The notes beneath the pieces were generated by a model. The model worked only from the letters and a program-made list of their open reading frames with translations, was not told the origin of the DNA and searched no databases. A DNA stretch of 64,000 nucleotides from Lentisphaeria bacterium UBA4640 (GTDB lineage Bacteria > Verrucomicrobiota > Lentisphaeria > Victivallales > UBA1829): assembly GCA_002405835.1 (NCBI GenBank), contig DHMO01000053.1, positions 50,273 through 114,272 of the forward strand, written 5' to 3'. The translations under genes were made by a program, and so were the position numbers. Shown here piece after piece: positions 1 to 64,000 of this stretch (its first letter is position 1; every line of letters begins with the position of its first letter).

Positions 1-1
1 T

Positions 2-610
2 CATCTTTATGAAGACGGAAGAATTGCGGCTGTCACCGGAGGAACCGGAAGAGTCAATTTCTTCGATCTGAGCAATCCGGAAAAGCCTGTGCTGAAAAAG
101 TATTTTGCGGAGAAACGGATTCTTTACACCGATGTTTTCCCGGAACAGACATTGAACGGATTCCTTCCGATCAGTGTGCACGGAATGGGGCTGAGCTGGT
201 ATCATCTGAACGGGACTGCGGCGGAACGGCTGGAAAACAATCCGTCTGTCCAGTTTCATCAGCTTGACGGCATCGCTGTTGTGAAAAACCGTTTTTTGAT
301 TCCCGCGAAACAAAATGGTTATTACCTGCTTGCGCCTGAAGATTTCGGGAAAGAGGGACTCCGGAAAGAATACCGGGCAGATGTCCCTATTCTGGGACTG
401 CCCATGTGGGATGGCGGGAACCGGCTTTTTCTCTCGGATTCCAGAAACGGCATTGTTTCCGAATTCGACGCGTCTTCACCGGAACACCTGAAGCTGATCC
501 GGAAAGTCGATGTTCATCCCGGAACCGCCGGACGTGCGGCTCTGCTGAACGGACGCCTCGTCATCCCTGCCGGGTTCTCCGGGTTCTATCTTGAAAACAA
601 CAAACAGTGA
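2..610 (+). CDS. 5'-truncated hypothetical protein with LVIVD-like beta-propeller repeats
   Basis: Frame 2 is open from the window edge to the stop at 610. The track ORF only begins at GTG 89. Repeated segments VNFFDLSNPEKPVL and VSEFDASSPEHLKL resemble LVIVD repeats. No convincing start is visible, so the gene probably begins upstream of the window. Confidence 0.5.
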   Translation, partial: HLYEDGRIAAVTGGTGRVNFFDLSNPEKPVLKKYFAEKRILYTDVFPEQTLNGFLPISVHGMGLSWYHLNGTAAERLENNPSVQFHQLDGIAVVKNRFLIPAKQNGYYLLAPEDFGKEGLRKEYRADVPILGLPMWDGGNRLFLSDSRNGIVSEFDASSPEHLKLIRKVDVHPGTAGRAALLNGRLVIPAGFSGFYLENNKQ

Positions 611-642
611 AAAGTGAATAAAAACGAAAGGAAGGCTGCACA

Positions 643-1365
643 ATGGGAACTCATTCAACCGGAAGAAACATTTCATATTTCAAGCGCAAATCCTGCAGAT
701 TTACCCTCATAGAGCTCCTTGTAACGATTGCCGTGATTGCAATCCTTGCCGGGATGCTGCTGCCGGCGCTGAATTCCGCACGGGATAAAGCGCGCGGAAT
801 CAACTGCACCTCGAACCTCAAACAGATCGGAACGCTGGAACTGCTTTATGCGGAAGCCAACGACGGATACGGTCCGGCATTCCAGGACAAGATTGATACT
901 GTCCTCTATCGTTGGCAGGACTTCCTCATGCCGTATTACAAAAGCGGACAGCCTTTCGAGCCAGGTTCCTACCGAAAGTATCTTGACAGCTCCAACAAGG
1001 TGTATATCCCGATCGGAATTTTCGCGTGTCCCTCCAGCGGGTCCATCGATATGAACAAAAATGATATTGCGCATTACGGATTGAACCGCTATCCTTCGCT
1101 GACTGGTGAACATCAGCGTCCTTCACGGCGGATTCTTTTTACGAAGCGTCCCTCGCTGCGAACCTATACAGGCGATGTTTTCTATGACTCGACGATAACC
1201 ACTGACCGCGAATTCCGTTACAGCGCAATCGAACACATGGGGTTCCGCCACACAGGACGGTTCAACACGAATTTCGTGGACGGACATTGCGAAGCACGTT
1301 CCATCAACGGAATCCCGCCATCGCTCAACAATGATTTCTGGGGATTCAAAACAACAGAAAACTGA
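643..1365 (+). CDS. Prepilin-type N-terminal cleavage/methylation domain protein, DUF1559 / H-X9-DG family (pseudopilin-like)
   Basis: N-terminus [44 protein letters not shown] is the classic type IV pilin-like leader plus DUF1559 core. The C-terminus [13 protein letters not shown] fits H-X9-DG exactly. Confidence 0.88.
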
Positions 1366-1373
1366 GGTGCGGC

Positions 1374-4300
1374 ATGAAACGAATCCTTTTTTCCCTTTTT
1401 CTGTTCTCTCTCGTTTCCCTTTATGCGGAATCGTATGAATTGTTCCGTGCGGGAAAAGAGAAAGCCGGACATTACGGAAACGCATCCGTGGAAAAAACGG
1501 TTGAGAATGAGAAACATGCAGTCCGCATACGTTTCGGGGCGCAGAACAAAGTTTTCAGCGGAGCTGTCGTTCTGCGCGGGATTTCGTTTTCCAAGATTCC
1601 GCAAAATGCCGGATTCGACCGGATTGTTCTGACCTTCAAGGGAAACGGCGAGCCTGGCAATTTCGTCCTTCTGCTGACCGATTCTGCCGGAGGCGAATGG
1701 TGCTGGAACGGAATCCGCTGGCAGGGCAGCGCCTCAATCTCATCCGCCGCGGATTTCTGGCAGCGCCGCGTCTTTCTTGCAAAGGATTTCAAGCCGCAGA
1801 ACGACAAAGCCAAAGGCGGAGCTCCGGATCTGCACAAACTGCAGAATATTCAGCTCGCAGTCGGGATCCGTCTGAAATCTCCCGATGAACGCCGTGCCGA
1901 TTTTCTGCTGGCTTCCATTGTGCTCGACGACCGGGAACAGGGCGGTCCCGTTGAAGACTGGAACGCTGGAGAATCCGCTGAAGGGGAAACTCATGCCAGG
2001 ACGCCGCATTCCGTCACGCTCGCTGAATCCGCATTCAAGATGATTCCCGAATCGGAATACCGGCTTCCGGCGTGGGTGAACTGGGATTTGCGGCAGGCTT
2101 ACCGGAGCGGTTCCGCTTTGCGTGCGACTGTTTCGCTGAACAATTACTGGCAGTTCTCTCCGGTCGCGGCGTCGGATTCGCAGAAGCTGATCCGCTCGGG
2201 ACGTCCCCTGCCCTCCGCCGGGAAAATCCCGCAGGGGAAAACTCTTTATGCTCCGGTTCCTGGAACATGGGACACGCAAAGCGGAACTCCGGTTCTTGAT
2301 GTTTCGAAAAAGCGGGCAAAAGGACAGAATGGCGTTTCGCTTTCCAATTTTGCGCAGGGCTGGTACCGGCGCGCGCTGAACATTCCGGAATCGTGGAAAG
2401 AAAAGCAGATTCTGCTTCAGCTCGATGCGGTTTCCGATGAAGCCCGCGTCTTTGTCAACGGCATTCCTTCCGGCGATCCGGTCATCGGGTCGGGGACCGT
2501 TGACATTACCCCGTTTCTGAAGCCCGGAGTTTCCAATGACCTCGCGATTTTTGTTCAGTACAACGGATTTCCATTTGATAAAAGTCACGGCAAATATGAG
2601 GAATTCAGGAAGCATCCCGCTTGCGGTGACTGGTGGTTCGGATGGCACAACGGGCCCGGGCTGGCCGATGACGTCTCGCTTCTTGTCATTCCCAAAGAGG
2701 AGCAGCTGGATGATTTGCGCATAGTCTCTTCCGTCGAAAACGGTACGCTGCAGGCGGACGCCTCGTTTGCCAACCGGACGGGGAAAAGCGGGGAATATGT
2801 TTTCCGGGCGGCAGTTTATCATAAAGACAGGGAAGTTCTGCATCTGCCGGCTCTCCGGAAAACGATCGGAGCGGGGCAAAAGGTCCGCATTCCCCTTGTC
2901 TCGCAATGGGAAAAGCCCGTTCTCTGGTCGCCGGACAAACCGGAACTCCTCCGGCTTGTCTTCACGGTCTCACGCAATGGAAAGGTTCTGGACCGTCTGG
3001 AAGACCGTTTCGGATTCCGCGAGCTGACGATCCGCGGAGCCGATTTTTATCTGAACGGGATTCCGCGTCGGCTCAAGTTCTTCAGCAATCAGGTTCCGTA
3101 CACGAAAATGCCGGAAGAATCGATCCGCACGTATTTGAAACTGTGGAAGGAGATGAATTTCAACGGCATTATTTATGAATCGCCGGACCGTCGGGTTGTC
3201 CGGATCGCCGATGAAGTCGGGCTTCTGGTCGCCATGCGCGGAGTGCTTCCGAAACTCGTCCGCAACGGAGTTTACCTTCCCGGTGTTTCCAACAGCGGCT
3301 ATCCGGCGGAGATTTATCTTTCCGGCAAACTCCGGAATGCCCGGCAGGAACACGAACGCGCCATTCGCGGAATCGTTTCCAAATTCCGGAACAATCCATC
3401 CATTGTAATCTGGGCAATAAACCCGCTGCTCTGCTACAATCCGGAATGGATCAATCCGGGAATGCTCGGTTCGGAAAGTGCACCGAACGATCTGACCACT
3501 GCAACTCTTATTGAAGAAAACATGCTGCGCCGTCTCGATCCGGGACGTCTTGTCATGCAGAGCATGGGCGCAAACACGGGCGCAATCATCACAGCGAATC
3601 CGTATCCGACGTTTGACAACCAGCCGGATGAATGGGCGGACTGGCCGCTGCGCTGGGCTGAGCACCGGAAGAAACCGCTTGTTCTCGAAGAGGTCGCCCT
3701 TCCCTTCTGGAATAATTTTGCAAACTGGACCGACTCGCTCTCCGGCGACAAAACCTCCTTCTATGATCTCCGGCAGCTCTATTATGAGCAGGCGGCACGG
3801 TATTTCGGCGATTCCGTCTATGCGCTTTCTTCTCCGAAAAGCGATGACCGCAAGTGGAATCTCTCAACGGGAGAAACCGTGAAACGCGACGGGACGGAGC
3901 TTGCGCGTCTTGATCCCGCGGCAGTCAAAACGAAATGCATGTATATGACACGCTGTCTGCGCGCATGGCGGATGTACGGTGTTTCCGGAATCTGGCCGTT
4001 TGAGGATGCGGATGAATACTTCAGCTTCTTCCGTCAGCGCATTCCGGCGGAGCCGGTTGACGTCACGCGTCCGGGCATCAAACCGGAATGGGGAAGCGCG
4101 TCGCCGCGTCCGGGGATCAGTCCGGTTTTTCATGCAATGCAGGAACTTCAGAAACCGGTCCTTGCATATATCGGGGGAGAACAGGCGCATTTCACGGAAC
4201 AGTCCCGCAACTTCCGGATCGGCGAGAGCGTAGAAAAGCAGATGCTCTTTTCCAATGATGCGCCGTCGGCTCTGGATATTCGGGCAAAATGGGAACTTGT

Positions 4301-6212
4301 AAATTCCGCAACCGGGAAAATCTGCATACAGGGCGTGTGGAACGGAACTCTTCCTCCCGGGAGCATCCGGAAAATTCCCTTCCGGTTCCGCATGGACTCT
4401 CCGGGCGAATACGAACTCCGTTTTCAGGCGGAAGGCGGGAACAGCGTCTCGCATGATACGTTCCGTTTAACCGCATTTCCCGCGCCGGAACGGAGAACTT
4501 TCTCCAAAACAGTCCGTCTTTACGACACGGTCGGGAAAACGGAAAAATTGCTGAAAAAGCTGGGCGTTCCGTTCACCCGTGATCTTTCGGCAAAGACGGA
4601 TACTGTGGTGGTCGGCGCTCTTTCGATGGATGAAACATTCCTGCGCGAAGCCCGTAAAAACGGACTGGAACAGCAAATCCGGTCAGGAACCTCGCTTCTC
4701 GTCTTTGCGCAGAAAGCGGACTCGCCGATGAAACCGTATCTGGAAGAGCGGCGAACACGGAACGTCTTTGTGAAGGATTCCGCACATCCGCTTCTGCAAG
4801 GGCTTCCGGCTCAGGCATTTGCGCAGTGGCGCGGTGCACCGGACAAGATGGAGCCGTATCCCCGTACAGGAACTTCCGCGGCGAACGGGCGTTTCATGCA
4901 CTGGGGAAGCCGGGGAACTGTCGCAACATTTGTTCAGGACAAACCCGATTCGGGACGTTTCCGCGTTCTGCTCGACTGCGACGCCGACCTTTCCCGTTCC
5001 GCTCTTCAGGAAAACTTTGTCAGAGAGGGACGCATTCTCTTCTGCATGCTTGATCTGGAGGAGCGGCAGGGTGTTGAGCCGATGGCGGATGAACTTGCAG
5101 CGCGTCTGTTCCGTTATCTGGAGAATCCGGAAAAACTTCCGCGCAGGAATGCGGTGTTCTCCGGATCGGCGAAAACGGCGCAACTGCTGGAAACTCTCGG
5201 GTTTGCATTCACCGTTTCCGATAAGATTCCGGAGGACTGCGAACTTCTGACCGTCGATTCCGAAACCCGGATTCCGGTTTCGGAGCTCCGTGCGTTTGCC
5301 GGACGCGGCAAAATTGTTCTTCTGCTGAAACCCGATGCGGCTCAGGCGGAACTGCTGCATTCCGGACTTCAGACGGAACCGGTCCGGCTGGCAAAGAGCG
5401 GAGTTTCGGAGATATGGAAGCGCGGACTCGGCAATTCGGATTTTTACTTCAATCCGGTCCGCACGCTCCGGACGTTCGGCAATGAGGAGATTCTCAAATC
5501 GGAAGGAAACATTATCGCGCTTTCGGTTCTTCCGGAGGACTTTCAGCAGAATTCTTCGGCGGTCAAAGCACGGCGTATTCTCTCCGTCCTTCTGACCAAT
5601 CTCGGAGTTTCCGCGCGGGATGAGTTTTCCATACCGGATCTTTCAGCTCCGCGTACCGATTTTTCAGGCGTCGCGGTTCCGTTTGCAATTGATCCGCAAA
5701 GCAAAGGCGAAGCCCTCGGCTGGCATAAGCCGGAATTCGATGATTCAAACTGGCGGAAAATCAAAATCGGCGCATACTGGGAAACGCAGGGAATCACCAT
5801 GAAGAATCCGCATTACAATCCGCGCTTTGCCGCACCATATGACGGCGATGCGTTCTACCGGATTCATTTTACCTTGCCGCCGGAATGGAAGGGGCGTCAG
5901 CTCTATGTGGAAGCTGGACCGATCGACGACCTCGACCGCACCTGGTTCAACGGCGCGCTGATCGGTGAAACAACGGAAGCCGTGCCGAAATACTGGGAAC
6001 TCGTCCGCCGCTATCCCGTTCCCGCCTCCGCGATTCGCTGGGACGGGGAAAATGTGGTTGCTGTCCGAGTGCGCGACCTGCGCTACAACGGAGGAATCCC
6101 GGGAATTTTCCGGATAACGGATGGAACTCCGGCAAAAGCGGACAATCTGTTTTATCCGGTTCCGAGCCGCCTGATTTACCGGTTCGATCCGAACCACTGG
6201 CGGCAGTGGTAA
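1374..6212 (+). CDS. Very large (1612 aa) secreted multidomain GH2-like glycoside hydrolase / carbohydrate-binding protein
   Basis: Signal peptide MKRILFSLFLFSLVSLYA. A GH2 sugar-binding-like jelly roll is present (NYWQFSP..., GWYRRALNIPESWKEKQILLQLDAVSDEARVFVNG). A TIM-barrel-like stretch follows (NFNGIIYES..., RNNPSIVIWAINP). A second jelly-roll sits at the C-terminus (DDSNWRKIKIG..., DGDAFYRIHFTLPPEWKGRQLYVEAGPIDDLDRTWFNG). Confidence 0.7.
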   Translation: MKRILFSLFLFSLVSLYAESYELFRAGKEKAGHYGNASVEKTVENEKHAVRIRFGAQNKVFSGAVVLRGISFSKIPQNAGFDRIVLTFKGNGEPGNFVLLLTDSAGGEWCWNGIRWQGSASISSAADFWQRRVFLAKDFKPQNDKAKGGAPDLHKLQNIQLAVGIRLKSPDERRADFLLASIVLDDREQGGPVEDWNAGESAEGETHARTPHSVTLAESAFKMIPESEYRLPAWVNWDLRQAYRSGSALRATVSLNNYWQFSPVAASDSQKLIRSGRPLPSAGKIPQGKTLYAPVPGTWDTQSGTPVLDVSKKRAKGQNGVSLSNFAQGWYRRALNIPESWKEKQILLQLDAVSDEARVFVNGIPSGDPVIGSGTVDITPFLKPGVSNDLAIFVQYNGFPFDKSHGKYEEFRKHPACGDWWFGWHNGPGLADDVSLLVIPKEEQLDDLRIVSSVENGTLQADASFANRTGKSGEYVFRAAVYHKDREVLHLPALRKTIGAGQKVRIPLVSQWEKPVLWSPDKPELLRLVFTVSRNGKVLDRLEDRFGFRELTIRGADFYLNGIPRRLKFFSNQVPYTKMPEESIRTYLKLWKEMNFNGIIYESPDRRVVRIADEVGLLVAMRGVLPKLVRNGVYLPGVSNSGYPAEIYLSGKLRNARQEHERAIRGIVSKFRNNPSIVIWAINPLLCYNPEWINPGMLGSESAPNDLTTATLIEENMLRRLDPGRLVMQSMGANTGAIITANPYPTFDNQPDEWADWPLRWAEHRKKPLVLEEVALPFWNNFANWTDSLSGDKTSFYDLRQLYYEQAARYFGDSVYALSSPKSDDRKWNLSTGETVKRDGTELARLDPAAVKTKCMYMTRCLRAWRMYGVSGIWPFEDADEYFSFFRQRIPAEPVDVTRPGIKPEWGSASPRPGISPVFHAMQELQKPVLAYIGGEQAHFTEQSRNFRIGESVEKQMLFSNDAPSALDIRAKWELVNSATGKICIQGVWNGTLPPGSIRKIPFRFRMDSPGEYELRFQAEGGNSVSHDTFRLTAFPAPERRTFSKTVRLYDTVGKTEKLLKKLGVPFTRDLSAKTDTVVVGALSMDETFLREARKNGLEQQIRSGTSLLVFAQKADSPMKPYLEERRTRNVFVKDSAHPLLQGLPAQAFAQWRGAPDKMEPYPRTGTSAANGRFMHWGSRGTVATFVQDKPDSGRFRVLLDCDADLSRSALQENFVREGRILFCMLDLEERQGVEPMADELAARLFRYLENPEKLPRRNAVFSGSAKTAQLLETLGFAFTVSDKIPEDCELLTVDSETRIPVSELRAFAGRGKIVLLLKPDAAQAELLHSGLQTEPVRLAKSGVSEIWKRGLGNSDFYFNPVRTLRTFGNEEILKSEGNIIALSVLPEDFQQNSSAVKARRILSVLLTNLGVSARDEFSIPDLSAPRTDFSGVAVPFAIDPQSKGEALGWHKPEFDDSNWRKIKIGAYWETQGITMKNPHYNPRFAAPYDGDAFYRIHFTLPPEWKGRQLYVEAGPIDDLDRTWFNGALIGETTEAVPKYWELVRRYPVPASAIRWDGENVVAVRVRDLRYNGGIPGIFRITDGTPAKADNLFYPVPSRLIYRFDPNHWRQW

Positions 6213-6971
6213 TTACAATTTTCCGGAAAGAACCATCAGCTGAATGGCGTTCGGTGACGCGGGGGCGCCGGAGAAATCCGACCACGTGTTCCGGACAGCC
6301 ATTCCGCGATGTGTCATAATGCCGCGGATTTCCTCCGGTGTGTAAAGCCGGATCGGATCGCCGGCGGGAAATTCGGGTTTCGGAAGAACAGTCCCGTATG
6401 GATAATCCAGCTGACCGTAGAGCAGGATGCGGGTCTGCGGATTCCATTCAAAAGCGGAAAGCGTCAACCCGTTTGCGCCGGCCTCCCAGAGCCGGCAGGG
6501 GAAATGCGAATCCGCATATTCCGCGTTCATGATGTCCATGAAATGTTTGCCGCCGGGCTTCAGAGAACGGGCGGCCAGATCGAAAATCTTTTCATTTTCC
6601 GCATCGTTTTCCAGATAGCCGATTGCGCCGTCCGCCATATTCAGAACGACGTCGAATTCTTCCGCAAACGAAACGGAGCGGAGATCCGAACAGATGAACT
6701 GCGCCGGAAGATTTTCCGTGAGTGCGGTCTTCTGCGCATAATCAATATAGGCGGGGGTAATATCGACTCCGGTTACATTATATCCGCGGCGGGCGAACTC
6801 CAGCGCGTGGCGGCCGAAGCCGCACGCAAGATCCAGAATCCGTTCGTTTCCGGAAAGATTCAGCTTCTCTGTCAGAAAGTCGACCTGCTGAACAGTGGTT
6901 TCCGTCCATGACTGATTCTGAATGTCAAGAGTCCAGCAGTGTTTGTACCAGTCGCTTGGTTTGGATTGCAT
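6213..6971 (-). CDS. Class I SAM-dependent methyltransferase
   Basis: Motif I ILDLACGFGRHALEFARRG, followed by VTGVDI and post-I/II-like segments (VVLNMADGAIGY, LKPGGKHF). Confidence 0.8.
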   Translation of the reverse strand: MQSKPSDWYKHCWTLDIQNQSWTETTVQQVDFLTEKLNLSGNERILDLACGFGRHALEFARRGYNVTGVDITPAYIDYAQKTALTENLPAQFICSDLRSVSFAEEFDVVLNMADGAIGYLENDAENEKIFDLAARSLKPGGKHFMDIMNAEYADSHFPCRLWEAGANGLTLSAFEWNPQTRILLYGQLDYPYGTVLPKPEFPAGDPIRLYTPEEIRGIMTHRGMAVRNTWSDFSGAPASPNAIQLMVLSGKL

Positions 6972-6985
6972 AAGATTTTTCCAGG

Positions 6986-7504
6986 TTATGGAAGCAGGAC
7001 AATGCTTCCGGTGCGGCGGGTTGTGGGCATGTTGATCAGACGCTGGTTCGAAGACCCGCGGAATTTCAGGGAAATATCCTTCAGGCGTTCGATGAACGGA
7101 CCGTCGACCAGAACCGCAAGAGAATCCAGAATCTCATCAGTGACCTCGCAGTGTGCGCGTCCGCCGGGAACCAGATCGCAGTCATAGACATAACCGGAAT
7201 ACGCCCAGATATCCTTCTCCGGGAAACGTTTTTTGAATTCGCGGATCAGCGGCAGAAGAGCGCGCTGGTTGACCGGCTCAAACGGTTCGCCGCCGAGAAG
7301 CGACAAACCGTTGATGTAGTCGGGCTTGAGGAGACCGAGGATGTACTCCGCGGTCTCTTCCGTGAAGGGGTGCCCGGCGTTGAAATCCCATGTGGAGGCA
7401 TTGAAACAGCCCGGACAATGATGAGTACAGCCGGAGACGAACAGGGAGACGCGGACGCCTCTTCCGTTTGCGATATCCGTAGGTTTGATTGCACTGAAAT
7501 TCAT
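6986..7504 (-). CDS. nrdG: Anaerobic ribonucleoside-triphosphate reductase activating protein (radical SAM)
   Basis: N-terminal DIANGRGVRVSLFVSGCTHHCPGCFN carries a CX3CX2C cluster motif. The gene lies immediately downstream of nrdD on the same strand, and its size (172 aa) is typical. Confidence 0.9.
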   Translation of the reverse strand: MNFSAIKPTDIANGRGVRVSLFVSGCTHHCPGCFNASTWDFNAGHPFTEETAEYILGLLKPDYINGLSLLGGEPFEPVNQRALLPLIREFKKRFPEKDIWAYSGYVYDCDLVPGGRAHCEVTDEILDSLAVLVDGPFIERLKDISLKFRGSSNQRLINMPTTRRTGSIVLLP

Positions 7505-7522
7505 CAGACCCTCCGTTTTTTA

Positions 7523-9685
7523 TCAGAGATGCAGAACCCTGTCGCGGATTTCCTGCGTTCTTCCCTGATTCCAGAACTGCGAACCGATGTAGCCGCAGGT
7601 CCGGCGGGCGACATTCATCCGGCTCTGGTCGGTGTTGCCGCACTTGGGGCAGCGCCAGATCAGCTTGCCGGAATCATCTTTGACAATCTGGATTTCGCCG
7701 TCGAAACCGCACTCCTGGCAGTAATCGCTCTTCGTATTCAGTTCCGCATACATGATGTTGTTGTAAATGAAGCGGATCACCTGCAGAACCGCCTCAAGGT
7801 TGTTCTGCATATTCGGAACTTCAACATAGCTGATCGCGCCGCCCGTGGAGAGCGACTGAAACTGCGATTCAAACGACAGCTTGGAGAACGCGTCGATTTT
7901 TTCCGTGACATGGACGTGATAGCTGTTCGTAATGTAGTTTTTGTCAGTAACTCCGGCAACCACGCCGAAGCGCTTCTGCAGACACTTGGCGAATTTGTAT
8001 GTCGTTGATTCCAATGGCGTTCCATAAATGCCGAACCCGATTGTCGTCTCTTTTTTCCAGCGTTCGCAGGCGGCGTTCATGTGCTTCATGATCTTCAGGG
8101 CAAGCGGCGTCGCTTCGGGATCCGTGTGACTCTTTCCGGTCAGGTAGTACACGCATTCGCAGAGCCCCGCATAGCCCAGGGAGATTGTAGAGTACCCGTT
8201 GTAGAGCAGCGGGTCGATGACTTCGCCTTTCTTCAGACGCGCGATCGCGCCGTACTGCCACAGAATCGGCGCGGCGTCGGACAGCGTGCCTTTCAGACGG
8301 TTGTGTCTGCACATCAAAGCCTTGTAGCAGAGAGCGAGACGTTCATCGAAGATTTTCCAGAAGCGGTCCATATCCTTTTCGCTGGAGAGAGCGACGTCCA
8401 CGAGGTTGATTGTGACGACGCCCTGATTGAACCGTCCGTAGAACTTGTAGTTTCCGTTTGCATCGCGCCACGGGGAGAGCGCGGAGCGGCAGCCCATGAC
8501 GGGGAAGCAGTTGCCCTCTTTCAGTTCCTTCATTTTCTTTTCGCTGATGTAATCGGGAACTAGACGGCGCGCAGTGCATTTTGCGGCAAGCTCGGTGAGG
8601 TAATAGTACTCCGTTCCGGGCGTGATGTTGTCTTCTTCCAGTACATAGATCAGCTTCGGGAATGCGGGGGTGATGTAAACACCCGCCTCGTTCTTGACGC
8701 CGACATAACGCTGCTTCAGAACCTCTTCGATAATGATTGCCAGGTCTCTTTTTTCGCGTTCGTTCTTGGCTTCGTTGAGATACATGAAAACCGTCACAAA
8801 CGGCGCCTGGCCGTTGGTTGTCATCAGCGTGACAACCTGATACTGAATGGTCTGAACGCCGCGGGCGATTTCGTTGTGCAGTCTCTTTTCGACAATTGCA
8901 TTCAAGTCGTCTTCGGAAACGGCGACTTTGACCATATTGAATTCTTCAAGCGTGCTCTTGCGGATTGCTTCGCGGGAAATCTGGACGAACGGGGCGAGAT
9001 GAGTGAGAGAGATGCTCTGTCCGCCGTACTGGTTGCTGGCGACCTGCGCGATGATCTGTGTTGCGATGTTGCAGGCGGTGGAAAAGCTGTGCGGCTTCTC
9101 GATCATGGTTCCGGAAATCACGGTTCCGTTCTGGAGCATGTCCTCAAGGTTGACGAGGTCGCAGTTGTGCATGTGCTGGGCATAGTAATCCATATCATGG
9201 AAATGGATGATGCCTTTTTCATGCGCGTCAATAACATCCTCGGGAAGAAGCAGACGGGTGGAAATGTCTTTGGAAACCTCGCCCGCCATGTAGTCGCGCT
9301 GAACACTGTTGATGGTCGGATTCTTGTTGGAGTTTTCCTGCTTGACCTCTTCGTTGTTGCATTCGATGAGAGTGAGGATCTTGTTGTCGGTCGTATTCGC
9401 CTGACGCACCAGACTGCGGGTGTAACGGTACGTGATGTACTTTTTGGCAACTTCGAAAGCGCCTTCCTGCATGATTCTGGTTTCGACAATGTCCTGAATC
9501 TCTTCGACGGAAAGAGAGCGGTCGAGAGCTTCGCAGATTCCCGCTGCATGATCTGCGATTGCATTGATCTGCTGAGCCGTCAGCGCATTCTTGAACGGCA
9601 CGGTCTGATTGGCTTTCGCGACAGCGGAACGGATCTTCTCAATATCAAATTCCTGTTCCTCGCCGCTTCGTTTTACGATTTTCAT
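7523..9685 (-). CDS. nrdD: Anaerobic ribonucleoside-triphosphate reductase (class III RNR)
   Basis: ATP-cone start MKIVKRSGEEQEFDIEKI. C-terminal Zn ribbon CQECGFDG...CPKCG. Glycyl-radical motif RRTCGYIG. Confidence 0.95.
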   Translation of the reverse strand: MKIVKRSGEEQEFDIEKIRSAVAKANQTVPFKNALTAQQINAIADHAAGICEALDRSLSVEEIQDIVETRIMQEGAFEVAKKYITYRYTRSLVRQANTTDNKILTLIECNNEEVKQENSNKNPTINSVQRDYMAGEVSKDISTRLLLPEDVIDAHEKGIIHFHDMDYYAQHMHNCDLVNLEDMLQNGTVISGTMIEKPHSFSTACNIATQIIAQVASNQYGGQSISLTHLAPFVQISREAIRKSTLEEFNMVKVAVSEDDLNAIVEKRLHNEIARGVQTIQYQVVTLMTTNGQAPFVTVFMYLNEAKNEREKRDLAIIIEEVLKQRYVGVKNEAGVYITPAFPKLIYVLEEDNITPGTEYYYLTELAAKCTARRLVPDYISEKKMKELKEGNCFPVMGCRSALSPWRDANGNYKFYGRFNQGVVTINLVDVALSSEKDMDRFWKIFDERLALCYKALMCRHNRLKGTLSDAAPILWQYGAIARLKKGEVIDPLLYNGYSTISLGYAGLCECVYYLTGKSHTDPEATPLALKIMKHMNAACERWKKETTIGFGIYGTPLESTTYKFAKCLQKRFGVVAGVTDKNYITNSYHVHVTEKIDAFSKLSFESQFQSLSTGGAISYVEVPNMQNNLEAVLQVIRFIYNNIMYAELNTKSDYCQECGFDGEIQIVKDDSGKLIWRCPKCGNTDQSRMNVARRTCGYIGSQFWNQGRTQEIRDRVLHL

Positions 9686-9690
9686 GACTT

Positions 9691-9737
9691 CCCCTATATA
9701 TTGTGTACGTTTTTGTTTTTAGTACTACATCTTGGGG
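9691..9737 (-). promoter_or_regulatory. Candidate tandem NrdR boxes upstream of nrdD
   Basis: CCCCTATATATTGTGT (9691-9706) matches 14/16 of the NrdR box consensus acaCwAtATaTwGtgt, recalled from memory. A weaker second box, GTACTACATCTTGGGG (9722-9737, about 10/16), starts 31 bp away, which matches the known 31-32 bp tandem spacing. Confidence 0.45.
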
Positions 9738-9833
9738 AGTACTATATCATCCATTGGCCGAATTTCAAACGCGGAAGACGAAAAAAAAAGATTTTTTAAG
9801 AGCTTGAATCTGAATGCCGCGGCAACGGAAAAA

Positions 9834-10664
9834 TCAGTTGCCGAAACTGAGCAGTTTCTTCATGAAACCGGCCTTCCGCGGATGCGAAAGAACCGTCAGA
9901 AGAGTATCAACATCAAACTCCAACTGAAGCGTTTTCCCCGCTTTCAGCGGAAACTCCGAACCGGTAAAACGGAACGCTGCATCCTTTGCGGAAACGATCT
10001 CCAGTCCGCCGTGCAGATGCGGCGTTTTCGTCCGCGCATATTCCAGGAACGCAACACCCCAGGTACAGTCCGCGGGAACCGTCGGAGCAACGCTGTCGAC
10101 AATGAATTTCAGCGCCGGATCCGAGTTCTTCAGATTCAGCGGGGAAATCTTGCGGTTTGCCGGACCCGAAAGCGGATGTTTCCGGTTGATCAGCAGTTCG
10201 GAAATGCGGACGTGCTCTTCGCGAAGTCCGGCGCGCAGACTCAGCGTCAGAGGCACACCGCGCTTCAGCGGAACTGCAGGATGTTCCGGATCAAGCTCAA
10301 ACGAACCGTCCGCAGAGGGTACGAAGTCGAAACGGATATTGAACAGCCGTGTTCCATCCGGCATCAGCACCGGACGGAGAACCAGATCCCATGTATAAAG
10401 AGCATACGGCTTCACGCGGTTCTGCAACTCTGTTCCGATCACCTTCATGACAGACAGGTCCGTTTCGCTGAACTTCTGCGGTCTTGCGGAGTCGTCCTTG
10501 CGGAACCAGACACCGCGGTAATCCAGAGCAAACATGCACCACATGATCCCGATCACGACACCGATGAAAAACAGTCCGGCCAGATGCGGCGACGCATAGA
10601 ATATGTACGGAATCATCAGGATCAGGGACGCCTGACCAATCCGCCGGAATGTTGTACGGTTCAT
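9834..10664 (-). CDS. Hypothetical membrane-anchored protein (two N-terminal TM helices plus soluble domain)
   Basis: N-terminus QASLILMIPYIFYASPHLAGLFFIGVVIGIMWCMFAL is hydrophobic. An AAGGA Shine-Dalgarno sequence precedes the ATG. The opposite-strand 805-aa ORF is Arg-rich shadow. I recognise no family. Confidence 0.6.
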   Translation of the reverse strand: MNRTTFRRIGQASLILMIPYIFYASPHLAGLFFIGVVIGIMWCMFALDYRGVWFRKDDSARPQKFSETDLSVMKVIGTELQNRVKPYALYTWDLVLRPVLMPDGTRLFNIRFDFVPSADGSFELDPEHPAVPLKRGVPLTLSLRAGLREEHVRISELLINRKHPLSGPANRKISPLNLKNSDPALKFIVDSVAPTVPADCTWGVAFLEYARTKTPHLHGGLEIVSAKDAAFRFTGSEFPLKAGKTLQLEFDVDTLLTVLSHPRKAGFMKKLLSFGN

Positions 10665-10728
10665 GAAAAAATCCTTGTGTTAAATCTCTGTAAGATACTC
10701 CGTTTTTTCTCAGAATCAAGTCGTTGCA

Positions 10729-10765
10729 GAAAAAAATCTCTCCGGAAAATCTTTCCCGGAGAGAT
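10729..10765 (-). terminator. Rho-independent terminator downstream of the fucosidase gene
   Basis: On the minus strand there is a 10-bp perfect stem, ATCTCTCCGG/CCGGAGAGAT (10756-10765 / 10736-10745), with a 10-nt loop followed by a T run. It starts 10 nt after the stop codon. Confidence 0.65.
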
Positions 10766-10775
10766 TGAGCGTTTT

Positions 10776-12083
10776 TTATTTCAGGAAAAGTTCAATGACG
10801 GGGACTTCAACATTCGGCTTGATGACCGGAAGTTCAAGCGTAAGCGCATTTTCCGGCGTCTTGCTGTTGAGTGCGCCGTGGATTTCCACCTTCTGATCGC
10901 GGAAACGGATTTCGCTGCCGTCGCTCAGAAGCTGTGCGTATGCGACCTTGTCCGCAAGCCCGGGAAGGTGAATGTGCTTGAAGGGCCAGTTCATCAGATG
11001 CAGATAGAGACGGTTAGTCTCCTTGTTATATGTGTAACGGCAATCCTGAGGAGCCTTGATTCCGTCGGGCGCTGCGGCGCAGTTGTAGATCGCGCGGCTG
11101 TGCAGACGCATCCAGGCGGCATAGGCTTTCAGACAGTTCATCGCGCGGTCATCCAGATAGCCGCGGCTTGTGGGGCCGACATTCATCAGAAGGTTGCCGT
11201 TGCGGCTGACATGGTTGATGAGCATGTCGATGCACTGCTTCGGCGACTTCCAGGTCTGTTCATCGCGGAAGTATCCCCAGGAACCGGAGAAGGTCTGACA
11301 ACCCTCCCAGACAAGCGGATTTCCGTCCTTGTCTTTAAGCGGTTCATCCGGCGTGTACTGCTCCGGAGTCTGAATATCTCCTTCATCCGGAAGATCGAGC
11401 CGGTTGTCAAGGATGATGTCCGGCTGGAGCGAGCGGATCATCTTGACCAGCTCTTCGGATTTCCATTCGTTGCGTCCTTTGCCGTGTTCCGGATTTCCGT
11501 CCTCGGAGGGATAGGAGAAGTCGAACCAGAGAATGTCGATTTTTCCGTAGTCGGTGAGAAGCTCGCGGACCTGATTGCGCATGTATTCGGCATAACGTTC
11601 CATGCAGCGGCCTTCATTTCTTTTTTTGCGCTCTTCATCGCTGCTGTCACGGTAAGGTCCGAGCCGGTTGTCGAGGACGTAGTCCGGATGATGCCAGTCG
11701 AGAAGGGAGTAGTAGAAGCCGACGCGGATTCCCTCCGCACGGAAGGCGTCGACGACTTCGCGGAGCAAGTCGCGTCCGGCAGGGGTGTTGGTAACCTTGT
11801 AGTCGGTGTATTTCGTATCCCACATGCAGAAGCCTTCATGATGTTTTGTGGTGATGACGAAATATTTCATTCCGGCTTCACGCGCGGCTTTCGCCCACGC
11901 TTTCGGGTCGAAAAGATCAGGATCGAAACGCTCGAAATACTTCTGATAATCTTCGTCTTTGATCTTCTCGTTGTGGCGGATCCACTCGTGGCGCGCAGGC
12001 ATGGAGTAGAGTCCCCAGTGAATGAACATGCCGAATCTGTCTTTGACGAACCATTTGGTATCGCCGCTTCCGAATTTTCCCAT
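10776..12083 (-). CDS. Alpha-L-fucosidase, GH29 family
   Basis: N-terminal KWFVKDRFGMFIHWGLYSMPA plus HHEGFCMWDT, YYSLLDWHHPDY and DILWFDFS are hallmark GH29 blocks. Confidence 0.9.
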   Translation of the reverse strand: MGKFGSGDTKWFVKDRFGMFIHWGLYSMPARHEWIRHNEKIKDEDYQKYFERFDPDLFDPKAWAKAAREAGMKYFVITTKHHEGFCMWDTKYTDYKVTNTPAGRDLLREVVDAFRAEGIRVGFYYSLLDWHHPDYVLDNRLGPYRDSSDEERKKRNEGRCMERYAEYMRNQVRELLTDYGKIDILWFDFSYPSEDGNPEHGKGRNEWKSEELVKMIRSLQPDIILDNRLDLPDEGDIQTPEQYTPDEPLKDKDGNPLVWEGCQTFSGSWGYFRDEQTWKSPKQCIDMLINHVSRNGNLLMNVGPTSRGYLDDRAMNCLKAYAAWMRLHSRAIYNCAAAPDGIKAPQDCRYTYNKETNRLYLHLMNWPFKHIHLPGLADKVAYAQLLSDGSEIRFRDQKVEIHGALNSKTPENALTLELPVIKPNVEVPVIELFLK

Positions 12084-12217
12084 GATAAGTCTCCTTTTTT
12101 CAACGGGTTCTGTTGTTACGATACAAGACGATATGAAAAAATCAAGTGATTATTCTTTTAAAATAACGGAAATTTTATGAAGAAAATCACCTGTTTATGA
12201 AAAATAGCACTGCGGGC

Positions 12218-12257
12218 TTGACAAATAAACATATTGATATATATTAATATGTCAATA
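12218..12257 (+). promoter_or_regulatory. Candidate sigma70 promoter with overlapping ArsR/SmtB-type operator palindrome
   Basis: TTGACA lies at 12218-12223, with TATATT/ATATTA 16-17 nt downstream. An imperfect inverted repeat TATTGAtATAT-N4-ATATgTCAATA (12232-12257) overlaps the -10, directly upstream of the ArsR-family gene. Confidence 0.4.
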
Positions 12258-12272
12258 AAACAAGGAGGCGAT

Positions 12273-12656
12273 ATGCCGAAGAAAAAAGAAATTGCCGCGC
12301 CGGAGTGCCTCGCTCATCACGGCGATGTCGTAAAAGAGGTGGAAGCCGGATTGACCCAGTCCGAACTGCTCGCGGAAATGGCGGGCTTGTTCAAGGTGTT
12401 GTCCGATCCGACCCGCCTGAAAATTGTCAATGCCCTGCTGCTTGCGGAAATGTGCGTCTGCGACATTACCGCGATGATGCGGATTCCGCAGCCGTCCGTT
12501 TCACATCACCTGAAAGAACTGCGCCTGGCGCGTCTGGTGAAATGCCGCAAGAACGGCAAGGAAATCTATTATTCGCTGAACGACTATCACATTCAGCTGC
12601 TGTTCGACCTGTGCAAGACGCACTCCGCTGAACAGATGCCGAAAGGAGAATGTTGA
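12273..12656 (+). CDS. ArsR/SmtB-family metal-sensing transcriptional repressor (CadC-like)
   Basis: LFKVLSDPTRLKIVNALLLAEMCVCDITAMMRIPQPSVSHHLKELRLARLV is the ArsR wHTH with a CVC alpha-3 metal site. The start is placed at ATG 12273, preceded by AAGGAGG (12262-12268). The track ORF begins earlier, at 12234. Confidence 0.85.
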   Translation: MPKKKEIAAPECLAHHGDVVKEVEAGLTQSELLAEMAGLFKVLSDPTRLKIVNALLLAEMCVCDITAMMRIPQPSVSHHLKELRLARLVKCRKNGKEIYYSLNDYHIQLLFDLCKTHSAEQMPKGEC

Positions 12657-12657
12657 A

Positions 12658-14589
12658 ATGAGCTGCTGCTGTAAAGACTGCTGCGACCACGGTTCTGTTT
12701 CCGCCGAAGAGCGCGAAGCGGGGCTGCTCAGGGATTTTCTGCAGAAATTCACTGCCGACCGTTCGCTTCTGACCGCCTCGGTTCTTTTCCTCGCTCTGAT
12801 GCTGGCCGGCTGTTTCCTTGAACTTCCGAAAGCGGTCCGGTTCGGCGGATACTTTGCCGCGTGGCTGCTGACCGCGTGGAAACTCCTGCCGGAGCTCTGG
12901 GAGGAGTGCAAGGAGAAGAATTTCTTCAATGAATTCACGCTGATGATCATCGCGACCGCCGGAGCATTCTGGCTCGGAGAATATGCGGAAGGCGCGGCGG
13001 TGATTCTTTTCTACTCCATCGGAGAACTCTTTCAGGATCTCGCTGTGGATCATGCTCGCGATTCCGTTCTCAAGATGCTCGACACGAGCGGAGACAGAAT
13101 CCGGGTTCGCCGCAATGGGAAAGAAATGAACGTTTCCGTCAAAGAGGCGCAGCCCGGCGATGTCGTAACCCTCGCTCCGGGCGAAAAAGTCCCGCTCGAC
13201 GGCGAGCTGCTTTCCGGTTCCGCCGTAATGAACACTTCCGCTGTGACGGGCGAATCCCTGCCGGTCGAGATGGAACAGGGCGCAAAACTTTATGCGGGAA
13301 TGATCAACGGCGGCCGCGAATGCGAACTCCGCGTTTCAGCAAGCTGGGAGCAGAGTTCAACCGCGCAGATTCTGCACAACATTGAAGAGGCGTCGGAACG
13401 CAAATCGAAAGTCCAGCGCTTCATCTCGAAAGCAGCGGCAATTTATACGCCGTGCGTAATCGGGCTTGCGGTACTGATTACAGTTGCGCCGGCGCTGTTC
13501 GTGAAGGATTACAGCTTCCCGGTCTACTTCGGACGTGCGCTGATCTTCCTCGTAATCTCGTGTCCGTGCGCACTGGTGGTCTCGGTTCCGCTCGGCTATT
13601 TTGGAGGAATCGGGCTCGCTTCCAAATACGGACTCTTCTTCAAAGGGGCGAACTATCTGGATGTTGTCTCGAAACTCGACTGTGTGGCATTCGACAAGAC
13701 GGGAACGCTGACGAAAGGCGAACTTTCCGTTCAGTCGGCCGAAACGTTCCCCGGCGCGGATTCCTCATGGAGAGCAATGGCGGTTGCGCTGGAATCGAAG
13801 TCGAATCATCCCGCGGCGCTGGCGATTGCGCGTTCCGGAGCGGACCTCGCGGAAGTGCCGCAGACGAGCGGAGTAGAAGAACTGCCCGGCATGGGATTGC
13901 GCGGAACGGTCAACGGAGCGGAGGTTCTGGCGGGCAACCGGAGACTCTTCGACTCGCGCGGCATCGCCCTCCCCGAACAGAAATCCGACCTCAATTGTGT
14001 CTATATCGCGGTCAACGGCAAACCGTCCGGCTGCTTCCTGCTCGATGATACGCTGAAAGAGGAAGCGGAAGACGCCCTGAAGCGTCTGCATGACGAAGGC
14101 ATCCGCTCCGCCCTGCTCTCCGGCGACCGCAAGGCAACGGCGGATCGGGTGGCGAACGCGCTCGGCATTCATGAAGTCCATGCGGAGCTTCTCCCCGGCG
14201 ACAAACGCAGCGCGCTGCGCGACCTGAAGACAAACGCGGGACACATCGCCTTTGTCGGAGACGGCATCAACGATGCGGCGGTTCTGGCGGAATCCGATCT
14301 CGGCATTGCAATCGGCAAAAACGGCAGCGACCTTGCAATTGACGCGGCGGATCTTGTAATCCGCGACGGCGATCTGCTGCGGATTCACCTCGCCATGCGG
14401 ATTGGACGCGCGACCCGCTCGGTGGTGTGGCAGAACATCATTCTCGCCTTCGCCGTAAAAGCCGCTGTTCTGATTCTCGGTGCATGGGGACACGCGACGC
14501 TTTGGGAAGCGGTCTTCGCCGACGTCGGAGTCGCGATTCTCGCCATTCTGAACGCTGTGCGCATTCAGCGGATGAAAATGGATTTATAA
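12658..14589 (+). CDS. Heavy-metal translocating P1B-type ATPase (Zn/Cd/Pb-type signature)
   Basis: TGES (VTGESLP), CPC in TM6 as CPCALVVSVP (CPCx4SxP), DKTGTLT, GDGINDA, and a DVG (DxG) in the last TM. The N-terminus MSCCCKDCCDHGS is Cys-rich and replaces a canonical GMxCxxC HMA domain. Confidence 0.92.
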   Translation: MSCCCKDCCDHGSVSAEEREAGLLRDFLQKFTADRSLLTASVLFLALMLAGCFLELPKAVRFGGYFAAWLLTAWKLLPELWEECKEKNFFNEFTLMIIATAGAFWLGEYAEGAAVILFYSIGELFQDLAVDHARDSVLKMLDTSGDRIRVRRNGKEMNVSVKEAQPGDVVTLAPGEKVPLDGELLSGSAVMNTSAVTGESLPVEMEQGAKLYAGMINGGRECELRVSASWEQSSTAQILHNIEEASERKSKVQRFISKAAAIYTPCVIGLAVLITVAPALFVKDYSFPVYFGRALIFLVISCPCALVVSVPLGYFGGIGLASKYGLFFKGANYLDVVSKLDCVAFDKTGTLTKGELSVQSAETFPGADSSWRAMAVALESKSNHPAALAIARSGADLAEVPQTSGVEELPGMGLRGTVNGAEVLAGNRRLFDSRGIALPEQKSDLNCVYIAVNGKPSGCFLLDDTLKEEAEDALKRLHDEGIRSALLSGDRKATADRVANALGIHEVHAELLPGDKRSALRDLKTNAGHIAFVGDGINDAAVLAESDLGIAIGKNGSDLAIDAADLVIRDGDLLRIHLAMRIGRATRSVVWQNIILAFAVKAAVLILGAWGHATLWEAVFADVGVAILAILNAVRIQRMKMDL

Positions 14590-14591
14590 AC

Positions 14592-15386
14592 TCAAACCCG
14601 GGACGGCGGAACTCCGTAAACCGCACGGAAAACGCGGGAGAAGTAAAACGGGCTGGAAAAACCAAGCCGGTCCGCCGTCTCTTTCACACTCAATCCCTCC
14701 CCCGCCAGCAGGCGGTACGCACGCTGAGCCAGCCGTCTGCGGACATATTCCCCTGGAGTCATGCCAAGCTGTTTCCGGAAAAGCTGATTGATGTATTCCG
14801 GCGCAAAATGGAATTCCCGCGCCAGCGCCATCCGCCCCGGGCGTTCAAGCAGGTGTTCATTCAGATACGCCGTCATCCGCTTTACCGGATCCGCGCCGTT
14901 TCCCCTGACACTTTCGGGAAGAAGCATCCGCAGGAATATTTCGCGGACGAGTCCGGACGCCAGCGCTTCCGTAACGCTTCCCGGAGTCCGGAATGCTTCA
15001 TAAAGCCGCAGAAACAGTGAGTGAAACAGTTCCGGTTCCGCAAGACTGAGTCGGCGCGGCGGGAGCTGAACCGGTTCGCATTCCGCTGTTTCCCCGAAGA
15101 GAAAATGAACACAGCAGAACGAACTTTCCCGTTCCGTCAGAGTCTGTGAAATTTCGATTCCCGGCGGCATGAGGGCGATTTCTCCGGGAGCCAGTACAAA
15201 ATCTTCACCGTCTCCGGATTCATAGCGGATTCCGCCCGCAAGCGTCATCTGAATCTGCCAGTCGATGAATGTACGCTTCTTCCATGCTGTGCAGCGGTTC
15301 TCTTCCGGACGGATGACTGCGACGTAATGGACGACGGGCTGGAGTTCATTCAGGAGGATTTTTCTTTGATTCTTATTTTCGTGCAT
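14592..15386 (-). CDS. AraC-family transcriptional regulator
   Basis: Cupin-like N-terminal half and a C-terminal AraC HTH (LAREFHFAPEYINQLFRKQLGMTPGEYVRRRLAQRAYRLL..., LGFSSPFYFSRVFRAVYGVPPS). It is divergent from a glycosidase gene. Confidence 0.82.
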   Translation of the reverse strand: MHENKNQRKILLNELQPVVHYVAVIRPEENRCTAWKKRTFIDWQIQMTLAGGIRYESGDGEDFVLAPGEIALMPPGIEISQTLTERESSFCCVHFLFGETAECEPVQLPPRRLSLAEPELFHSLFLRLYEAFRTPGSVTEALASGLVREIFLRMLLPESVRGNGADPVKRMTAYLNEHLLERPGRMALAREFHFAPEYINQLFRKQLGMTPGEYVRRRLAQRAYRLLAGEGLSVKETADRLGFSSPFYFSRVFRAVYGVPPSRV

Positions 15387-15478
15387 ATTTTTCTCATTTC
15401 CGGCTATTCCATATTTCTTATTTCAATGTATAATATAGGAACAAAAAAAGAGAAATGCAAGCAGAATGGAGAAAAAAT

Positions 15479-17305
15479 ATGCTGTCATTTGAAAACGGAA
15501 CATTCCATATTCCGGAAACCGGACTCGGCGAAGGGATTCTGTCGTTTGAATTTGAAAATGAAACGATCACAACTGAATCCGCCGTTTGGATACCCTGTGG
15601 CAATTCATGGAAAACGGAATTGAAGAACGGGCTGCAGGTTCAGCTGCAAATCAGCGGAGACATTCTGCATGCTTCGTTCCGCAACGGGATGCAGGAATGT
15701 TTTCTGAAAAAGATTCATCTGGATTTTGCCGCAGGGCTTGACGCGGAAAATTACAGGGAATACACTCATTCGCGTCTTTTCCTCGAACAGGCAAGCGGAG
15801 TGAAGCCGGTTGGAATGTCGACTCCGTTTTTTGAACACAATCCGCCCAGTTACATGGTTTATCTTCTCGTTCCGCGCAACAGCGGAAAGAATTTGCTGTT
15901 CGCGGCGCTTCCGCCGCATCAGGGGGACTTCCTGGTCTTTCAGGCACGGCATGAATCCAGGAGTCTGAACGGGAAATTCGGTCTCTCCGTCACTGTGGAG
16001 GAAGACCGCAGTCTGAAAGCTGGAATGGAGTTCAAACTCTCGCCGGTTCTCTTCCGCGTCTCGGAGAAAAATCCGCTTGAACTGCTGGAGGAGCTCGGAG
16101 ATTCCTATGCGGCTTTGCGGACAGCGCCGCTGAAAGATCGCGCCGTCGGCTGGAATTCATGGGATCAGTTTCATACGGATATTTCCGCTGAAGATGTTCT
16201 CGAAACCCAGAAAAGACTCGATGCTTTTTCCGGGCACAAGGTCCGTTATTATGTCGTTGACGACGGCTGGCAGATAGCCTACGGCGCCTGGATCCCGAAC
16301 CTCAAGTTTCCCGCCGATCTTGCCGAGTTCTGCCGGAAGATAACTGCCGGCGGCGGAATTCCGGGAATCTGGACTGCTCCGCTCTGCGTGGACAACAGGT
16401 ACATGTTCCCGCACGAATGGATCGTTTCGACAACCGACGGACGTTTTGCTCTGGATATTACCCGTCCGGAAGCGGCGGAATACCTGCATTCCGTTTACCG
16501 CCGCCTGCATGATGCAGGATTCCGGTACTTCAAAGTCGATTTCACCAACCGCATTCTCGATGTTCCGCGCTGTCATGACATGAGCATGGGACGCGCCGGA
16601 ATTTTGCGCCGAACTTATGAAATCATCCGTTCGGCGATCGGACCGGAAAGCTACTTCCTCGGCTGCTGCGTCCCGTATGAACCTGCATTCGGGCTCGTCG
16701 ACGCAGTCCGGACCACAGCGGATATTCAAATCTACTGGAGCGCGGTACAGATCAATATGACAAGCGCATCCGCCCGCTGGTGGATGCATCGCAGACTCTG
16801 GAACAACGATTCCGATTTTCTTGTGGTGCGCGGCGAAGAGACTTCCTGTGCGGAGTTTTCGAATCAGTCGCCGTTTGTACCGGGGAAATATGCAAGCGGT
16901 CCGGTACTCACAAAACGGGAAGCGGAATCGCTCGCTCTGGCGCTCTACATGACCGGAGGCGATCTCATGTTCAGCGACAATTTTCTGAAACTGAATGACG
17001 CCGGACGGAAGATTTTGAAAGACACCCTTGCGCTGCCTCCGCTGAACGAGGCGGCGCGTCCGCTGGATCTGTTCTCTGCGCCTGCGGGTAAAATGCCGTC
17101 CGTCTGGTTTGCTCCAGAAGCCGGGAAAGCCGCGGTTTTCAACTGGGGGGAAGAGCCTGCGCAATTTGAACTTGGACCGGCTCTTTTCGGCGGACATCGT
17201 CCCGGAGACTTCTTCTGGAACCGGAAGGAAGCGGAACGAGACCCGGACGGTACTCTCCGAATTGTTCTTGCCCCGCATGAAGCGGCTGGAATTGAAATTC
17301 TTTAA
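15479..17305 (+). CDS. Alpha-galactosidase-like glycoside hydrolase (clan GH-D, GH36/GH27-like)
   Basis: YYVVDDGWQ, FRYFKVDF (KxD nucleophile-type block) and LWNNDSDFLVV (NDPDML-like block). The start is chosen at ATG 15479, with GGAG 7 nt upstream. An alternative ATG lies at 15455. Confidence 0.65.
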   Translation: MLSFENGTFHIPETGLGEGILSFEFENETITTESAVWIPCGNSWKTELKNGLQVQLQISGDILHASFRNGMQECFLKKIHLDFAAGLDAENYREYTHSRLFLEQASGVKPVGMSTPFFEHNPPSYMVYLLVPRNSGKNLLFAALPPHQGDFLVFQARHESRSLNGKFGLSVTVEEDRSLKAGMEFKLSPVLFRVSEKNPLELLEELGDSYAALRTAPLKDRAVGWNSWDQFHTDISAEDVLETQKRLDAFSGHKVRYYVVDDGWQIAYGAWIPNLKFPADLAEFCRKITAGGGIPGIWTAPLCVDNRYMFPHEWIVSTTDGRFALDITRPEAAEYLHSVYRRLHDAGFRYFKVDFTNRILDVPRCHDMSMGRAGILRRTYEIIRSAIGPESYFLGCCVPYEPAFGLVDAVRTTADIQIYWSAVQINMTSASARWWMHRRLWNNDSDFLVVRGEETSCAEFSNQSPFVPGKYASGPVLTKREAESLALALYMTGGDLMFSDNFLKLNDAGRKILKDTLALPPLNEAARPLDLFSAPAGKMPSVWFAPEAGKAAVFNWGEEPAQFELGPALFGGHRPGDFFWNRKEAERDPDGTLRIVLAPHEAAGIEIL

Positions 17306-17319
17306 ACTATAGAGAAAAC

Positions 17320-17345
17320 GCCGGATTGAGAACATTCAATCCGGC
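17320..17345. terminator. Stem-loop between convergent genes (possible bidirectional terminator)
   Basis: Perfect 10-bp inverted repeat GCCGGATTGA-gaacat-TCAATCCGGC between the stop at 17305 (+) and the stop at 17359 (-). T tracts are weak. Confidence 0.4.
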
Positions 17346-17358
17346 GCGGATTCAGAAC

Positions 17359-17922
17359 TCAGCGTTCGGGCTGTGGATGAAACTGACGGTGCGGGTGCTT
17401 GCCGAAAGCCGGCTTGCCGCTGACAATGTCATTGAACTGCTTTTCAATGATTTCCGTCTTGCGGGCTTTTTCCTTTGCAAGCGCGGCGGAATGTTCCGCA
17501 ATCCGCTGTTCACGGGCGGCAACGGCGCTGTCAAAGCGGGCTCCGAGAATTGCAATAATTTCTTTTTTTGCAGCTTCGTCTTTGTTTTTGCGGTACTGAT
17601 CAAGGAGCATGTTGAACTTCTCCATCTCCGCACGGCGTTTGGCGATCTCGGTGCGGCGGAGTTCATCAATCTCCTGCATTTTCTTCATGATCTGCATACG
17701 GACTTCGGGACTGATGAGAGCATCGTCCATTTCCGGACCCGGACGGAAATGGACGTTCCGTTCATCCCCGCGGGAATCCGGACGCGGACAGCGCGGTTTT
17801 TCTTTTTTCATTTTCCGGACTTTGCACTCTTTTTTATCCGGACGCGGAGCCGGTTCCTGTGCGAAAGCGGTTGTGCAGACGGCGGCGGCGCAGACGGCGC
17901 AGATGATGCTGGAAAATCTCAT
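17359..17922 (-). CDS. Hypothetical secreted, highly charged helical protein
   Basis: Signal peptide MRFSSIICAVCAAAVCTTAFAQE. Lys/Arg/Glu-rich helical repeats and a His/Pro-rich tail (GKHPHRQFHPQPER). The family was not recognised, and its resemblance to Spy/CpxP/ZraP-type periplasmic proteins is only general. Confidence 0.55.
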   Translation of the reverse strand: MRFSSIICAVCAAAVCTTAFAQEPAPRPDKKECKVRKMKKEKPRCPRPDSRGDERNVHFRPGPEMDDALISPEVRMQIMKKMQEIDELRRTEIAKRRAEMEKFNMLLDQYRKNKDEAAKKEIIAILGARFDSAVAAREQRIAEHSAALAKEKARKTEIIEKQFNDIVSGKPAFGKHPHRQFHPQPER

Positions 17923-18089
17923 AATCGGAATCTCCTGTTTTTGTTGTTTCTGTTACGAAAGTGAAGCGGCTTCGGTTCATATAACGCATGATTCGAAGAA
18001 ATATTGTGTGATTTGCATAAAATCCCGTCATCGCGCTTGAAAAACGGAACAGCCGTGCTATTTATACTTCATAAAAACGGAGTTTTATC

Positions 18090-18644
18090 ATGCTGTGCGA
18101 CATCTGCAAAAAAAATCCGGCGACCATCCACATTCAGGAAATTGCCGGGAATGAAAAAAAGACTCTTCATCTCTGCCAGGAATGCGCTCAGAAAAAAGCG
18201 CAGGAAGATTCCTCGTTTCAGGCGCTCAATCTTGCGGAGGTGCTTTACAACATATCCAATCAGCTCAATCCGCAGGAGGTGCAGAAACCCGATACGGAAC
18301 ATTCCGGAATTTTCTGTTCCACTTGCGGCTGGGATTATGCGAGTTTCCGGAAGACCGGACGCCTCGGCTGTCCAGACTGCTACAATGCCTTCCGCGACAC
18401 GCTCAAGAGCGTTCTCGGCGCCATGCACCGCGGAACCACGCACACTGGCAAAACCCCGGGCGAATATCACGGTCCGGCACCGGAAAAAGGGGAAATCAAC
18501 TTTGCAGCCCTCCGGAAGGAGCTTGAAAAACTTCAGAACAGTCTCAACGCCGCCGTTGCCAGCGAAGAGTTTGAGCGCGCCGCAATTCTGCGCGACAAAA
18601 TCAACGAACTCAAGGAACAGCTCACCGGAGGAAACGGAAAATGA
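18090..18644 (+). CDS. mcsA: McsA-like activator of protein arginine kinase (zinc-finger plus UVR domain)
   Basis: Two CxxC pairs twice (CDICKK...CQEC; CSTCGW...CPDC) and a C-terminal UVR motif (EEFERAAILRDKINELK). It overlaps mcsB by 4 nt. Confidence 0.8.
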   Translation: MLCDICKKNPATIHIQEIAGNEKKTLHLCQECAQKKAQEDSSFQALNLAEVLYNISNQLNPQEVQKPDTEHSGIFCSTCGWDYASFRKTGRLGCPDCYNAFRDTLKSVLGAMHRGTTHTGKTPGEYHGPAPEKGEINFAALRKELEKLQNSLNAAVASEEFERAAILRDKINELKEQLTGGNGK

Positions 18645-19711
18645 AAGTCAAGCCCGAAGAACTGCTCCGCAATCCGCTCAGCTGGCTCGTCGACAGCGGA
18701 CCGGATGACGATATCGCAATCAGCACGCGGATCCGTCTGGCGCGCAATTTCAGTTCCACGCCCTTCCCGATTGCGGGCAATCAGGATGCGCTCAATCAGG
18801 TGAAAGAGCTTGCGGAAAAAGCAATCCTCGATTCCGAAGCGATCGCCGAGCCGATGGAGTTTGACCTGCCCGCACTCTCCGATGTGGAGAAGAACCTGCT
18901 GCTGGAACGCCGTCTCATCAGCCGCGACATGCTCACGCCGAATCCTGCGTCGGCACTGATTGCGGACCGCAATGAATCGCTGGCCGTCATGATCAATGAA
19001 GAAGATCATCTCCGGATGCAGGCGCTCAGCCCCGGATTCCAGCTTGAATCGGTCTGGAAAAGACTGAATCATTTTGATGATGTCCTTTCCAACCGCATTC
19101 CATATGCGTTTGACGCACGCCTCGGCTTTCTCACATCCTGCCCTTCCAATCTCGGAACGGGAATGCGGGCGTCGGTTATGCTGCATCTGCCGGGATTGGT
19201 CATGATGGAGCAGATGAACGCCGTGAAACAGGCGCTCGGCAAACTCGGACTTGCCGTCCGCGGATTCTACGGGGAAGGCTCCAACAACCGCGGAAATCTC
19301 TTCCAGATTTCCAACCAGAGCACGCTTGGGGAAAGTGAAGAACAGATTCTCGACCGTCTCTCTTCGATCGTCAAGCAGATCATCATTCATGAAAAGCAGG
19401 CGCGGCAGACTCTGCTGGACAAACGCCAGAGTTTTCTGCTGAATCAAGTCGGGCGTGCCTACGGAATTCTGCGGCACGGCTATATGATTTCCAGTGAAGA
19501 GGCTCTCAATTCGCTCTCCGAACTGCGGCTCGGCGTGGACATGAAGATGTTCTCATCCGTCGACATCCACACGGTCAATGAACTCTTCCTCAACGTCCAG
19601 CCCTCGCATCTTCAGATTGCGGAACACAAGGAACTTTCGCAGGAGGAGCGCGACACCGCGCGCGCAACCCTTATCCGCGAAACACTCAAAGCCAAGCGCG
19701 GACAGGTCTGA
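18641..19711 (+). CDS. mcsB: Protein arginine kinase (ATP:guanido phosphotransferase family)
   Basis: ISTRIRLARN, NEEDHLRMQ and SCPSNLGTGMRASVMLHLPGL are phosphagen-kinase catalytic-domain signatures. The size (356 aa) fits McsB. Confidence 0.9.
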   Translation: MKVKPEELLRNPLSWLVDSGPDDDIAISTRIRLARNFSSTPFPIAGNQDALNQVKELAEKAILDSEAIAEPMEFDLPALSDVEKNLLLERRLISRDMLTPNPASALIADRNESLAVMINEEDHLRMQALSPGFQLESVWKRLNHFDDVLSNRIPYAFDARLGFLTSCPSNLGTGMRASVMLHLPGLVMMEQMNAVKQALGKLGLAVRGFYGEGSNNRGNLFQISNQSTLGESEEQILDRLSSIVKQIIIHEKQARQTLLDKRQSFLLNQVGRAYGILRHGYMISSEEALNSLSELRLGVDMKMFSSVDIHTVNELFLNVQPSHLQIAEHKELSQEERDTARATLIRETLKAKRGQV

Positions 19712-19723
19712 GGCTGACCGCAG

Positions 19724-21631
19724 ATGATTGAAGCCTTCTACACCGCCGGACTTGCCCTGCTGGAATCCACATTCGTTTTTGTGGGACTCCTGATTCTGCA
19801 CGGACTGCGCCGGATCATCGGTTCCGCTCCGCTCTACATGTTCCTGGGCGTGCTCGTGGTGATGATGAACGTCGCCGGAGCGGCAGGACTCCGCATGATC
19901 ATCAGCGACGGCGGATTTGAACTCAGTGTTTCGACCTCGATTCTGCTGCTGCCGGTCATCGCCATTCTGCTGGTGATCTATATCGCGGACGGCACGCTCG
20001 CAGCACAGCGGCTTATCATCGCGGCGATGGCGACTTTCGGGATTTTCGCATATCTCAGCTGGATTACGCGGATGCAGACCGAATGGGGCGGCTTCACCAT
20101 GTCGCAGGGGCATCTGGCGGATTACCTTTCACGGCTGCTTGGAAACACAACCCGCAACATGGGCGCTTCGCTGGTGTCGCTGACTCTCGACCTGTTCCTC
20201 ATTCCGGTGATTTTCCAGAAGATGAAGAACTACGGCTGCCGGTTGACCGTCTGTGCAATCGGCGCGGTGCTGCTCGGACAGTTTGTTGACAGCGTCATCT
20301 TCGTCGGCGTGCTCTACTGGGGCGATCCGCAGAAGATGGCCATTCTGAATGCGGAATACATTCCGCGCGTTCTTCTGGCGCTTTGGATTTCCTTTCTTGC
20401 GGCAATCTATCTTTCCCGTTTCGACAAGGAGATTCCCGGAGATTCACGCAGAACTCTTGACATCGTTCTTGCATTTTTCGGAAGCTACGGCAAGGCGAAA
20501 CGCCTGGAACAGAATCTGCGGGAATCGGAACAGCGCTGCCGCACCATCATCCAGAACGCCTCCGACATGATCCTCGTCACCGATGCGGACGGCATCATCG
20601 TCGATGCCAACAAAGCCGCTCAGGAAATGCTTTCGGCAAAAACAATGTTCGATCTCATCGGCTGCAGTCTCGACAAATTTCTGCTGCGCGGCGATACGCT
20701 CTCGCATCTGATGAAGGGGGCGGAAAACGTCATGCGTCTCTCCCTCCCCGGCTCCGGACGCGAAGTGGAGCTTTCCATGAGCAGTATTGCCGTTGACGGC
20801 AACTCCGCCCTGGTGTTCATCGGACGCGACATCACCGAACGGGAGCGTCTGGAGAAGGAACGTGAACTTCTGCGCAGTGAAAATGAACACCGCCAGCGTC
20901 TCGAAGCGATCGGACGGCTTGCGGGGGGAATCGCACACGACTTCAACAATCTCATTCATGCGATTCACGGTCATCTCGACCTCATTTACATGGGCGAAGT
21001 GACCGAGGAGAGCGAACCGCATCTCAAAAAGATCGACGCCATTGCGGAACAGGCGGGCAAGCTCACAAGCCAGCTCCTCGGGTACGCGCGCAAAGGCAAA
21101 CGGCAGGTTCAGGCTCTGCCGCTGAAAAGCATCGTGGACGGAGCGTTCAACCTCTTCCAGCCCACCACTCAGACGGGAATCCGCAACGAACTGAATATCG
21201 ACTGCGGCGGAATCTCGGTTGAAGGCGACCGCACCCAGCTTCAGCAGGCAATCCTCAATCTGATGATCAATGCGCGCGACGCCATGGAAAATCTTCCGGA
21301 AAACAGCCGCATTCTCCGCATTCGCGCGGGGCTTTGCGATGCAATGGGCGTTATGCCGAATCCTCCGGCGGAAGTCAAATTCAAAGGTCCCTTCTGCTGC
21401 ATCCGCGTCGAAGACAGCGGCCCGGGCGTGGATGAGGCGATTGTCGGGAAAATTTTCGAACCTTTCTTCACAACCAAGCCGACCGGGAAAGGCACCGGAA
21501 TGGGGCTCTCCATGGCATACGGAGTCTCCCGCGAACACGGCGGCTGGATTCAATATGAACGTCTGAACCCGGGCGCGGCATTCACCATCATTCTGCCCGT
21601 TCTGCAAAACGAAAAGGAACATATCCAATGA
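19724..21631 (+). CDS. Sensor histidine kinase: polytopic VUT/DUF165-like membrane domain + PAS + HisKA + HATPase
   Basis: The first ~245 aa are multi-TM, with SLTLDLFLIPVIFQKMK and LLGQFVDSVIFVGVLYWG (YhhQ-like signatures by eye). A PAS-like region follows (IIQNASDMILVTDADGIIVDANKAAQEML). H-box IAHDFNNL, N-box NLMINARDAM, G-boxes DSGPGV and GKGTGMGLS are present. Confidence 0.85.
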   Translation: MIEAFYTAGLALLESTFVFVGLLILHGLRRIIGSAPLYMFLGVLVVMMNVAGAAGLRMIISDGGFELSVSTSILLLPVIAILLVIYIADGTLAAQRLIIAAMATFGIFAYLSWITRMQTEWGGFTMSQGHLADYLSRLLGNTTRNMGASLVSLTLDLFLIPVIFQKMKNYGCRLTVCAIGAVLLGQFVDSVIFVGVLYWGDPQKMAILNAEYIPRVLLALWISFLAAIYLSRFDKEIPGDSRRTLDIVLAFFGSYGKAKRLEQNLRESEQRCRTIIQNASDMILVTDADGIIVDANKAAQEMLSAKTMFDLIGCSLDKFLLRGDTLSHLMKGAENVMRLSLPGSGREVELSMSSIAVDGNSALVFIGRDITERERLEKERELLRSENEHRQRLEAIGRLAGGIAHDFNNLIHAIHGHLDLIYMGEVTEESEPHLKKIDAIAEQAGKLTSQLLGYARKGKRQVQALPLKSIVDGAFNLFQPTTQTGIRNELNIDCGGISVEGDRTQLQQAILNLMINARDAMENLPENSRILRIRAGLCDAMGVMPNPPAEVKFKGPFCCIRVEDSGPGVDEAIVGKIFEPFFTTKPTGKGTGMGLSMAYGVSREHGGWIQYERLNPGAAFTIILPVLQNEKEHIQ

Positions 21632-23070
21632 AACATCTGCTGTCTGCACTGCTGCTTGCCGGCACACTTCTTCTCTCCGCGGCGGAGACTCTGACCATAA
21701 TCGGAACCACCGATATTCACGGTCATATATTCTCTGCGCCGGACAAACCGAATCTTCTTAAACTCGTCCGCGCCGTTTCGGAGGAAGCGGAAAAAGCCGG
21801 ACGCTCCAACACATTGCTCATCGACTGCGGCGATCTGATTCAGGGAACCGCCGAAACTCAGCTCGACAACGGGAAAGCCGTTCTTGCACTCATGAATCTT
21901 GCAAAATACGATGTCTGGGTTCCCGGAAACCATGATTTTGAGCTTGGAATGAACACTCTTCTTGCCCGCGTCCGCGGTTTTCAGGGGACTTTTCTCTGCG
22001 GGAATCTTATCTACAGGAACGACCGACCCGCCGCGGCATGGAAGCTGTTCGAACGGGCCGGACTCAAAGTTGCCGTTATCGGCATCACCTCCGAACACAT
22101 CGCAAACTGGAACTGGCGGCCGGAGGAAACAGGAATCAAAATCGAAGAAACTTTTGACGCCCTTGACCGCGTCATGCCGGAAGTCATGCGCGCGAATCCG
22201 GAACTGATTCTGCTGGCAATTCATGCCGGACGCTTCCAGTCCAAACGCTTCTCCCCGAAGTGGTATCAGATGCTTGACCTGGCCAAGCGCTATCCGCAAA
22301 TCGACCTCATTCTCGGTGGGCATACCCATGAACCTGTCGCCGGTCTCCCGATGGCGAAAAGCTGGTTCATGCAGGGCGGCAAACACACGCAGGGCTACGC
22401 GAAAGCGGAGATCGGTTACGACAAGACAAAGAAAAAATGCCTTTCTCTGAAAACCAATTACATTGCGCTCAAACCGGATGCGCAGGAAGTCGAAACGCCG
22501 AAAGCTCTCCGCCGCGAACTTGCCGAATTGCGGGATAATCTCAATTCCACCGTCTGCCGAAAGGCTCCCGCACTGACCTGGAAACAGCCCTGGAGCCTCG
22601 CGCAGATGTTCAGCAAGGCTATTGCGGAGGAGACAAAAGCAAAAATCGTCTTTCACGGAGTTCTTTCGTGGGGCGACAAACACGCAGGACGCTATTCTCG
22701 CAAGGATGTTTTCGACCTCTGTCCGTTTGAGAACACCGTGGTTCTGATGGACCTCTCGCCTTCGGAATGCAAAGCCGTGCTGGAGGAACAGCTGATTGCG
22801 CGGAAATCAAAGAAAAAGAACGCCATGCCGCAATATTCTTTCGGTGTTTCTCTGAACGAAAAGGGCGAACTGGTCCTTGCGGACGGGCGGATCTGGAACA
22901 ATGAGTCCGAGCGGCTTCCGGTCGCGTTCAATTCATTCATAGCCTCAAGCGGCGGGATGCGCTTCCCCGTTCTCAAAAAAATTTCATCCCGTCCAGAGGT
23001 GAACGGACGGGATACCGGACTCAAAGTCCGCATGCTTCTGGAAAATTATCTGAGGAGGAACTTTCAATGA
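21628..23070 (+). CDS. Secreted metallophosphoesterase / 5'-nucleotidase (UshA-like)
   Basis: Signal peptide MKHLLSALLLAGTLLLSAA. Calcineurin-like motifs TDIHGH, DCGDLIQG, GNHDFE and GGHTHE, plus a C-terminal 5'-nucleotidase-like domain. The ATGA start overlaps the kinase stop. Confidence 0.85.
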   Translation: MKHLLSALLLAGTLLLSAAETLTIIGTTDIHGHIFSAPDKPNLLKLVRAVSEEAEKAGRSNTLLIDCGDLIQGTAETQLDNGKAVLALMNLAKYDVWVPGNHDFELGMNTLLARVRGFQGTFLCGNLIYRNDRPAAAWKLFERAGLKVAVIGITSEHIANWNWRPEETGIKIEETFDALDRVMPEVMRANPELILLAIHAGRFQSKRFSPKWYQMLDLAKRYPQIDLILGGHTHEPVAGLPMAKSWFMQGGKHTQGYAKAEIGYDKTKKKCLSLKTNYIALKPDAQEVETPKALRRELAELRDNLNSTVCRKAPALTWKQPWSLAQMFSKAIAEETKAKIVFHGVLSWGDKHAGRYSRKDVFDLCPFENTVVLMDLSPSECKAVLEEQLIARKSKKKNAMPQYSFGVSLNEKGELVLADGRIWNNESERLPVAFNSFIASSGGMRFPVLKKISSRPEVNGRDTGLKVRMLLENYLRRNFQ

Positions 23071-23483
23071 AACGCTTTCTGATTCCGCTGGCCGCAGTGT
23101 TTGCACTCGCACTGTTTGACGGATGCTCGCACAACCGTCTCTCGTTCGATCCGAAGCCGGAAGACATGCTGGTCGACAAAGAGAAATTTGCGCTTTTCGA
23201 CTATGTCCGCGGATTTGTACTGAGTTCGAAACGCCTGAAACTTTCACAGGAGGAACGGAAGACGATCCAGTCGACCGATCCGGAAATCCGGATTTTCTAC
23301 ACAGCACCGAAAGAGGGACGGATGCATATGTACTGGGATCTGCCGCGTGAGCGCCGGCTGATCGCATTCACGGAAGGACCGCTTCTGACCACCCGCAATC
23401 CCTCGAACTGGCGCATTTCGATTGTCACCGGCAAGCGCAACGCAAACGCGGGAATGCCGAAAGATTACGGAATGGAAAAGTGA
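23067..23483 (+). CDS. Hypothetical small secreted protein / possible lipoprotein
   Basis: Signal sequence MKRFLIPLAAVFALALFDGC, with a Cys that could be a non-canonical lipobox. ATGA overlap with the upstream gene. No recognised family. Confidence 0.6.
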   Translation: MKRFLIPLAAVFALALFDGCSHNRLSFDPKPEDMLVDKEKFALFDYVRGFVLSSKRLKLSQEERKTIQSTDPEIRIFYTAPKEGRMHMYWDLPRERRLIAFTEGPLLTTRNPSNWRISIVTGKRNANAGMPKDYGMEK

Positions 23484-24394
23484 TGCGGACACTTCTTCTG
23501 TTTCTGCTCTGTCTCTGCTGCACGGAACTTCCAGCCCGCGGATATGCCGCGTTCCGGATGGATCTGATGCAGGTTCCAGAGTCAACGGAGAAAAATCCGG
23601 AAACGGCAATCCGTCATTCAGAGACCCGTACAGCGCTGACAGTCTTTATGAACGTCCTTTCCGGAACGCGCGCGGAACTGAAACTCTATGACCGCGCTGG
23701 GGAAACACACTGCGGTTTTTCCATGAGCGCCACGCCGTCCGTGCTTGTTCCGCAGAAACGGGTCGGGATGGATTTTTCCGCCTTCTTCCGGATGCCGGGC
23801 AAAGATACGGACAGCGCGGTTGCAGTTTCCGCAAAACGCAATCTCCGGGTGCCGAAACCGGTTTCCTGCGGACTCTTCGCCATGCCCGGTGCGGGAGCGA
23901 TTGTGCCCCTGCTCCGGGCAGATACGCTGTTTCCGTTCTACGGGGCAACCGGAGATTTCAAAATTCTGGAATGCTGTCTGATCGAAGCGGAAACGGGAAA
24001 GCTGAGGACGTTTTTGGCGGAACGGAAGATTCCTTTGTCAGCACTCGAAGACCCGCTTCCTTCCGCCGCCGCGCTGGAAGCGCTTGCCGCATTTCCAGCC
24101 GCCCGAAATTATCAAGTTGAAGTGAACCGTCTGCGCGGGAAGCTGCAGAAAGACGCTCTCTCGATCACGGTCCGTCCGCTCACTGCGCCGGTGTTCCGTC
24201 TGACCGTTCAGGAAAACCGCGATGCAGGCGGAGTGACCGAAGAATTTTTCTATGAAGGCTATCTGCTTGTTTCCCGTGAATGGCTTATGGTTGCGCATCT
24301 GCGCTCGCCTCATGCCGGGAAAAAGCTGTTTTTTGAACAGAATGCCGCGGAATCGAAAGAAAAAATTCTGCTGATTCGCGCGAATTTACGATAA
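23483..24394 (+). CDS. Hypothetical secreted protein
   Basis: Hydrophobic N-terminus MRTLLLFLLCLCCTELPA. The ATG overlaps the upstream TGA (TGATG); an in-frame GTG lies at 23480. No recognised family. Confidence 0.55.
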   Translation: MRTLLLFLLCLCCTELPARGYAAFRMDLMQVPESTEKNPETAIRHSETRTALTVFMNVLSGTRAELKLYDRAGETHCGFSMSATPSVLVPQKRVGMDFSAFFRMPGKDTDSAVAVSAKRNLRVPKPVSCGLFAMPGAGAIVPLLRADTLFPFYGATGDFKILECCLIEAETGKLRTFLAERKIPLSALEDPLPSAAALEALAAFPAARNYQVEVNRLRGKLQKDALSITVRPLTAPVFRLTVQENRDAGGVTEEFFYEGYLLVSREWLMVAHLRSPHAGKKLFFEQNAAESKEKILLIRANLR

Positions 24395-24405
24395 GGAGAT
24401 TCTCT

Positions 24406-24891
24406 ATGAGACGCAAAGACAGAGAAATCAAAGATTTCAGCAAAATAGTCCAGATTATCCGTGAGCTTCCTATCGGACATCTTGCGATGATCGACGGAGA
24501 TCAGCCCTACGGAGTCACCATGAACTACGATGCGGAAGAGAAGGACGGAATCATCACACTTTACTTCCACGGGGCAAAAGAGGGTCGCCGCCCGGAAATC
24601 TGGAAACGGAATCCCTCGGTCTACTTTTTTGCCGAACGCGACAACGGCGAAAAAGATGTCGTCATGCCGGATGGACGCCGCAACCAGACGACTTACTACG
24701 TTTCCGTTGCCGGTTCGGGCATCATGGAGGAAATCACGGACCTTGCGGAAAAACGGAAACGGCTTGCCGCAATGGTTGCGAAATTCTTCCCGACTCCGAT
24801 GGACGCCCTTCCGGATGCGATGATTCAGGCTGTCGGCGTCTGGAAGCTCGTTTTGCGGAACCCGACGGGAAAGTCGAATCCGCCCTGTTGA
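24406..24891 (+). CDS. Pyridoxamine 5'-phosphate oxidase-family flavoprotein (NimA-like fold)
   Basis: Characteristic start MRRKDREI..., followed by GHLAMIDGDQPYGVTMNY...LYFHGAKEGRR. The size of about 160 aa fits. Confidence 0.78.
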   Translation: MRRKDREIKDFSKIVQIIRELPIGHLAMIDGDQPYGVTMNYDAEEKDGIITLYFHGAKEGRRPEIWKRNPSVYFFAERDNGEKDVVMPDGRRNQTTYYVSVAGSGIMEEITDLAEKRKRLAAMVAKFFPTPMDALPDAMIQAVGVWKLVLRNPTGKSNPPC

Positions 24892-24955
24892 TATTTTGCA
24901 AAACGCAAGTATATTAACGGAATGACAATATCATCAAACCAGAAGGAGTCTTGCC

Positions 24956-25264
24956 ATGATCTACGTACTCGCCACCTCGGAACTCAACGAAGGCTGCAAG
25001 GAAAAATTTCTTGAAATCGTAAAAGCGAATGTCCCGAAAGTGCTTGCCGAAGAGGGCTGCATCATGTATACACCGACCGTGGATTTCCCCTCCGGTCTCT
25101 CCGCTCAGAAAGAGGTCCGCGCCAATTCCGTAACCTTCATTGAAGGCTGGGAAAGCATGGATCACCTGATGAAACACCTCCAGTCCGCACACATGGCGGA
25201 ATTCCGCAAAAATGTGAACGGAATGCGCAAATCCTCCACGATGAATGTGGTAACACCCGCATAA
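24956..25264 (+). CDS. Antibiotic-biosynthesis-monooxygenase (ABM) domain protein / putative quinol monooxygenase
   Basis: About 100 aa. MIYVLATSELNEG...CIMY...FIEGWESMDHLMKHLQSAHMAEF fits the ABM ferredoxin-like fold pattern. Confidence 0.72.
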   Translation: MIYVLATSELNEGCKEKFLEIVKANVPKVLAEEGCIMYTPTVDFPSGLSAQKEVRANSVTFIEGWESMDHLMKHLQSAHMAEFRKNVNGMRKSSTMNVVTPA

Positions 25265-25274
25265 GGATTTTCCC

Positions 25275-25760
25275 GTGAGAACCGTTTTATATCCCGGAAG
25301 TTTCGATCCTGTCACGAACGGACACATCGACGTGACGCGCCGCGCCGCACGGATTTTCGACCGTGTGGTGATCGCTGTTGCCGTCAATGCGGAAAAAAGT
25401 CCGCTCTTCACAACGGAAGAGCGGATGGAGCTGATCCGCGCCGCGTGCAGCGATATTCCCAACATTGAAGTCGTTCATTTCGGCGGACTGCTTGCACATT
25501 CGCTGGAGCGCTTCAACGCAAGCGCCGTCATCCGCGGTCTCCGCGCCGTTTCCGACTTTGAATATGAATTCCAGATGGCTCTGATGAACCGCGGACTCAA
25601 TGAAAAATGCGAGACCCTGTTCATGATGCCGAGTCCGGAATACTCCTTCGTCAGCTCGCGGCTGATCAAGGAGATTACAAAATGCGGAGGCGACGTTTCC
25701 TCATTCGTCCCCCCCGTTGTTGCCGAAGCAATGAGAAAGAAATTCGGACAGAACAAATGA
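25275..25760 (+). CDS. coaD: Phosphopantetheine adenylyltransferase
   Basis: YPGSFDPVTNGHIDV, IRGLRAVSDFEYE and SSRLIKEI. GTG start. Confidence 0.93.
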   Translation: MRTVLYPGSFDPVTNGHIDVTRRAARIFDRVVIAVAVNAEKSPLFTTEERMELIRAACSDIPNIEVVHFGGLLAHSLERFNASAVIRGLRAVSDFEYEFQMALMNRGLNEKCETLFMMPSPEYSFVSSRLIKEITKCGGDVSSFVPPVVAEAMRKKFGQNK

Positions 25761-26230
25761 TCCGCATCAATACAACCCATATCGGCGATCTTCCGCTGAT
25801 CGTCCGGGGCGAAGAAAAAGAGGAATTCCTCGGTCTCGACCCGAAACAGCTGCCGCGGCAGAACGGTCCGGTTGCGTATGAACTCTCCGCAACCATGGCC
25901 GGAACCGACCTGCTGGTTACGGGCAAAGTCCGCGCCAAACTCGACGCCGAGTGTGCCCGCTGCCTCAAACCGCTTAAAGTCAACCTTGAAGTCCCCGATG
26001 TCTGCCACCTTTATGAAGGCGTGGAAGGGCAGATCGTGGATATTTCCGATGAAATCCGCGAAGATCTCCTGCTCATGCTCCCGGTCGCTTTTCATTGCAA
26101 AGAAGACTGCAAAGGACTCTGTCCGCACTGCGGCGCCGACCTCAACACCAATCCGTGCAATTGTGCGGAAAAAGAGGAGCTTCCGCCGGAGGACTCCCCC
26201 TGGGGAGCGCTCGACAATCTCAAATTCTGA
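25757..26230 (+). CDS. YceD/DUF177-family protein (ribosome large-subunit accumulation protein)
   Basis: C-terminal CKEDCKGLCPHCGADLNTNPCNC is the DUF177 Cys motif. The ATG at 25757 overlaps the coaD stop (ATGA). The track ORF starts earlier, at 25607, inside coaD. Confidence 0.8.
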   Translation: MIRINTTHIGDLPLIVRGEEKEEFLGLDPKQLPRQNGPVAYELSATMAGTDLLVTGKVRAKLDAECARCLKPLKVNLEVPDVCHLYEGVEGQIVDISDEIREDLLLMLPVAFHCKEDCKGLCPHCGADLNTNPCNCAEKEELPPEDSPWGALDNLKF

Positions 26231-26242
26231 AAGGAACTTGTC

Positions 26243-26827
26243 ATGGAATTTACCGAACTTCTCGCCAGACGCCGGAGCATCCGCCGGTTCAGGCAGGATG
26301 AGATTCCGCTGGAATCACTCAAACAGCTTGTTGAAGCCGCGGCGCTCGCGCCCTCCGCACGAAATGATCTGCCGCTCCGCTATGTTCTTGTCTGTGAGAA
26401 AAATCGGCTGAAAGCCGTGTTTGAAGAAACGGCATGGGGCGGGAACGTGCGCCCGCACCGCAACCCGGTGTTCGGGGAGACCGCGCCAACCGCGTTTCTT
26501 GCGGTCTGCGCACCGGGAGAACCGGAAACTCCGCCGGCGCAGAACATCGTGGCGGATGCCGGAGCGGCGATTCAGACGATTCTGCTGCGGGCGGTTGAAC
26601 TCGGGCTCGGCGCATGCTGGCTCGGCGCATTCAGCCGCAAAAATGTCAGTGCAATTCTCGAACTTAATCATCAAACCGTTGTCTATCTTATAGGTCTCGG
26701 CTATCCTGCGGAAACTCCTGAGCTTCAGCGGATTCATGCCGGAGACTCCACCAAATATTATTTGGATGGCAACGATGTTATCCACGTTCCGAAATACTGT
26801 GCGGAGGATATTCTGACCATCCGGTAA
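26243..26827 (+). CDS. Nitroreductase-family protein
   Basis: LLARRRSIRRF near the N-terminus, LAPSARN, and ...ACWLGAF. Confidence 0.85.
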   Translation: MEFTELLARRRSIRRFRQDEIPLESLKQLVEAAALAPSARNDLPLRYVLVCEKNRLKAVFEETAWGGNVRPHRNPVFGETAPTAFLAVCAPGEPETPPAQNIVADAGAAIQTILLRAVELGLGACWLGAFSRKNVSAILELNHQTVVYLIGLGYPAETPELQRIHAGDSTKYYLDGNDVIHVPKYCAEDILTIR

Positions 26828-26864
26828 CCGCAACAGAGCGGAAACGCATTCAGGGAGGTTTTGA

Positions 26865-27092
26865 ATGAAGCGTTATAAAGTCAAAGTGGAACCCGAGGAG
26901 TGCAAGGGATGCGGACGCTGTATTCTGGCGTGTCCGCGTTCCGTTCTTGCCATGGGGAAACATCTGAACGAAATGGGCTACACATTCGTTCAGCCGGTCA
27001 AAGATGAGTGCATCGGCTGCGGAGCCTGCTTCTACCAGTGTCCCGAACCGGGCGCAATCACAGTCTTTGAAATTACAGAAAATGAGAATTGA
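26865..27092 (+). CDS. 2-oxoacid:ferredoxin oxidoreductase delta subunit (2x[4Fe-4S] ferredoxin)
   Basis: Two CxxCxxCxxxCP motifs, [12 protein letters not shown] and [12 protein letters not shown]. The gene leads the alpha and beta subunit genes. Confidence 0.82.
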
Positions 27093-27101
27093 GGTGACGA
27101 C

Positions 27102-28175
27102 ATGGCATATCTGAACCGTCTGCTGCTCAAAGGAAACGAAGCCGTCGTCTACGGAGCTCTGCTTGCCGGATGCGATGCTTTCTACGGCTATCCGATCACC
27201 CCTGCGAGCGAAGTCGCCCATTCCTCCGCAAAACTTTTTCCGATGCTCCACCGCACATTCCTTCAAGCGGAATCGGAAATCAGCGCAATCAATATGGTAA
27301 TCGGAGCAAGCGCCGCCGGCAAACGCGTCATGACAGGAAGCTCCGGACTCGGAATCAGCCTGAAACAGGAAGCGGTCAGCTATCTTGCCGCATTTGAACT
27401 GCCCGCGGTCATTGTCGACGTCATGCGCGGCGGTCCCGGTCTCGGCAACATCAGTCCCGAACAGAGCGACTACTTCCAGGTCGTCAAGGGCGGCGGACAC
27501 GGCGCATACCGCTGTCTTGTCTTTACCCCCGACTCCGTTCAGGAAATGTGCGACTGCGGTTACAACGCTTTCGCCATGTGTGAAAAATACCGTACCCCCG
27601 CCTACATTCTCGCCGACGGCGTGATCGGTCAGATGATGGAATCGGTAACCCTTCCCGAACCGACTGACTATGTGTTCGATCCGGAATGGGCGGTCAACAA
27701 GTACAACGACAAGGGCGAGGCGAATTACCTCACCACGATCTATCTGGAAAACGATGAACTGGAACGCCGGAACAATCTTCTTCAGGAGAAGTTCCGCCGG
27801 ATTCAGGAGAATGAACAGAGCGCAGAAGAGTACATGACCGATGACGCCGAACTTGTCTTCGTCGCCTACGGAATCTCCGCCCGAATCGCCCGCACCGCCG
27901 TTCACGAACTGCGGAATGAAGGATACAAAGTCGGACTTCTCCGTCCGAAGATGGTCTTCCCCTTCCCCGAACGCGCGCTGAACAAACTTGTGAATGCGGA
28001 AACCGTGAAAAACTTCCTCTGCGTCGAACTGAGCCCCGGCCAGATGATTGAAGACGTCAAGCTCTCAATCGAATGCCGCCGCCCCGTCCACCTCGCCTAC
28101 CGCATGGGCGGCAACATTCCGTCGGTTCGTGAAATCTGTGAAAAAGCCGTCGCGATTCTGAAAGGAGCGTGCTGA
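27102..28175 (+). CDS. 2-oxoacid:ferredoxin oxidoreductase alpha subunit
   Basis: LKGNEAVVYGALLAGCDAFYGYPITPASEV is the typical KorA/VorB N-terminus. The length is about 357 aa. Confidence 0.88.
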   Translation: MAYLNRLLLKGNEAVVYGALLAGCDAFYGYPITPASEVAHSSAKLFPMLHRTFLQAESEISAINMVIGASAAGKRVMTGSSGLGISLKQEAVSYLAAFELPAVIVDVMRGGPGLGNISPEQSDYFQVVKGGGHGAYRCLVFTPDSVQEMCDCGYNAFAMCEKYRTPAYILADGVIGQMMESVTLPEPTDYVFDPEWAVNKYNDKGEANYLTTIYLENDELERRNNLLQEKFRRIQENEQSAEEYMTDDAELVFVAYGISARIARTAVHELRNEGYKVGLLRPKMVFPFPERALNKLVNAETVKNFLCVELSPGQMIEDVKLSIECRRPVHLAYRMGGNIPSVREICEKAVAILKGAC

Positions 28176-28176
28176 A

Positions 28177-29652
28177 ATGAGTGAAGAGATTGTAAAATTC
28201 GGAAAATCCAAAGTCTTTTTCGACACCTTCACACGCCGTCCCGGTCCGATCAAGAAGAACATGCACTACTGCCCCGGCTGCGGACACGGCATTCTTCACA
28301 AGCTCATTGCGGAAGCCGTTGAGTATCATGACATCCAGAAGAAAACCGTTATTATCGCCCCCGTCGGCTGCGCGGTCTTCTCCTACTATTACTACAACTG
28401 CGGCGGAATTTCCGTTCCGCACGGACGCGTCCCCGCGGTCGGAACCGGACTTGTCCGTGCTCTGCCGGACAACTTCGTCATCTCCTACCAGGGCGACGGC
28501 GACCTCGCGGCAATCGGTCTGAACGAGTTTCTCCAGGCGGCGAACCGCGGAGAAAACATGGCTGTTTTCTTCGTGAACAATTCGACCTACGGAATGACCG
28601 GCGGACAGATGGCTCCCACCACGCTTCCCGGTCAGAAAACCGCCACAAGTCCCTGCGGCCGCCAAATCGAAACCGACGGTTATCCGCTGAAAGTCTGCGA
28701 AATGGTCAATGCACTTGCAGCTCCGGTCTACATCGAACGCGTCGCTTTGACTTCCACCGCGAAAATCATGCAGGCGCGGAAAGCGATCCGCAAAGCGGTC
28801 GGACTCCTGAAGGAGCGCAAGGGATTCTCGCTCGTCGAAATTCTCTCTCCCTGTCCGGTCAATTTGAAGATGGACGCCAAGACCATCAACCGTTTCATCG
28901 ACGAACAGATGAGCCGTTATTTCCCGCTCGGCTGTTTCCGCGACAACACGGAAACGGCGCAGCCGCACCGTTTTGAGCGTCCGGTTCATGATCCCGATCT
29001 GGTCCGCCAGGTTCTTTTCCCGCCGAAACTCAATATCGGCGTTGCGTCGGATTTCAAGAACCAGTCGAAAATTTTTGAACATGAGCGCCGCATCAAAATT
29101 GCAGGATTCGGCGGACAGGGCATCCTGAGTCTCGGCATCATGCTTGCGACGATGGGCAAACTGCGCAACTTCAATGTCACCTGGCTTCCCTCCTACGGAC
29201 CGGAACAGCGCGGAGGCTCCGCGAACTGTTCGGTGATTCTGAGCCGCAATCTTATCGGTTCGCCGGTGATTGATGACAGCTGCAATCTTCTGATTGCCAT
29301 GACACAGGTCGCACTTGACAAGTTCCTGCACGAGTTGAAACCGAACGGCGTGCTGATTTATGACAGCTCGACGATGAAGGTTCCGGAGCACATCGCGGAA
29401 TCGCATCCCGTTTTCGGCATCAAAGCGTTGGATATTGCACTTGAACTCGGCAGTCTGAAGTGTGCGAACTCGGTGATTCTCGGAGCCCTCTCCGCGATCC
29501 TCATCGACCGCTATCTCGAAGGCGCCGACAAGCTCGACTTCGACCGCGCTTTTGAAGAGGCGATCATCGACTGCTTCAACAACAAGCCGGATGTCATCAA
29601 ACTGAATCTCTGCGCATTCTATGAAGGCAAGAAAGCCGTCAAATTCAACTGA
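28177..29652 (+). CDS. 2-oxoacid:ferredoxin oxidoreductase beta subunit fused to a gamma-subunit domain
   Basis: The N-terminal half has YCPGCGHGILHKLI and the TPP-binding GDGD. The C-terminal ~190 aa (IKIAGFGGQGILSLGIMLA..., YGPEQRGGSANCSV...) matches the gamma subunit pattern. Confidence 0.85.
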   Translation: MSEEIVKFGKSKVFFDTFTRRPGPIKKNMHYCPGCGHGILHKLIAEAVEYHDIQKKTVIIAPVGCAVFSYYYYNCGGISVPHGRVPAVGTGLVRALPDNFVISYQGDGDLAAIGLNEFLQAANRGENMAVFFVNNSTYGMTGGQMAPTTLPGQKTATSPCGRQIETDGYPLKVCEMVNALAAPVYIERVALTSTAKIMQARKAIRKAVGLLKERKGFSLVEILSPCPVNLKMDAKTINRFIDEQMSRYFPLGCFRDNTETAQPHRFERPVHDPDLVRQVLFPPKLNIGVASDFKNQSKIFEHERRIKIAGFGGQGILSLGIMLATMGKLRNFNVTWLPSYGPEQRGGSANCSVILSRNLIGSPVIDDSCNLLIAMTQVALDKFLHELKPNGVLIYDSSTMKVPEHIAESHPVFGIKALDIALELGSLKCANSVILGALSAILIDRYLEGADKLDFDRAFEEAIIDCFNNKPDVIKLNLCAFYEGKKAVKFN

Positions 29653-29665
29653 GATTCAAACAATT

Positions 29666-29710
29666 CGGGCGTCTTCTGTTCCGCACAGTAAGACGCCCGG
29701 TTCATTTTTA
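29666..29710 (+). terminator. Rho-independent terminator after the oxidoreductase operon
   Basis: 10-bp stem CGGGCGTCTT (29666-29675) / AAGACGCCCG (29690-29699), followed by GTTCATTTTT. Confidence 0.6.
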
Positions 29711-29758
29711 ATATCAGCAAAGGTTTTGCAAAAAACAGATTAACTTTCTTTGCAATAA

Positions 29759-30766
29759 TTACTCTTTTGCACGTACTATGCAAACGCTATCTATGGCTCT
29801 TTTTACCAGAGACTCTTGTTTTAGCGTGCTTTTATAGGTGTACGGAGGTAAACTTTTGGCATTCGCTGCAAAATTAATATTTTGAGGGAGTGTACCAGTT
29901 GCATTCATGAAGTCTTGTTCTGATATTTTTGAGGTAATAACTCCTATGACTTCCCCTTTTTCATTTATCAACGGAGCTCCAGAACATCCAGGCTGAACAG
30001 GAACAGTTATTTGAATTTGTCCATCAGCTATAGTAGATATGACTCCATCAGCAAATTTTGGCTCTTTCCCAAGCAATCCAGCAACAGGAAAACCGACAGA
30101 AAATACTTTTTCCCCAATAGTAGGCGCCCCTTCATAAACAGGAATTACTTTTTCAGGGAATGGGCGTTCACAATGCAATATAGCAATATCGTTAATACTA
30201 TCTTTTCTTTGCAGTGTTACAGGAATCCATGCATCTTTTACAAAGATAACGATTTCTGTTGTATTTTCGACCACATGGTATGCGGTAACCAATGTATCTG
30301 GCTTAATAAAGAAAGCTGTTCCTTGAGCGACTTTTGTTTTTCGTGGCGATGGAGTTTTTATATTTACTCCTTCATATGAGGTTGCACGCCTTTTTACGAA
30401 TGCTGGAATTTCTGCAATCTCTTTAAACTCTGATAATCCTGTCAGCATAGAACGCGTATAGATAACGGTCTTATTCCTCTTCAAATAGTACATTTTACCG
30501 CTATATGTGCCCTTAACCAACATGAAATCCGGACGCCCGTGCTCCGCGAAATAAGCAGCCATTTTAGAGTCTGCGGCAGCTTCTATATCCATTCGCCGAT
30601 CGCCATCCTGTTCTTGAGATGATATAAGACGGTTCTCATAATAAGGAGTTGTTGATCCTAACTCATATCCTGCAGCTAACTGTCTGCATCCACAAAAAGA
30701 AACTATAAGTAACGCCAAAGAGGAAGTGCTTATTTTTCTGAAGTTTGTCACTAAACGGCTATTCAT
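29759..30766 (-). CDS. Trypsin-like (S1/chymotrypsin fold) secreted serine protease, possible lipoprotein; low-GC gene
   Basis: Catalytic triad contexts TAYHVV (His), NDIAILH (Asp) and GCSGAPLINEKGEVIGV (Ser). Signal peptide ending LLIVSFCGC. The gene is visibly AT-rich relative to its flanks. Confidence 0.8.
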   Translation of the reverse strand: MNSRLVTNFRKISTSSLALLIVSFCGCRQLAAGYELGSTTPYYENRLISSQEQDGDRRMDIEAAADSKMAAYFAEHGRPDFMLVKGTYSGKMYYLKRNKTVIYTRSMLTGLSEFKEIAEIPAFVKRRATSYEGVNIKTPSPRKTKVAQGTAFFIKPDTLVTAYHVVENTTEIVIFVKDAWIPVTLQRKDSINDIAILHCERPFPEKVIPVYEGAPTIGEKVFSVGFPVAGLLGKEPKFADGVISTIADGQIQITVPVQPGCSGAPLINEKGEVIGVITSKISEQDFMNATGTLPQNINFAANAKSLPPYTYKSTLKQESLVKRAIDSVCIVRAKE

Positions 30767-30806
30767 ACACAGAACCCTTTCAAGAATAATATTGAGGCTG
30801 AAAAAT

Positions 30807-30883
30807 TGGTGCTCTCGGCGCGAATCGAACGCGCGACCTGTTCTTTAGGAGAGAACCGCTCTATCCAACTGAGCTACGAGAGC
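30807..30883 (-). tRNA. tRNA-Arg (anticodon CCT), CCA encoded
   Basis: The reverse complement GCTCTCGTAGCTCAGTTGGATAGAGCGGTTCTCTCCTAAAGAACAGGTCGCGCGTTCGATTCGCGCCGAGAGCACCA folds by hand into a 77-nt cloverleaf: 7-bp acceptor, D arm GCTC/GAGC, anticodon stem GTTCT/AGAAC with loop CTCCTAA, and T arm GCGCG-TTCGATT-CGCGC. Confidence 0.93.
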
Positions 30884-30980
30884 TTTTTTTCTGTTTTTTC
30901 TGTTTTTTTCGTTTACTTATTTGAAAACTCTGTTAATATGCACTATGATACGAAAAAATCAAATGGAAATCAGAAAAAAT

Positions 30981-32012
30981 ATGCACGGTTTATACACTTA
31001 TCTGGCAAAAAGGCTGTCTTTGGCGGGAATGACACTGCTCATTATCCTCTTCGTCAGCTATCTTCTCCTGCGGATTGCCCCCGGTGATCCGACACGAAGC
31101 TCCATGTTCGGCGCACAGGGTGACGGCGGCGGCTTATCTTCCGAAAAGGCGGCGCTTGTCAAAGACGACAACATGCGCGAAAAACTTCATCTCGACAAAC
31201 CCGCGGCTGTCGGATTCGCTCTCTGGATGAAGCAGATCGTCCTGCACGGCGACTTCGGCGCATCGGCGGCGGTCGACAAGGGACGACCCGTTTCCGAACT
31301 CATCCTCGAACGTCTCCCCGTCACGCTCCGGCTCAACATCGCGGCGATCCTGCTGACCTATCTGCTCGCCATTCCGATGGGTATTCTCGCCGGAGTGTTC
31401 CCGGATTCAAAATACGACAAAATCACAACATTCCTGCTGTTCTTTCTCTATTCGCTTCCGACTCTGTGGGTCGCGCTGGTGCTTCAGGCGGCACTCTGCA
31501 AAGGCGGATGGCTGCCCGTCTTCCCGCTGAAGGGACTCCTCCCCGATGTCTCTCCGGGGGAATCAACCTGGAAGATCATCGGGAACACAATCATGCATTA
31601 CGTTCTCCCCGTGCTCTGTCTCACCTACGGCGGATTTGCCGGACTATCCCGCTTCACGCGCTCGGCCATGATGGACGTCATTCACCAAAACTACATCCGC
31701 ACTGCGGTTGCAAAAGGAGTGCCGCAGATCGACGTCATTCTTTCGCATGCGTTCCGCAATACGCTTGTCGTGATGATTACATTGTTCGCCGGACTCCTTC
31801 CCTCGCTGGTTGCGGGAAGCATTCTGGTGGAATATGTATTCAACATTCCGGGGATGGGGTCGCTTTCGATGATGGCGCTCAGCAGCCGCGACATTCCTCT
31901 GCTGATGGCGCTCTTTGCATTCAGCGGTGCACTCACCCTCGGGGGAATGCTGATTGCCGATATACTCTATGTCTTTGCCGACCCGCGAATCTCATTCCGC
32001 GGAAGAATCTAA
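30981..32012 (+). CDS. ABC transporter permease, peptide/nickel (DppB/OppB-like) family
   Basis: YLAKRLSLAGMTLLIILFVSYLLLRIAPGDP is the typical N-terminus. An EAA-like region is present (SRFTRSAMMDVIHQNYIRTAVAKG). The start is uncertain: in-frame ATGs lie at 30921, 30945, 30963 and 30981. Confidence 0.78.
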   Translation: MHGLYTYLAKRLSLAGMTLLIILFVSYLLLRIAPGDPTRSSMFGAQGDGGGLSSEKAALVKDDNMREKLHLDKPAAVGFALWMKQIVLHGDFGASAAVDKGRPVSELILERLPVTLRLNIAAILLTYLLAIPMGILAGVFPDSKYDKITTFLLFFLYSLPTLWVALVLQAALCKGGWLPVFPLKGLLPDVSPGESTWKIIGNTIMHYVLPVLCLTYGGFAGLSRFTRSAMMDVIHQNYIRTAVAKGVPQIDVILSHAFRNTLVVMITLFAGLLPSLVAGSILVEYVFNIPGMGSLSMMALSSRDIPLLMALFAFSGALTLGGMLIADILYVFADPRISFRGRI

Positions 32013-32027
32013 ACTAAAAGGTGCTGC

Positions 32028-34859
32028 ATGAAAATTCTCCGTTATCTCGGATGGCACAAGCCGCTCCCCGAACTTGCCGCGCAGACTCTGCTCAAATCCG
32101 GAGTCCGCTCCGAAGCGGACGGGACTCTTGATCTCTCCTCCATTCTCGTATTGATTCCCGGACGCCACGCAATCCGCATTCTGAATGAAAAGATTGCCGC
32201 TCTGCTTGAACGCTGTCAGGCAGGCGGATTTTTCCCGCCCGAATTCTACACGCCCGAACGCTTCGTCCTTGAGGGAAGCGACCGTTTTGCCGTGGCCGCA
32301 GATATGGAACTTGTCCATGTCTGGCAACAGGTGCTCAAGCAGGCTGACCCCAAGGACTTCCCGTCGCTTTTCCCTGCGGACATCGACAAGAATGACGATA
32401 CATCCGCCGATTATCTTGCAGGTGAATTCATCCGGCTTGTCCGCGAGCTTTCCAGCGGCGGTCATACCGTTGCATCCGCACGCGCCGCTCAGATTTCGGA
32501 AAATCCGGAACGGTGGGAGGATATTCAGGCTCTGGAAGAACGCGTGCGCGCCCTGCTGGCGGAAAACGGACTTGTCGACACCGAAACGCTGAAACTGCAG
32601 CTGGCAAACTCCGCCGGAGAATTCCGCAGATTCAGGCAGATCATCGTGATCGGAATGCCTGACCTCTCCGAACTGCTCATCAAACGTCTCGAAAAAGTCT
32701 CGGATACTCTCGACGTCGAGATCTGGATCAACGCACCCGATGAACTTCACTCCTCGTTCGATCCCTGGGGACGCCCCGTTCCCGAACGCTGGAACGGTTA
32801 TCCGGTTTCATTTTCTCCGGAAACGCACGGTCTGGACTGCATATTCAAGACCGAAACAATCGAACAGGAGGCGGCTGCCGCAGCCGCGCTTCTGCTGGAA
32901 CCGGACAGAAACCTCAACGGCAAAGCCCTTGCTATCGGTTCGGAAACGCTGTTTCAGCCTATGCTGAACGAACTTGCCCGTCTGAGAACCGAAGACGGTT
33001 CCGCGCTGGAAATCTTCAATCCGTCCGGAGAACAGATCCGCTCGCTGCGTCTTTTTGAACTGCTGACACTTCTGAACCGCTTCCTTTCCGATGATCTTTA
33101 TGAAACGGCGGATGCATTTCTGCACCATCCCGATGTTCTGCGCTGGCTGGCTGTGACGCTGAAAAAATCTCAGAACAGAATTCTGCAGACTGTTGACAAT
33201 TTCAGGATTGCGCATATTCCGGATAATTTCAAAGATTTTTCGACCTTTGGCGATGAAGAGGCTTCCGCGATTTTCAATCTGCTGGAAGATTTGCGTCAAT
33301 CGCTTTCCGCCAAACCGCTTGACGCGATGATTCACGATTTTCTGCACCTGCTTTACGGAAATTCAGTCATGCTGACTGCCCACGGATTCCCCTTGAAAAA
33401 TGAAATCGCCGCACTGGAACGGATTCTGGCTCTGATTGCGCGAAGCCCCGTTTTCCGCTCCGCCGCGAAGCAGGAGGTTTTCGATGAGCTGCTGAATGCG
33501 TTCGGGTCTGAAAGACTCTACAGCCAGCGCACCTCTTGCGACTTCCCCGTCATCGGCTTCCTCGAACTGCCCTGGGTCGACGCAAAAGGAATCGTGGTCT
33601 GCGGGATGAACGACGGCATGATTCCGGAAAGCGCGGGGGGAACTTCGTTCCTTTCGGATTCCCAGAGAGCGCGTCTCGGAATTGCTGACAATGCCCGCCG
33701 TGCCGCCCGCGATTTGCTCTATCTGGAATCCATTTTGAATGCACGCGAACCGGGAGCAGTCCGTTTTCTCGCCGCCAGAACTGATGCGGCAGGGAAACCG
33801 CAGAAATTTTCAAGATTCTTCTTCCAGGGGACCCGGGAAGGTGTTCTCCGCCGCGCGGCGCTGCTCTATGAACCGATGCGCATGATTGAACCTCCGTCCG
33901 ATGCAAATGCGAACACTCATTTCATTCTTCAACCGGATTATTCGCTCGCCGCAAAGAATGCTGTTCCCACAGTATCCGTCACGGCATTCCAGGCATATCT
34001 GGCAAGCCCGTTCCGTTTTTTCCTTCAGACCGTCATGCACATGAGCGATGAAGATTTTGAACCGAAAGAACTTGCAAAGAATACTTTCGGCACCTGCATT
34101 CACGCTGCGCTGGAACGGGCTGCAAAGGAGCCCATTGCCGATCCGCTGCGGATGAAAGAGCGTCTGTTTGAAGAACTTGACATCTACATGCGTCAGCAAT
34201 ACGGCTCCCCCCTGCCCGTTCTTATTGCGATTCAGAACGAGCAGATGAAGCAGCGTCTCGCCCATTGTGCGGAAGTGCTTGCTCAATCCGCAAAGGATGG
34301 TTTTGTTCCGATCGAAACCGAATATTCTCTCGGCGGCAAAGGCGGTTCGATTGAGTTCTGCGGAATGAATATCAAGGGAAGAATCGACCGCATCGAATAT
34401 TCCGCCGCACAAAATCATCTGCGTCTGATTGACTACAAGACCGGAGATCGCGGCGACTCGCCGGAAAGCACCCACCTGGCTGGAGCAAAAGGTCATAAGA
34501 AACTCACCAATCTCCAGCTTCCGCTTTACCGCATGCTGATTCTGCGCGATCCCGTTTTCCGCGAACGGCATCCGGAAATCGACTTGAACACGGTCCGCAT
34601 TTCCTGCGGATATCTTAACATGCCCGCCAGCGTCATAGAAACGAAAATAGCGGAATGGGACACTCTTGATGAGTATCTTCCCCTTGCCGAAGAAACCCTT
34701 GAGCGTATTTCCGCGGAAATGCGCGGGTTCGCGCAAGGCATCTTCCGCGAAGATCCGGACGCCAATGTTCCATACGACAATTTCGCTTCCTTCTTTCTGC
34801 CTGATTTACGAACCGCTGTACCATCCGCGACCTGGAACCCGAACAAGGAGAATGCATAA
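32028..34859 (+). CDS. AddB-like PD-(D/E)XK nuclease-family subunit (no Walker A seen)
   Basis: C-terminal RecB-type nuclease motif (IKGRIDRIEY...LRLIDYKTG). The gene sits immediately upstream of, and overlaps by 1 nt (TAATG), a UvrD-like helicase-nuclease gene. Confidence 0.72.
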   Translation: MKILRYLGWHKPLPELAAQTLLKSGVRSEADGTLDLSSILVLIPGRHAIRILNEKIAALLERCQAGGFFPPEFYTPERFVLEGSDRFAVAADMELVHVWQQVLKQADPKDFPSLFPADIDKNDDTSADYLAGEFIRLVRELSSGGHTVASARAAQISENPERWEDIQALEERVRALLAENGLVDTETLKLQLANSAGEFRRFRQIIVIGMPDLSELLIKRLEKVSDTLDVEIWINAPDELHSSFDPWGRPVPERWNGYPVSFSPETHGLDCIFKTETIEQEAAAAAALLLEPDRNLNGKALAIGSETLFQPMLNELARLRTEDGSALEIFNPSGEQIRSLRLFELLTLLNRFLSDDLYETADAFLHHPDVLRWLAVTLKKSQNRILQTVDNFRIAHIPDNFKDFSTFGDEEASAIFNLLEDLRQSLSAKPLDAMIHDFLHLLYGNSVMLTAHGFPLKNEIAALERILALIARSPVFRSAAKQEVFDELLNAFGSERLYSQRTSCDFPVIGFLELPWVDAKGIVVCGMNDGMIPESAGGTSFLSDSQRARLGIADNARRAARDLLYLESILNAREPGAVRFLAARTDAAGKPQKFSRFFFQGTREGVLRRAALLYEPMRMIEPPSDANANTHFILQPDYSLAAKNAVPTVSVTAFQAYLASPFRFFLQTVMHMSDEDFEPKELAKNTFGTCIHAALERAAKEPIADPLRMKERLFEELDIYMRQQYGSPLPVLIAIQNEQMKQRLAHCAEVLAQSAKDGFVPIETEYSLGGKGGSIEFCGMNIKGRIDRIEYSAAQNHLRLIDYKTGDRGDSPESTHLAGAKGHKKLTNLQLPLYRMLILRDPVFRERHPEIDLNTVRISCGYLNMPASVIETKIAEWDTLDEYLPLAEETLERISAEMRGFAQGIFREDPDANVPYDNFASFFLPDLRTAVPSATWNPNKENA

Positions 34860-37800
34860 TGGAAACAACCGCACAAAATGTCCGGCTTATTCCGAATCTC
34901 GCAATCATGGCCTCCGCCGGAACAGGCAAGACGTTTAGTCTGGCGATGCGTTACATTTCCCTTTTGCAGCTCGGAGCAAAGCCCGAAGAAATCGTCGCCA
35001 TGACCTTTTCCAACAAGGCGGCCGGAGAGATTTTCGACAAAATCATTCAGGAACTGCTCTTCATGTGCCGCAGACCGGAAGAACTGGCGACCCGTATCGG
35101 AACCGGCCTGATTCCGGAAGGGACCACGCCCGACGATCTGTTCCGGATTCTCCAGCAGATTCTCAGCATGCCGCAGAAGCTCCACATCGAAACGATTGAC
35201 AGTTTTTTCTTCAAGATTATCAATGTTTTTCCCCTGGAATGCGGAATCACCGGCCCGATCACAATGCTCAACGAGGCGGATGACGAACAGAGAATCCGCA
35301 CGATCCTTACACTGCTCCGCGATTCGTCTGATGATGAAAGACGCGTCCTTATCGAAATCATCAAGCAGTACTCCATGGAGAAAGAGATCGCCACGCTGTT
35401 TGCTACCGCTGACAATACCGTCAAAAGCTATTACTCGGCTTATCAGAAATACCCGGAAAAAGAACTTTGGACAAAAATATCCGGGCTGACCGATATTTCT
35501 CCGGAAGACATCATGACGGAAAAAGAGCTTGAAGACATAAAACAGCAGCTTGACGCATTTTTCGATGTCTTCCCCGATCGGAGAGGATTCAAGATTTTGC
35601 CCGGATTTATAGAATCTGCCATCGCCGACATCAGCTCTCCGACAAAAAACAATCTGGCTCCATTCTCCAAACCTCTGACAGAGGACTGGCTCAATAAAGA
35701 CTTGGCGGAGTTCTCGTATTATAAAAATTTTTCTCTTGACGGAGCCCGGCTCAAAACGATCAAACGCGTTGTGCGTCATTTTCTTGCGGTGGAATGCAGA
35801 AAAATCATGGGGCAGAACGAAGCCTGCTACAACCTTACCAGAGCGTACGACCTCAAATACGGACAAAATATCCGCAAGAAAGGCAAACTGAAATTCCAGG
35901 ATATTCTGTTTCTCCTGCGTCCGCAGGAAGATTCCGGTTCTCTGGAACTTCCGTTTTCGGAACGGGCTGTGCTTGAGGAACGCCTGGATGCGACCTACAA
36001 TCATTATCTGCTTGATGAATTCCAGGATACTTCCGACGAACAGTGGCGCGCGATGTCCAACCTTGTGGATGAAGTTTTCCAGAACGCTCAGGACCGCTTC
36101 CGTTCTTTCTTCTATGTCGGCGACATCAAACAGTCGATCTATCAGTGGCGCGAAGGGAATCCGAAACTTTTCGGGATGATTGCAGAAAAATATTCCCGGG
36201 AGCAGTTCGGGGAAAGCGGGCTGAAAGTCTCCAGTCTTGCAAAGTCCTACCGTTCTTCCTGCGCGGTGATTGAGTCGGTCAATCAGGTCTTCCTGGATCC
36301 TCAGAAAATAACGAATGCCAACGTGCGCGCAGCAATGGAGAGCATGAAATTTGAGGAGCACGAATCCGCGGATTCCGCCAAAAAACAGGCCGGATTTTCT
36401 GCGCTGATCGTCTGTTCCGGCCAGACGGAAAACAATAAAAGTGTCACGGCGCAGGCCATCTACAATCTGCTTGAAGCGGTCAACCCCTTTTCCGGGGAAC
36501 GCAGCTTCACTGTCGGAGTTCTTGCTCAGGGCAACAATTATATTGAAAAGACCTCCGAGGACTTGCGGAAAATCATTGCCCGTGAGGGGAAAAGTGAAAA
36601 AATTGCAATTTCCGCGGAGGGGAAGATGCTGCTCGATTCCAGCATGATTTTTACCGCGTATCGCAAACTTCTCTCTCTTGCGCTGCATCCGGGGGATATG
36701 ATGGCCCGCGGATTCCTGTCGATGCTCTATATCGAAGAGAAAGCCTGCTTCCTCCATGAAATGCCGGAGCTTTGCGGCGAACGCAATCTTGAATTCGGCA
36801 AATGGCTGGAGCGAATCAGCGGAAAAATCCGGGATTCCATTGCGGCGAACGGATTCCATGCATTCCTCGAATACTTTATCCGGATTTTCAAACCGCTGAT
36901 CAACGTGACCGATGCAAAACGCCTGGCTCTTGCCCTCGACACGGCAAATGCATTCGATGCAACAGGCAAATCTGAAATCCGGGATTTCCTGCACACGCTC
37001 GACTGCACGGAAGGAAATACCGCCTCCGTTCGTAAAACGGTTCAGTTCATGACCATTCACAAATCAAAAGGACTGGATTTCGACATCGTCATTCTGCCGG
37101 ACCTTTATGATAAAAACGGCATTGACGCTGGACGCGAGAAGTCTTTAATTTTAAAGAAAGATTCCTCATTCCGGCCGGAATGGATTTCGCATAAACCTGC
37201 GTCAAACCTCCTTCCTTATTTCCCGGCAGTTGCGGAAGCCGTATCAGCCAGCAAAGCGGCAAACACCTACGAACAGTGCTGCAAGCTCTACGTCGCAATG
37301 ACACGCGCCCGCCATGCGCTCTATATTCTGATCCCTGACGAAAAAGCCGGCAATTCTTACCGTTTCACAAAACTGCTCAGAGAAACTCTCAAGGGAACGA
37401 CACCGGAAGCGGAGGAATGGATCAGACAAATCAATGAAAAACAGATTCAGAATTCCGTTCCAGAAGAAATTCCCGAAACGATGCAGCTGCTCTATGCGAC
37501 CGGGGACCCGCTCTGGATGGAAAAGAGCGGAGAAACCAAAAAAGATTCCCGCGCGGAGTTTCTGAAAGAGGCGGAAAAAAGATTCGGCGAAACAATGAAG
37601 CGGTATTACGCCAGCCGCGGCGAAGCCGTCAAACCGCCGGTCCGCGCTCTTCCGGTCCGCCCATCGGAACATAAGCCGGACGACTCATCGCTGTTTTCGG
37701 GAAACGGAGCAGAACTTGGAACGCACCTCCATGAACTGTTCGCGCAGATTCCGTACCTTGATGAAATTTCTCCGGAAATCCTGCTCTCCCAGTATCTCGA

Positions 37801-38191
37801 CCGCTTCGGAACCGCCGATAAAGAACTCGCGGATAAAATCGCGGAAATCTTCCGGAATGCCGTTGCAACCGAAGATGCGGCGAAACTGCTGAGCCGTCCG
37901 GCGGAACCTGCGGAACTGTGGCGTGAACGGCAGTTCACGGTCCGGCTGAAGGGACACCTTGTCAACAGCGTATTCGACCGTGCGATTCTCTTCCGTGATA
38001 CCGCGGGAAAGGTTCGGAAAATTCAGCTTGTCGATTACAAGAGCGACCGTTCCGCTGATCCGGAATTCTACCGTGCGGCATATTCCGGACAGCTCTTCCG
38101 TTACGCGGAAATCCTGAAATCTCAATATAAAGTTCCCGTCGAACCGGTGATTTTCATGCTGAGAACAGGAAAAATGCTGAAATTGACATGA
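34859..38191 (+). CDS. AddA/RecB-like UvrD-family helicase with C-terminal nuclease domain
   Basis: Walker A ASAGTGKTFSL, motif II LLDEFQDTS, MTIHKSKGLDFD and VAMTRAR. C-terminal nuclease motif (VFDRAILF...IQLVDYKSD). Confidence 0.87.
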   Translation: METTAQNVRLIPNLAIMASAGTGKTFSLAMRYISLLQLGAKPEEIVAMTFSNKAAGEIFDKIIQELLFMCRRPEELATRIGTGLIPEGTTPDDLFRILQQILSMPQKLHIETIDSFFFKIINVFPLECGITGPITMLNEADDEQRIRTILTLLRDSSDDERRVLIEIIKQYSMEKEIATLFATADNTVKSYYSAYQKYPEKELWTKISGLTDISPEDIMTEKELEDIKQQLDAFFDVFPDRRGFKILPGFIESAIADISSPTKNNLAPFSKPLTEDWLNKDLAEFSYYKNFSLDGARLKTIKRVVRHFLAVECRKIMGQNEACYNLTRAYDLKYGQNIRKKGKLKFQDILFLLRPQEDSGSLELPFSERAVLEERLDATYNHYLLDEFQDTSDEQWRAMSNLVDEVFQNAQDRFRSFFYVGDIKQSIYQWREGNPKLFGMIAEKYSREQFGESGLKVSSLAKSYRSSCAVIESVNQVFLDPQKITNANVRAAMESMKFEEHESADSAKKQAGFSALIVCSGQTENNKSVTAQAIYNLLEAVNPFSGERSFTVGVLAQGNNYIEKTSEDLRKIIAREGKSEKIAISAEGKMLLDSSMIFTAYRKLLSLALHPGDMMARGFLSMLYIEEKACFLHEMPELCGERNLEFGKWLERISGKIRDSIAANGFHAFLEYFIRIFKPLINVTDAKRLALALDTANAFDATGKSEIRDFLHTLDCTEGNTASVRKTVQFMTIHKSKGLDFDIVILPDLYDKNGIDAGREKSLILKKDSSFRPEWISHKPASNLLPYFPAVAEAVSASKAANTYEQCCKLYVAMTRARHALYILIPDEKAGNSYRFTKLLRETLKGTTPEAEEWIRQINEKQIQNSVPEEIPETMQLLYATGDPLWMEKSGETKKDSRAEFLKEAEKRFGETMKRYYASRGEAVKPPVRALPVRPSEHKPDDSSLFSGNGAELGTHLHELFAQIPYLDEISPEILLSQYLDRFGTADKELADKIAEIFRNAVATEDAAKLLSRPAEPAELWRERQFTVRLKGHLVNSVFDRAILFRDTAGKVRKIQLVDYKSDRSADPEFYRAAYSGQLFRYAEILKSQYKVPVEPVIFMLRTGKMLKLT

Positions 38192-38263
38192 TTTTTTGCG
38201 AATTTCATTTGAAATTTTCCATTTCCGGTTGAATATTGAAAGAGAAAAGAAGGAGATTCGGTT

Positions 38264-40156
38264 ATGGGTAAGAGATCGCGCCGTCTGGAACGGAAGGAAA
38301 AACGTTTGAAACGGATGAAAACCGTGAGCGGGGTGCTGTCCACGGCCGCCGGAGGCTTCGGCTTCGTCAATGCGGCGGACGGGACGGAAGTTTTCATTCC
38401 GCCTTCAGGCATGAACGGCGCACTCGACGGCGATACCGTCGAAACCCAGATCACGTCCGAACGCGATGAACGCGGTCCTGTCGGGCGCATCTCCCGCATT
38501 CTCAACAGAGGACGCGAATTCATGGTTTGCGAACTGGTCGACGGTCACTCCGCCCGTCCGCTGAACCGCAACATCTCGACGACAATTAAAATCAGCGGCT
38601 CGCTCAAAGGCGCGAAAAAGGGCGACTGGGTAAAACTCCGTCTGCTGGACAGCGGCTCGAAGTATACGGAATCTCTGCGCGGCGCAGTGGAAGAACCGCT
38701 TGAAAAGGCGGGAACGGTCTACGGTGACCTTCTTGCCGTCGCACGCGAATTCGATATGCCCGGTCCCTACACGCCCGAGTTCGAAGCGTATGCGGCAAAA
38801 CTCCAGCCTTCGGCGACTGTGCAGCGCGAAGATCTTTCCAGTCTGTTCACCGTCACGATCGACCCGAAAGACGCAAAGGATTTCGACGACGCGCTTTCCA
38901 TTGAAGACGGAGAAAAAGAGTGGAAAATCGGGGTGCACATCGCGGATGTCGCCGCCTATGTCCGCCCTGGAACCAAGCTCGACCGCGAGGCGCGCAGACG
39001 CGCTTTTTCCTCCTATATTCCCGGCATGTTCCGTCCGATGCTGCCGCGTCCGCTGACACAGAAAATCAGTCTGCGGCAGGATGCCGATTCGCTGGCGCAT
39101 ACCGTCATTCTGACCGTCCGGAAGCGTGACGGTGCAATCACCTCAACCCGCCGTACCTTTTCGCTGATACGAGTCAATCAACGGCTGAACTACGATGAAG
39201 TTCAGGAGTTCATCGACGGCTCAACGCCGGAATCATGGACTGAAGAGCTCAAAAACGCCGTCGCTCTGCTGACCAAAGCAACTCGCAAAATGCGAGCCCG
39301 CCGCAAACGCCGCGAAGAGTTTCTTTCCTTCGACACTCCGGAAATCCGCGTGCTCTGCGATGAAGCGACGCATGAGATTCAGGGCATTGAGCGCCGCGAA
39401 CAGCGCGAATCCGATGAACTTGTCGAGGAATGCATGCTTGCGGCCAACAGCGCCGTTGCGGAAGAGATTTCCATTGCAAATTTCGCCGGGATCTACCGCA
39501 TACACCCGGAGCCTGAACCGGAAAAACTGGATGAATTCACCCTCTTCGTTGCCGCGCTCCTGAAGCGGATGCCGGGAGATTTGACAAACCGCAAAGTCTG
39601 CAACGAGTTCCTGGATCACCTTCCCGACGACCACCGGAAATATGTCATCACCGCGAATTTCCTGCGCGCCATGGCCCGCGCCTCCTACTCGCCCGAACCG
39701 GGACTGCACTACGGACTAGGAAAAACGCGCTATTCGCATTTCACCAGCCCGATCCGCCGCTATTCCGACCTGGCACTGCATCAGCAGCTCCATGCGGCGG
39801 CGGAAAATACGCGTCTGCGTTCCAAAAAAACGTTTACCGCGATTGCGCTGGAATGTTCCAAGCGTGAGGAACGGAACGATGAAGCCTACTTCGCCGCAAA
39901 CGACCGCTTGAAACTTCACTATCTGAAGTCGCGGAATGCGCTGGAAACGATGAAGCTTTACGAAGGAGTTGTCATTAAAATGTCGTCGCAGGGCATGATC
40001 TGCGATATTCCGGAATACGGATTGCGTGGATTCGTTCCCGCGCGCTATCTGCGCTCCCGCACGAAACGTCCGCCGAAAACGGGCGACTTCATCTATCTTT
40101 ATCTGGACAGCCTGGATTTTTCGCGCGGCTCGGCGGTGTTCCGCCCGACGCTGTAA
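38264..40156 (+). CDS. rnr: Ribonuclease R (RNB-family 3'-5' exoribonuclease)
   Basis: N-terminal cold-shock-like GFGFV, RNB motif TIDPKDAKDFDDALS, HFTSPIRRYSDL, and a C-terminal S1-like domain. GAAGGAG RBS. Confidence 0.9.
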   Translation: MGKRSRRLERKEKRLKRMKTVSGVLSTAAGGFGFVNAADGTEVFIPPSGMNGALDGDTVETQITSERDERGPVGRISRILNRGREFMVCELVDGHSARPLNRNISTTIKISGSLKGAKKGDWVKLRLLDSGSKYTESLRGAVEEPLEKAGTVYGDLLAVAREFDMPGPYTPEFEAYAAKLQPSATVQREDLSSLFTVTIDPKDAKDFDDALSIEDGEKEWKIGVHIADVAAYVRPGTKLDREARRRAFSSYIPGMFRPMLPRPLTQKISLRQDADSLAHTVILTVRKRDGAITSTRRTFSLIRVNQRLNYDEVQEFIDGSTPESWTEELKNAVALLTKATRKMRARRKRREEFLSFDTPEIRVLCDEATHEIQGIERREQRESDELVEECMLAANSAVAEEISIANFAGIYRIHPEPEPEKLDEFTLFVAALLKRMPGDLTNRKVCNEFLDHLPDDHRKYVITANFLRAMARASYSPEPGLHYGLGKTRYSHFTSPIRRYSDLALHQQLHAAAENTRLRSKKTFTAIALECSKREERNDEAYFAANDRLKLHYLKSRNALETMKLYEGVVIKMSSQGMICDIPEYGLRGFVPARYLRSRTKRPPKTGDFIYLYLDSLDFSRGSAVFRPTL

Positions 40157-40161
40157 GCGAA

Positions 40162-41883
40162 TCAGTTCTTATACCACTTCGGCATTCCTTCGGCACGGAG
40201 GGCGGCGACATGTTCGACGCGGTCGCGCAGGATTTCTTCGCGGGACCAGCGCAGCAGCGGATCGCGGTACGGAGTGCCGGCCGTGGATTTTGTGGCAATC
40301 AGAATTTCCTTTTCCGCAAGCGGCGGAAGAACCGGATTTGCATCCAGCGCCGCAATTGTTCCGCCCTTGCGGCGTCCGAACGGCTTCGATTCATAGAGAT
40401 GGAATCCCAGCTTCAGCAGAGCTCCTTTGAAGGGAAAGGCGCCGCAGTAGGAGGCTAACAGCCCGTCGGGCTTCAGACGGTCTTTGAGTTTGGACAGGAA
40501 ATCAATGGTCCAGAGCTCCGGATTCGTATCGGGCGTGAAGCCGTCGAGGAAGATAAAATCGTAATGTGCGGCAAGATAACGCACCGATTCCCGGGCGTCC
40601 CCGAGCATGAGCTCCACGCGCGCGACAGATGATTCATAAACGCCTTTTTCCGCGAGAGCTCGCACGATTTCCAGCCCTTTCCGTTCCGGCAGACGCTGCG
40701 CCGCATCAAGGGCGGCTGGATCAGCTTCAAGCGTTGTAATGTAAAGTTTGCCCTTTCCCCCGGTGCTCTCCGCCAGTTCAACGGCGGAACAGACATTGAA
40801 GCCCATTCCGAAACCGACGTCCAGGATCGATGCGCTCTTTCCGTTTTTCAGGCGGTCGGCGACTCCGCATGGAATCAGGTATTTGCGGGTGGATTCCTCC
40901 CATGCGCCCGCCGTGCTGTGAAAGTGCTGGCGGTACCCGGGGTGATAAAAGGTGTAGGAGCCATCCTCCGTCCGGACCGCTTTCATGCAATCCGGAGAGA
41001 TTTCGCCCGATTCAAACATTTTCAGGAACATATCCGTAAATGCGGATTTTGACATCCACCAGTGCGGCGCGACAATCTCCTCTTTCGGAGCATCCGCGCA
41101 GAGCCGCATCACAATCCAGCCTTCCGGAAGCTCCCGTAAAAAGCGTGCAAGCGCCGCCGCATATTCGTATTCATTCAGGGGAACAACCTTGCCATCATGG
41201 AACATCTTTTCAAGTTTTGTCCCTTTCAGCACCAGCAGGTTATGAACTTTGACTCCGGAAAACGGCAGTTCCGCGAGTTTGTGCGCGGTCTGCAGAAAAT
41301 CCGTCTCCGTTTCCCCCGGAAGTCCGAGAATCACATGGGCGGAAACTTTGATTCCATGCGCATGAAGACGCGTCACGGCATCCGCAACCGCATCAAAATG
41401 GTGTCCGCGGTTGATACGATCCAGCGTTTCATCATTGGCGGACTGCACGCCGAGTTCAACCCAGATGTCATACTGTTTCGCCAGTTCCGCAATCACCTCA
41501 ACCGTTTCCGGCGGCAGGCAGTCGGGACGCGTGGCGATGATGACCGTGTTGAACGGCGCCAGCGAGAGCGCGCGGTTGTAGATTTCCCGCAGCTTTTCCG
41601 CCGGAGCATTCGTCGATGTAAACGCCTGAAAATAAGCGGCATATGGCGGATCCGCATGATAGCGGACCCGGACATATTCCACGCTGCGCCGCACCTGCTC
41701 TTCCAGCGTCATGCCGTCATGAAGATGCTGAGCGCGGCTGCCGTCCGCCGAACAGAATGCGCAGCCGCCATGCCCCTTCGGGTCGCGGTGCGGACAGGAG
41801 AGCCCGAGATCAAGCGGAATGCGCTGGATTGCGTGTCCGTACAGCCCGGTAAAATAGTCTTTCAGAGTCCGGATCGTTTTCAT
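40162..41883 (-). CDS. Fusion protein: TIGR01212 (YhcC/YtqA-type) radical-SAM domain + MnmC-type (DUF752) SAM methyltransferase domain
   Basis: The N-terminal half has SCPHRDPKGHGGCAFC, YFQAFTSTNAP, TRPDC, WVELGVQS and INRGH. The C-terminal half has ILDVGFGMGFN, FIFLDGFTPDTNPELWT, GLLASY and FGRRKGG, the signatures of the MnmC methyltransferase domain. Confidence 0.8.
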   Translation of the reverse strand: MKTIRTLKDYFTGLYGHAIQRIPLDLGLSCPHRDPKGHGGCAFCSADGSRAQHLHDGMTLEEQVRRSVEYVRVRYHADPPYAAYFQAFTSTNAPAEKLREIYNRALSLAPFNTVIIATRPDCLPPETVEVIAELAKQYDIWVELGVQSANDETLDRINRGHHFDAVADAVTRLHAHGIKVSAHVILGLPGETETDFLQTAHKLAELPFSGVKVHNLLVLKGTKLEKMFHDGKVVPLNEYEYAAALARFLRELPEGWIVMRLCADAPKEEIVAPHWWMSKSAFTDMFLKMFESGEISPDCMKAVRTEDGSYTFYHPGYRQHFHSTAGAWEESTRKYLIPCGVADRLKNGKSASILDVGFGMGFNVCSAVELAESTGGKGKLYITTLEADPAALDAAQRLPERKGLEIVRALAEKGVYESSVARVELMLGDARESVRYLAAHYDFIFLDGFTPDTNPELWTIDFLSKLKDRLKPDGLLASYCGAFPFKGALLKLGFHLYESKPFGRRKGGTIAALDANPVLPPLAEKEILIATKSTAGTPYRDPLLRWSREEILRDRVEHVAALRAEGMPKWYKN

Positions 41884-42584
41884 CGTGCAGGCAGAAACGA
41901 TGCATAGGAATGAAGAGTCCGGATCGCCTCCGCCGGACCTTCTTTCGCGCGGAAAACGGCGGTTCCGGCAACCAGAATCGAGGCTCCGGCTGCGATGATT
42001 CCCGGTGCGGTCTTTGCGTCGATTCCGCCGTCGACCTGAATCCGGCAGGCGGGATTGTGCGTGCGGAGAAGCTCATGCAGTTCCGCCACTTTCGGGATCA
42101 TATCCGCCATGAAGGACTGCCCGCCGAATCCCGGTTCAACCGTCATTACGAGCACCATATCCACATCCTTCAGATAGGGAACAATCGCGGACACCGGGGT
42201 CTTCGGCTTGACGGAAATGCCGACCGAAACGCCCTGCCCGCGGATTGCCCGGATCACGGCGGCGGGATCATCCTCCGCTTCAACGTGGAAGGTCAGCAGT
42301 TCCGCCCCCGCATCCGAGAACGGCTTGACGTACTGGAGCGGATGCGAAATCATGAGATGTGTGTCAAACAGAGAATCCGAATGCGCGCGGAGCGACTTCA
42401 CCAGCGGAGGCCCGAAAGTGATGTTCGGGACGAAATGCCCGTCCATGACATCAAGGTGAATCATGTCGCATCCCGCTTCTTCCACCGTGCGGACTCCGGC
42501 CGCGAGATTGGCGAAATCAGCGGAAAGAATGGACGGCGAGACGAGGATTCCGTCCGCAGGAAAATCAGTCAGCAGGTGTTTCAT
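41880..42584 (-). CDS. rpe: Ribulose-phosphate 3-epimerase
   Basis: SILSADF, HLDVMDGHFVPNITFG, MTVEPGFGGQ and VDGGI. Confidence 0.93.
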   Translation of the reverse strand: MKHLLTDFPADGILVSPSILSADFANLAAGVRTVEEAGCDMIHLDVMDGHFVPNITFGPPLVKSLRAHSDSLFDTHLMISHPLQYVKPFSDAGAELLTFHVEAEDDPAAVIRAIRGQGVSVGISVKPKTPVSAIVPYLKDVDMVLVMTVEPGFGGQSFMADMIPKVAELHELLRTHNPACRIQVDGGIDAKTAPGIIAAGASILVAGTAVFRAKEGPAEAIRTLHSYASFLPAR

Positions 42585-43390
42585 GCGCTGCCTCCGTTTG
42601 TTGTGCCGCCGTAGGGATACGGCAGAAATTTCAGATCGTTTCTGTTATGAAGCATGCAGCTGCCTATCGTGTAGATGTAGCGGAAACTGTCCGACGAAAC
42701 CGCGCAGGAAAAGAGCATGGCGGCAACCAGCGACAGCAGTTCTTCCGTGCTCCAGATATGAATTCCAGGTTCCGGATTCGGCATTTCGCCCCACTGGTGC
42801 GAAGGGGAATAGAGCGTTCCCGCCCGCAGCAGAACAAATTCACCCTGAAAGCGGACCACGTCGAACGGCATATTGAAGTGTTCACCCGCCAGCCTGGCAA
42901 TGATGCAGCACATGAAATCCGTTGCATAACCGTCTTCAAGAATCGTTCCGATGCAGATCTGATCGGCATTCATATCCTCCATGAACGAGGGCGAGCAGGA
43001 GAACTTTTTCTGAAGCTGAATCAGAAGACGGCGCGGCGTGGTGCAATTCTTGCCCATTTTCGCAAGGAATTCATTCCACTGATCGGAAATCTCTCCGCGT
43101 GTGTCGTTGTCAAACCAGAGCAGATGCAGACGCAGAATTCCTTCCAGCAGAGAGAGCTCGTTCCGCTCCAGCGCCTCGCCGAGCTGACGGCGGTTCCGGC
43201 GTTTGATGATTGCGGACTGCAGCTGATGAATCCGGCGGCGCAGTTTCGCATCGGAGGTCTCCTGCAGAGAGCGCAGAATGCGCTCCAGACGCGGATCGTC
43301 CTGCTGAAGCAGTTCCGCCATTGCAATGCTGGCGGACTGTTCGTTGTCGTCGTCCAGAAGTTTCAGAAGATTCTTGAAGTTATCGGGCAT
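42581..43390 (-). CDS. Hypothetical protein (helical N-terminus; weak SirB1/transglutaminase-like resemblance)
   Basis: Coding is supported by operon position (4-nt overlap with rpe, 4-nt gap to the upstream exonuclease gene). Family assignment is weak: only the DGYATDFMCCIIARLAGEHFNMPFDVVRFQGEFVLLR pattern supports it. Confidence 0.5.
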   Translation of the reverse strand: MPDNFKNLLKLLDDDNEQSASIAMAELLQQDDPRLERILRSLQETSDAKLRRRIHQLQSAIIKRRNRRQLGEALERNELSLLEGILRLHLLWFDNDTRGEISDQWNEFLAKMGKNCTTPRRLLIQLQKKFSCSPSFMEDMNADQICIGTILEDGYATDFMCCIIARLAGEHFNMPFDVVRFQGEFVLLRAGTLYSPSHQWGEMPNPEPGIHIWSTEELLSLVAAMLFSCAVSSDSFRYIYTIGSCMLHNRNDLKFLPYPYGGTTNGGSA

Positions 43391-43394
43391 TGGC

Positions 43395-44207
43395 TCACTG
43401 CTTTTCCGGAAAATATCCTTTTAACGCATCGGAAGCAATTTTTTTGACATCGGTCGAGAAATCCGCCTTGAGAATCCAGCGGAGAAATTCGGGATTTTCG
43501 ATTGCGATTTTCTTCAGAGGTTCCCCCGCATGACGTCCGAATCCAACCACCGCTTCGCCGGCGCGCCATTTGAAGCGTCCGTCGGGATCAATGGCGTCCG
43601 GAATCTTCGGCATGCAGAGCTGATGAATCGTATCAAGATCCGGCGTGAATTCCACATCTTCAGGCAGTTCTTCGGAGGTCCACTGCGAATACTTTTCAAC
43701 TTCCGCCTCAAAGACTTCGAGCGAGGCAAGCGTATCGGCTTCCGCGGAATGGGCATCCTCCAGGCTCTTTCCGCAGAACTTTTTGTAGGCGGCGGAAAGT
43801 GTGCGCGGCTCCATCTTGCAATAAAGGTAGTAAGCATCGACAATACGGCGGTTCTTCACATCGAATTCAAGTCCGGCACGCTGGAATTCCTTCACGAGCA
43901 CGGGAACATCGAATTTGACGACATTGTAGCCGCCGAGGTCGCAGTCTTCAAGATAGATGTAGAGACTCTGCGCAATCTGACGGAAAACAGGTTCGTTTTT
44001 GACGTCCTCATCATAGATTCCGTGAATCGCGGAGGACTCTTCCGGAATGTGCATTTCCGGATTGATGCGGCGCGTTTTGACTTCACGCGTGCCGTCGGGA
44101 AAAAGTTTGACAACGGATATTTCAACAATCCGGTCGGTAAGCATATTGGTTCCGGTTGTCTCCAGGTCGAAGAACACCAGCGGACGGTCTTTGATAATAG
44201 AAAGCAT
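43395..44207 (-). CDS. DnaQ/DEDD-family 3'-5' exonuclease with a C-terminal DUF3820-like extension
   Basis: Exo I FFDLETTG, Exo II IHGIYDEDV and an Exo III-like HSAEADT. The C-terminal GFGRHAGEPLKKIAIENPEFLRWIL is DUF3820-like. The start is set at ATG 44207, preceded by GAAGGAG. The track ORF extends to 44411 but would overlap hydF. Confidence 0.8.
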   Translation of the reverse strand: MLSIIKDRPLVFFDLETTGTNMLTDRIVEISVVKLFPDGTREVKTRRINPEMHIPEESSAIHGIYDEDVKNEPVFRQIAQSLYIYLEDCDLGGYNVVKFDVPVLVKEFQRAGLEFDVKNRRIVDAYYLYCKMEPRTLSAAYKKFCGKSLEDAHSAEADTLASLEVFEAEVEKYSQWTSEELPEDVEFTPDLDTIHQLCMPKIPDAIDPDGRFKWRAGEAVVGFGRHAGEPLKKIAIENPEFLRWILKADFSTDVKKIASDALKGYFPEKQ

Positions 44208-44325
44208 GATTGACTCCTTCAATTTTTCAGCATGGAATATACACCGGCTTGAAGGATTTAGCAAATGCAATTCCGGAAAAGTTCGCTGAAAGATGAGTTC
44301 CGGCGGACTTTTCCGGAAAGAACAC

Positions 44326-45579
44326 TCATCCGTTGTGTTTTTTTGCTTTGCGGAACGCTTCAAGCGCGGCGGGGAACGGCGTAAGGACACGCTCCAGAAC
44401 GCCCTGCACATACGAAATGCACATCCCGTAATTCGTTACCGGAACACCCGCTTTTGCGGCGGTCTGAATGCGCGACAGCACCTCGCGGCGGTTCAGCATG
44501 CATCCTCCGCAGTGAATGACCAGTTTGAACTCGGAAAGATTTTCCGGATAATCGCGTCCCGCGTAAACCTGAATATCAAGCCCCTCCCCTGCGAACTGAC
44601 CGAGCCAGCGCGGAATCTTCACCCGCCCTATATCATCTTTTGTTGCGTGGTGTGAACATGCTTCCGCAATCAGAACCTTGTCGCCCGGACGCAGCGCATC
44701 AATCGCAGCGGTTCCGCGCGCCATCAGGAGCATATCGCCTTTCAGACGTGAAAGAAGAATGGAAAAAGTTGTGCACGGAATTCCCGACGGAGTCTCCGCA
44801 ACCATTCTTTTGACCACCTGCGAATCGCAGACAACCAGATCCGGCGGATTCTTCAGATTCTCCAGAACTTTTGTGTAGCCGTCCTCTTTGACCGTGAGGA
44901 TTGCGACGTCATGGTCGAGCGCATCGCGGATCGTCTGCACCTGCGGCAGAATCAGACGGCCTTTCGGAGCCTGCAGATCAATCGGAACAATCAGAACGAC
45001 AACTCCGCCCGGTTTCACAAGATCGCCGATCAGCGGAGGTGTGACGATAAAATCTTCAGGCACATTCTCGATCAGAGCCCGTTTGAAATCCGCAATATAA
45101 TTTTCGCGTTTTTCTTTGCTGATACTGCTGACCGCGACAACCGATTTCACTCCGGCGGCTTTCAGCTGAGCAAAAAAAGCTGTGTCCGGTTCCCGCTGAT
45201 CGCATTTGTTGACGATCGCGACAACAGGAATCTTATGTTCTTCCGCCTCCGCGAGAATGGTTTCTTCCGGAGCCCCCCAGCATCCGGCTTCGCAAAGAAC
45301 GACCGCAATATCCGCCCGGTTGAACACGCGCATGCTGCGTTTGACGCGCTCCGCGCCGAGCTCCGTCACATCGTCGATTCCCGCAGTATCGAGGAAGACG
45401 ACCGGACCGAGCGGCAGGAGTTCCATCGCTTTTTCGACCACGTCGGTTGTCGTTCCGGGAACCGGCGACGTAATCGCGACATCCTGTCCGGAAATGAGAT
45501 TGAGAAAGCTGGATTTACCCACATTCGTGCGTCCGAAGAGGGCTATTTGCAGACGGAGAGATTTCGGCGTATTTTCCAT
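44326..45579 (-). CDS. hydF: [FeFe]-hydrogenase H-cluster maturation GTPase
   Basis: GTPase motifs GRTNVGKSS, DTAG and NKCD. C-terminal cluster-binding CSHH...HCGGC pattern. Confidence 0.85.
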   Translation of the reverse strand: MENTPKSLRLQIALFGRTNVGKSSFLNLISGQDVAITSPVPGTTTDVVEKAMELLPLGPVVFLDTAGIDDVTELGAERVKRSMRVFNRADIAVVLCEAGCWGAPEETILAEAEEHKIPVVAIVNKCDQREPDTAFFAQLKAAGVKSVVAVSSISKEKRENYIADFKRALIENVPEDFIVTPPLIGDLVKPGGVVVLIVPIDLQAPKGRLILPQVQTIRDALDHDVAILTVKEDGYTKVLENLKNPPDLVVCDSQVVKRMVAETPSGIPCTTFSILLSRLKGDMLLMARGTAAIDALRPGDKVLIAEACSHHATKDDIGRVKIPRWLGQFAGEGLDIQVYAGRDYPENLSEFKLVIHCGGCMLNRREVLSRIQTAAKAGVPVTNYGMCISYVQGVLERVLTPFPAALEAFRKAKKHNG

Positions 45580-45916
45580 AGTGCAGACCTTTGGTTCTTT
45601 TCTTCAAGTAATATGGAACGACTTCAAAAAAAATCAAGAGATTGTCGCTCAGAAAAACAGAAAAAACTCTTCCGTATTTTTTATTTACCCCGTGCACTTT
45701 CATTTGCAAATTAATCATACAATATTTCCAATAAGATTTCCTGATTTTACGAGTCAACTTTTTAACAGAGTTCTAAACACTCTTTTTGTAGTTCAGCATT
45801 ACAAACATATCGCAACTTTAAAAAGTTTATTTTATTTTAACTCAATACTTGAAAATGATTTTTTAAATGTTAATTTAAAGCATTAATTTTTTACTAAACG
45901 AAGAAAGGGAAAATAT

Positions 45917-47218
45917 ATGCGGAACACTTTGTACATTTTCTTGGCGCTGGCATTTGTTATAAATATTTCAGCGCAAGAGCCTCTCTGGGATCTTGCTGAA
46001 GATAAAATTTTACCAAATCTGAAACACGGGAAAATAGAACAGATAAACGGGAAAGTGCTTGTCGGAAAAGACCGTTATTTTGCGATTCCTGCCTCAGCAT
46101 TTCCTGACCAAAAGAATTTTACACTCAAAATTGGCGTTCGCTTCAAAGATATATCAAATGGCGCAGAAACTCATCTTTTACGAAAAATGAAAAATGCGCA
46201 GGATAATACGGGGCTTGGGTTCTCTTTCATGCAACTAAAAAACGGCTGGAAGGCAACAAGGGCGATCGTCAATGGCATGCATATTGGAGAAGCCGGTTTT
46301 CAATTCCGTGAAGGTATGTCCTGCACCTTCACAGTGCATGTGAAAAATGGAATGCCCGCTTACTACAAAGATGACCGCCTTATAAACCGCTTTTTCATTA
46401 CAGTTATTCCAAATAATGAACCTATGTGGGTTTTCAGGAGACTTTACCCGGCTGAATCTCCAATGAATGAAATTGAAATTACTGAGCTGAAAGTTTATGG
46501 AGCAGACTACAAGTACATATCAAAAGATGATCCGTCTCTTCAATTAAAAGGCCTACTCTCCGGTTCAGGCTGGGACATTGAAGCTCCATATGTCACAGAC
46601 AAAAATCGCCCAAAACTTTTAATCTATGGTGATTCGATCGCATTCGGTTATAAAAAGCCCTTATTAAAAAAGCTCGGAGAAAAGATCTATACATTCCATT
46701 GGGGCCACTTTGCCTATGATGCTGCAAAATCCGGAAATGATACAACAATCTTCCAACTTTACCGAACTGCAGCGAGCAGTGCTCAATACGATGTAATTGT
46801 TTTTAATAACGGGTTACACTCCCTTCACTGGACTCCGGATAAAGTTTCCGATGAACAGATTTATGCAACCTATACTCAGATGTTGAAAGGTTTTCAAACC
46901 GGTGCGCCTCACGCAAAAATTTACTACATGCTTACCACTCCGCATACAGAACGCCAGACAGACAAAAGTATTCCTGTCCAAAAATTCGGAGACAAGAACT
47001 CTATGGTGATCCGTCTGAACCGAATTGCGGAAAAAGTAATGAAAGATAACAATATTGAAATTATTGACGCATACTCTCCCCTTGCGGCACACTTGCAATG
47101 GGCTGTTGGAGATCAGTATCACTGGAATTCAGAGGCACGGGAGATGCTTGCAGACATGGTCATGCAAAAGACATTTGAAGCACTGAAAAACACAAAAAAT
47201 AAAAACGCGGCGAAATAA
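45917..47218 (+). CDS. Secreted SGNH/GDSL-family hydrolase (carbohydrate esterase-like) with an N-terminal lectin-like domain; low-GC gene
   Basis: Signal peptide MRNTLYIFLALAFVINISAQE. SGNH block I LLIYGDSIAFGY, block III VFNNGLHS and block V GDQYHW (DxxH). RBS GAAAGGGA. The gene and its 5' region are AT-rich. Confidence 0.72.
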   Translation: MRNTLYIFLALAFVINISAQEPLWDLAEDKILPNLKHGKIEQINGKVLVGKDRYFAIPASAFPDQKNFTLKIGVRFKDISNGAETHLLRKMKNAQDNTGLGFSFMQLKNGWKATRAIVNGMHIGEAGFQFREGMSCTFTVHVKNGMPAYYKDDRLINRFFITVIPNNEPMWVFRRLYPAESPMNEIEITELKVYGADYKYISKDDPSLQLKGLLSGSGWDIEAPYVTDKNRPKLLIYGDSIAFGYKKPLLKKLGEKIYTFHWGHFAYDAAKSGNDTTIFQLYRTAASSAQYDVIVFNNGLHSLHWTPDKVSDEQIYATYTQMLKGFQTGAPHAKIYYMLTTPHTERQTDKSIPVQKFGDKNSMVIRLNRIAEKVMKDNNIEIIDAYSPLAAHLQWAVGDQYHWNSEAREMLADMVMQKTFEALKNTKNKNAAK

Positions 47219-47225
47219 CTCCTCA

Positions 47226-47621
47226 TTATCCGCGGCGTCCGGCGGGGACAAATTTTATCTGAGTGCAGAGTTCATCGCCGAAATGCACGGCGAGCTTTTC
47301 AAGCATGAGCTTTTTGACGCGCGGCGTATCCAGCGCCATGCGGTACGCAGGATGGGAAATTTCCACGTAAAGAATGTCGTCGCGCAGAAAACACGGCGAT
47401 GTGTTGCGGGCATTCACCTTGCCTACAATATCATTCCACACCGAACGGATTTTACCGAGCTGAATGACGGAACGCGGCAGAATTGAGCGGACCGCGTTGT
47501 CGAGCGCATCGGAAATAGGAACCGGTGCGGTTTGACGGGCGGCAATTTCGGAACGGCCACGCTCCACACCGTACCAGTCGCGGCGGAGCCAGTCGAGCGT
47601 ATCATCCCGGGATGGAAGCAC
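47226..47621 (-). CDS. DUF721 (DciA-like) protein
   Basis: IRSVWNDIVGKVNARNTSPCFLRDDILYVEISHPAYRMAL fits the DUF721 pattern (W..iVG...a..t.p..l.dg.L.v.v). Confidence 0.7.
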   Translation of the reverse strand: MLPSRDDTLDWLRRDWYGVERGRSEIAARQTAPVPISDALDNAVRSILPRSVIQLGKIRSVWNDIVGKVNARNTSPCFLRDDILYVEISHPAYRMALDTPRVKKLMLEKLAVHFGDELCTQIKFVPAGRRG

Positions 47622-47639
47622 AATGCACCTGTAAAGCCG

Positions 47640-48026
47640 CTAACGGTTCAGATTCACGCCGAACGCGGCAACCGGAATCATGAGGGTATGCCACACCAGC
47701 AGAAACGGGGCGCAAAACCCCTGCGCAGTATAGACGACTCCCTTTTTCAGCCCGCCGCGGAACGGCCAGCCGAACAGGACAAGCCCGATTCCGATCGGCA
47801 GTTTGAATATGTTCACCATATCCGGAAATATTTTCAGAGAGGCTTTTCCCATATTGGCAAGACCGCGGTAGACATACGGCGCGGCAATCTGGGCGGCTTT
47901 GATTGCAATCGGGGTCAGAATGGCAATTGTCACAGGGTCAATCGCCTGTGCCTCGGGGGTCGTATGCGTAAAGAATCCGGTCAGCAGACCGGCGAACAAA
48001 ATGATGAGACAGATTTTACGTGTCAT
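47640..48026 (-). CDS. Hypothetical small membrane protein
   Basis: Signal/TM MTRKICLIILFAGLLTGFF plus 2-3 further hydrophobic helices. Same strand as its neighbours. No family recognised. Confidence 0.5.
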   Translation of the reverse strand: MTRKICLIILFAGLLTGFFTHTTPEAQAIDPVTIAILTPIAIKAAQIAAPYVYRGLANMGKASLKIFPDMVNIFKLPIGIGLVLFGWPFRGGLKKGVVYTAQGFCAPFLLVWHTLMIPVAAFGVNLNR

Positions 48027-48112
48027 AATTTCCCGTTTCCCAACTGAAAAGTTTCAATACCGGAATATATACCCTAAATTGAAACGTGCAAATACTTTTT
48101 ACGAAAAAATGA

Positions 48113-48156
48113 TTAAAAAAAACGGGAATATCCCGAAAAAGACGGAATATTCCCGA
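48113..48156 (-). terminator. Rho-independent terminator downstream of gdhA (two adjacent hairpins)
   Basis: The minus strand reads CGGAATATTCCG then CGGGATATTCCCG, followed by T8 (plus-strand A run 48115-48122). It begins about 27 nt after the gdhA stop. Confidence 0.6.
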
Positions 48157-48182
48157 AAAGGATGCAGTTTTCAGCGTCCCGA

Positions 48183-49526
48183 TCAGATGCCCTGATCGAT
48201 CATTGCATTCGCAACCTTGCGGAAGCCGGCGATGTTCGCGCCGAGGACGTAGTTGTCCGGCTCGCCGAATTCTTCAGCGGCGGCACGTGCGGCATTGTGA
48301 ATGCTGACCATGATGCCGTGGAGTTTCTGGTCGACTTCTTCGCGAGTCCAGCTGAGACGCATTGCGTTCTGGCTCATTTCGAGTCCGCTGGTGGCAACGC
48401 CGCCGGCATTGGAAGCCTTGCCGGGGGAGAAGAGAAGTCCGGCGCCCTGGATGACCTGGGTTGCTTCGAGTGTGGTCGGCATGTTCGCGCCTTCCGCAAC
48501 GCAGATACAGCCGTTCTTGACCAGCGCTTTTGCGTCTTCAACATCAAGTTCGTTCTGGGTTGCGCAGGGCATTGCGACGTCGCAGGCGACGAGCTGCCAC
48601 GGGCGCTTGCCTTCGGCGTACTTGACGCTCTTGAACTCGTTGGCAACCTCTTTGATGCGTCCGCGGCGGACGTTCTTGAGTTCCATGATGTAAGCGAGTT
48701 TCTCGGCGTCGAGACCCTCTTCATCAATGATTGTGCCGTTGGAGTCGGAGAGAGACATGACCTTACCGCCGAGCTGGGTGACCTTCTGCGCGCAGTACTG
48801 AGCAACGTTTCCGGAACCGGAGATAAGGACGCGCTTGCCTTCGAAGGAGGTGTTGCGGGTCTTGAGCATTTCGGTTGCGAAGTAGGCGTTGCCGTAACCG
48901 GTGGCTTCCGGACGGACAAGGCTTCCGCCCCAGTTCAGGCCCTTGCCGGTGAGAACGCTGTCATAGCTGTTGACGATGCGCTTGTACTGACCGAAAAGGT
49001 AGCCGATTTCACGTCCGCCGACTCCGATGTCACCGGCGGGAACGTCGGTGCTGGGACCGATGTGACGATAGAGTTCACGCATGAAGGACTGGCAGAATGC
49101 CATGACTTCGCGGTCGGATTTGCCCTTCGGGTCGAAGTTGGATCCGCCTTTGCCGCCGCCCATCGGGAGGGTGGTGAGGGAGTTCTTGAAGATCTGCTCG
49201 AATCCGAGGAACTTCAGGATGCTGAGGTTCACGGACGGGTGGAAGCGGAGACCGCCCTTATAGGGTCCGATTGCGCTGTTGAACTGAACACGGTAGCCCT
49301 GATTGACCTGGATTTCGCCCTTGTCGTCAACCCAGGGAACCTGGAAGAGGATGGTGCGTTCCGGAACGACGATGCGTTCGAGAATTTTGTTCTTTTCATA
49401 ACGGGAATCTCTGTCGAGGAGTTTGCCGAGCGATTCGAAAACTTCGGTCACGCTCTGGATGAATTCCTTTTCCCACGGTGCGGTCTGCTTGATGTTCTCA
49501 AGCACTCTCTGTGCATAGCTGTTCAT
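48183..49526 (-). CDS. gdhA: NADP-specific glutamate dehydrogenase
   Basis: KGGLRFHPSVNLSILKFLGFEQIFKNSLTTLPMGGGKGGSNFDPKGKS and GSGNVAQY (Rossmann). The 447-aa length is typical of hexameric GDH. Confidence 0.95.
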   Translation of the reverse strand: MNSYAQRVLENIKQTAPWEKEFIQSVTEVFESLGKLLDRDSRYEKNKILERIVVPERTILFQVPWVDDKGEIQVNQGYRVQFNSAIGPYKGGLRFHPSVNLSILKFLGFEQIFKNSLTTLPMGGGKGGSNFDPKGKSDREVMAFCQSFMRELYRHIGPSTDVPAGDIGVGGREIGYLFGQYKRIVNSYDSVLTGKGLNWGGSLVRPEATGYGNAYFATEMLKTRNTSFEGKRVLISGSGNVAQYCAQKVTQLGGKVMSLSDSNGTIIDEEGLDAEKLAYIMELKNVRRGRIKEVANEFKSVKYAEGKRPWQLVACDVAMPCATQNELDVEDAKALVKNGCICVAEGANMPTTLEATQVIQGAGLLFSPGKASNAGGVATSGLEMSQNAMRLSWTREEVDQKLHGIMVSIHNAARAAAEEFGEPDNYVLGANIAGFRKVANAMIDQGI

Positions 49527-49545
49527 GTTTACCTCTCTTTGAAAG

Positions 49546-49582
49546 TTTGCAACTGTTTTGCAACTGTACAGTAATCTACAGT
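49546..49582 (-). promoter_or_regulatory. Tandem 11-mer plus 6-N8-6 palindrome in the gdhA leader (candidate regulator binding site)
   Basis: The plus strand has TTTGCAACTGT twice in perfect tandem (49546-49556, 49557-49567), overlapping ACTGTA-cagtaatc-TACAGT (49563-49582). The element ends about 20 nt upstream of the gdhA start codon. Confidence 0.35.
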
Positions 49583-49763
49583 ATTGTCAGAAAAAAATCA
49601 ATATCCATCCCGAAAAAACTTGAATTTTGAATCTTACATTTTTGTTATACAAAATTGTAACTTTTTAAACACACAAAACAGAGTCTGCCAAAAACATAGA
49701 AAATTCAGCAAAACAGAAATGTTGACAATTTGCGTTTCTGTAAAACAAAAAAAGAAAAAACGC

Positions 49764-50090
49764 TTATTTGCAGTTCGCGCACACGGCGGAACGGGCGGTT
49801 GATGCACCGATTCCGGCAATTTCTACAATTTTGTTCTTTGCCGTCATTCCGGAAACAACCGAAACTGCGGATTTCGGACAGCGGAAGAGCGAAGCGAAGA
49901 ATTCGCAGAGCGCGGCGTTTGCCTTGCCGTCGACGGGCGGCGCAGTCAGAGCGACTTTCAGAGCTCCATCGAAAAGCCCCATGATTTTTGAACGGGAAGA
50001 ACGCGGCTGCACCCGGCAGGTAATCCGGGTGTAGCCGTTGTAATCGGTGATAATCGAAGTCAATTCAGATTCGGAAAGCGGCATTTTCAC
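49764..50090 (-). CDS. DUF167 / YggU-family protein
   Basis: VQPRSSRSKIMG...ALKVALTAPPVDGKANAAL is the YggU signature. It overlaps the ftsH stop by 4 nt. Confidence 0.8.
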   Translation of the reverse strand: MKMPLSESELTSIITDYNGYTRITCRVQPRSSRSKIMGLFDGALKVALTAPPVDGKANAALCEFFASLFRCPKSAVSVVSGMTAKNKIVEIAGIGASTARSAVCANCK

Positions 50091-52072
50091 TCAGCTTTCG
50101 GCGTTTCTGCGGCGGACTCTTCCGGCTTGACTTCCTGAACGGTCGGCTCATCATGATGCGCCGGGGGGAGACCTAGCATGGTGCGGATTTCCGCCGCATC
50201 CATTGTCTCTTTCTCCAGCAGAGCATTTGCGAGTTTGTCGAGTTCATCTCGGTGGTCGGTCAGAATCTTTGTCGCGGTATTCTTTGCGTCCATGACAAGC
50301 CGCTTGACCTCCAGGTCGATCTCCCGGGCGGTCTCTTCGCTGAAGGATTCGCTGCGGGTGATGTCGCGTCCGAGGTAAATGTGATCGGCGCGCTCGCCGT
50401 ACTGAACCGTGCCGAGCTTGTCGCTCATGCCGAACGAGCAGACCATGGCACGCGCAACTTTTGTCGCGTGTTCGATATCCGCCGCGGCTCCGCTGGTTAC
50501 GTCTCCGATCACGAGTTCTTCGGCAACGCGCCCGCCCATTGCAAGTGCCATGGAGTCGAGCATTTCCAAACGGCTCTGCGAGTAACGGTCCTCATCCGGC
50601 ATCATCATGGTGACGCCAAGCGCGGGGCCGCGCGGGATGATGGTGACCTTGTGCAGAGTCATTGCATGTTCGCAGTGAAGGTTGACGATCGCATGACCGG
50701 CTTCATGCCACGCGGTGAGCTTGCGTTCGCGGTCGGAGATTTTGCGGCTGCGGCGTTCGGCTCCCCAGCAGACCTTGTCGCGGGCCTCTTCGAGGTCCGC
50801 CTGGGTTGCGGCCTTGCGGTCGTTGCGGGCGGCGAGAAGCGCCGCTTCGTTGATGAGATTCGCCAGGTCGGCTCCGCTGAATCCGGAAGTCGTCTTTGCA
50901 ATCACATCAAGGTCGACCGTGGGTTCCAGCTTGATGTTCTTTGCATGAACATTCAGAATCATGCGGCGACCGCGGATATCGGGCAGATCCATGACAATCT
51001 GACGGTCAAAGCGTCCGGGACGCAGCAGTGCGGGGTCGAGAACATCCGCGCGGTTGGTTGCCGCAAGGACAATCACGCCTTCCTGCGTTTCGAGACCGTC
51101 CATCTCAACGAGCATGGCGTTGAGGGTCTGTTCACGCTCGTCATGCCCGCCGCCGATTCCGGTGAAACGGGAACGGCCGACCGCGTCGATTTCGTCGATG
51201 AAGATCAGGCACGGTGCATGTTTGCGCGCCTGTTCGAACATGTCACGGACGCGGCTTGCGCCGACGCCGACGAACATTTCCACGAAGTCGGAACCGCTGA
51301 TTGCAAAGAACGGAACATTCGCCTCGCCGGCAACGGCTTTCGCCATCAGCGTTTTGCCGGTTCCCGGAGGTCCGAGAAGAAGCGCACCCTTCGGAATCTT
51401 TCCGCCGAGCATTTTGTATTTGAGCGGATCTTTGAGATAATCCACGATCTCTTTCATTTCAGCTTTTGCTTCATCGCAGCCGGCGACATCATCGAATTTC
51501 TTTTTGTTTTCGTCGGCGGTGATCATGCGGGCGCGGCTTTTGCCGAACTGCATGGCTCCGCGTCCCGACATTTTCATCTGACGGGAGAAGAGGAAATAGA
51601 TGAATCCGATGATGAGGAAGCCGACCAGAAGATTGACCAGCAGACTGGTCCACCAGCTGTCGCGCTGAAGGATCTCAACCTTCTTGACCTTGTTCAGACC
51701 GTCCATGATTGCGGGCGTCTTGATGACACGGGCGGAATAATAGAGTTTGGAGCCGTTTGCTGCGGAAACCGTAAGATCGGTGGTGTTCGGCGCAGCGGGT
51801 GCGGATTTGTATTCGCCGCGAATCTGCAGGACCTCTTCCGATTCGGGGGTGATAACCGCGGTGACGACATTTCCCGCTCCGAGATTCTGTTCAAACTGGG
51901 TCTGATTCCAGTCGACACGGTCTCCCGTTGACGGGTTGTATTTATATACGAAGAGAGTCACCATCAGAATGATGAGGAGCAGCCATACGAATACGGAGAC
52001 CGGAGGCCGGCGGGAAGGTTGACCGGGTCTGTTTGCGGGCGGCGGAGTGTTGTTTCCGGGATCGTTGCTCAT
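50087..52072 (-). CDS. ftsH: ATP-dependent zinc metalloprotease FtsH
   Basis: Walker A GPPGTGKT, Walker [10 protein letters not shown]-like ([11 protein letters not shown]), SRH region, and Zn motif HEAGHA. Confidence 0.95.
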
Positions 52073-52175
52073 TGCGTTTTCTTTTTCCTTGTAGTTAAGA
52101 GCTGGAATTCCATAATAGCGCAGCGCCGGGAGAATCCCGGCGCGCGGTTTTCTATTCGGGAGAACAGTGTGTGTT

Positions 52176-52691
52176 TTATTTCTTCAGCAGGATTACGACA
52201 AGAACAATGCCCGCGATAATCACCAGCGTCAGGACCGCAAGCATGGCGATGATGACGATGTTGCTGATGTTTTTCTTCTGCATTTTTCCCTGCGAGACCG
52301 CCTCCAGACGCTTCAGGGTGGAAGTGCCGACCGTTGAAGTGTTGTCGATCTTGATGTTGGTCATCGTTTTCAGTTCGCGCGTACTGCCTTTTTCCTGGCA
52401 GTCGTAGAGCATCTCCACGTTTCCGAGCTGGATCATATCGCCGCTTTTGAGCACGACGTCGCCCGTGACGGGAACGGAGCTGACTTTGGAACCGTTCGTG
52501 GAATTGTGGTCTCTCAGGATATAGGTCGGACCTTTTCGGATGAAATCGGCATGATAGGAACTGATGGAGGGATCCTTGATGCAGATGTCACGCGCGTCGG
52601 CGCGGCCGGCGGTATGAATATCTTTGGTCAGTTCGAAGACTTTTCCCCGGAACTGTTCCGAAAGAACGATCAGTTTTGGTGTTTCAGACAT
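52176..52691 (-). CDS. FHA-domain protein with a C-terminal transmembrane anchor
   Basis: FHA core (TAGRADARDICIKDPSISSYHADF...ILRDHNSTNGSKV). C-terminal hydrophobic segment IVIIAMLAVLTLVIIAGIVLVVILL. Confidence 0.75.
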   Translation of the reverse strand: MSETPKLIVLSEQFRGKVFELTKDIHTAGRADARDICIKDPSISSYHADFIRKGPTYILRDHNSTNGSKVSSVPVTGDVVLKSGDMIQLGNVEMLYDCQEKGSTRELKTMTNIKIDNTSTVGTSTLKRLEAVSQGKMQKKNISNIVIIAMLAVLTLVIIAGIVLVVILLKK

Positions 52692-52930
52692 GGCAACTCC
52701 TCATGGCTTGCAGAAATTTGATTTGCTGACACATCGGGGAACATAACGCGCATTTCCGCTCTTGTCAATAGCGAAAACGAAGAAATTTCAAAAAAAAACT
52801 GGATATTTTCTTCAATTTTTTCAGAAAAAGGACTGGAAAAATCGTAAGAGAGGATTATATTCATAAGTTCAGAAGTTTTTAAACGAACACAAGACGTGTC
52901 ACACAAATAAAAATATGAAAGGTGGATCAA

Positions 52931-54253
52931 ATGTCTGCTGAGTCTCTGAAGAACGCCGTACAGGTCGAGTACAAGGAAACCGCTCCCTGCACGCAGGAAG
53001 TTTCCGTTAAGGTTCCGGCTGCCGAAGTCGAAAAAATGTTCAACGAAATCGTGAAGGAAGTTTCCCGCGAAGTCCAGATTCAGGGTTTCCGCAAAGGCAA
53101 AGTGCCCGCGGCTCTCGTCAAGGCCCGTTTCGCGCAGAACATCGTTGAAGACACCGCAAAGCAGATCCAGAATGCCGCAATCGAAAAGATTCAGGGCGAA
53201 CGCGACCTCGTCGCTGTCACCGCTCTCGACGACGGCAAGAAGGCTCCCGAAGCCAAACAGGATTATGAATTCAAGGTGACGATCGAAGTTGCTCCGGTTC
53301 TCAACCTCCCCGATTACAAGAAGCTCACGATTGAAGTTCCCAAGAGCGAAGACAAAGCAAAACTCATCGACGAGCGCATTGCCAACCTCAAGGACATCTA
53401 TGCGGACGACGTCAAAGTCGACACCGAGTCCAAGGCGGAAGACATGCTCAAGGTTTCCTACGAGACCGACTTCACCCCGGCGGAAGACGCAACCCCGTCC
53501 CTCAAGCGCATGGCGAAGGCTGACGAAGCCTGGATCTGGCTGCATGAACCCGAATACGTCCCGGGCGCAAACGCCGCTCTGACCGGTGCGAAAGCCGGCG
53601 AAACCAAAGAGTTCACCGCTGTTTTCCCGGCCGACTGGCGCGAATCCGGACTTGCCGGCAAGACTGTCAAGTACACCGTCAAGATCAATGAAATCGAGCG
53701 CAAACAGCCGATCACCGACGACGCTGTTCTCGCTGAAAAGCTCCACATGGAGTCTTTTGACAAGCTGAAAGAGGAAATCACCAAGTCCGTTGATGCGAAG
53801 ATCGAAGCGGACCGCAAGAACGCCGCCAGTGAGAAAGCTCTCGACATTCTGATGGCGAGCGTTGGCGAAATCCCCCTTCCGCAGAGCATTCTCGACGGCG
53901 AAACCGAACGTGAATTCTCCAAGATTGCGAATCTACTCGTCCGCAGCGAAGAGGATGTTGAGAAGTTCAAAGCCGAAAAGGACAAACACCTTGAAGACGC
54001 CAAGAAGGCCGCGGAAAAGAGCCTGAAGCAGTTCTTCGTCATCCGCAAGATCGCGGAAGCCGAGAAAATCGAAGTCTCCAAGGATGAATTCGATGCTCAG
54101 ATCAAGCAGATGAGCGCCTACTTCGGCTACAAGGAAAAAGATCTGCTCAAAGCCATTCGCGGCAACGGCGCGATCGGCGAAATCCACGCGGACCTGCTCA
54201 CCGGCAAAGTCCTTGACAGCATCGTCAAGACCGCCGAACTCAAAGAAGTCTGA
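52931..54253 (+). CDS. tig: Trigger factor
   Basis: The N-terminal ribosome-binding signature GFRKGKVP, a central PPIase-like region and a C-terminal helical arm. The ATG at 52931 follows AAAGGTGGA. The track ORF starts at GTG 52922. Confidence 0.9.
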   Translation: MSAESLKNAVQVEYKETAPCTQEVSVKVPAAEVEKMFNEIVKEVSREVQIQGFRKGKVPAALVKARFAQNIVEDTAKQIQNAAIEKIQGERDLVAVTALDDGKKAPEAKQDYEFKVTIEVAPVLNLPDYKKLTIEVPKSEDKAKLIDERIANLKDIYADDVKVDTESKAEDMLKVSYETDFTPAEDATPSLKRMAKADEAWIWLHEPEYVPGANAALTGAKAGETKEFTAVFPADWRESGLAGKTVKYTVKINEIERKQPITDDAVLAEKLHMESFDKLKEEITKSVDAKIEADRKNAASEKALDILMASVGEIPLPQSILDGETEREFSKIANLLVRSEEDVEKFKAEKDKHLEDAKKAAEKSLKQFFVIRKIAEAEKIEVSKDEFDAQIKQMSAYFGYKEKDLLKAIRGNGAIGEIHADLLTGKVLDSIVKTAELKEV

Positions 54254-54289
54254 GTCCGTTTTTAACAACAAACTGAAAGAGAGGATTGC

Positions 54290-54889
54290 ATGATTAAGAA
54301 CTCAATGCTTGTTCCGATGGTCGTCGAACAGACCGGCCAGGGCGAACGCGGATACGATATTTACTCCCGTCTGCTGAAAGACCGGATCATTCTTCTCGGC
54401 ACCCCGATTGACGACACCGTGGCGAACCTCATTGTCGCGGAGCTGCTCTATCTTCAGTCCGAAGATCCGAAAAAAGATATTGACCTTTACATCAACAGTC
54501 CGGGCGGCGTCATCACCTCCGGTCTCGCAATCCTCGACTGCATGAAAGTCATTTCGTGCGACGTCAAGACCTACTGCGTCGGTCAGGCTGCGAGCATGGC
54601 CGCGGTTCTCCTCTGCGCGGGAACCAAAGGAAAACGCTTCGCCCTGCCCAACGCACGGGTCATGATTCACCAGCCGCGCGGCGGCTCCGAAGGCACCGCC
54701 GCCGACATCGATATCCAGGCGAAGGAAATCCTCGCCATGCGCACAAAACTCAACCAGATCATTGCCTCCTCCACCGGACAGACCATTCAGAAGGTTACGC
54801 GCGACACCGACCGCGACTACTTCATGTCCGCAGAGGAAGCTCTGAAGTACGGAATCGTTGACAGCATCATTCCGCACCGGGCTGTCTGA
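54290..54889 (+). CDS. clpP: ATP-dependent Clp protease proteolytic subunit
   Basis: [34 protein letters not shown] (Ser) and MIHQP (His). Confidence 0.95.
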
Positions 54890-54899
54890 GAGGTGCGCA

Positions 54900-56189
54900 A
54901 TGGCTGATAAACACGGCGACATTCCCCGCTGTTCCTTCTGCGGACGTTACGCCGACGATCCGTCGATCGGGCAGATCATCTCCAGCCCCTCCGGGGCTTC
55001 GATCTGCTCCGATTGCATCAAGTCCTGCGAAGAGATTCTGAATCCCGCCCTCAAAGCGAAAAATTCCGCGAAGGGCGGCAAACAGACCGATCCGGTTGCG
55101 GGACTCAAGGTTCCCAAGCCGGTGGAAATCAAGGCGGAACTCGACAAGTTCATCATCGGTCAGGATCAGGCGAAAAAGATCCTCTCCGTCTCCGTCTACA
55201 ATCATTACAAGCGTCTTCAGACACACTCCTCCGCAGTCGCGCAGGACGATGTGGATGTGGAGAAGAGCAATGTCCTGCTGATCGGTCCGACCGGAAGCGG
55301 CAAAACGCTCTTTGCCCGCACGCTCGCCAAAATGCTGGATGTTCCGTTCTGCATTGCCGATGCAACCACGCTCACCGAAGCGGGATATGTCGGCGAAGAC
55401 GTTGAAAACATCATTCTGCGTCTGCTTCAGGCGGCGGATTTCGATGTTGCGCGCGCTCAGATCGGCATCATCTATGTCGATGAGATCGACAAGATCGCGA
55501 AAAAGAGCGAAAACGTCTCCATCACCCGCGACGTTTCCGGCGAAGGTGTGCAGCAGGCCCTCCTCAAAATTCTGGAAGGAACCGTTGCGAACGTTCCCCC
55601 GAAAGGTGGACGCAAACACCCGAATCAGGAATACATCCAGGTCGATACCACCAATATTCTGTTCATCTGCGGCGGCGCATTTGTCGGACTCGACAAAATC
55701 ATTCAGCGCCGCATCGGCAAACGGGTGCTCGGATTCAACCGCCAGCAGTCCGACGTGCAGCAGGCGATTGAACTCGACAGCTCCGTTGCGCTTTCGCATA
55801 CGGAACCAGAAGACCTGGTGCGCTACGGCATCATTCCGGAATTCATCGGACGTCTCCCCGTCGTTGCGGCGCTCCGTCCGCTGACAAAGGACGATCTCGT
55901 CAAGATTCTGATCGAACCGAAAAACGCAATCACCAAGCAGTATGAAAAACTGATGGCGATGGAAGGCGTCAAACTCGTGTTCGAAAAGGATGCGCTTGAC
56001 GCAATCGCGCAGAAGGCCAGCGATAAGGGTACCGGCGCCCGCGGACTCCGTTCCATCATCGAAAGCCTTATGCTCGATCTGATGTACGACATTCCGTCGC
56101 GCTCCGATGTGGAAACCTGCATCGTTACGCGCAAAACGGTTGAGACCGGTGTGCCGAAGCTGGTCAAACGCAAAAATTCGGCAAAATAA
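54900..56189 (+). CDS. clpX: ATP-dependent Clp protease ATP-binding subunit ClpX
   Basis: N-terminal zinc finger CSFCGR...CSDC, Walker [18 protein letters not shown] and GARGLRSI. The start is at ATG 54900. The track ORF starts earlier and overlaps clpP. Confidence 0.95.
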
Positions 56190-56197
56190 GCTCTGCC

Positions 56198-56224
56198 GCG
56201 GTTCCGGAATCTCGCCGGAACCGC
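56198..56224 (+). terminator. Stem-loop after clpX (weak terminator candidate)
   Basis: GCGGTTCCGG-aatctcg-CCGGAACCGC is a perfect 10-bp stem located 9 nt after the clpX stop. No clear T tract follows. Confidence 0.35.
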
Positions 56225-56243
56225 CTGTTCATCGGGGGAAAAT

Positions 56244-57383
56244 ATGGAAAAGAACCTTCAGATCCGAAAAGAATTAGTCTCATCCTGTAAACGAATTGTC
56301 ATCAAAGCCGGAACCCGTCTGCTGACCGATCCGGAAGCTCTTGCGCTTCTGATCCGCCAAATCAAAATGCTCCGTGATTCCGGAATACAGGTTCTTTTTG
56401 TCTCATCCGGCGCAGTCGGAACGGGAATGCGCACACTCGGACTCAAGAAACGTCCGCGCAAACTCTCGGAAGTCCAGGCTCTCGCCGCAATCGGTCAGAT
56501 CCGTCTCATGTCGGTGTACGAAGCCGAATGTGAACGCCTCGGCTTCCACGCCGCGCAGATTCTGCTTACGGCGGACGACCTCCGTTCGCGCGAGCGTCAT
56601 CTGAATGCGCTCAACTGTATTGAAGCTCTTCTCGCGCAGGATATTCTGCCGATCATCAATGAAAACGACCCCATTTCCGTTGATGAACTGAAATTCGGCG
56701 ACAACGATATTCTCGCCGCCCTCCTCGCCTCCATGACCCGCTCCGACCTCGCAATCATCCTGACGACCGTCGACGGTCTCATGCGTCCGAATCCCGACGG
56801 CTCGCTTGGAGAACGCATCTCGCTGGTCCAGGGGGTAACCGATGAACAGCGGAATATGGCAAATGGAACCGACGACGCCAGCATGTCGATCGGCGGCATG
56901 AAATCCAAGCTCCGCTGTGCGGATATTCTCAACTCCGCAGGTGAATGCCTCTGGATCGCCTGCGGAAAAGATCCGCATGTCATCGAAAAAATCTTCCGCG
57001 GTGAAGATATCGGAACGGTTTTCATTCCGCGTCACCGCACAAAAGTGGAATCGCGCAAACGCTGGATTGCGACCTTCGCGAAAACTTCCGGCAAAATCAT
57101 CATCGACTCCGGCGCGGAACATGCTCTTGAAACCCACGGAAGCAGTCTGCTGCCCGCCGGCATGAAGTTCGTTCAGGGAACATTCAAGCGCGGAAGCGTC
57201 GTTGAAATCTGCTCGCTGAACGGGGAAACCATTGGCAAGGGACTTGTCAACTTCTCCTCCGAAGACTGCATGAAACTGATCGGCTGCCAGAGCACGAAAA
57301 TTCACGACATTCTCCGCTGCGACGCCGACCATGAAATCATTCACCGCAACAATATGGCGATCCTCAAGGACGCGCAGGAATAA
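56244..57383 (+). CDS. proB: Glutamate 5-kinase (with PUA domain)
   Basis: RIVIKAGTRLLTD, VSSGAVGTGM, PIINENDPIS and FGDNDILAA. C-terminal PUA-like domain. Confidence 0.92.
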   Translation: MEKNLQIRKELVSSCKRIVIKAGTRLLTDPEALALLIRQIKMLRDSGIQVLFVSSGAVGTGMRTLGLKKRPRKLSEVQALAAIGQIRLMSVYEAECERLGFHAAQILLTADDLRSRERHLNALNCIEALLAQDILPIINENDPISVDELKFGDNDILAALLASMTRSDLAIILTTVDGLMRPNPDGSLGERISLVQGVTDEQRNMANGTDDASMSIGGMKSKLRCADILNSAGECLWIACGKDPHVIEKIFRGEDIGTVFIPRHRTKVESRKRWIATFAKTSGKIIIDSGAEHALETHGSSLLPAGMKFVQGTFKRGSVVEICSLNGETIGKGLVNFSSEDCMKLIGCQSTKIHDILRCDADHEIIHRNNMAILKDAQE

Positions 57384-57386
57384 TCC

Positions 57387-58718
57387 ATGAACGTTTACAT
57401 CAAAACCTACGGCTGCCAGATGAACGAGCGCGACAGCGATGCCGCCGCCGCAATGCTCGCCGCCGACGGACATAACATCGTGCAGACCGAAGAGGCTGCC
57501 GATCTCATCATTCTGAACACCTGCAGCGTGCGCGATCAGGCGGAACGCAAAGCCATCGGCAAACTCGGCATTCTGAAGCGACTGAAAGAGGATCATCCGA
57601 ATCTTCTTTTCGGCATCATGGGCTGTATGGCGCAGAGCCGCGGAACGGAACTGCTGAAAGCGATTCCGCATCTCAATTTCGCTGTCGGAACCGATAAAAT
57701 TCACGAGCTTCCGGAAATCGTTTCGGAACTGGCGAAAAAGCATAAAATCGAATCCACCGGACATGACAACCTCAGCGATGTCGACGGCATTGATGCGCAC
57801 ACGGTCAAGCACGGATTTTCAGATTTCATTTCGATCATGCGCGGCTGCAACCGCTTCTGCACTTACTGCATCGTTCCATACGCACGCGGACGCGAGCGCA
57901 GCCGTTCTCCGGAAGGGATTATTGAGGAAGCGCGCAAACTGGCGGAATCCGGAGTGAAGGAAATCATGCTCCTCGGACAGAATGTCGCCGCATACGGCAT
58001 CGACGGAATCCAATTTCCCGACGATGTTTCCCCGTTCGCCGATCTGCTGGAATCGCTGGCAAAAATCGAGGGAATCAAGCGCATCCGCTTCACCTCCCCT
58101 CACCCCGCATTTTTCAACACGCGTCTGATTGATGCAATTGCAAACACACCGAAAGTCTGCAACAGCGTTCATCTTCCGCTGCAGTCCGGCTCGAACCGCA
58201 TCCTGAAGGCGATGAACCGCCCGTATACGGCGGAACAGTACATGCACATCGTCAATGAGCTGAAACGCAAATGCGGAGAAATTGCATTCTCCACTGACAT
58301 CATCGTCGGCTTCCCCGGAGAGACCGATGAAGATTTCGAAGAAACACGCCGCATTCTGAATGAAGTCGGTTACGACAACGCCTATATTTTCAAGTACTCC
58401 CCGCGCAAAGGCACCAAAGCTGCCGAGCTGCTGACCGATGATGTTCCGCAATCCGTCAAGGAAGAACGCAATCAGATTCTGCTTGCCGACCTTGCCAAAA
58501 CCTCCGAGCGTGCAAACGACAAATTTGTTGGACGGACACTGGAAGTTCTCGCGGAAGGCGTCAGCAAACGCAACTCCGCACGCTGGTGCGGACGCACGGA
58601 GCTGAGCAAGCTCGTCGTGTTCGAACCGGATGATGCAATCAGACCGGGCGACCTTGTGCAAGTGCACATCAAACACGCGACCGCCATGACGCTCTTCGGC
58701 GATCTGGTACGCGGCTGA
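57387..58718 (+). CDS. miaB: tRNA-i6A37 methylthiotransferase
   Basis: MNVYIKTYGCQMNERDS (UPF0004 domain), radical-SAM CNRFCTYC, and a C-terminal TRAM domain. Confidence 0.92.
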   Translation: MNVYIKTYGCQMNERDSDAAAAMLAADGHNIVQTEEAADLIILNTCSVRDQAERKAIGKLGILKRLKEDHPNLLFGIMGCMAQSRGTELLKAIPHLNFAVGTDKIHELPEIVSELAKKHKIESTGHDNLSDVDGIDAHTVKHGFSDFISIMRGCNRFCTYCIVPYARGRERSRSPEGIIEEARKLAESGVKEIMLLGQNVAAYGIDGIQFPDDVSPFADLLESLAKIEGIKRIRFTSPHPAFFNTRLIDAIANTPKVCNSVHLPLQSGSNRILKAMNRPYTAEQYMHIVNELKRKCGEIAFSTDIIVGFPGETDEDFEETRRILNEVGYDNAYIFKYSPRKGTKAAELLTDDVPQSVKEERNQILLADLAKTSERANDKFVGRTLEVLAEGVSKRNSARWCGRTELSKLVVFEPDDAIRPGDLVQVHIKHATAMTLFGDLVRG

Positions 58719-59761
58719 TGGATTCCGCCCCCGCCATATCCGTTCTCTTTCCGGTCTACAATACGGAAAAGTATCTGGCGGAAGCTCTGGATTCTCTCGA
58801 AGCGCAGACCTTCCGGAACTTTGAAATCATTGCCGTCAACGACGGCTCAACCGACCGATCCGGAGAGATTCTGCGGGATTATGCGGCGCGCTTTCCGAAT
58901 ATCCGGCTGATTGAACAGCCGAATTGCGGCAAGCCGGCGGCACTGAATGCCGGACTCGACCTGGCTTCCGGTGACTGGATCGCGATCATGGATTCCGATG
59001 ACGCCGCCGCGCCGGAATATCTTGCGCATCTCTACGCCTCAGCGCAGGAAACCGGAGCGGATCTGGTTTCCTGCGGCTATGAACTTATCTATCCGGAATG
59101 CCGGATTCTGCGCGATTCCCGCTGGGCATGTGCTGCACCGCACTCGCTCGCAGAATTTCCGGAACTGCTTTTCCTGGACAATACGAACTGGAACAAACTC
59201 TACCGGATGCAGATGCTGAAAAAGTACAATATCCGCTTTGACCGGGAGTTGAAAATGGCGGAAGACCTGCCGTTTTTCTTTCAGACTCTTCTTGCGGCGA
59301 ACCGGATTGCCGTCATCCCGCAGCCGCTTTACTTTTACCGTCAGGAGCGCGAAGGACAGCTCTCCGCCATTGATGACGTGCGCTGTTTCTCGGTTTTCCG
59401 CGCATTCGGAGATACAAACCGTTTCATTGAAGAACACGGCTTCGATTACATCCGCCCCTGGCTGCTTCATTCTGCACTGAGCCTTTTTGCCTACATGTAT
59501 GAACGCGCAAAGCCGGAATTCCGGGAAGAGTTCTTCGGGAAAATGAACGCTTATTTTCATTCCATCGGCTGCACGCCGCACACAAAGATTCCGCCGGGCC
59601 CGTGGCGCGGAGCATCGGCACCCGATAAAGTCCGCTGGGGAATGCTCCGCATTCTGCACCCGCTGTCGCTCCGCGCAATTTTGCGGAACGACAGAACGGC
59701 TTACGACAGGCTTATCGCATTCCGTCTTTTCCTGCTGAATCTTTTCCGCAAGCTCAGCTGA
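58718..59761 (+). CDS. Glycosyltransferase family 2
   Basis: ISVLFPVYNTEKYLAEALDSLEAQTFRNFEIIAVNDGSTDRS and IAIMDSDD (DxD). The ATG overlaps the miaB TGA. Confidence 0.85.
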   Translation: MDSAPAISVLFPVYNTEKYLAEALDSLEAQTFRNFEIIAVNDGSTDRSGEILRDYAARFPNIRLIEQPNCGKPAALNAGLDLASGDWIAIMDSDDAAAPEYLAHLYASAQETGADLVSCGYELIYPECRILRDSRWACAAPHSLAEFPELLFLDNTNWNKLYRMQMLKKYNIRFDRELKMAEDLPFFFQTLLAANRIAVIPQPLYFYRQEREGQLSAIDDVRCFSVFRAFGDTNRFIEEHGFDYIRPWLLHSALSLFAYMYERAKPEFREEFFGKMNAYFHSIGCTPHTKIPPGPWRGASAPDKVRWGMLRILHPLSLRAILRNDRTAYDRLIAFRLFLLNLFRKLS

Positions 59762-60644
59762 GACCGCAAAGGCGCCGCGAACGTTTCCGGAAACCGAGCG
59801 GAGTTTCCCCCGTAAACTTGCGGAACGAGAAACAGAACCACGCGCTGCCCTGATAATGAAGCAGTTCCGCGATTTCCCAAATCGGTGTTGAAGTTTCCGC
59901 CAGCAGTCGCTTTGCCTCCATCATCCGCAATTCAAAAAGAAACTGCGCGGGCGGCGGATACCCCGACTTCTCCCAGTGCCGCGAAAAGGTTCGCCGCGAA
60001 AAACCGTGTGCGCGCGCAAGTTCGTCAAAATCAATTTCCTGCATGCAGTTCAAGCGCAGATACGATGCAATCCTCCGGATTTTTTCATCGGCTTCCGCAA
60101 GCGGCGTCTGATTCAGTTTACGGGCAAGAAGAAGTTCGCGAATAATCTGAAAACAGAGCATGTCAATCCGGTCGACGACACCGAACTCTTCCGAATGACG
60201 CGCGAGCTCCTGAAGCTGCATGAACAGCGCGTTGAATGCGGCTGATTTCGGCATCGGGCAGAGACTGAACTCATCTTCCACGCCGAGCACCCGTATTGCA
60301 TCCGCATATTTCCGGTCATAGGTGAAGTAAATTCCCGTGTTCAATCTGCCTTCCGTGACCACATGATATTCGTCCGGACGTTTGATGAAAATATATGGAT
60401 AGCGGCAGACATATTCCCGTCCGTCCACCACACGGCGGCAAACCTCCGTATCGCCGCCGAAACAGCAGCAGAACTGCAGGCTGACCACAAGCTGAGTTGG
60501 CATGTAGGGGAAGGAAACATGGTGCGCAAGCGAGCGTACCGGAAGAACCTGCGGATTCTCCAGCACTCGGCGTTTGTCTTCAAAATTCAAATTGAACGGT
60601 ACAGGCATAATCCATAGTATACAGCTGAAAGAGGAAAAAGTCAA
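59754..60644 (-). CDS. AraC-family transcriptional regulator
   Basis: C-terminal AraC HTH (IASYLRLNCMQEIDFDELARAHGFSRRTFSRHWEK..., WEIAELLHYQGSAWFCFSFRKFTGETP). It is divergent from a GH36 gene. An alternative start, MPVPF, lies at 60608. Confidence 0.8.
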   Translation of the reverse strand: MTFSSFSCILWIMPVPFNLNFEDKRRVLENPQVLPVRSLAHHVSFPYMPTQLVVSLQFCCCFGGDTEVCRRVVDGREYVCRYPYIFIKRPDEYHVVTEGRLNTGIYFTYDRKYADAIRVLGVEDEFSLCPMPKSAAFNALFMQLQELARHSEEFGVVDRIDMLCFQIIRELLLARKLNQTPLAEADEKIRRIASYLRLNCMQEIDFDELARAHGFSRRTFSRHWEKSGYPPPAQFLFELRMMEAKRLLAETSTPIWEIAELLHYQGSAWFCFSFRKFTGETPLGFRKRSRRLCGLS

Positions 60645-60743
60645 GTGACCAAAAAACGATATTTATTTGTCCGGGCAAACTATAGACAAAAGTTTATTTT
60701 TATGCTATATTTATAAAGAAAAATCAACATAAGGAGCAAAGCA

Positions 60744-62861
60744 ATGCCTTTTCAGATTGACACGGAAAAGAAAATTTTTCTTTCAAGCACCGGCAATATG
60801 TCATATGCGTTCGCAATCAGGGAAAACGGAGTTCCCGTAAACCTGCACTGGGGCGGACGGATCGACCGTCTCGCAGACTTGACCGATGAATCCGAAATCT
60901 CCTGGTTCCGCATCAGTCATTACAACTGGCGCGCAAAATCCAGTCGGCTGGAATTTCCGGCATATGCCCCGCAGCACCATTATGAACCGTGCCTGAAGCT
61001 CTCTTCGCCCGACCGGGCGCTGGAGCTGAAGTATGAGTCGTACAGCCTTGAAAACGAAAATCATCTGACCATCACTCTCCGCGAAACCGGATGCGGGCTG
61101 ATCGTCAAGCTCCACTATGAACTGTTTCCGGAATTTGATCTGCTTCAGCGTCACGCCGAACTCATCAATGAAAGCGAAGAGGATATCCGTGTGGAAAATC
61201 TTTTTTCCGCCGTCTGGAATCTTCCGCGAGGAGAAGCACCGCGCCTGACTACGCTTCAGGGCGGATGGGGACAGGAATACCAGGTTCACCGCACAACGCT
61301 TGATCAGGGCGAACACATTCTTGAAAGCCGGACCGGACTCAGCGGACACGCCACAGTTCCGTTCTTCGCATTCGATGCGGGAAACGCAGATGAAAAGTCC
61401 GGCGACGTCTATTTCGGAACGCTCCTCTGGAGCGGAAGCTGGAAGTTCATTTTTGAACGCGACATCTATGCCGAAAACCGCGTTTCCGGCGGGTTGAACA
61501 ACTTCGATTTTGCTCTCACCCTCCCCCCGGGCGGACGCTTCGCCGCCCCGCGTTTCCTCGGGGGATTCTCGCGCCGCGGATTCGGCGAAATGACCCGGCT
61601 CATTCACCGCTTCAGCGCAAAACACCTCTATCCGGAAAGTATGCGCAACCGCGTCATGCCGGTCGTTTTCAACACTTACTCCTGCATCCGCGGAGCGGAA
61701 GTGACCGAACAGAACGTTCTCGATCTCATTCCGCGCGCGGCGGACGTCGGTTGCGAACTATTCATTATCGACGCCGGCTGGCAGCAGAGCATGGGCGACT
61801 GGATCATTCATCCGGAAAAGTTTCCCGGCGGATTTCGCAAAATCATAGAATCCGTCCGCGCACACGGTATGGAGTTCGGAATCTGGGTTGAGTTCGAGCG
61901 TGTTGATTCCGCAAGCCGTGTCTACCGGGAACATCCGGAATGGCTGATTGACCGCGAAAACTACACACTTCTCAATTTTGCCCGGCGCGATGTTCTGGAA
62001 TACATCCACGGAGTTCTCCGCAAGCTGCTGAAAGAGAACGAGATTATCTATTTCAAAATGGATCTGAACCGCTATCTGGAAATCCCGAAGGTTGAAAAAC
62101 GGCGCGAAATGCGGACTCAGTACATGCTGAACTTCTATGAACTGATGCGGCGTCTGACTGCAGAGTTTCCGCATGTCTTTTTCGAAAATTGTGCGAGCGG
62201 AAGCGGACGCGGCGATCTGGAGATGGACCGTTACTTTGCCCGCGTCAACCGGAGCGACAATCAGGACACTTTGGACATTCTGAACATTCAGGAAGGTTTC
62301 ACCTATCTGCATTTCCCGAAGATGGCGGGCGGCGGATGCCAGATCAGCAAAAGCTATTCCTATTTCTTCAATCACCGCGAAATTCCGCTCCGCTTTATGG
62401 CGCACGCCGCGCTGATGGGCTGGCCGTCGCTCGGAATTCCGCTCAACAAAAGCTCGCCGGAAGAGATTGCAGAATGCAAAGGCTATTTGGATCTGAACCG
62501 CAGAATCCGCCACATCGTGGCGTTCGGCGAACTCTACCGTATTGCTTCGCACCTTCAGAAACGCTATGCGGCGTTTGAGTATGTGCTTCCGGACCGTTCG
62601 GAAGCTCTTGTTTTTGTTTTTGCACATGGACTCCAGTTTGCGGAACAGCTCCCGAACCTTCATCTGGAAGGTCTTGACCCGGAAGCGGTTTATGAAATTG
62701 TGCGCTACGCCCGCCATGATTCGGAGCGCGACAATTTCTGTTCCGTTCCGGAGCCGGAGCCGCATCCGATGTCCGGACGCGGGCTCGCCGATCTCGGGCT
62801 CCGTGTCGGACTCGACGGGGATTTCGACAGCCGAATCTTTCACCTGAAAAAAATTAAATAA
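60744..62861 (+). CDS. Alpha-galactosidase, GH36 family
   Basis: FIIDAGWQ...MGDW, IYFKMDLN (KxD) and FENCASGSGRGD (CxSGGGR-like) are typical GH36 blocks. The 705-aa length fits. Confidence 0.88.
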   Translation: MPFQIDTEKKIFLSSTGNMSYAFAIRENGVPVNLHWGGRIDRLADLTDESEISWFRISHYNWRAKSSRLEFPAYAPQHHYEPCLKLSSPDRALELKYESYSLENENHLTITLRETGCGLIVKLHYELFPEFDLLQRHAELINESEEDIRVENLFSAVWNLPRGEAPRLTTLQGGWGQEYQVHRTTLDQGEHILESRTGLSGHATVPFFAFDAGNADEKSGDVYFGTLLWSGSWKFIFERDIYAENRVSGGLNNFDFALTLPPGGRFAAPRFLGGFSRRGFGEMTRLIHRFSAKHLYPESMRNRVMPVVFNTYSCIRGAEVTEQNVLDLIPRAADVGCELFIIDAGWQQSMGDWIIHPEKFPGGFRKIIESVRAHGMEFGIWVEFERVDSASRVYREHPEWLIDRENYTLLNFARRDVLEYIHGVLRKLLKENEIIYFKMDLNRYLEIPKVEKRREMRTQYMLNFYELMRRLTAEFPHVFFENCASGSGRGDLEMDRYFARVNRSDNQDTLDILNIQEGFTYLHFPKMAGGGCQISKSYSYFFNHREIPLRFMAHAALMGWPSLGIPLNKSSPEEIAECKGYLDLNRRIRHIVAFGELYRIASHLQKRYAAFEYVLPDRSEALVFVFAHGLQFAEQLPNLHLEGLDPEAVYEIVRYARHDSERDNFCSVPEPEPHPMSGRGLADLGLRVGLDGDFDSRIFHLKKIK

Positions 62862-62951
62862 GGTGTTGATTTCAACTTTGCAGCAACAGTCGAAACAGTT
62901 GAACCGGCCGGAAACTGATAACACAACTTTGTTCCAAAGGGAAACAAAACG

Positions 62952-63707
62952 TCAGTCGCGTCCCTTGCCGATGTTGGCGAGGAAAGAGCGGGTGCGTTCA
63001 TTCTGCGGATTGTCGATCAGCTGATCCGCGCGCCCCTGCTCCACAATGACGCCGTCCGCCATGAAAACGATGCGGTCGGATACATTGCGGGCGAAATTGA
63101 TTTCATGAGTCACAATCACCATGGTCATATGTTCTTCGGCAAGCTGGCGGATCACCTTCAGAATCTCCGCGGTAAGCTCCGGATCAAGCGCGGAAGTCGG
63201 TTCATCGAAGAAGAGAATATCCGGATTCATAGCAAGGGCACGGGCAATCGCGACGCGCTGCTGTTGTCCGCCGGAAAGCTGATACGGATACGCGTCTTCG
63301 CGTCCCTCAAGTCCGATTTTGCGCAACAGCAGTTTTGCCTCCTCAATCACCTCCGCCTTGTTGCGGTTCTGCACGCAAACCGGAGCGTCGATGATGTTTT
63401 TCAACACCGAATAATGCGGAAAAAGATTGAAACTCTGGAAGACGAGACCGAAGCGGTTCCGCGCCAGTTTCAAAACGGATTTTCCTGCATACATTCCATT
63501 GCTGAGAATACAGAGATTTTCGTATGAAATCGTTCCGGAATCCGCGGTTTCAAGCATGGTCGCACAGCGGAGCAGAGTCGATTTTCCCGAACCGGAAGGA
63601 CCGATGATCGAAACAACCTCCCCTTTCCGGACCGAAAAGGAAATGTCCCGCAATACATTCAGCGGACCGAAACTCTTGGAAAGATGCGAGATACTGAGAA
63701 TATCCAT
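62952..63707 (-). CDS. Amino-acid ABC transporter ATP-binding protein (GlnQ/polar amino acid type)
   Basis: Walker A GPSGSGKST, signature LSGGQQQRVAIARAL, Walker B ILFFDEPTSALD. Confidence 0.92.
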   Translation of the reverse strand: MDILSISHLSKSFGPLNVLRDISFSVRKGEVVSIIGPSGSGKSTLLRCATMLETADSGTISYENLCILSNGMYAGKSVLKLARNRFGLVFQSFNLFPHYSVLKNIIDAPVCVQNRNKAEVIEEAKLLLRKIGLEGREDAYPYQLSGGQQQRVAIARALAMNPDILFFDEPTSALDPELTAEILKVIRQLAEEHMTMVIVTHEINFARNVSDRIVFMADGVIVEQGRADQLIDNPQNERTRSFLANIGKGRD

Positions 63708-63716
63708 AGCTTCACC

Positions 63717-64000
63717 TCACCGGTAATAGTTGAGCCGTTTTTCGAGCAGCCCCATTCCGGCGGCGACAACGAAATTGAAAATGTAATAGAATACGCCGGC
63801 CACGACAAACGGAACCATCGTCGTGTGCGCGCTGGAAATCTGTTTGGCAATTGTGAACATTTCCAGAACCGAAAGCGAAAAGGCGAGCGACGTGTCTTTC
63901 ACAAGCGTGATTACCTCGTTCGTCACCGGCGGAATGATCCGCTTGATCACCTGCGGCAGAATGATCTTGAAGAACGTCTGCGGTGCGGAATAGCCGAGCA
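63717..64000 (-). CDS. Amino-acid ABC transporter permease (3' part; gene continues past the window end)
   Basis: ...FFKIILPQVIKRIIPPVTNEVITLVKDTSLAFSLSVLE is the conserved HisM/GlnP-type EAA region. The frame stays open to position 64000, so the GTG at 63950 in the track is not the start. Confidence 0.82.
   Translation of the reverse strand, partial: LGYSAPQTFFKIILPQVIKRIIPPVTNEVITLVKDTSLAFSLSVLEMFTIAKQISSAHTTMVPFVVAGVFYYIFNFVVAAGMGLLEKRLNYYR

Follow-up and report, generated by a model that had tools for sequence, protein, structure and literature searches.

Gene content of the locus

The analysis covered a 64-kb stretch of DNA, hereafter the window, in which a sensor histidine kinase lies within a tight string of co-directional genes, preceded by an mcsA-mcsB pair and followed by a 5'-nucleotidase-family gene and two further ORFs. 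The genes of this string and the parts of the kinase are as follows.

18090..18644, + strand: mcsA-like gene, activator of protein-arginine kinase, 184 aa (Pfam UVR, E 4.9e-9)
18641..19711, + strand: mcsB, protein-arginine kinase, 356 aa (Pfam ATP-gua_Ptrans, E 1.5e-65)
19724..21631, + strand: VUPS-PAS-HisKA-HATPase orphan sensor histidine kinase, 635 aa (ORF and Pfam domains)
19727..20428, + strand: sensor domain of the kinase, residues 2-235 (PF20973, E 1.8e-13; PF02592, E 4.9e-9)
20453..20557, + strand: juxtamembrane helix, residues 244-278, predicted as a continuous helix, with the clade signature LDIxxAFFGxYGK
20558..20830, + strand: PAS core, residues 279-369, with the junction motif RDITER (DIT) at its end (PAS_4, E 1.5e-8)
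20831..21091, + strand: signalling helix and DHp (HisKA) domain, residues 370-456 (HisKA, E 9.5e-7)
21110..21601, + strand: catalytic ATP-binding domain, residues 463-626, with N, G1, F and G2 boxes (HATPase_c, E 2.6e-17)
21628..23070, + strand: 5'-nucleotidase-family phosphoesterase, 480 aa, with a signal peptide (Metallophos and 5_nucleotid_C)
23067..23483, + strand: 138-aa ORF with a lipoprotein-like (lipobox-like) N-terminus and no Pfam match, joined to the preceding gene by an ATGA overlap
23480..24394, + strand: 304-aa ORF with a signal-peptide-like N-terminus and no Pfam match, the last of the tight string by its junction

The stop codon of mcsA overlaps the start of mcsB as ATGA, 12 nt separate the end of mcsB from the start of the kinase, and the start of the 5'-nucleotidase at 21628 overlaps the kinase stop codon as ATGA, confirming an overlap that had been read from the sequence alone; these overlaps and the 12-nt gap speak for an operon. 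The gene upstream of mcsA is an unrelated, divergent ORF of 187 aa.

Layout and catalytic core of the kinase

The ORF is an orphan class-I sensor histidine kinase of the already catalogued VUPS family. Pfam domains run in the order VUPS (residues 21-230), PAS_4 (278-375), HisKA (397-457) and HATPase_c (501-626), with HisKA and HATPase_c both over their Pfam cut-offs, which bears out the claim of the sequence-only reading that a membrane domain is fused in one ORF to a PAS-HisKA-HATPase core. The ORF limits given in that reading hold, and the motifs it quoted are likewise all present: IAHDFNNL at residues 403-410 (20927-20953 translates to GIAHDFNNL), NLMINARDAM at 512-521, DSGPGV at 564-569 and GKGTGMGLS at 588-596. 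The His box and the N, G1, F and G2 boxes that mark class I (HisKA) kinases are thus all found; the codon of the phospho-acceptor His405 occupies 20936-20938, and the two DHp helices are predicted at residues 371-423 and 431-456 (AlphaFold).

Full-length orthologues of the kinase (n = 117) range from 40 to 97% identity. In an alignment of 33 orthologues, H405-D-F-N-N, N512/N516, D564-G566-G568, F581-F582 and G588-G590-G592-G594 are invariant, indicating that the kinase core is intact; D369 and T371 at the end of the PAS domain are also invariant in the orthologue alignment. Mean column identity is 0.58 for the VUPS domain and 0.56 for the catalytic domain, while the PAS core is least conserved (0.42). 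As the VUPS domain is conserved like the catalytic domain and above the PAS core, the sensor is probably more than a mere anchor. The juxtamembrane helix has a mean column identity of 0.69, with 16 of 43 columns at 90% or more.

A transporter-derived sensor domain

The best Pfam family for the sensor is PF20973, "VUPS, Vitamin uptake-like sensor", which scores 51.0 bits against the whole protein and 53.6 bits against residues 1-260 (cut-off 27 bits) and is covered over model positions 3-206 of 206. The architecture had been thought undescribed when read from the sequence alone, and this no longer stands, as a dedicated family already exists and is the top match of the sensor. That reading had also allowed for the architecture turning out to be a named and characterised family: it is named, as PF20973, but it is not characterised, searches for "VUPS", PF20973 and Vut_1-sensor having returned no experimental work on any member. 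With neither a paper nor a solved structure found, VUPS is best described as a named but uncharacterised family. Two papers on YhhQ, one of them PMC5372724, do not mention kinase fusions, and in papers on Orientia Vut1 appears only as a stand-alone transporter.

The sensor also matches PF02592 (Vut_1) at 37.2-41.1 bits, over the cut-off of 27.2 bits and far beyond chance, though only over model positions 22-146 of 152; by comparison, E. coli YhhQ scores 125 bits against the same model. Alignment of the sensor to YhhQ by hhalign gave a probability of 90% and an E of 1.7e-6 over YhhQ residues 65-211, and the same three helix pairings were obtained from hhalign and from the HMM alignment. The likeness to YhhQ that had been noted by eye is therefore real, and the YhhQ motifs quoted alongside it agree with the YhhQ sequence. 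These profile comparisons confirm, at the level of sequence, that the sensor module is genuinely homologous to the VUT/YhhQ transporters (PF02592).

Polar positions pair between sensor and YhhQ as D156 with D126, D189 with D154, R96 with R70 and F164-Q165 with F130-N131. Residues D156, D189, Q95/R96 and F164-Q165..N169 are common to the sensor, YhhQ and the wider VUPS family, and the two aspartates are kept in 58 and 60 of 68 wider VUPS proteins. Charged residues within the membrane helices of the sensor (D156 and D189, and E14/H26 of helix 1) are conserved VUPS-wide. The periplasmic loops are short and form the least conserved stretches of the domain. G33, Y86 and Y229 are invariant positions specific to VUPS and are missing in YhhQ.

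In the predicted structure, the N-terminal ~235 residues form seven long helices and a short beta-hairpin (residues 57-68), a layout derived from AlphaFold models with pLDDT of 80 and 77.5. A PDB sequence search with the sensor gave no match, and Foldseek with the sensor model returned nothing at E 0.001 or better. The best Foldseek matches were S-components of ECF transporters (E 0.086-2.4, TM-score about 0.26-0.52), with a Foldseek probability of 0.75-0.97 for CbiM, NikM and PanT and only 0.18 for RibU; as none reached E 0.001, the likeness to ECF S-components is at fold level only. With seven predicted helices and a fused kinase, the protein is not a stand-alone six-helix permease. By its sequence, the sensor goes back to the small-molecule transporter fold of YhhQ/Vut_1, to which one N-terminal helix has been added.

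If the VUPS domain still transported a YhhQ-type substrate (preQ0, preQ1, queuine or a vitamin-like compound), with the kinase reporting flux or occupancy, the protein would be a true transceptor, the possibility raised in the sequence-only reading. The retained Asp/Arg/Asn-Gln constellation of the transporter family and the Vut_1 score over cut-off are consistent with this, and transporter-kinase fusions reportedly have precedents, such as the Amt-kinase of Kuenenia. However, the kinase reaches just 19.6 bits against TIGR00697, the NCBIfam equivalog for the queuosine precursor transporter, under its cut-off of 50.95, and E. coli YhhQ has no match to the VUPS model, suggesting that the sensor lineage is distinct from the transporters. 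The VUPS-specific G33, Y86 and Y229 and the extra N-terminal helix, none of them found in YhhQ, argue in the same direction. Nor is there a queuosine context: no queuosine gene occurs among the window ORFs scanned with Pfam, nothing in the 64-kb window attains an Rfam gathering score, and searches for a preQ1 or other riboswitch upstream gave no riboswitch-like match at E ≤1, only chance-level ones. Transport coupled to signalling is considered quite improbable.

VUPS proteins beyond this lineage

Across 571 representative clusters, the VUPS module is also found N-terminally on other histidine kinases, GGDEF proteins and cyclases. Among 68 distant relatives, 66 carry an N-terminal VUPS domain, with HATPase_c (45), GGDEF (8) and cyclase (3) outputs, suggesting that the module is a generic signalling input; of ten distant VUPS proteins, one was traced to a Blastocatellia bacterium. 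The YhhQ/Vut_1 fold is thereby confirmed as a widespread, recruited signalling input, and its Asp-Asp-Arg constellation is pinpointed. The kinase shares with other PF20973 proteins a layout of an N-terminal polytopic membrane domain, PAS/GAF and then a signalling output. In contrast, the Lentisphaeria kinase clade is divergent from the rest of the family (51 bits, against E values down to 1e-65 elsewhere in the family), carries a juxtamembrane signature peculiar to it and is the only VUPS branch observed with mcsA-mcsB linkage, which is absent at VUPS kinases outside the clade.

A recurrent mcsA-mcsB-kinase unit

The mcsA product contains two CxxC...CxxC zinc fingers and a UVR helix and matches B. 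subtilis McsA (8wtb_B) over its full length (E 1e-24), while residues 14-351 of the McsB protein match Geobacillus McsB (6fh1_A) at 292 bits, with the NEEDH and CPSNLGTGMRAS motifs retained; the McsB_C domain was seen in McsB orthologues. Being full-length and motif-complete, both proteins look functional.

Directly upstream of the kinase, mcsA-mcsB occurs in 33 of 62 Lentisphaeria/Victivallales species-level genomes and in all five of five metagenome relatives (40-82% identity), whose flanks are otherwise unrelated. All-against-all clustering of ORFs from the 62 loci revealed no shared neighbours besides McsB and McsA. The comparison shows mcsA-mcsB-kinase to be a recurrent compact unit in the Lentisphaeria/Victivallales, a gut-bacterium lineage, with the kinase as its third gene. 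The linkage is not obligatory, since mcsAB does not adjoin the kinase in 24 of the 62 species, whose loci extend 2.3 kb or more upstream; the remaining 5 of 62 loci have less than 1 kb of upstream sequence and no mcsAB match. The linkage could partly be gene order inherited within one class. The pair, a conserved neighbour, had not been remarked on when the window was read from its sequence, and an arrangement of mcsA, mcsB and a sensor kinase was not found in the literature searched.

In the unlinked Victivallis clade, the ORFs upstream of the kinase (357-364 aa and 185-214 aa) are of sizes like those of McsB and McsA. Divergent McsA/McsB proteins at these positions were considered and rejected, Pfam placing them among the SBF-type symporters and the HAD hydrolases.

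The conserved co-location with mcsAB, a stress and protein-quality-control system, bears on what the sensor may perceive. In Firmicutes, McsAB serves in the response to heat and proteotoxic stress (PMC11046695, PMC10128030). One possibility is that the seven-helix domain binds no soluble ligand and instead signals perturbation by heat or of the lipids or envelope, an idea that would also agree with periplasmic loops that are short and poorly conserved. However, D156, D189 and E14/H26 are conserved VUPS-wide, including in members without mcsAB, a pattern that would better suit a ligand or ion site. A sensor of membrane or envelope state is regarded as somewhat unlikely.

Downstream genes and nucleoside sensing

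Downstream of the kinase, the 5'-nucleotidase is restricted to the 10 closest species (L010-L018 and L024, with at least 73% sensor identity), plus locus L001. No relative whose sensor is 50% identical or less has it after the kinase; its place there is taken by recX, ogt, EPSP synthase and others. The 138-aa and 304-aa ORFs co-occur with the 5'-nucleotidase, only in close relatives. The contextual clue is thus corrected, with the 5'-nucleotidase as the recent neighbour and the McsA/McsB pair as the old, recurrent one.

This distribution weakens the idea that the kinase senses the product of a downstream exported 5'-nucleotidase. The nucleotidase gene does overlap the kinase stop codon, its product is predicted to be exported and the substrates of YhhQ are nucleobase-like (PMC5372724), but the neighbour is confined to the 10 closest species-level genomes and L001. 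The hint of a nucleobase- or nucleoside-like ligand in the sequence-only reading accordingly loses most of its force, given also the lack of a preQ1 riboswitch or queuosine gene, and nucleoside or nucleotide sensing is considered very unlikely.

Orphan status and regulatory context

No receiver domain was detected in the 64-kb window, either by phmmer with four receivers against 489 six-frame ORFs or in Pfam scans of about 50 window ORFs, and none was found within 6 kb of the kinase in 62 related loci or among the called genes of L001-L008. The queries were CheY, PhoB, Spo0F and NtrC (phmmer/tblastn), so that very divergent receivers could escape. The kinase therefore has no adjacent cognate response regulator of the classical two-component type, in agreement with what had been stated for its surroundings.

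Direct cross-talk between His kinase and Arg kinase, without a classical response regulator, would have the VUPS kinase regulate, or be regulated or marked by, McsA/McsB, and would provide arginine phosphorylation with a sensory input. This would account for a three-gene unit that is retained while both flanks change and for the lack of a nearby response regulator in any of about 70 loci, and, according to a 2025 review, arginine phosphorylation has no classical sensing role identified to date and no known sensory input (PMC12189002). However, the evidence is purely genomic, the mcsAB linkage is lost in many lineages, and the DHp/CA core is ordinary, as expected for phosphotransfer to a receiver. 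Moreover, other VUPS kinases are also orphans and lack mcsAB, so that orphan status in itself does not point to McsAB. Cross-talk of this kind is judged improbable.

The regulatory surroundings differ from those of Firmicutes. Neither a CtsR box nor CIRCE was found upstream of mcsA in 32 upstream regions; two weak sigma-54-like matches, both in close relatives, were found in these regions, and ordinary -35/-10-like hexamers are visible by eye upstream of mcsA. Scans of the window recovered clpP-clpX and no clpC. The layout of the Firmicute class III heat-shock operon (ctsR, clpC and a CtsR operator) is thus not present at the locus.

Proposed mechanism and significance

Taken together, this VUPS-family orphan kinase probably has a ligand input through its transporter-derived domain and is probably expressed with McsA/McsB and active in the same process. 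A small polar ligand would bind the transporter-derived pocket of the sensor, a putative site deduced from the conserved residues D156, D189, Q95/R96 and F164-Q165..N169; a less likely alternative is that the domain reads membrane or envelope state. The resulting movement of the last membrane helix would be relayed by the juxtamembrane helix, and then by the PAS domain, to the DHp domain and change autophosphorylation of His405, from which the phosphoryl group would be transferred to a response regulator encoded elsewhere. The recurrence of the kinase as third gene of the compact unit suggests that it is co-expressed with McsA/McsB and works with them in one process of stress response or proteostasis. 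The 5'-nucleotidase and the two putatively exported proteins of unknown function would have joined the transcription unit recently, as a lineage-specific gain.

A bolder reading, which is considered rather unlikely, is that mcsA, mcsB and the VUPS kinase form a three-component system in which the kinase supplies McsA/McsB arginine phosphorylation with a dedicated input, environmental or metabolic, or is controlled by it. If true, protein arginine phosphorylation would for the first time be found under sensory control, in a Gram-negative PVC lineage and via an uncharacterised transporter-derived sensor domain; if the mcsAB link is co-expression only, the finding is routine annotation. The kinase itself is an ordinary member of a catalogued sensor family, and the new lead is the mcsA-mcsB-kinase unit. 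The mcsAB-kinase operon in cultivable gut relatives such as Victivallis offers a testable entry point.

Comparison with known systems

Permease-type membrane domains serve as input of sensor kinases in other systems. For example, CbrA (SLC5-like domain) and LytS (5TMR-LYT) are transporter-type sensor kinases of other folds, and the Kuenenia Amt-kinase Ks-Amt5 reportedly uses a permease-type membrane domain as histidine kinase input. The kinase described here resembles Ks-Amt5, CbrA and LytS in logic, in that a permease-type membrane domain has been recruited as input, but their membrane folds are unrelated to it and ligands or partners are known for those proteins. ECF-transporter S-components (CbiM, NikM, PanT and RibU) are small-molecule-binding helical membrane bundles, as the sensor is predicted to be; however, they share no sequence similarity with it and match it weakly.

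A further comparison is with YhhQ/QPTR (COG1738, PF02592 Vut_1), a preQ0/preQ1 transporter with a homologous membrane fold, in which D126, D154, R69/R70, F130-N131 and W164..P167 are common to the sensor. YhhQ is a stand-alone protein of six transmembrane segments (PMC5372724), whereas the sensor has a seventh, N-terminal helix, is fused to a 400-residue kinase and lacks a queuosine or riboswitch context.

For the neighbouring genes, the McsA/McsB/ClpC/CtsR system of Firmicutes differs in that, at this locus, a sensor kinase follows mcsAB in place of clpC, and no ctsR or operator was found. What McsAB does in PVC bacteria, Chlamydia for one, has yet to be settled (PMC10128030). Chlamydia, itself of the PVC lineage, has a stand-alone mcsAB operon apart from clpC (PMC10128030), and the mcsAB pair described here resembles it in lying away from clpC.

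A HisKA-type kinase with a vitamin-uptake-like sensor

The ATG-initiated ORF at 19724-21631 (+) encodes a 635-aa histidine kinase in which Pfam recognises PAS_4 (residues 278-375), HisKA (397-457) and HATPase_c (501-626), bearing out the ORF and domain assignments of the earlier sequence-only reading, whose quoted kinase motifs were all found in it. IAHDFNNL occupies residues 403-410 (nucleotides 20927-20953 read GIAHDFNNL on translation), the N, G1, F and G2 boxes do not vary among 33 orthologues, and the RDITER junction motif closing the PAS domain keeps D369 and T371 without exception. The protein passed the tests for a class-I histidine kinase.

Seven long helices and a short hairpin (residues 57-68) are predicted for the N-terminal 235 residues, with AlphaFold mean pLDDT of 80.0 for the sensor domain by itself and 77.5 for the full-length kinase. 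The sensor scores 37-41 bits against PF02592 (Vut_1; gathering score 27.2), and a profile of 19 sensor domains aligns with residues 65-211 of E. coli K-12 YhhQ (90% probability, E 1.7e-6). This alignment pairs the same three helices that had been matched by eye, and the YhhQ motifs quoted in that reading agree with E. coli K-12 yhhQ. The proposed homology of the sensor to VUT/YhhQ transporters is correct. No PDB sequence match was found among solved structures, and no fold-search match reached E 0.001, the best being ECF S-components such as CbiM, NikM, PanT and RibU (TM-scores ~0.26-0.52).

Residues paired between the kinase and E. coli YhhQ in the HMM-based alignment
Q95/R96 (kinase), R69/R70 (YhhQ)
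D156 (kinase), D126 (YhhQ)
F164-Q165..N169 (kinase), F130-N131..Q135 (YhhQ)
D189 (kinase), D154 (YhhQ)
W199..P202 (kinase), W164..P167 (YhhQ)

Compared with YhhQ, the kinase has one extra N-terminal helix, which would leave the sensor's N-terminus outside and bring its C-terminus to the inner face; such a topology agrees with the K/R-rich loops (28-34, 166-173) and with a cytoplasmic kinase.

The fusion had been thought undescribed, a view forestalled by PF20973 (VUPS - Vitamin uptake-like sensor), which is the top Pfam match of the sensor (51-54 bits, cut-off 27) and is covered from model position 3 to 206 of 206. The kinase passed the VUPS family tests and belongs to this known, catalogued kind, while E. 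coli YhhQ has no match to the model, so that Pfam keeps the sensor lineage apart from the transporters. When 1.84 billion representative proteins were searched exhaustively with the profile, 571 clusters matched at E <=0.001, 183 at <=1e-10 and 53 at <=1e-30. The top ~55 matches are ~640-aa orthologues, and the tail comprises proteins of 340-1400 aa with a sensor-type domain at the N-terminus in every case, one of them from a Blastocatellia bacterium. The matches listed include 68 tail proteins 300 aa or longer, which were scanned: VUPS was matched by 66 (best E 1e-65), usually with PAS or GAF domains between it and the output, and the other domains were HATPase_c (45/68), HisKA (37/68), GGDEF (8/68), receiver (4/68) and adenylate/guanylate cyclase (3/68). 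VUPS is therefore a catalogued input module of generic use, N-terminal on histidine kinases, GGDEF proteins and cyclases alike. We found no paper mentioning the domain and no mention of kinase fusions in the YhhQ literature; the family is named but has no experimental characterisation in the literature found.

Conservation of the membrane domain

Regional conservation was compared by column identity across 33 kinase orthologues sharing 40-82% identity.

Mean column identity by region of the kinase
VUPS domain, 0.58
Juxtamembrane helix (residues 244-278, signature LDIxxAFFGxYGK), 0.69
PAS core, 0.42
Signalling helix and DHp, 0.73
Catalytic domain, 0.56

Polar or charged positions that are invariant or nearly so in the membrane domain include E14, H26, D89-G90-T91, Q95-R96, D156, Q165, N169 and D189. 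Both D156 and D189 are shared with YhhQ and kept in most distant VUPS proteins (58/68 and 60/68, respectively). This pattern suggests that the VUPS domain is more than an anchor and retains a transporter-type binding site, and that the PAS domain acts mainly as a transmitter. On rival readings, the VUPS domain would be a true transceptor or a sensor of membrane state.

The earlier observation that no response regulator lies nearby held up: no receiver domain was detected in the 64-kb window by phmmer (489 six-frame ORFs searched with four receiver sequences), in Pfam scans of ~50 window ORFs, or within 6 kb of the kinase in any of 62 species-level loci. These results show an intact kinase of the HisKA type, whose membrane input derives from a transporter and is strongly constrained, and which has no neighbouring receiver.

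Linkage with mcsA and mcsB

The kinase is the third gene in a tightly packed, co-directional string.

Genes of the string
18090-18644, +, mcsA-like
18641-19711, +, mcsB
19724-21631, +, kinase
21628-23070, +, 5'-nucleotidase (Metallophos/5_nucleotid_C), signal-peptide- or lipoprotein-like N-terminus
23067-23483, +, exported ORF of 138 aa, no Pfam match, signal-peptide- or lipoprotein-like N-terminus
23480-24394, +, exported ORF of 304 aa, no Pfam match, signal-peptide- or lipoprotein-like N-terminus

Neighbouring genes overlap at four of the five junctions (three ATGA, one GTGA), including the previously noted overlap, here seen as ATGA, of the 5'-nucleotidase (start at 21628) with the kinase stop; mcsB and the kinase are separated by 12 nt. 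The McsB here is a full-length match to the Geobacillus protein (292 bits) and keeps its catalytic motifs; the McsA resembles that of B. subtilis (E 1e-24) and has both zinc-finger pairs. Neither a CtsR box nor CIRCE was found 5' of mcsA, nor clpC or ctsR in the window. A distance of 30 kb separates mcsAB from a cluster of protein-quality-control genes at 50087-56189 (ftsH, a gene for an FHA-domain protein, tig for trigger factor, clpP and clpX). On the opposite strand, an ORF of 187 aa (17359-17922, -) diverges from mcsA; it has a signal-peptide-like start, a Lys/Glu-rich body and no Pfam match, and is not kept beside mcsA in other lineages.

The source is a human-gut Lentisphaeria (Victivallales), its closest genome records being UMGS1153 and UMGS1182 (98% identity over the sensor). 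The mcsA-mcsB-kinase order is kept in all five metagenomic relatives looked up (82, 50, 48, 43 and 40% identity), and every other flanking gene differs, save the 5'-nucleotidase in the 82% relative. Scanning a single genome for each species gave 62 loci, one per assembly and nearly all carrying a Lentisphaeria, Victivallales or Victivallis label. In 33 of them the kinase is immediately preceded by mcsB and mcsA on its own strand, at gaps of 16-135 nt; the pair is absent from 24 whose upstream sequence runs to 2.3 kb or more, and the remaining five, with less than 1 kb upstream, gave no mcsAB match. A neighbour-joining tree groups the linked kinases into large coherent clades in which a few losses are nested, and clustering of all neighbouring ORFs yielded only McsB (33 loci) and McsA (32 loci) as widely recurring neighbours. 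The kinase is therefore recurrently linked, as an operon, with a motif-complete McsA/McsB pair, an arrangement for which we found no description in the searchable literature.

A second, lineage-specific context occurs in unlinked Victivallis-type lineages, where a HAD-family hydrolase precedes the kinase (L052 4418-5972, L055 4507-5974, L071 4520-6001, L068 5396-5956), with an SBF (bile-acid/sodium symporter-like) membrane protein also upstream in the first three. Divergent McsAB upstream in this clade was ruled out, the ORFs being the symporter and the hydrolase.

Elsewhere in the window, glycoside hydrolases are a 1612-aa GH2-like protein (1374-6212), an alpha-L-fucosidase (10776-12083, -; E 1.8e-92), a weak melibiase-like match (15455-17305) and a GH36 alpha-galactosidase (60744-62861), the last two adjoined by AraC-type regulators (14592-15386 and 59754-60644); this richness fits polysaccharide-degrading gut Victivallales. 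An 805-aa ORF without family match (9732-12149, +) overlaps the strong fucosidase on the opposite strand and is thus probably a shadow ORF, at least over that stretch. Anaerobic markers at 6986-9685, 27102-29652 and 44326-45579 comprise the anaerobic ribonucleotide reductase NrdD and its activase, two genes forming a pyruvate/2-oxoacid:ferredoxin oxidoreductase pair, and HydF, a maturase of [FeFe]-hydrogenase.

Proposed mechanism and relation to known systems

We propose that a small polar ligand may bind an Asp/Asp/Arg site in the VUPS domain or, alternatively, that the domain reads membrane state. Either input would shift the last membrane helix of the sensor, and the juxtamembrane helix, PAS domain and DIT junction would relay the change to the DHp, altering phosphorylation of His405, whose phosphoryl group would go to a regulator encoded elsewhere. 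A nucleoside ligand, hinted at earlier from the adjacent 5'-nucleotidase, is not supported and is the weakest reading, since that gene and the two ORFs of no known family following it are confined, as 3' neighbours of the kinase, to the 10 closest of the 62 loci (at least 73% sensor identity).

The kinase may share a physiological process with McsAB, which PMC11046695 and PMC10128030 associate in Firmicutes with stress and the quality control of proteins; what McsAB does in PVC bacteria is an open question according to PMC10128030. Direct cross-talk between the histidine kinase and the arginine kinase is a rival reading of the same linkage. For arginine phosphorylation, a classical sensing role has not been identified, according to a 2025 review (PMC12189002). 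The mcsA-mcsB-kinase unit would be notable if it proved a functional system, but the evidence for it is genomic and the linkage is not universal. The main value of these results lies in this linkage and in a VUPS family without experimental characterisation.

Three VUPS kinases outside this clade differ in lacking mcsAB, and they too have no adjacent regulator. Against TIGR00697 (queuosine-precursor transporters) the kinase scores only 19.6 bits (cut-off 50.95), and it differs from these transporters in helix number and architecture and has no queuosine context; no Rfam family reached its gathering score on either strand of the 64-kb window, and hence no preQ1 riboswitch is present. For these reasons the kinase, though a homologue of the YhhQ queuosine-precursor transporters, stands outside their group. 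It is an analogue of other transporter-derived sensor kinases.
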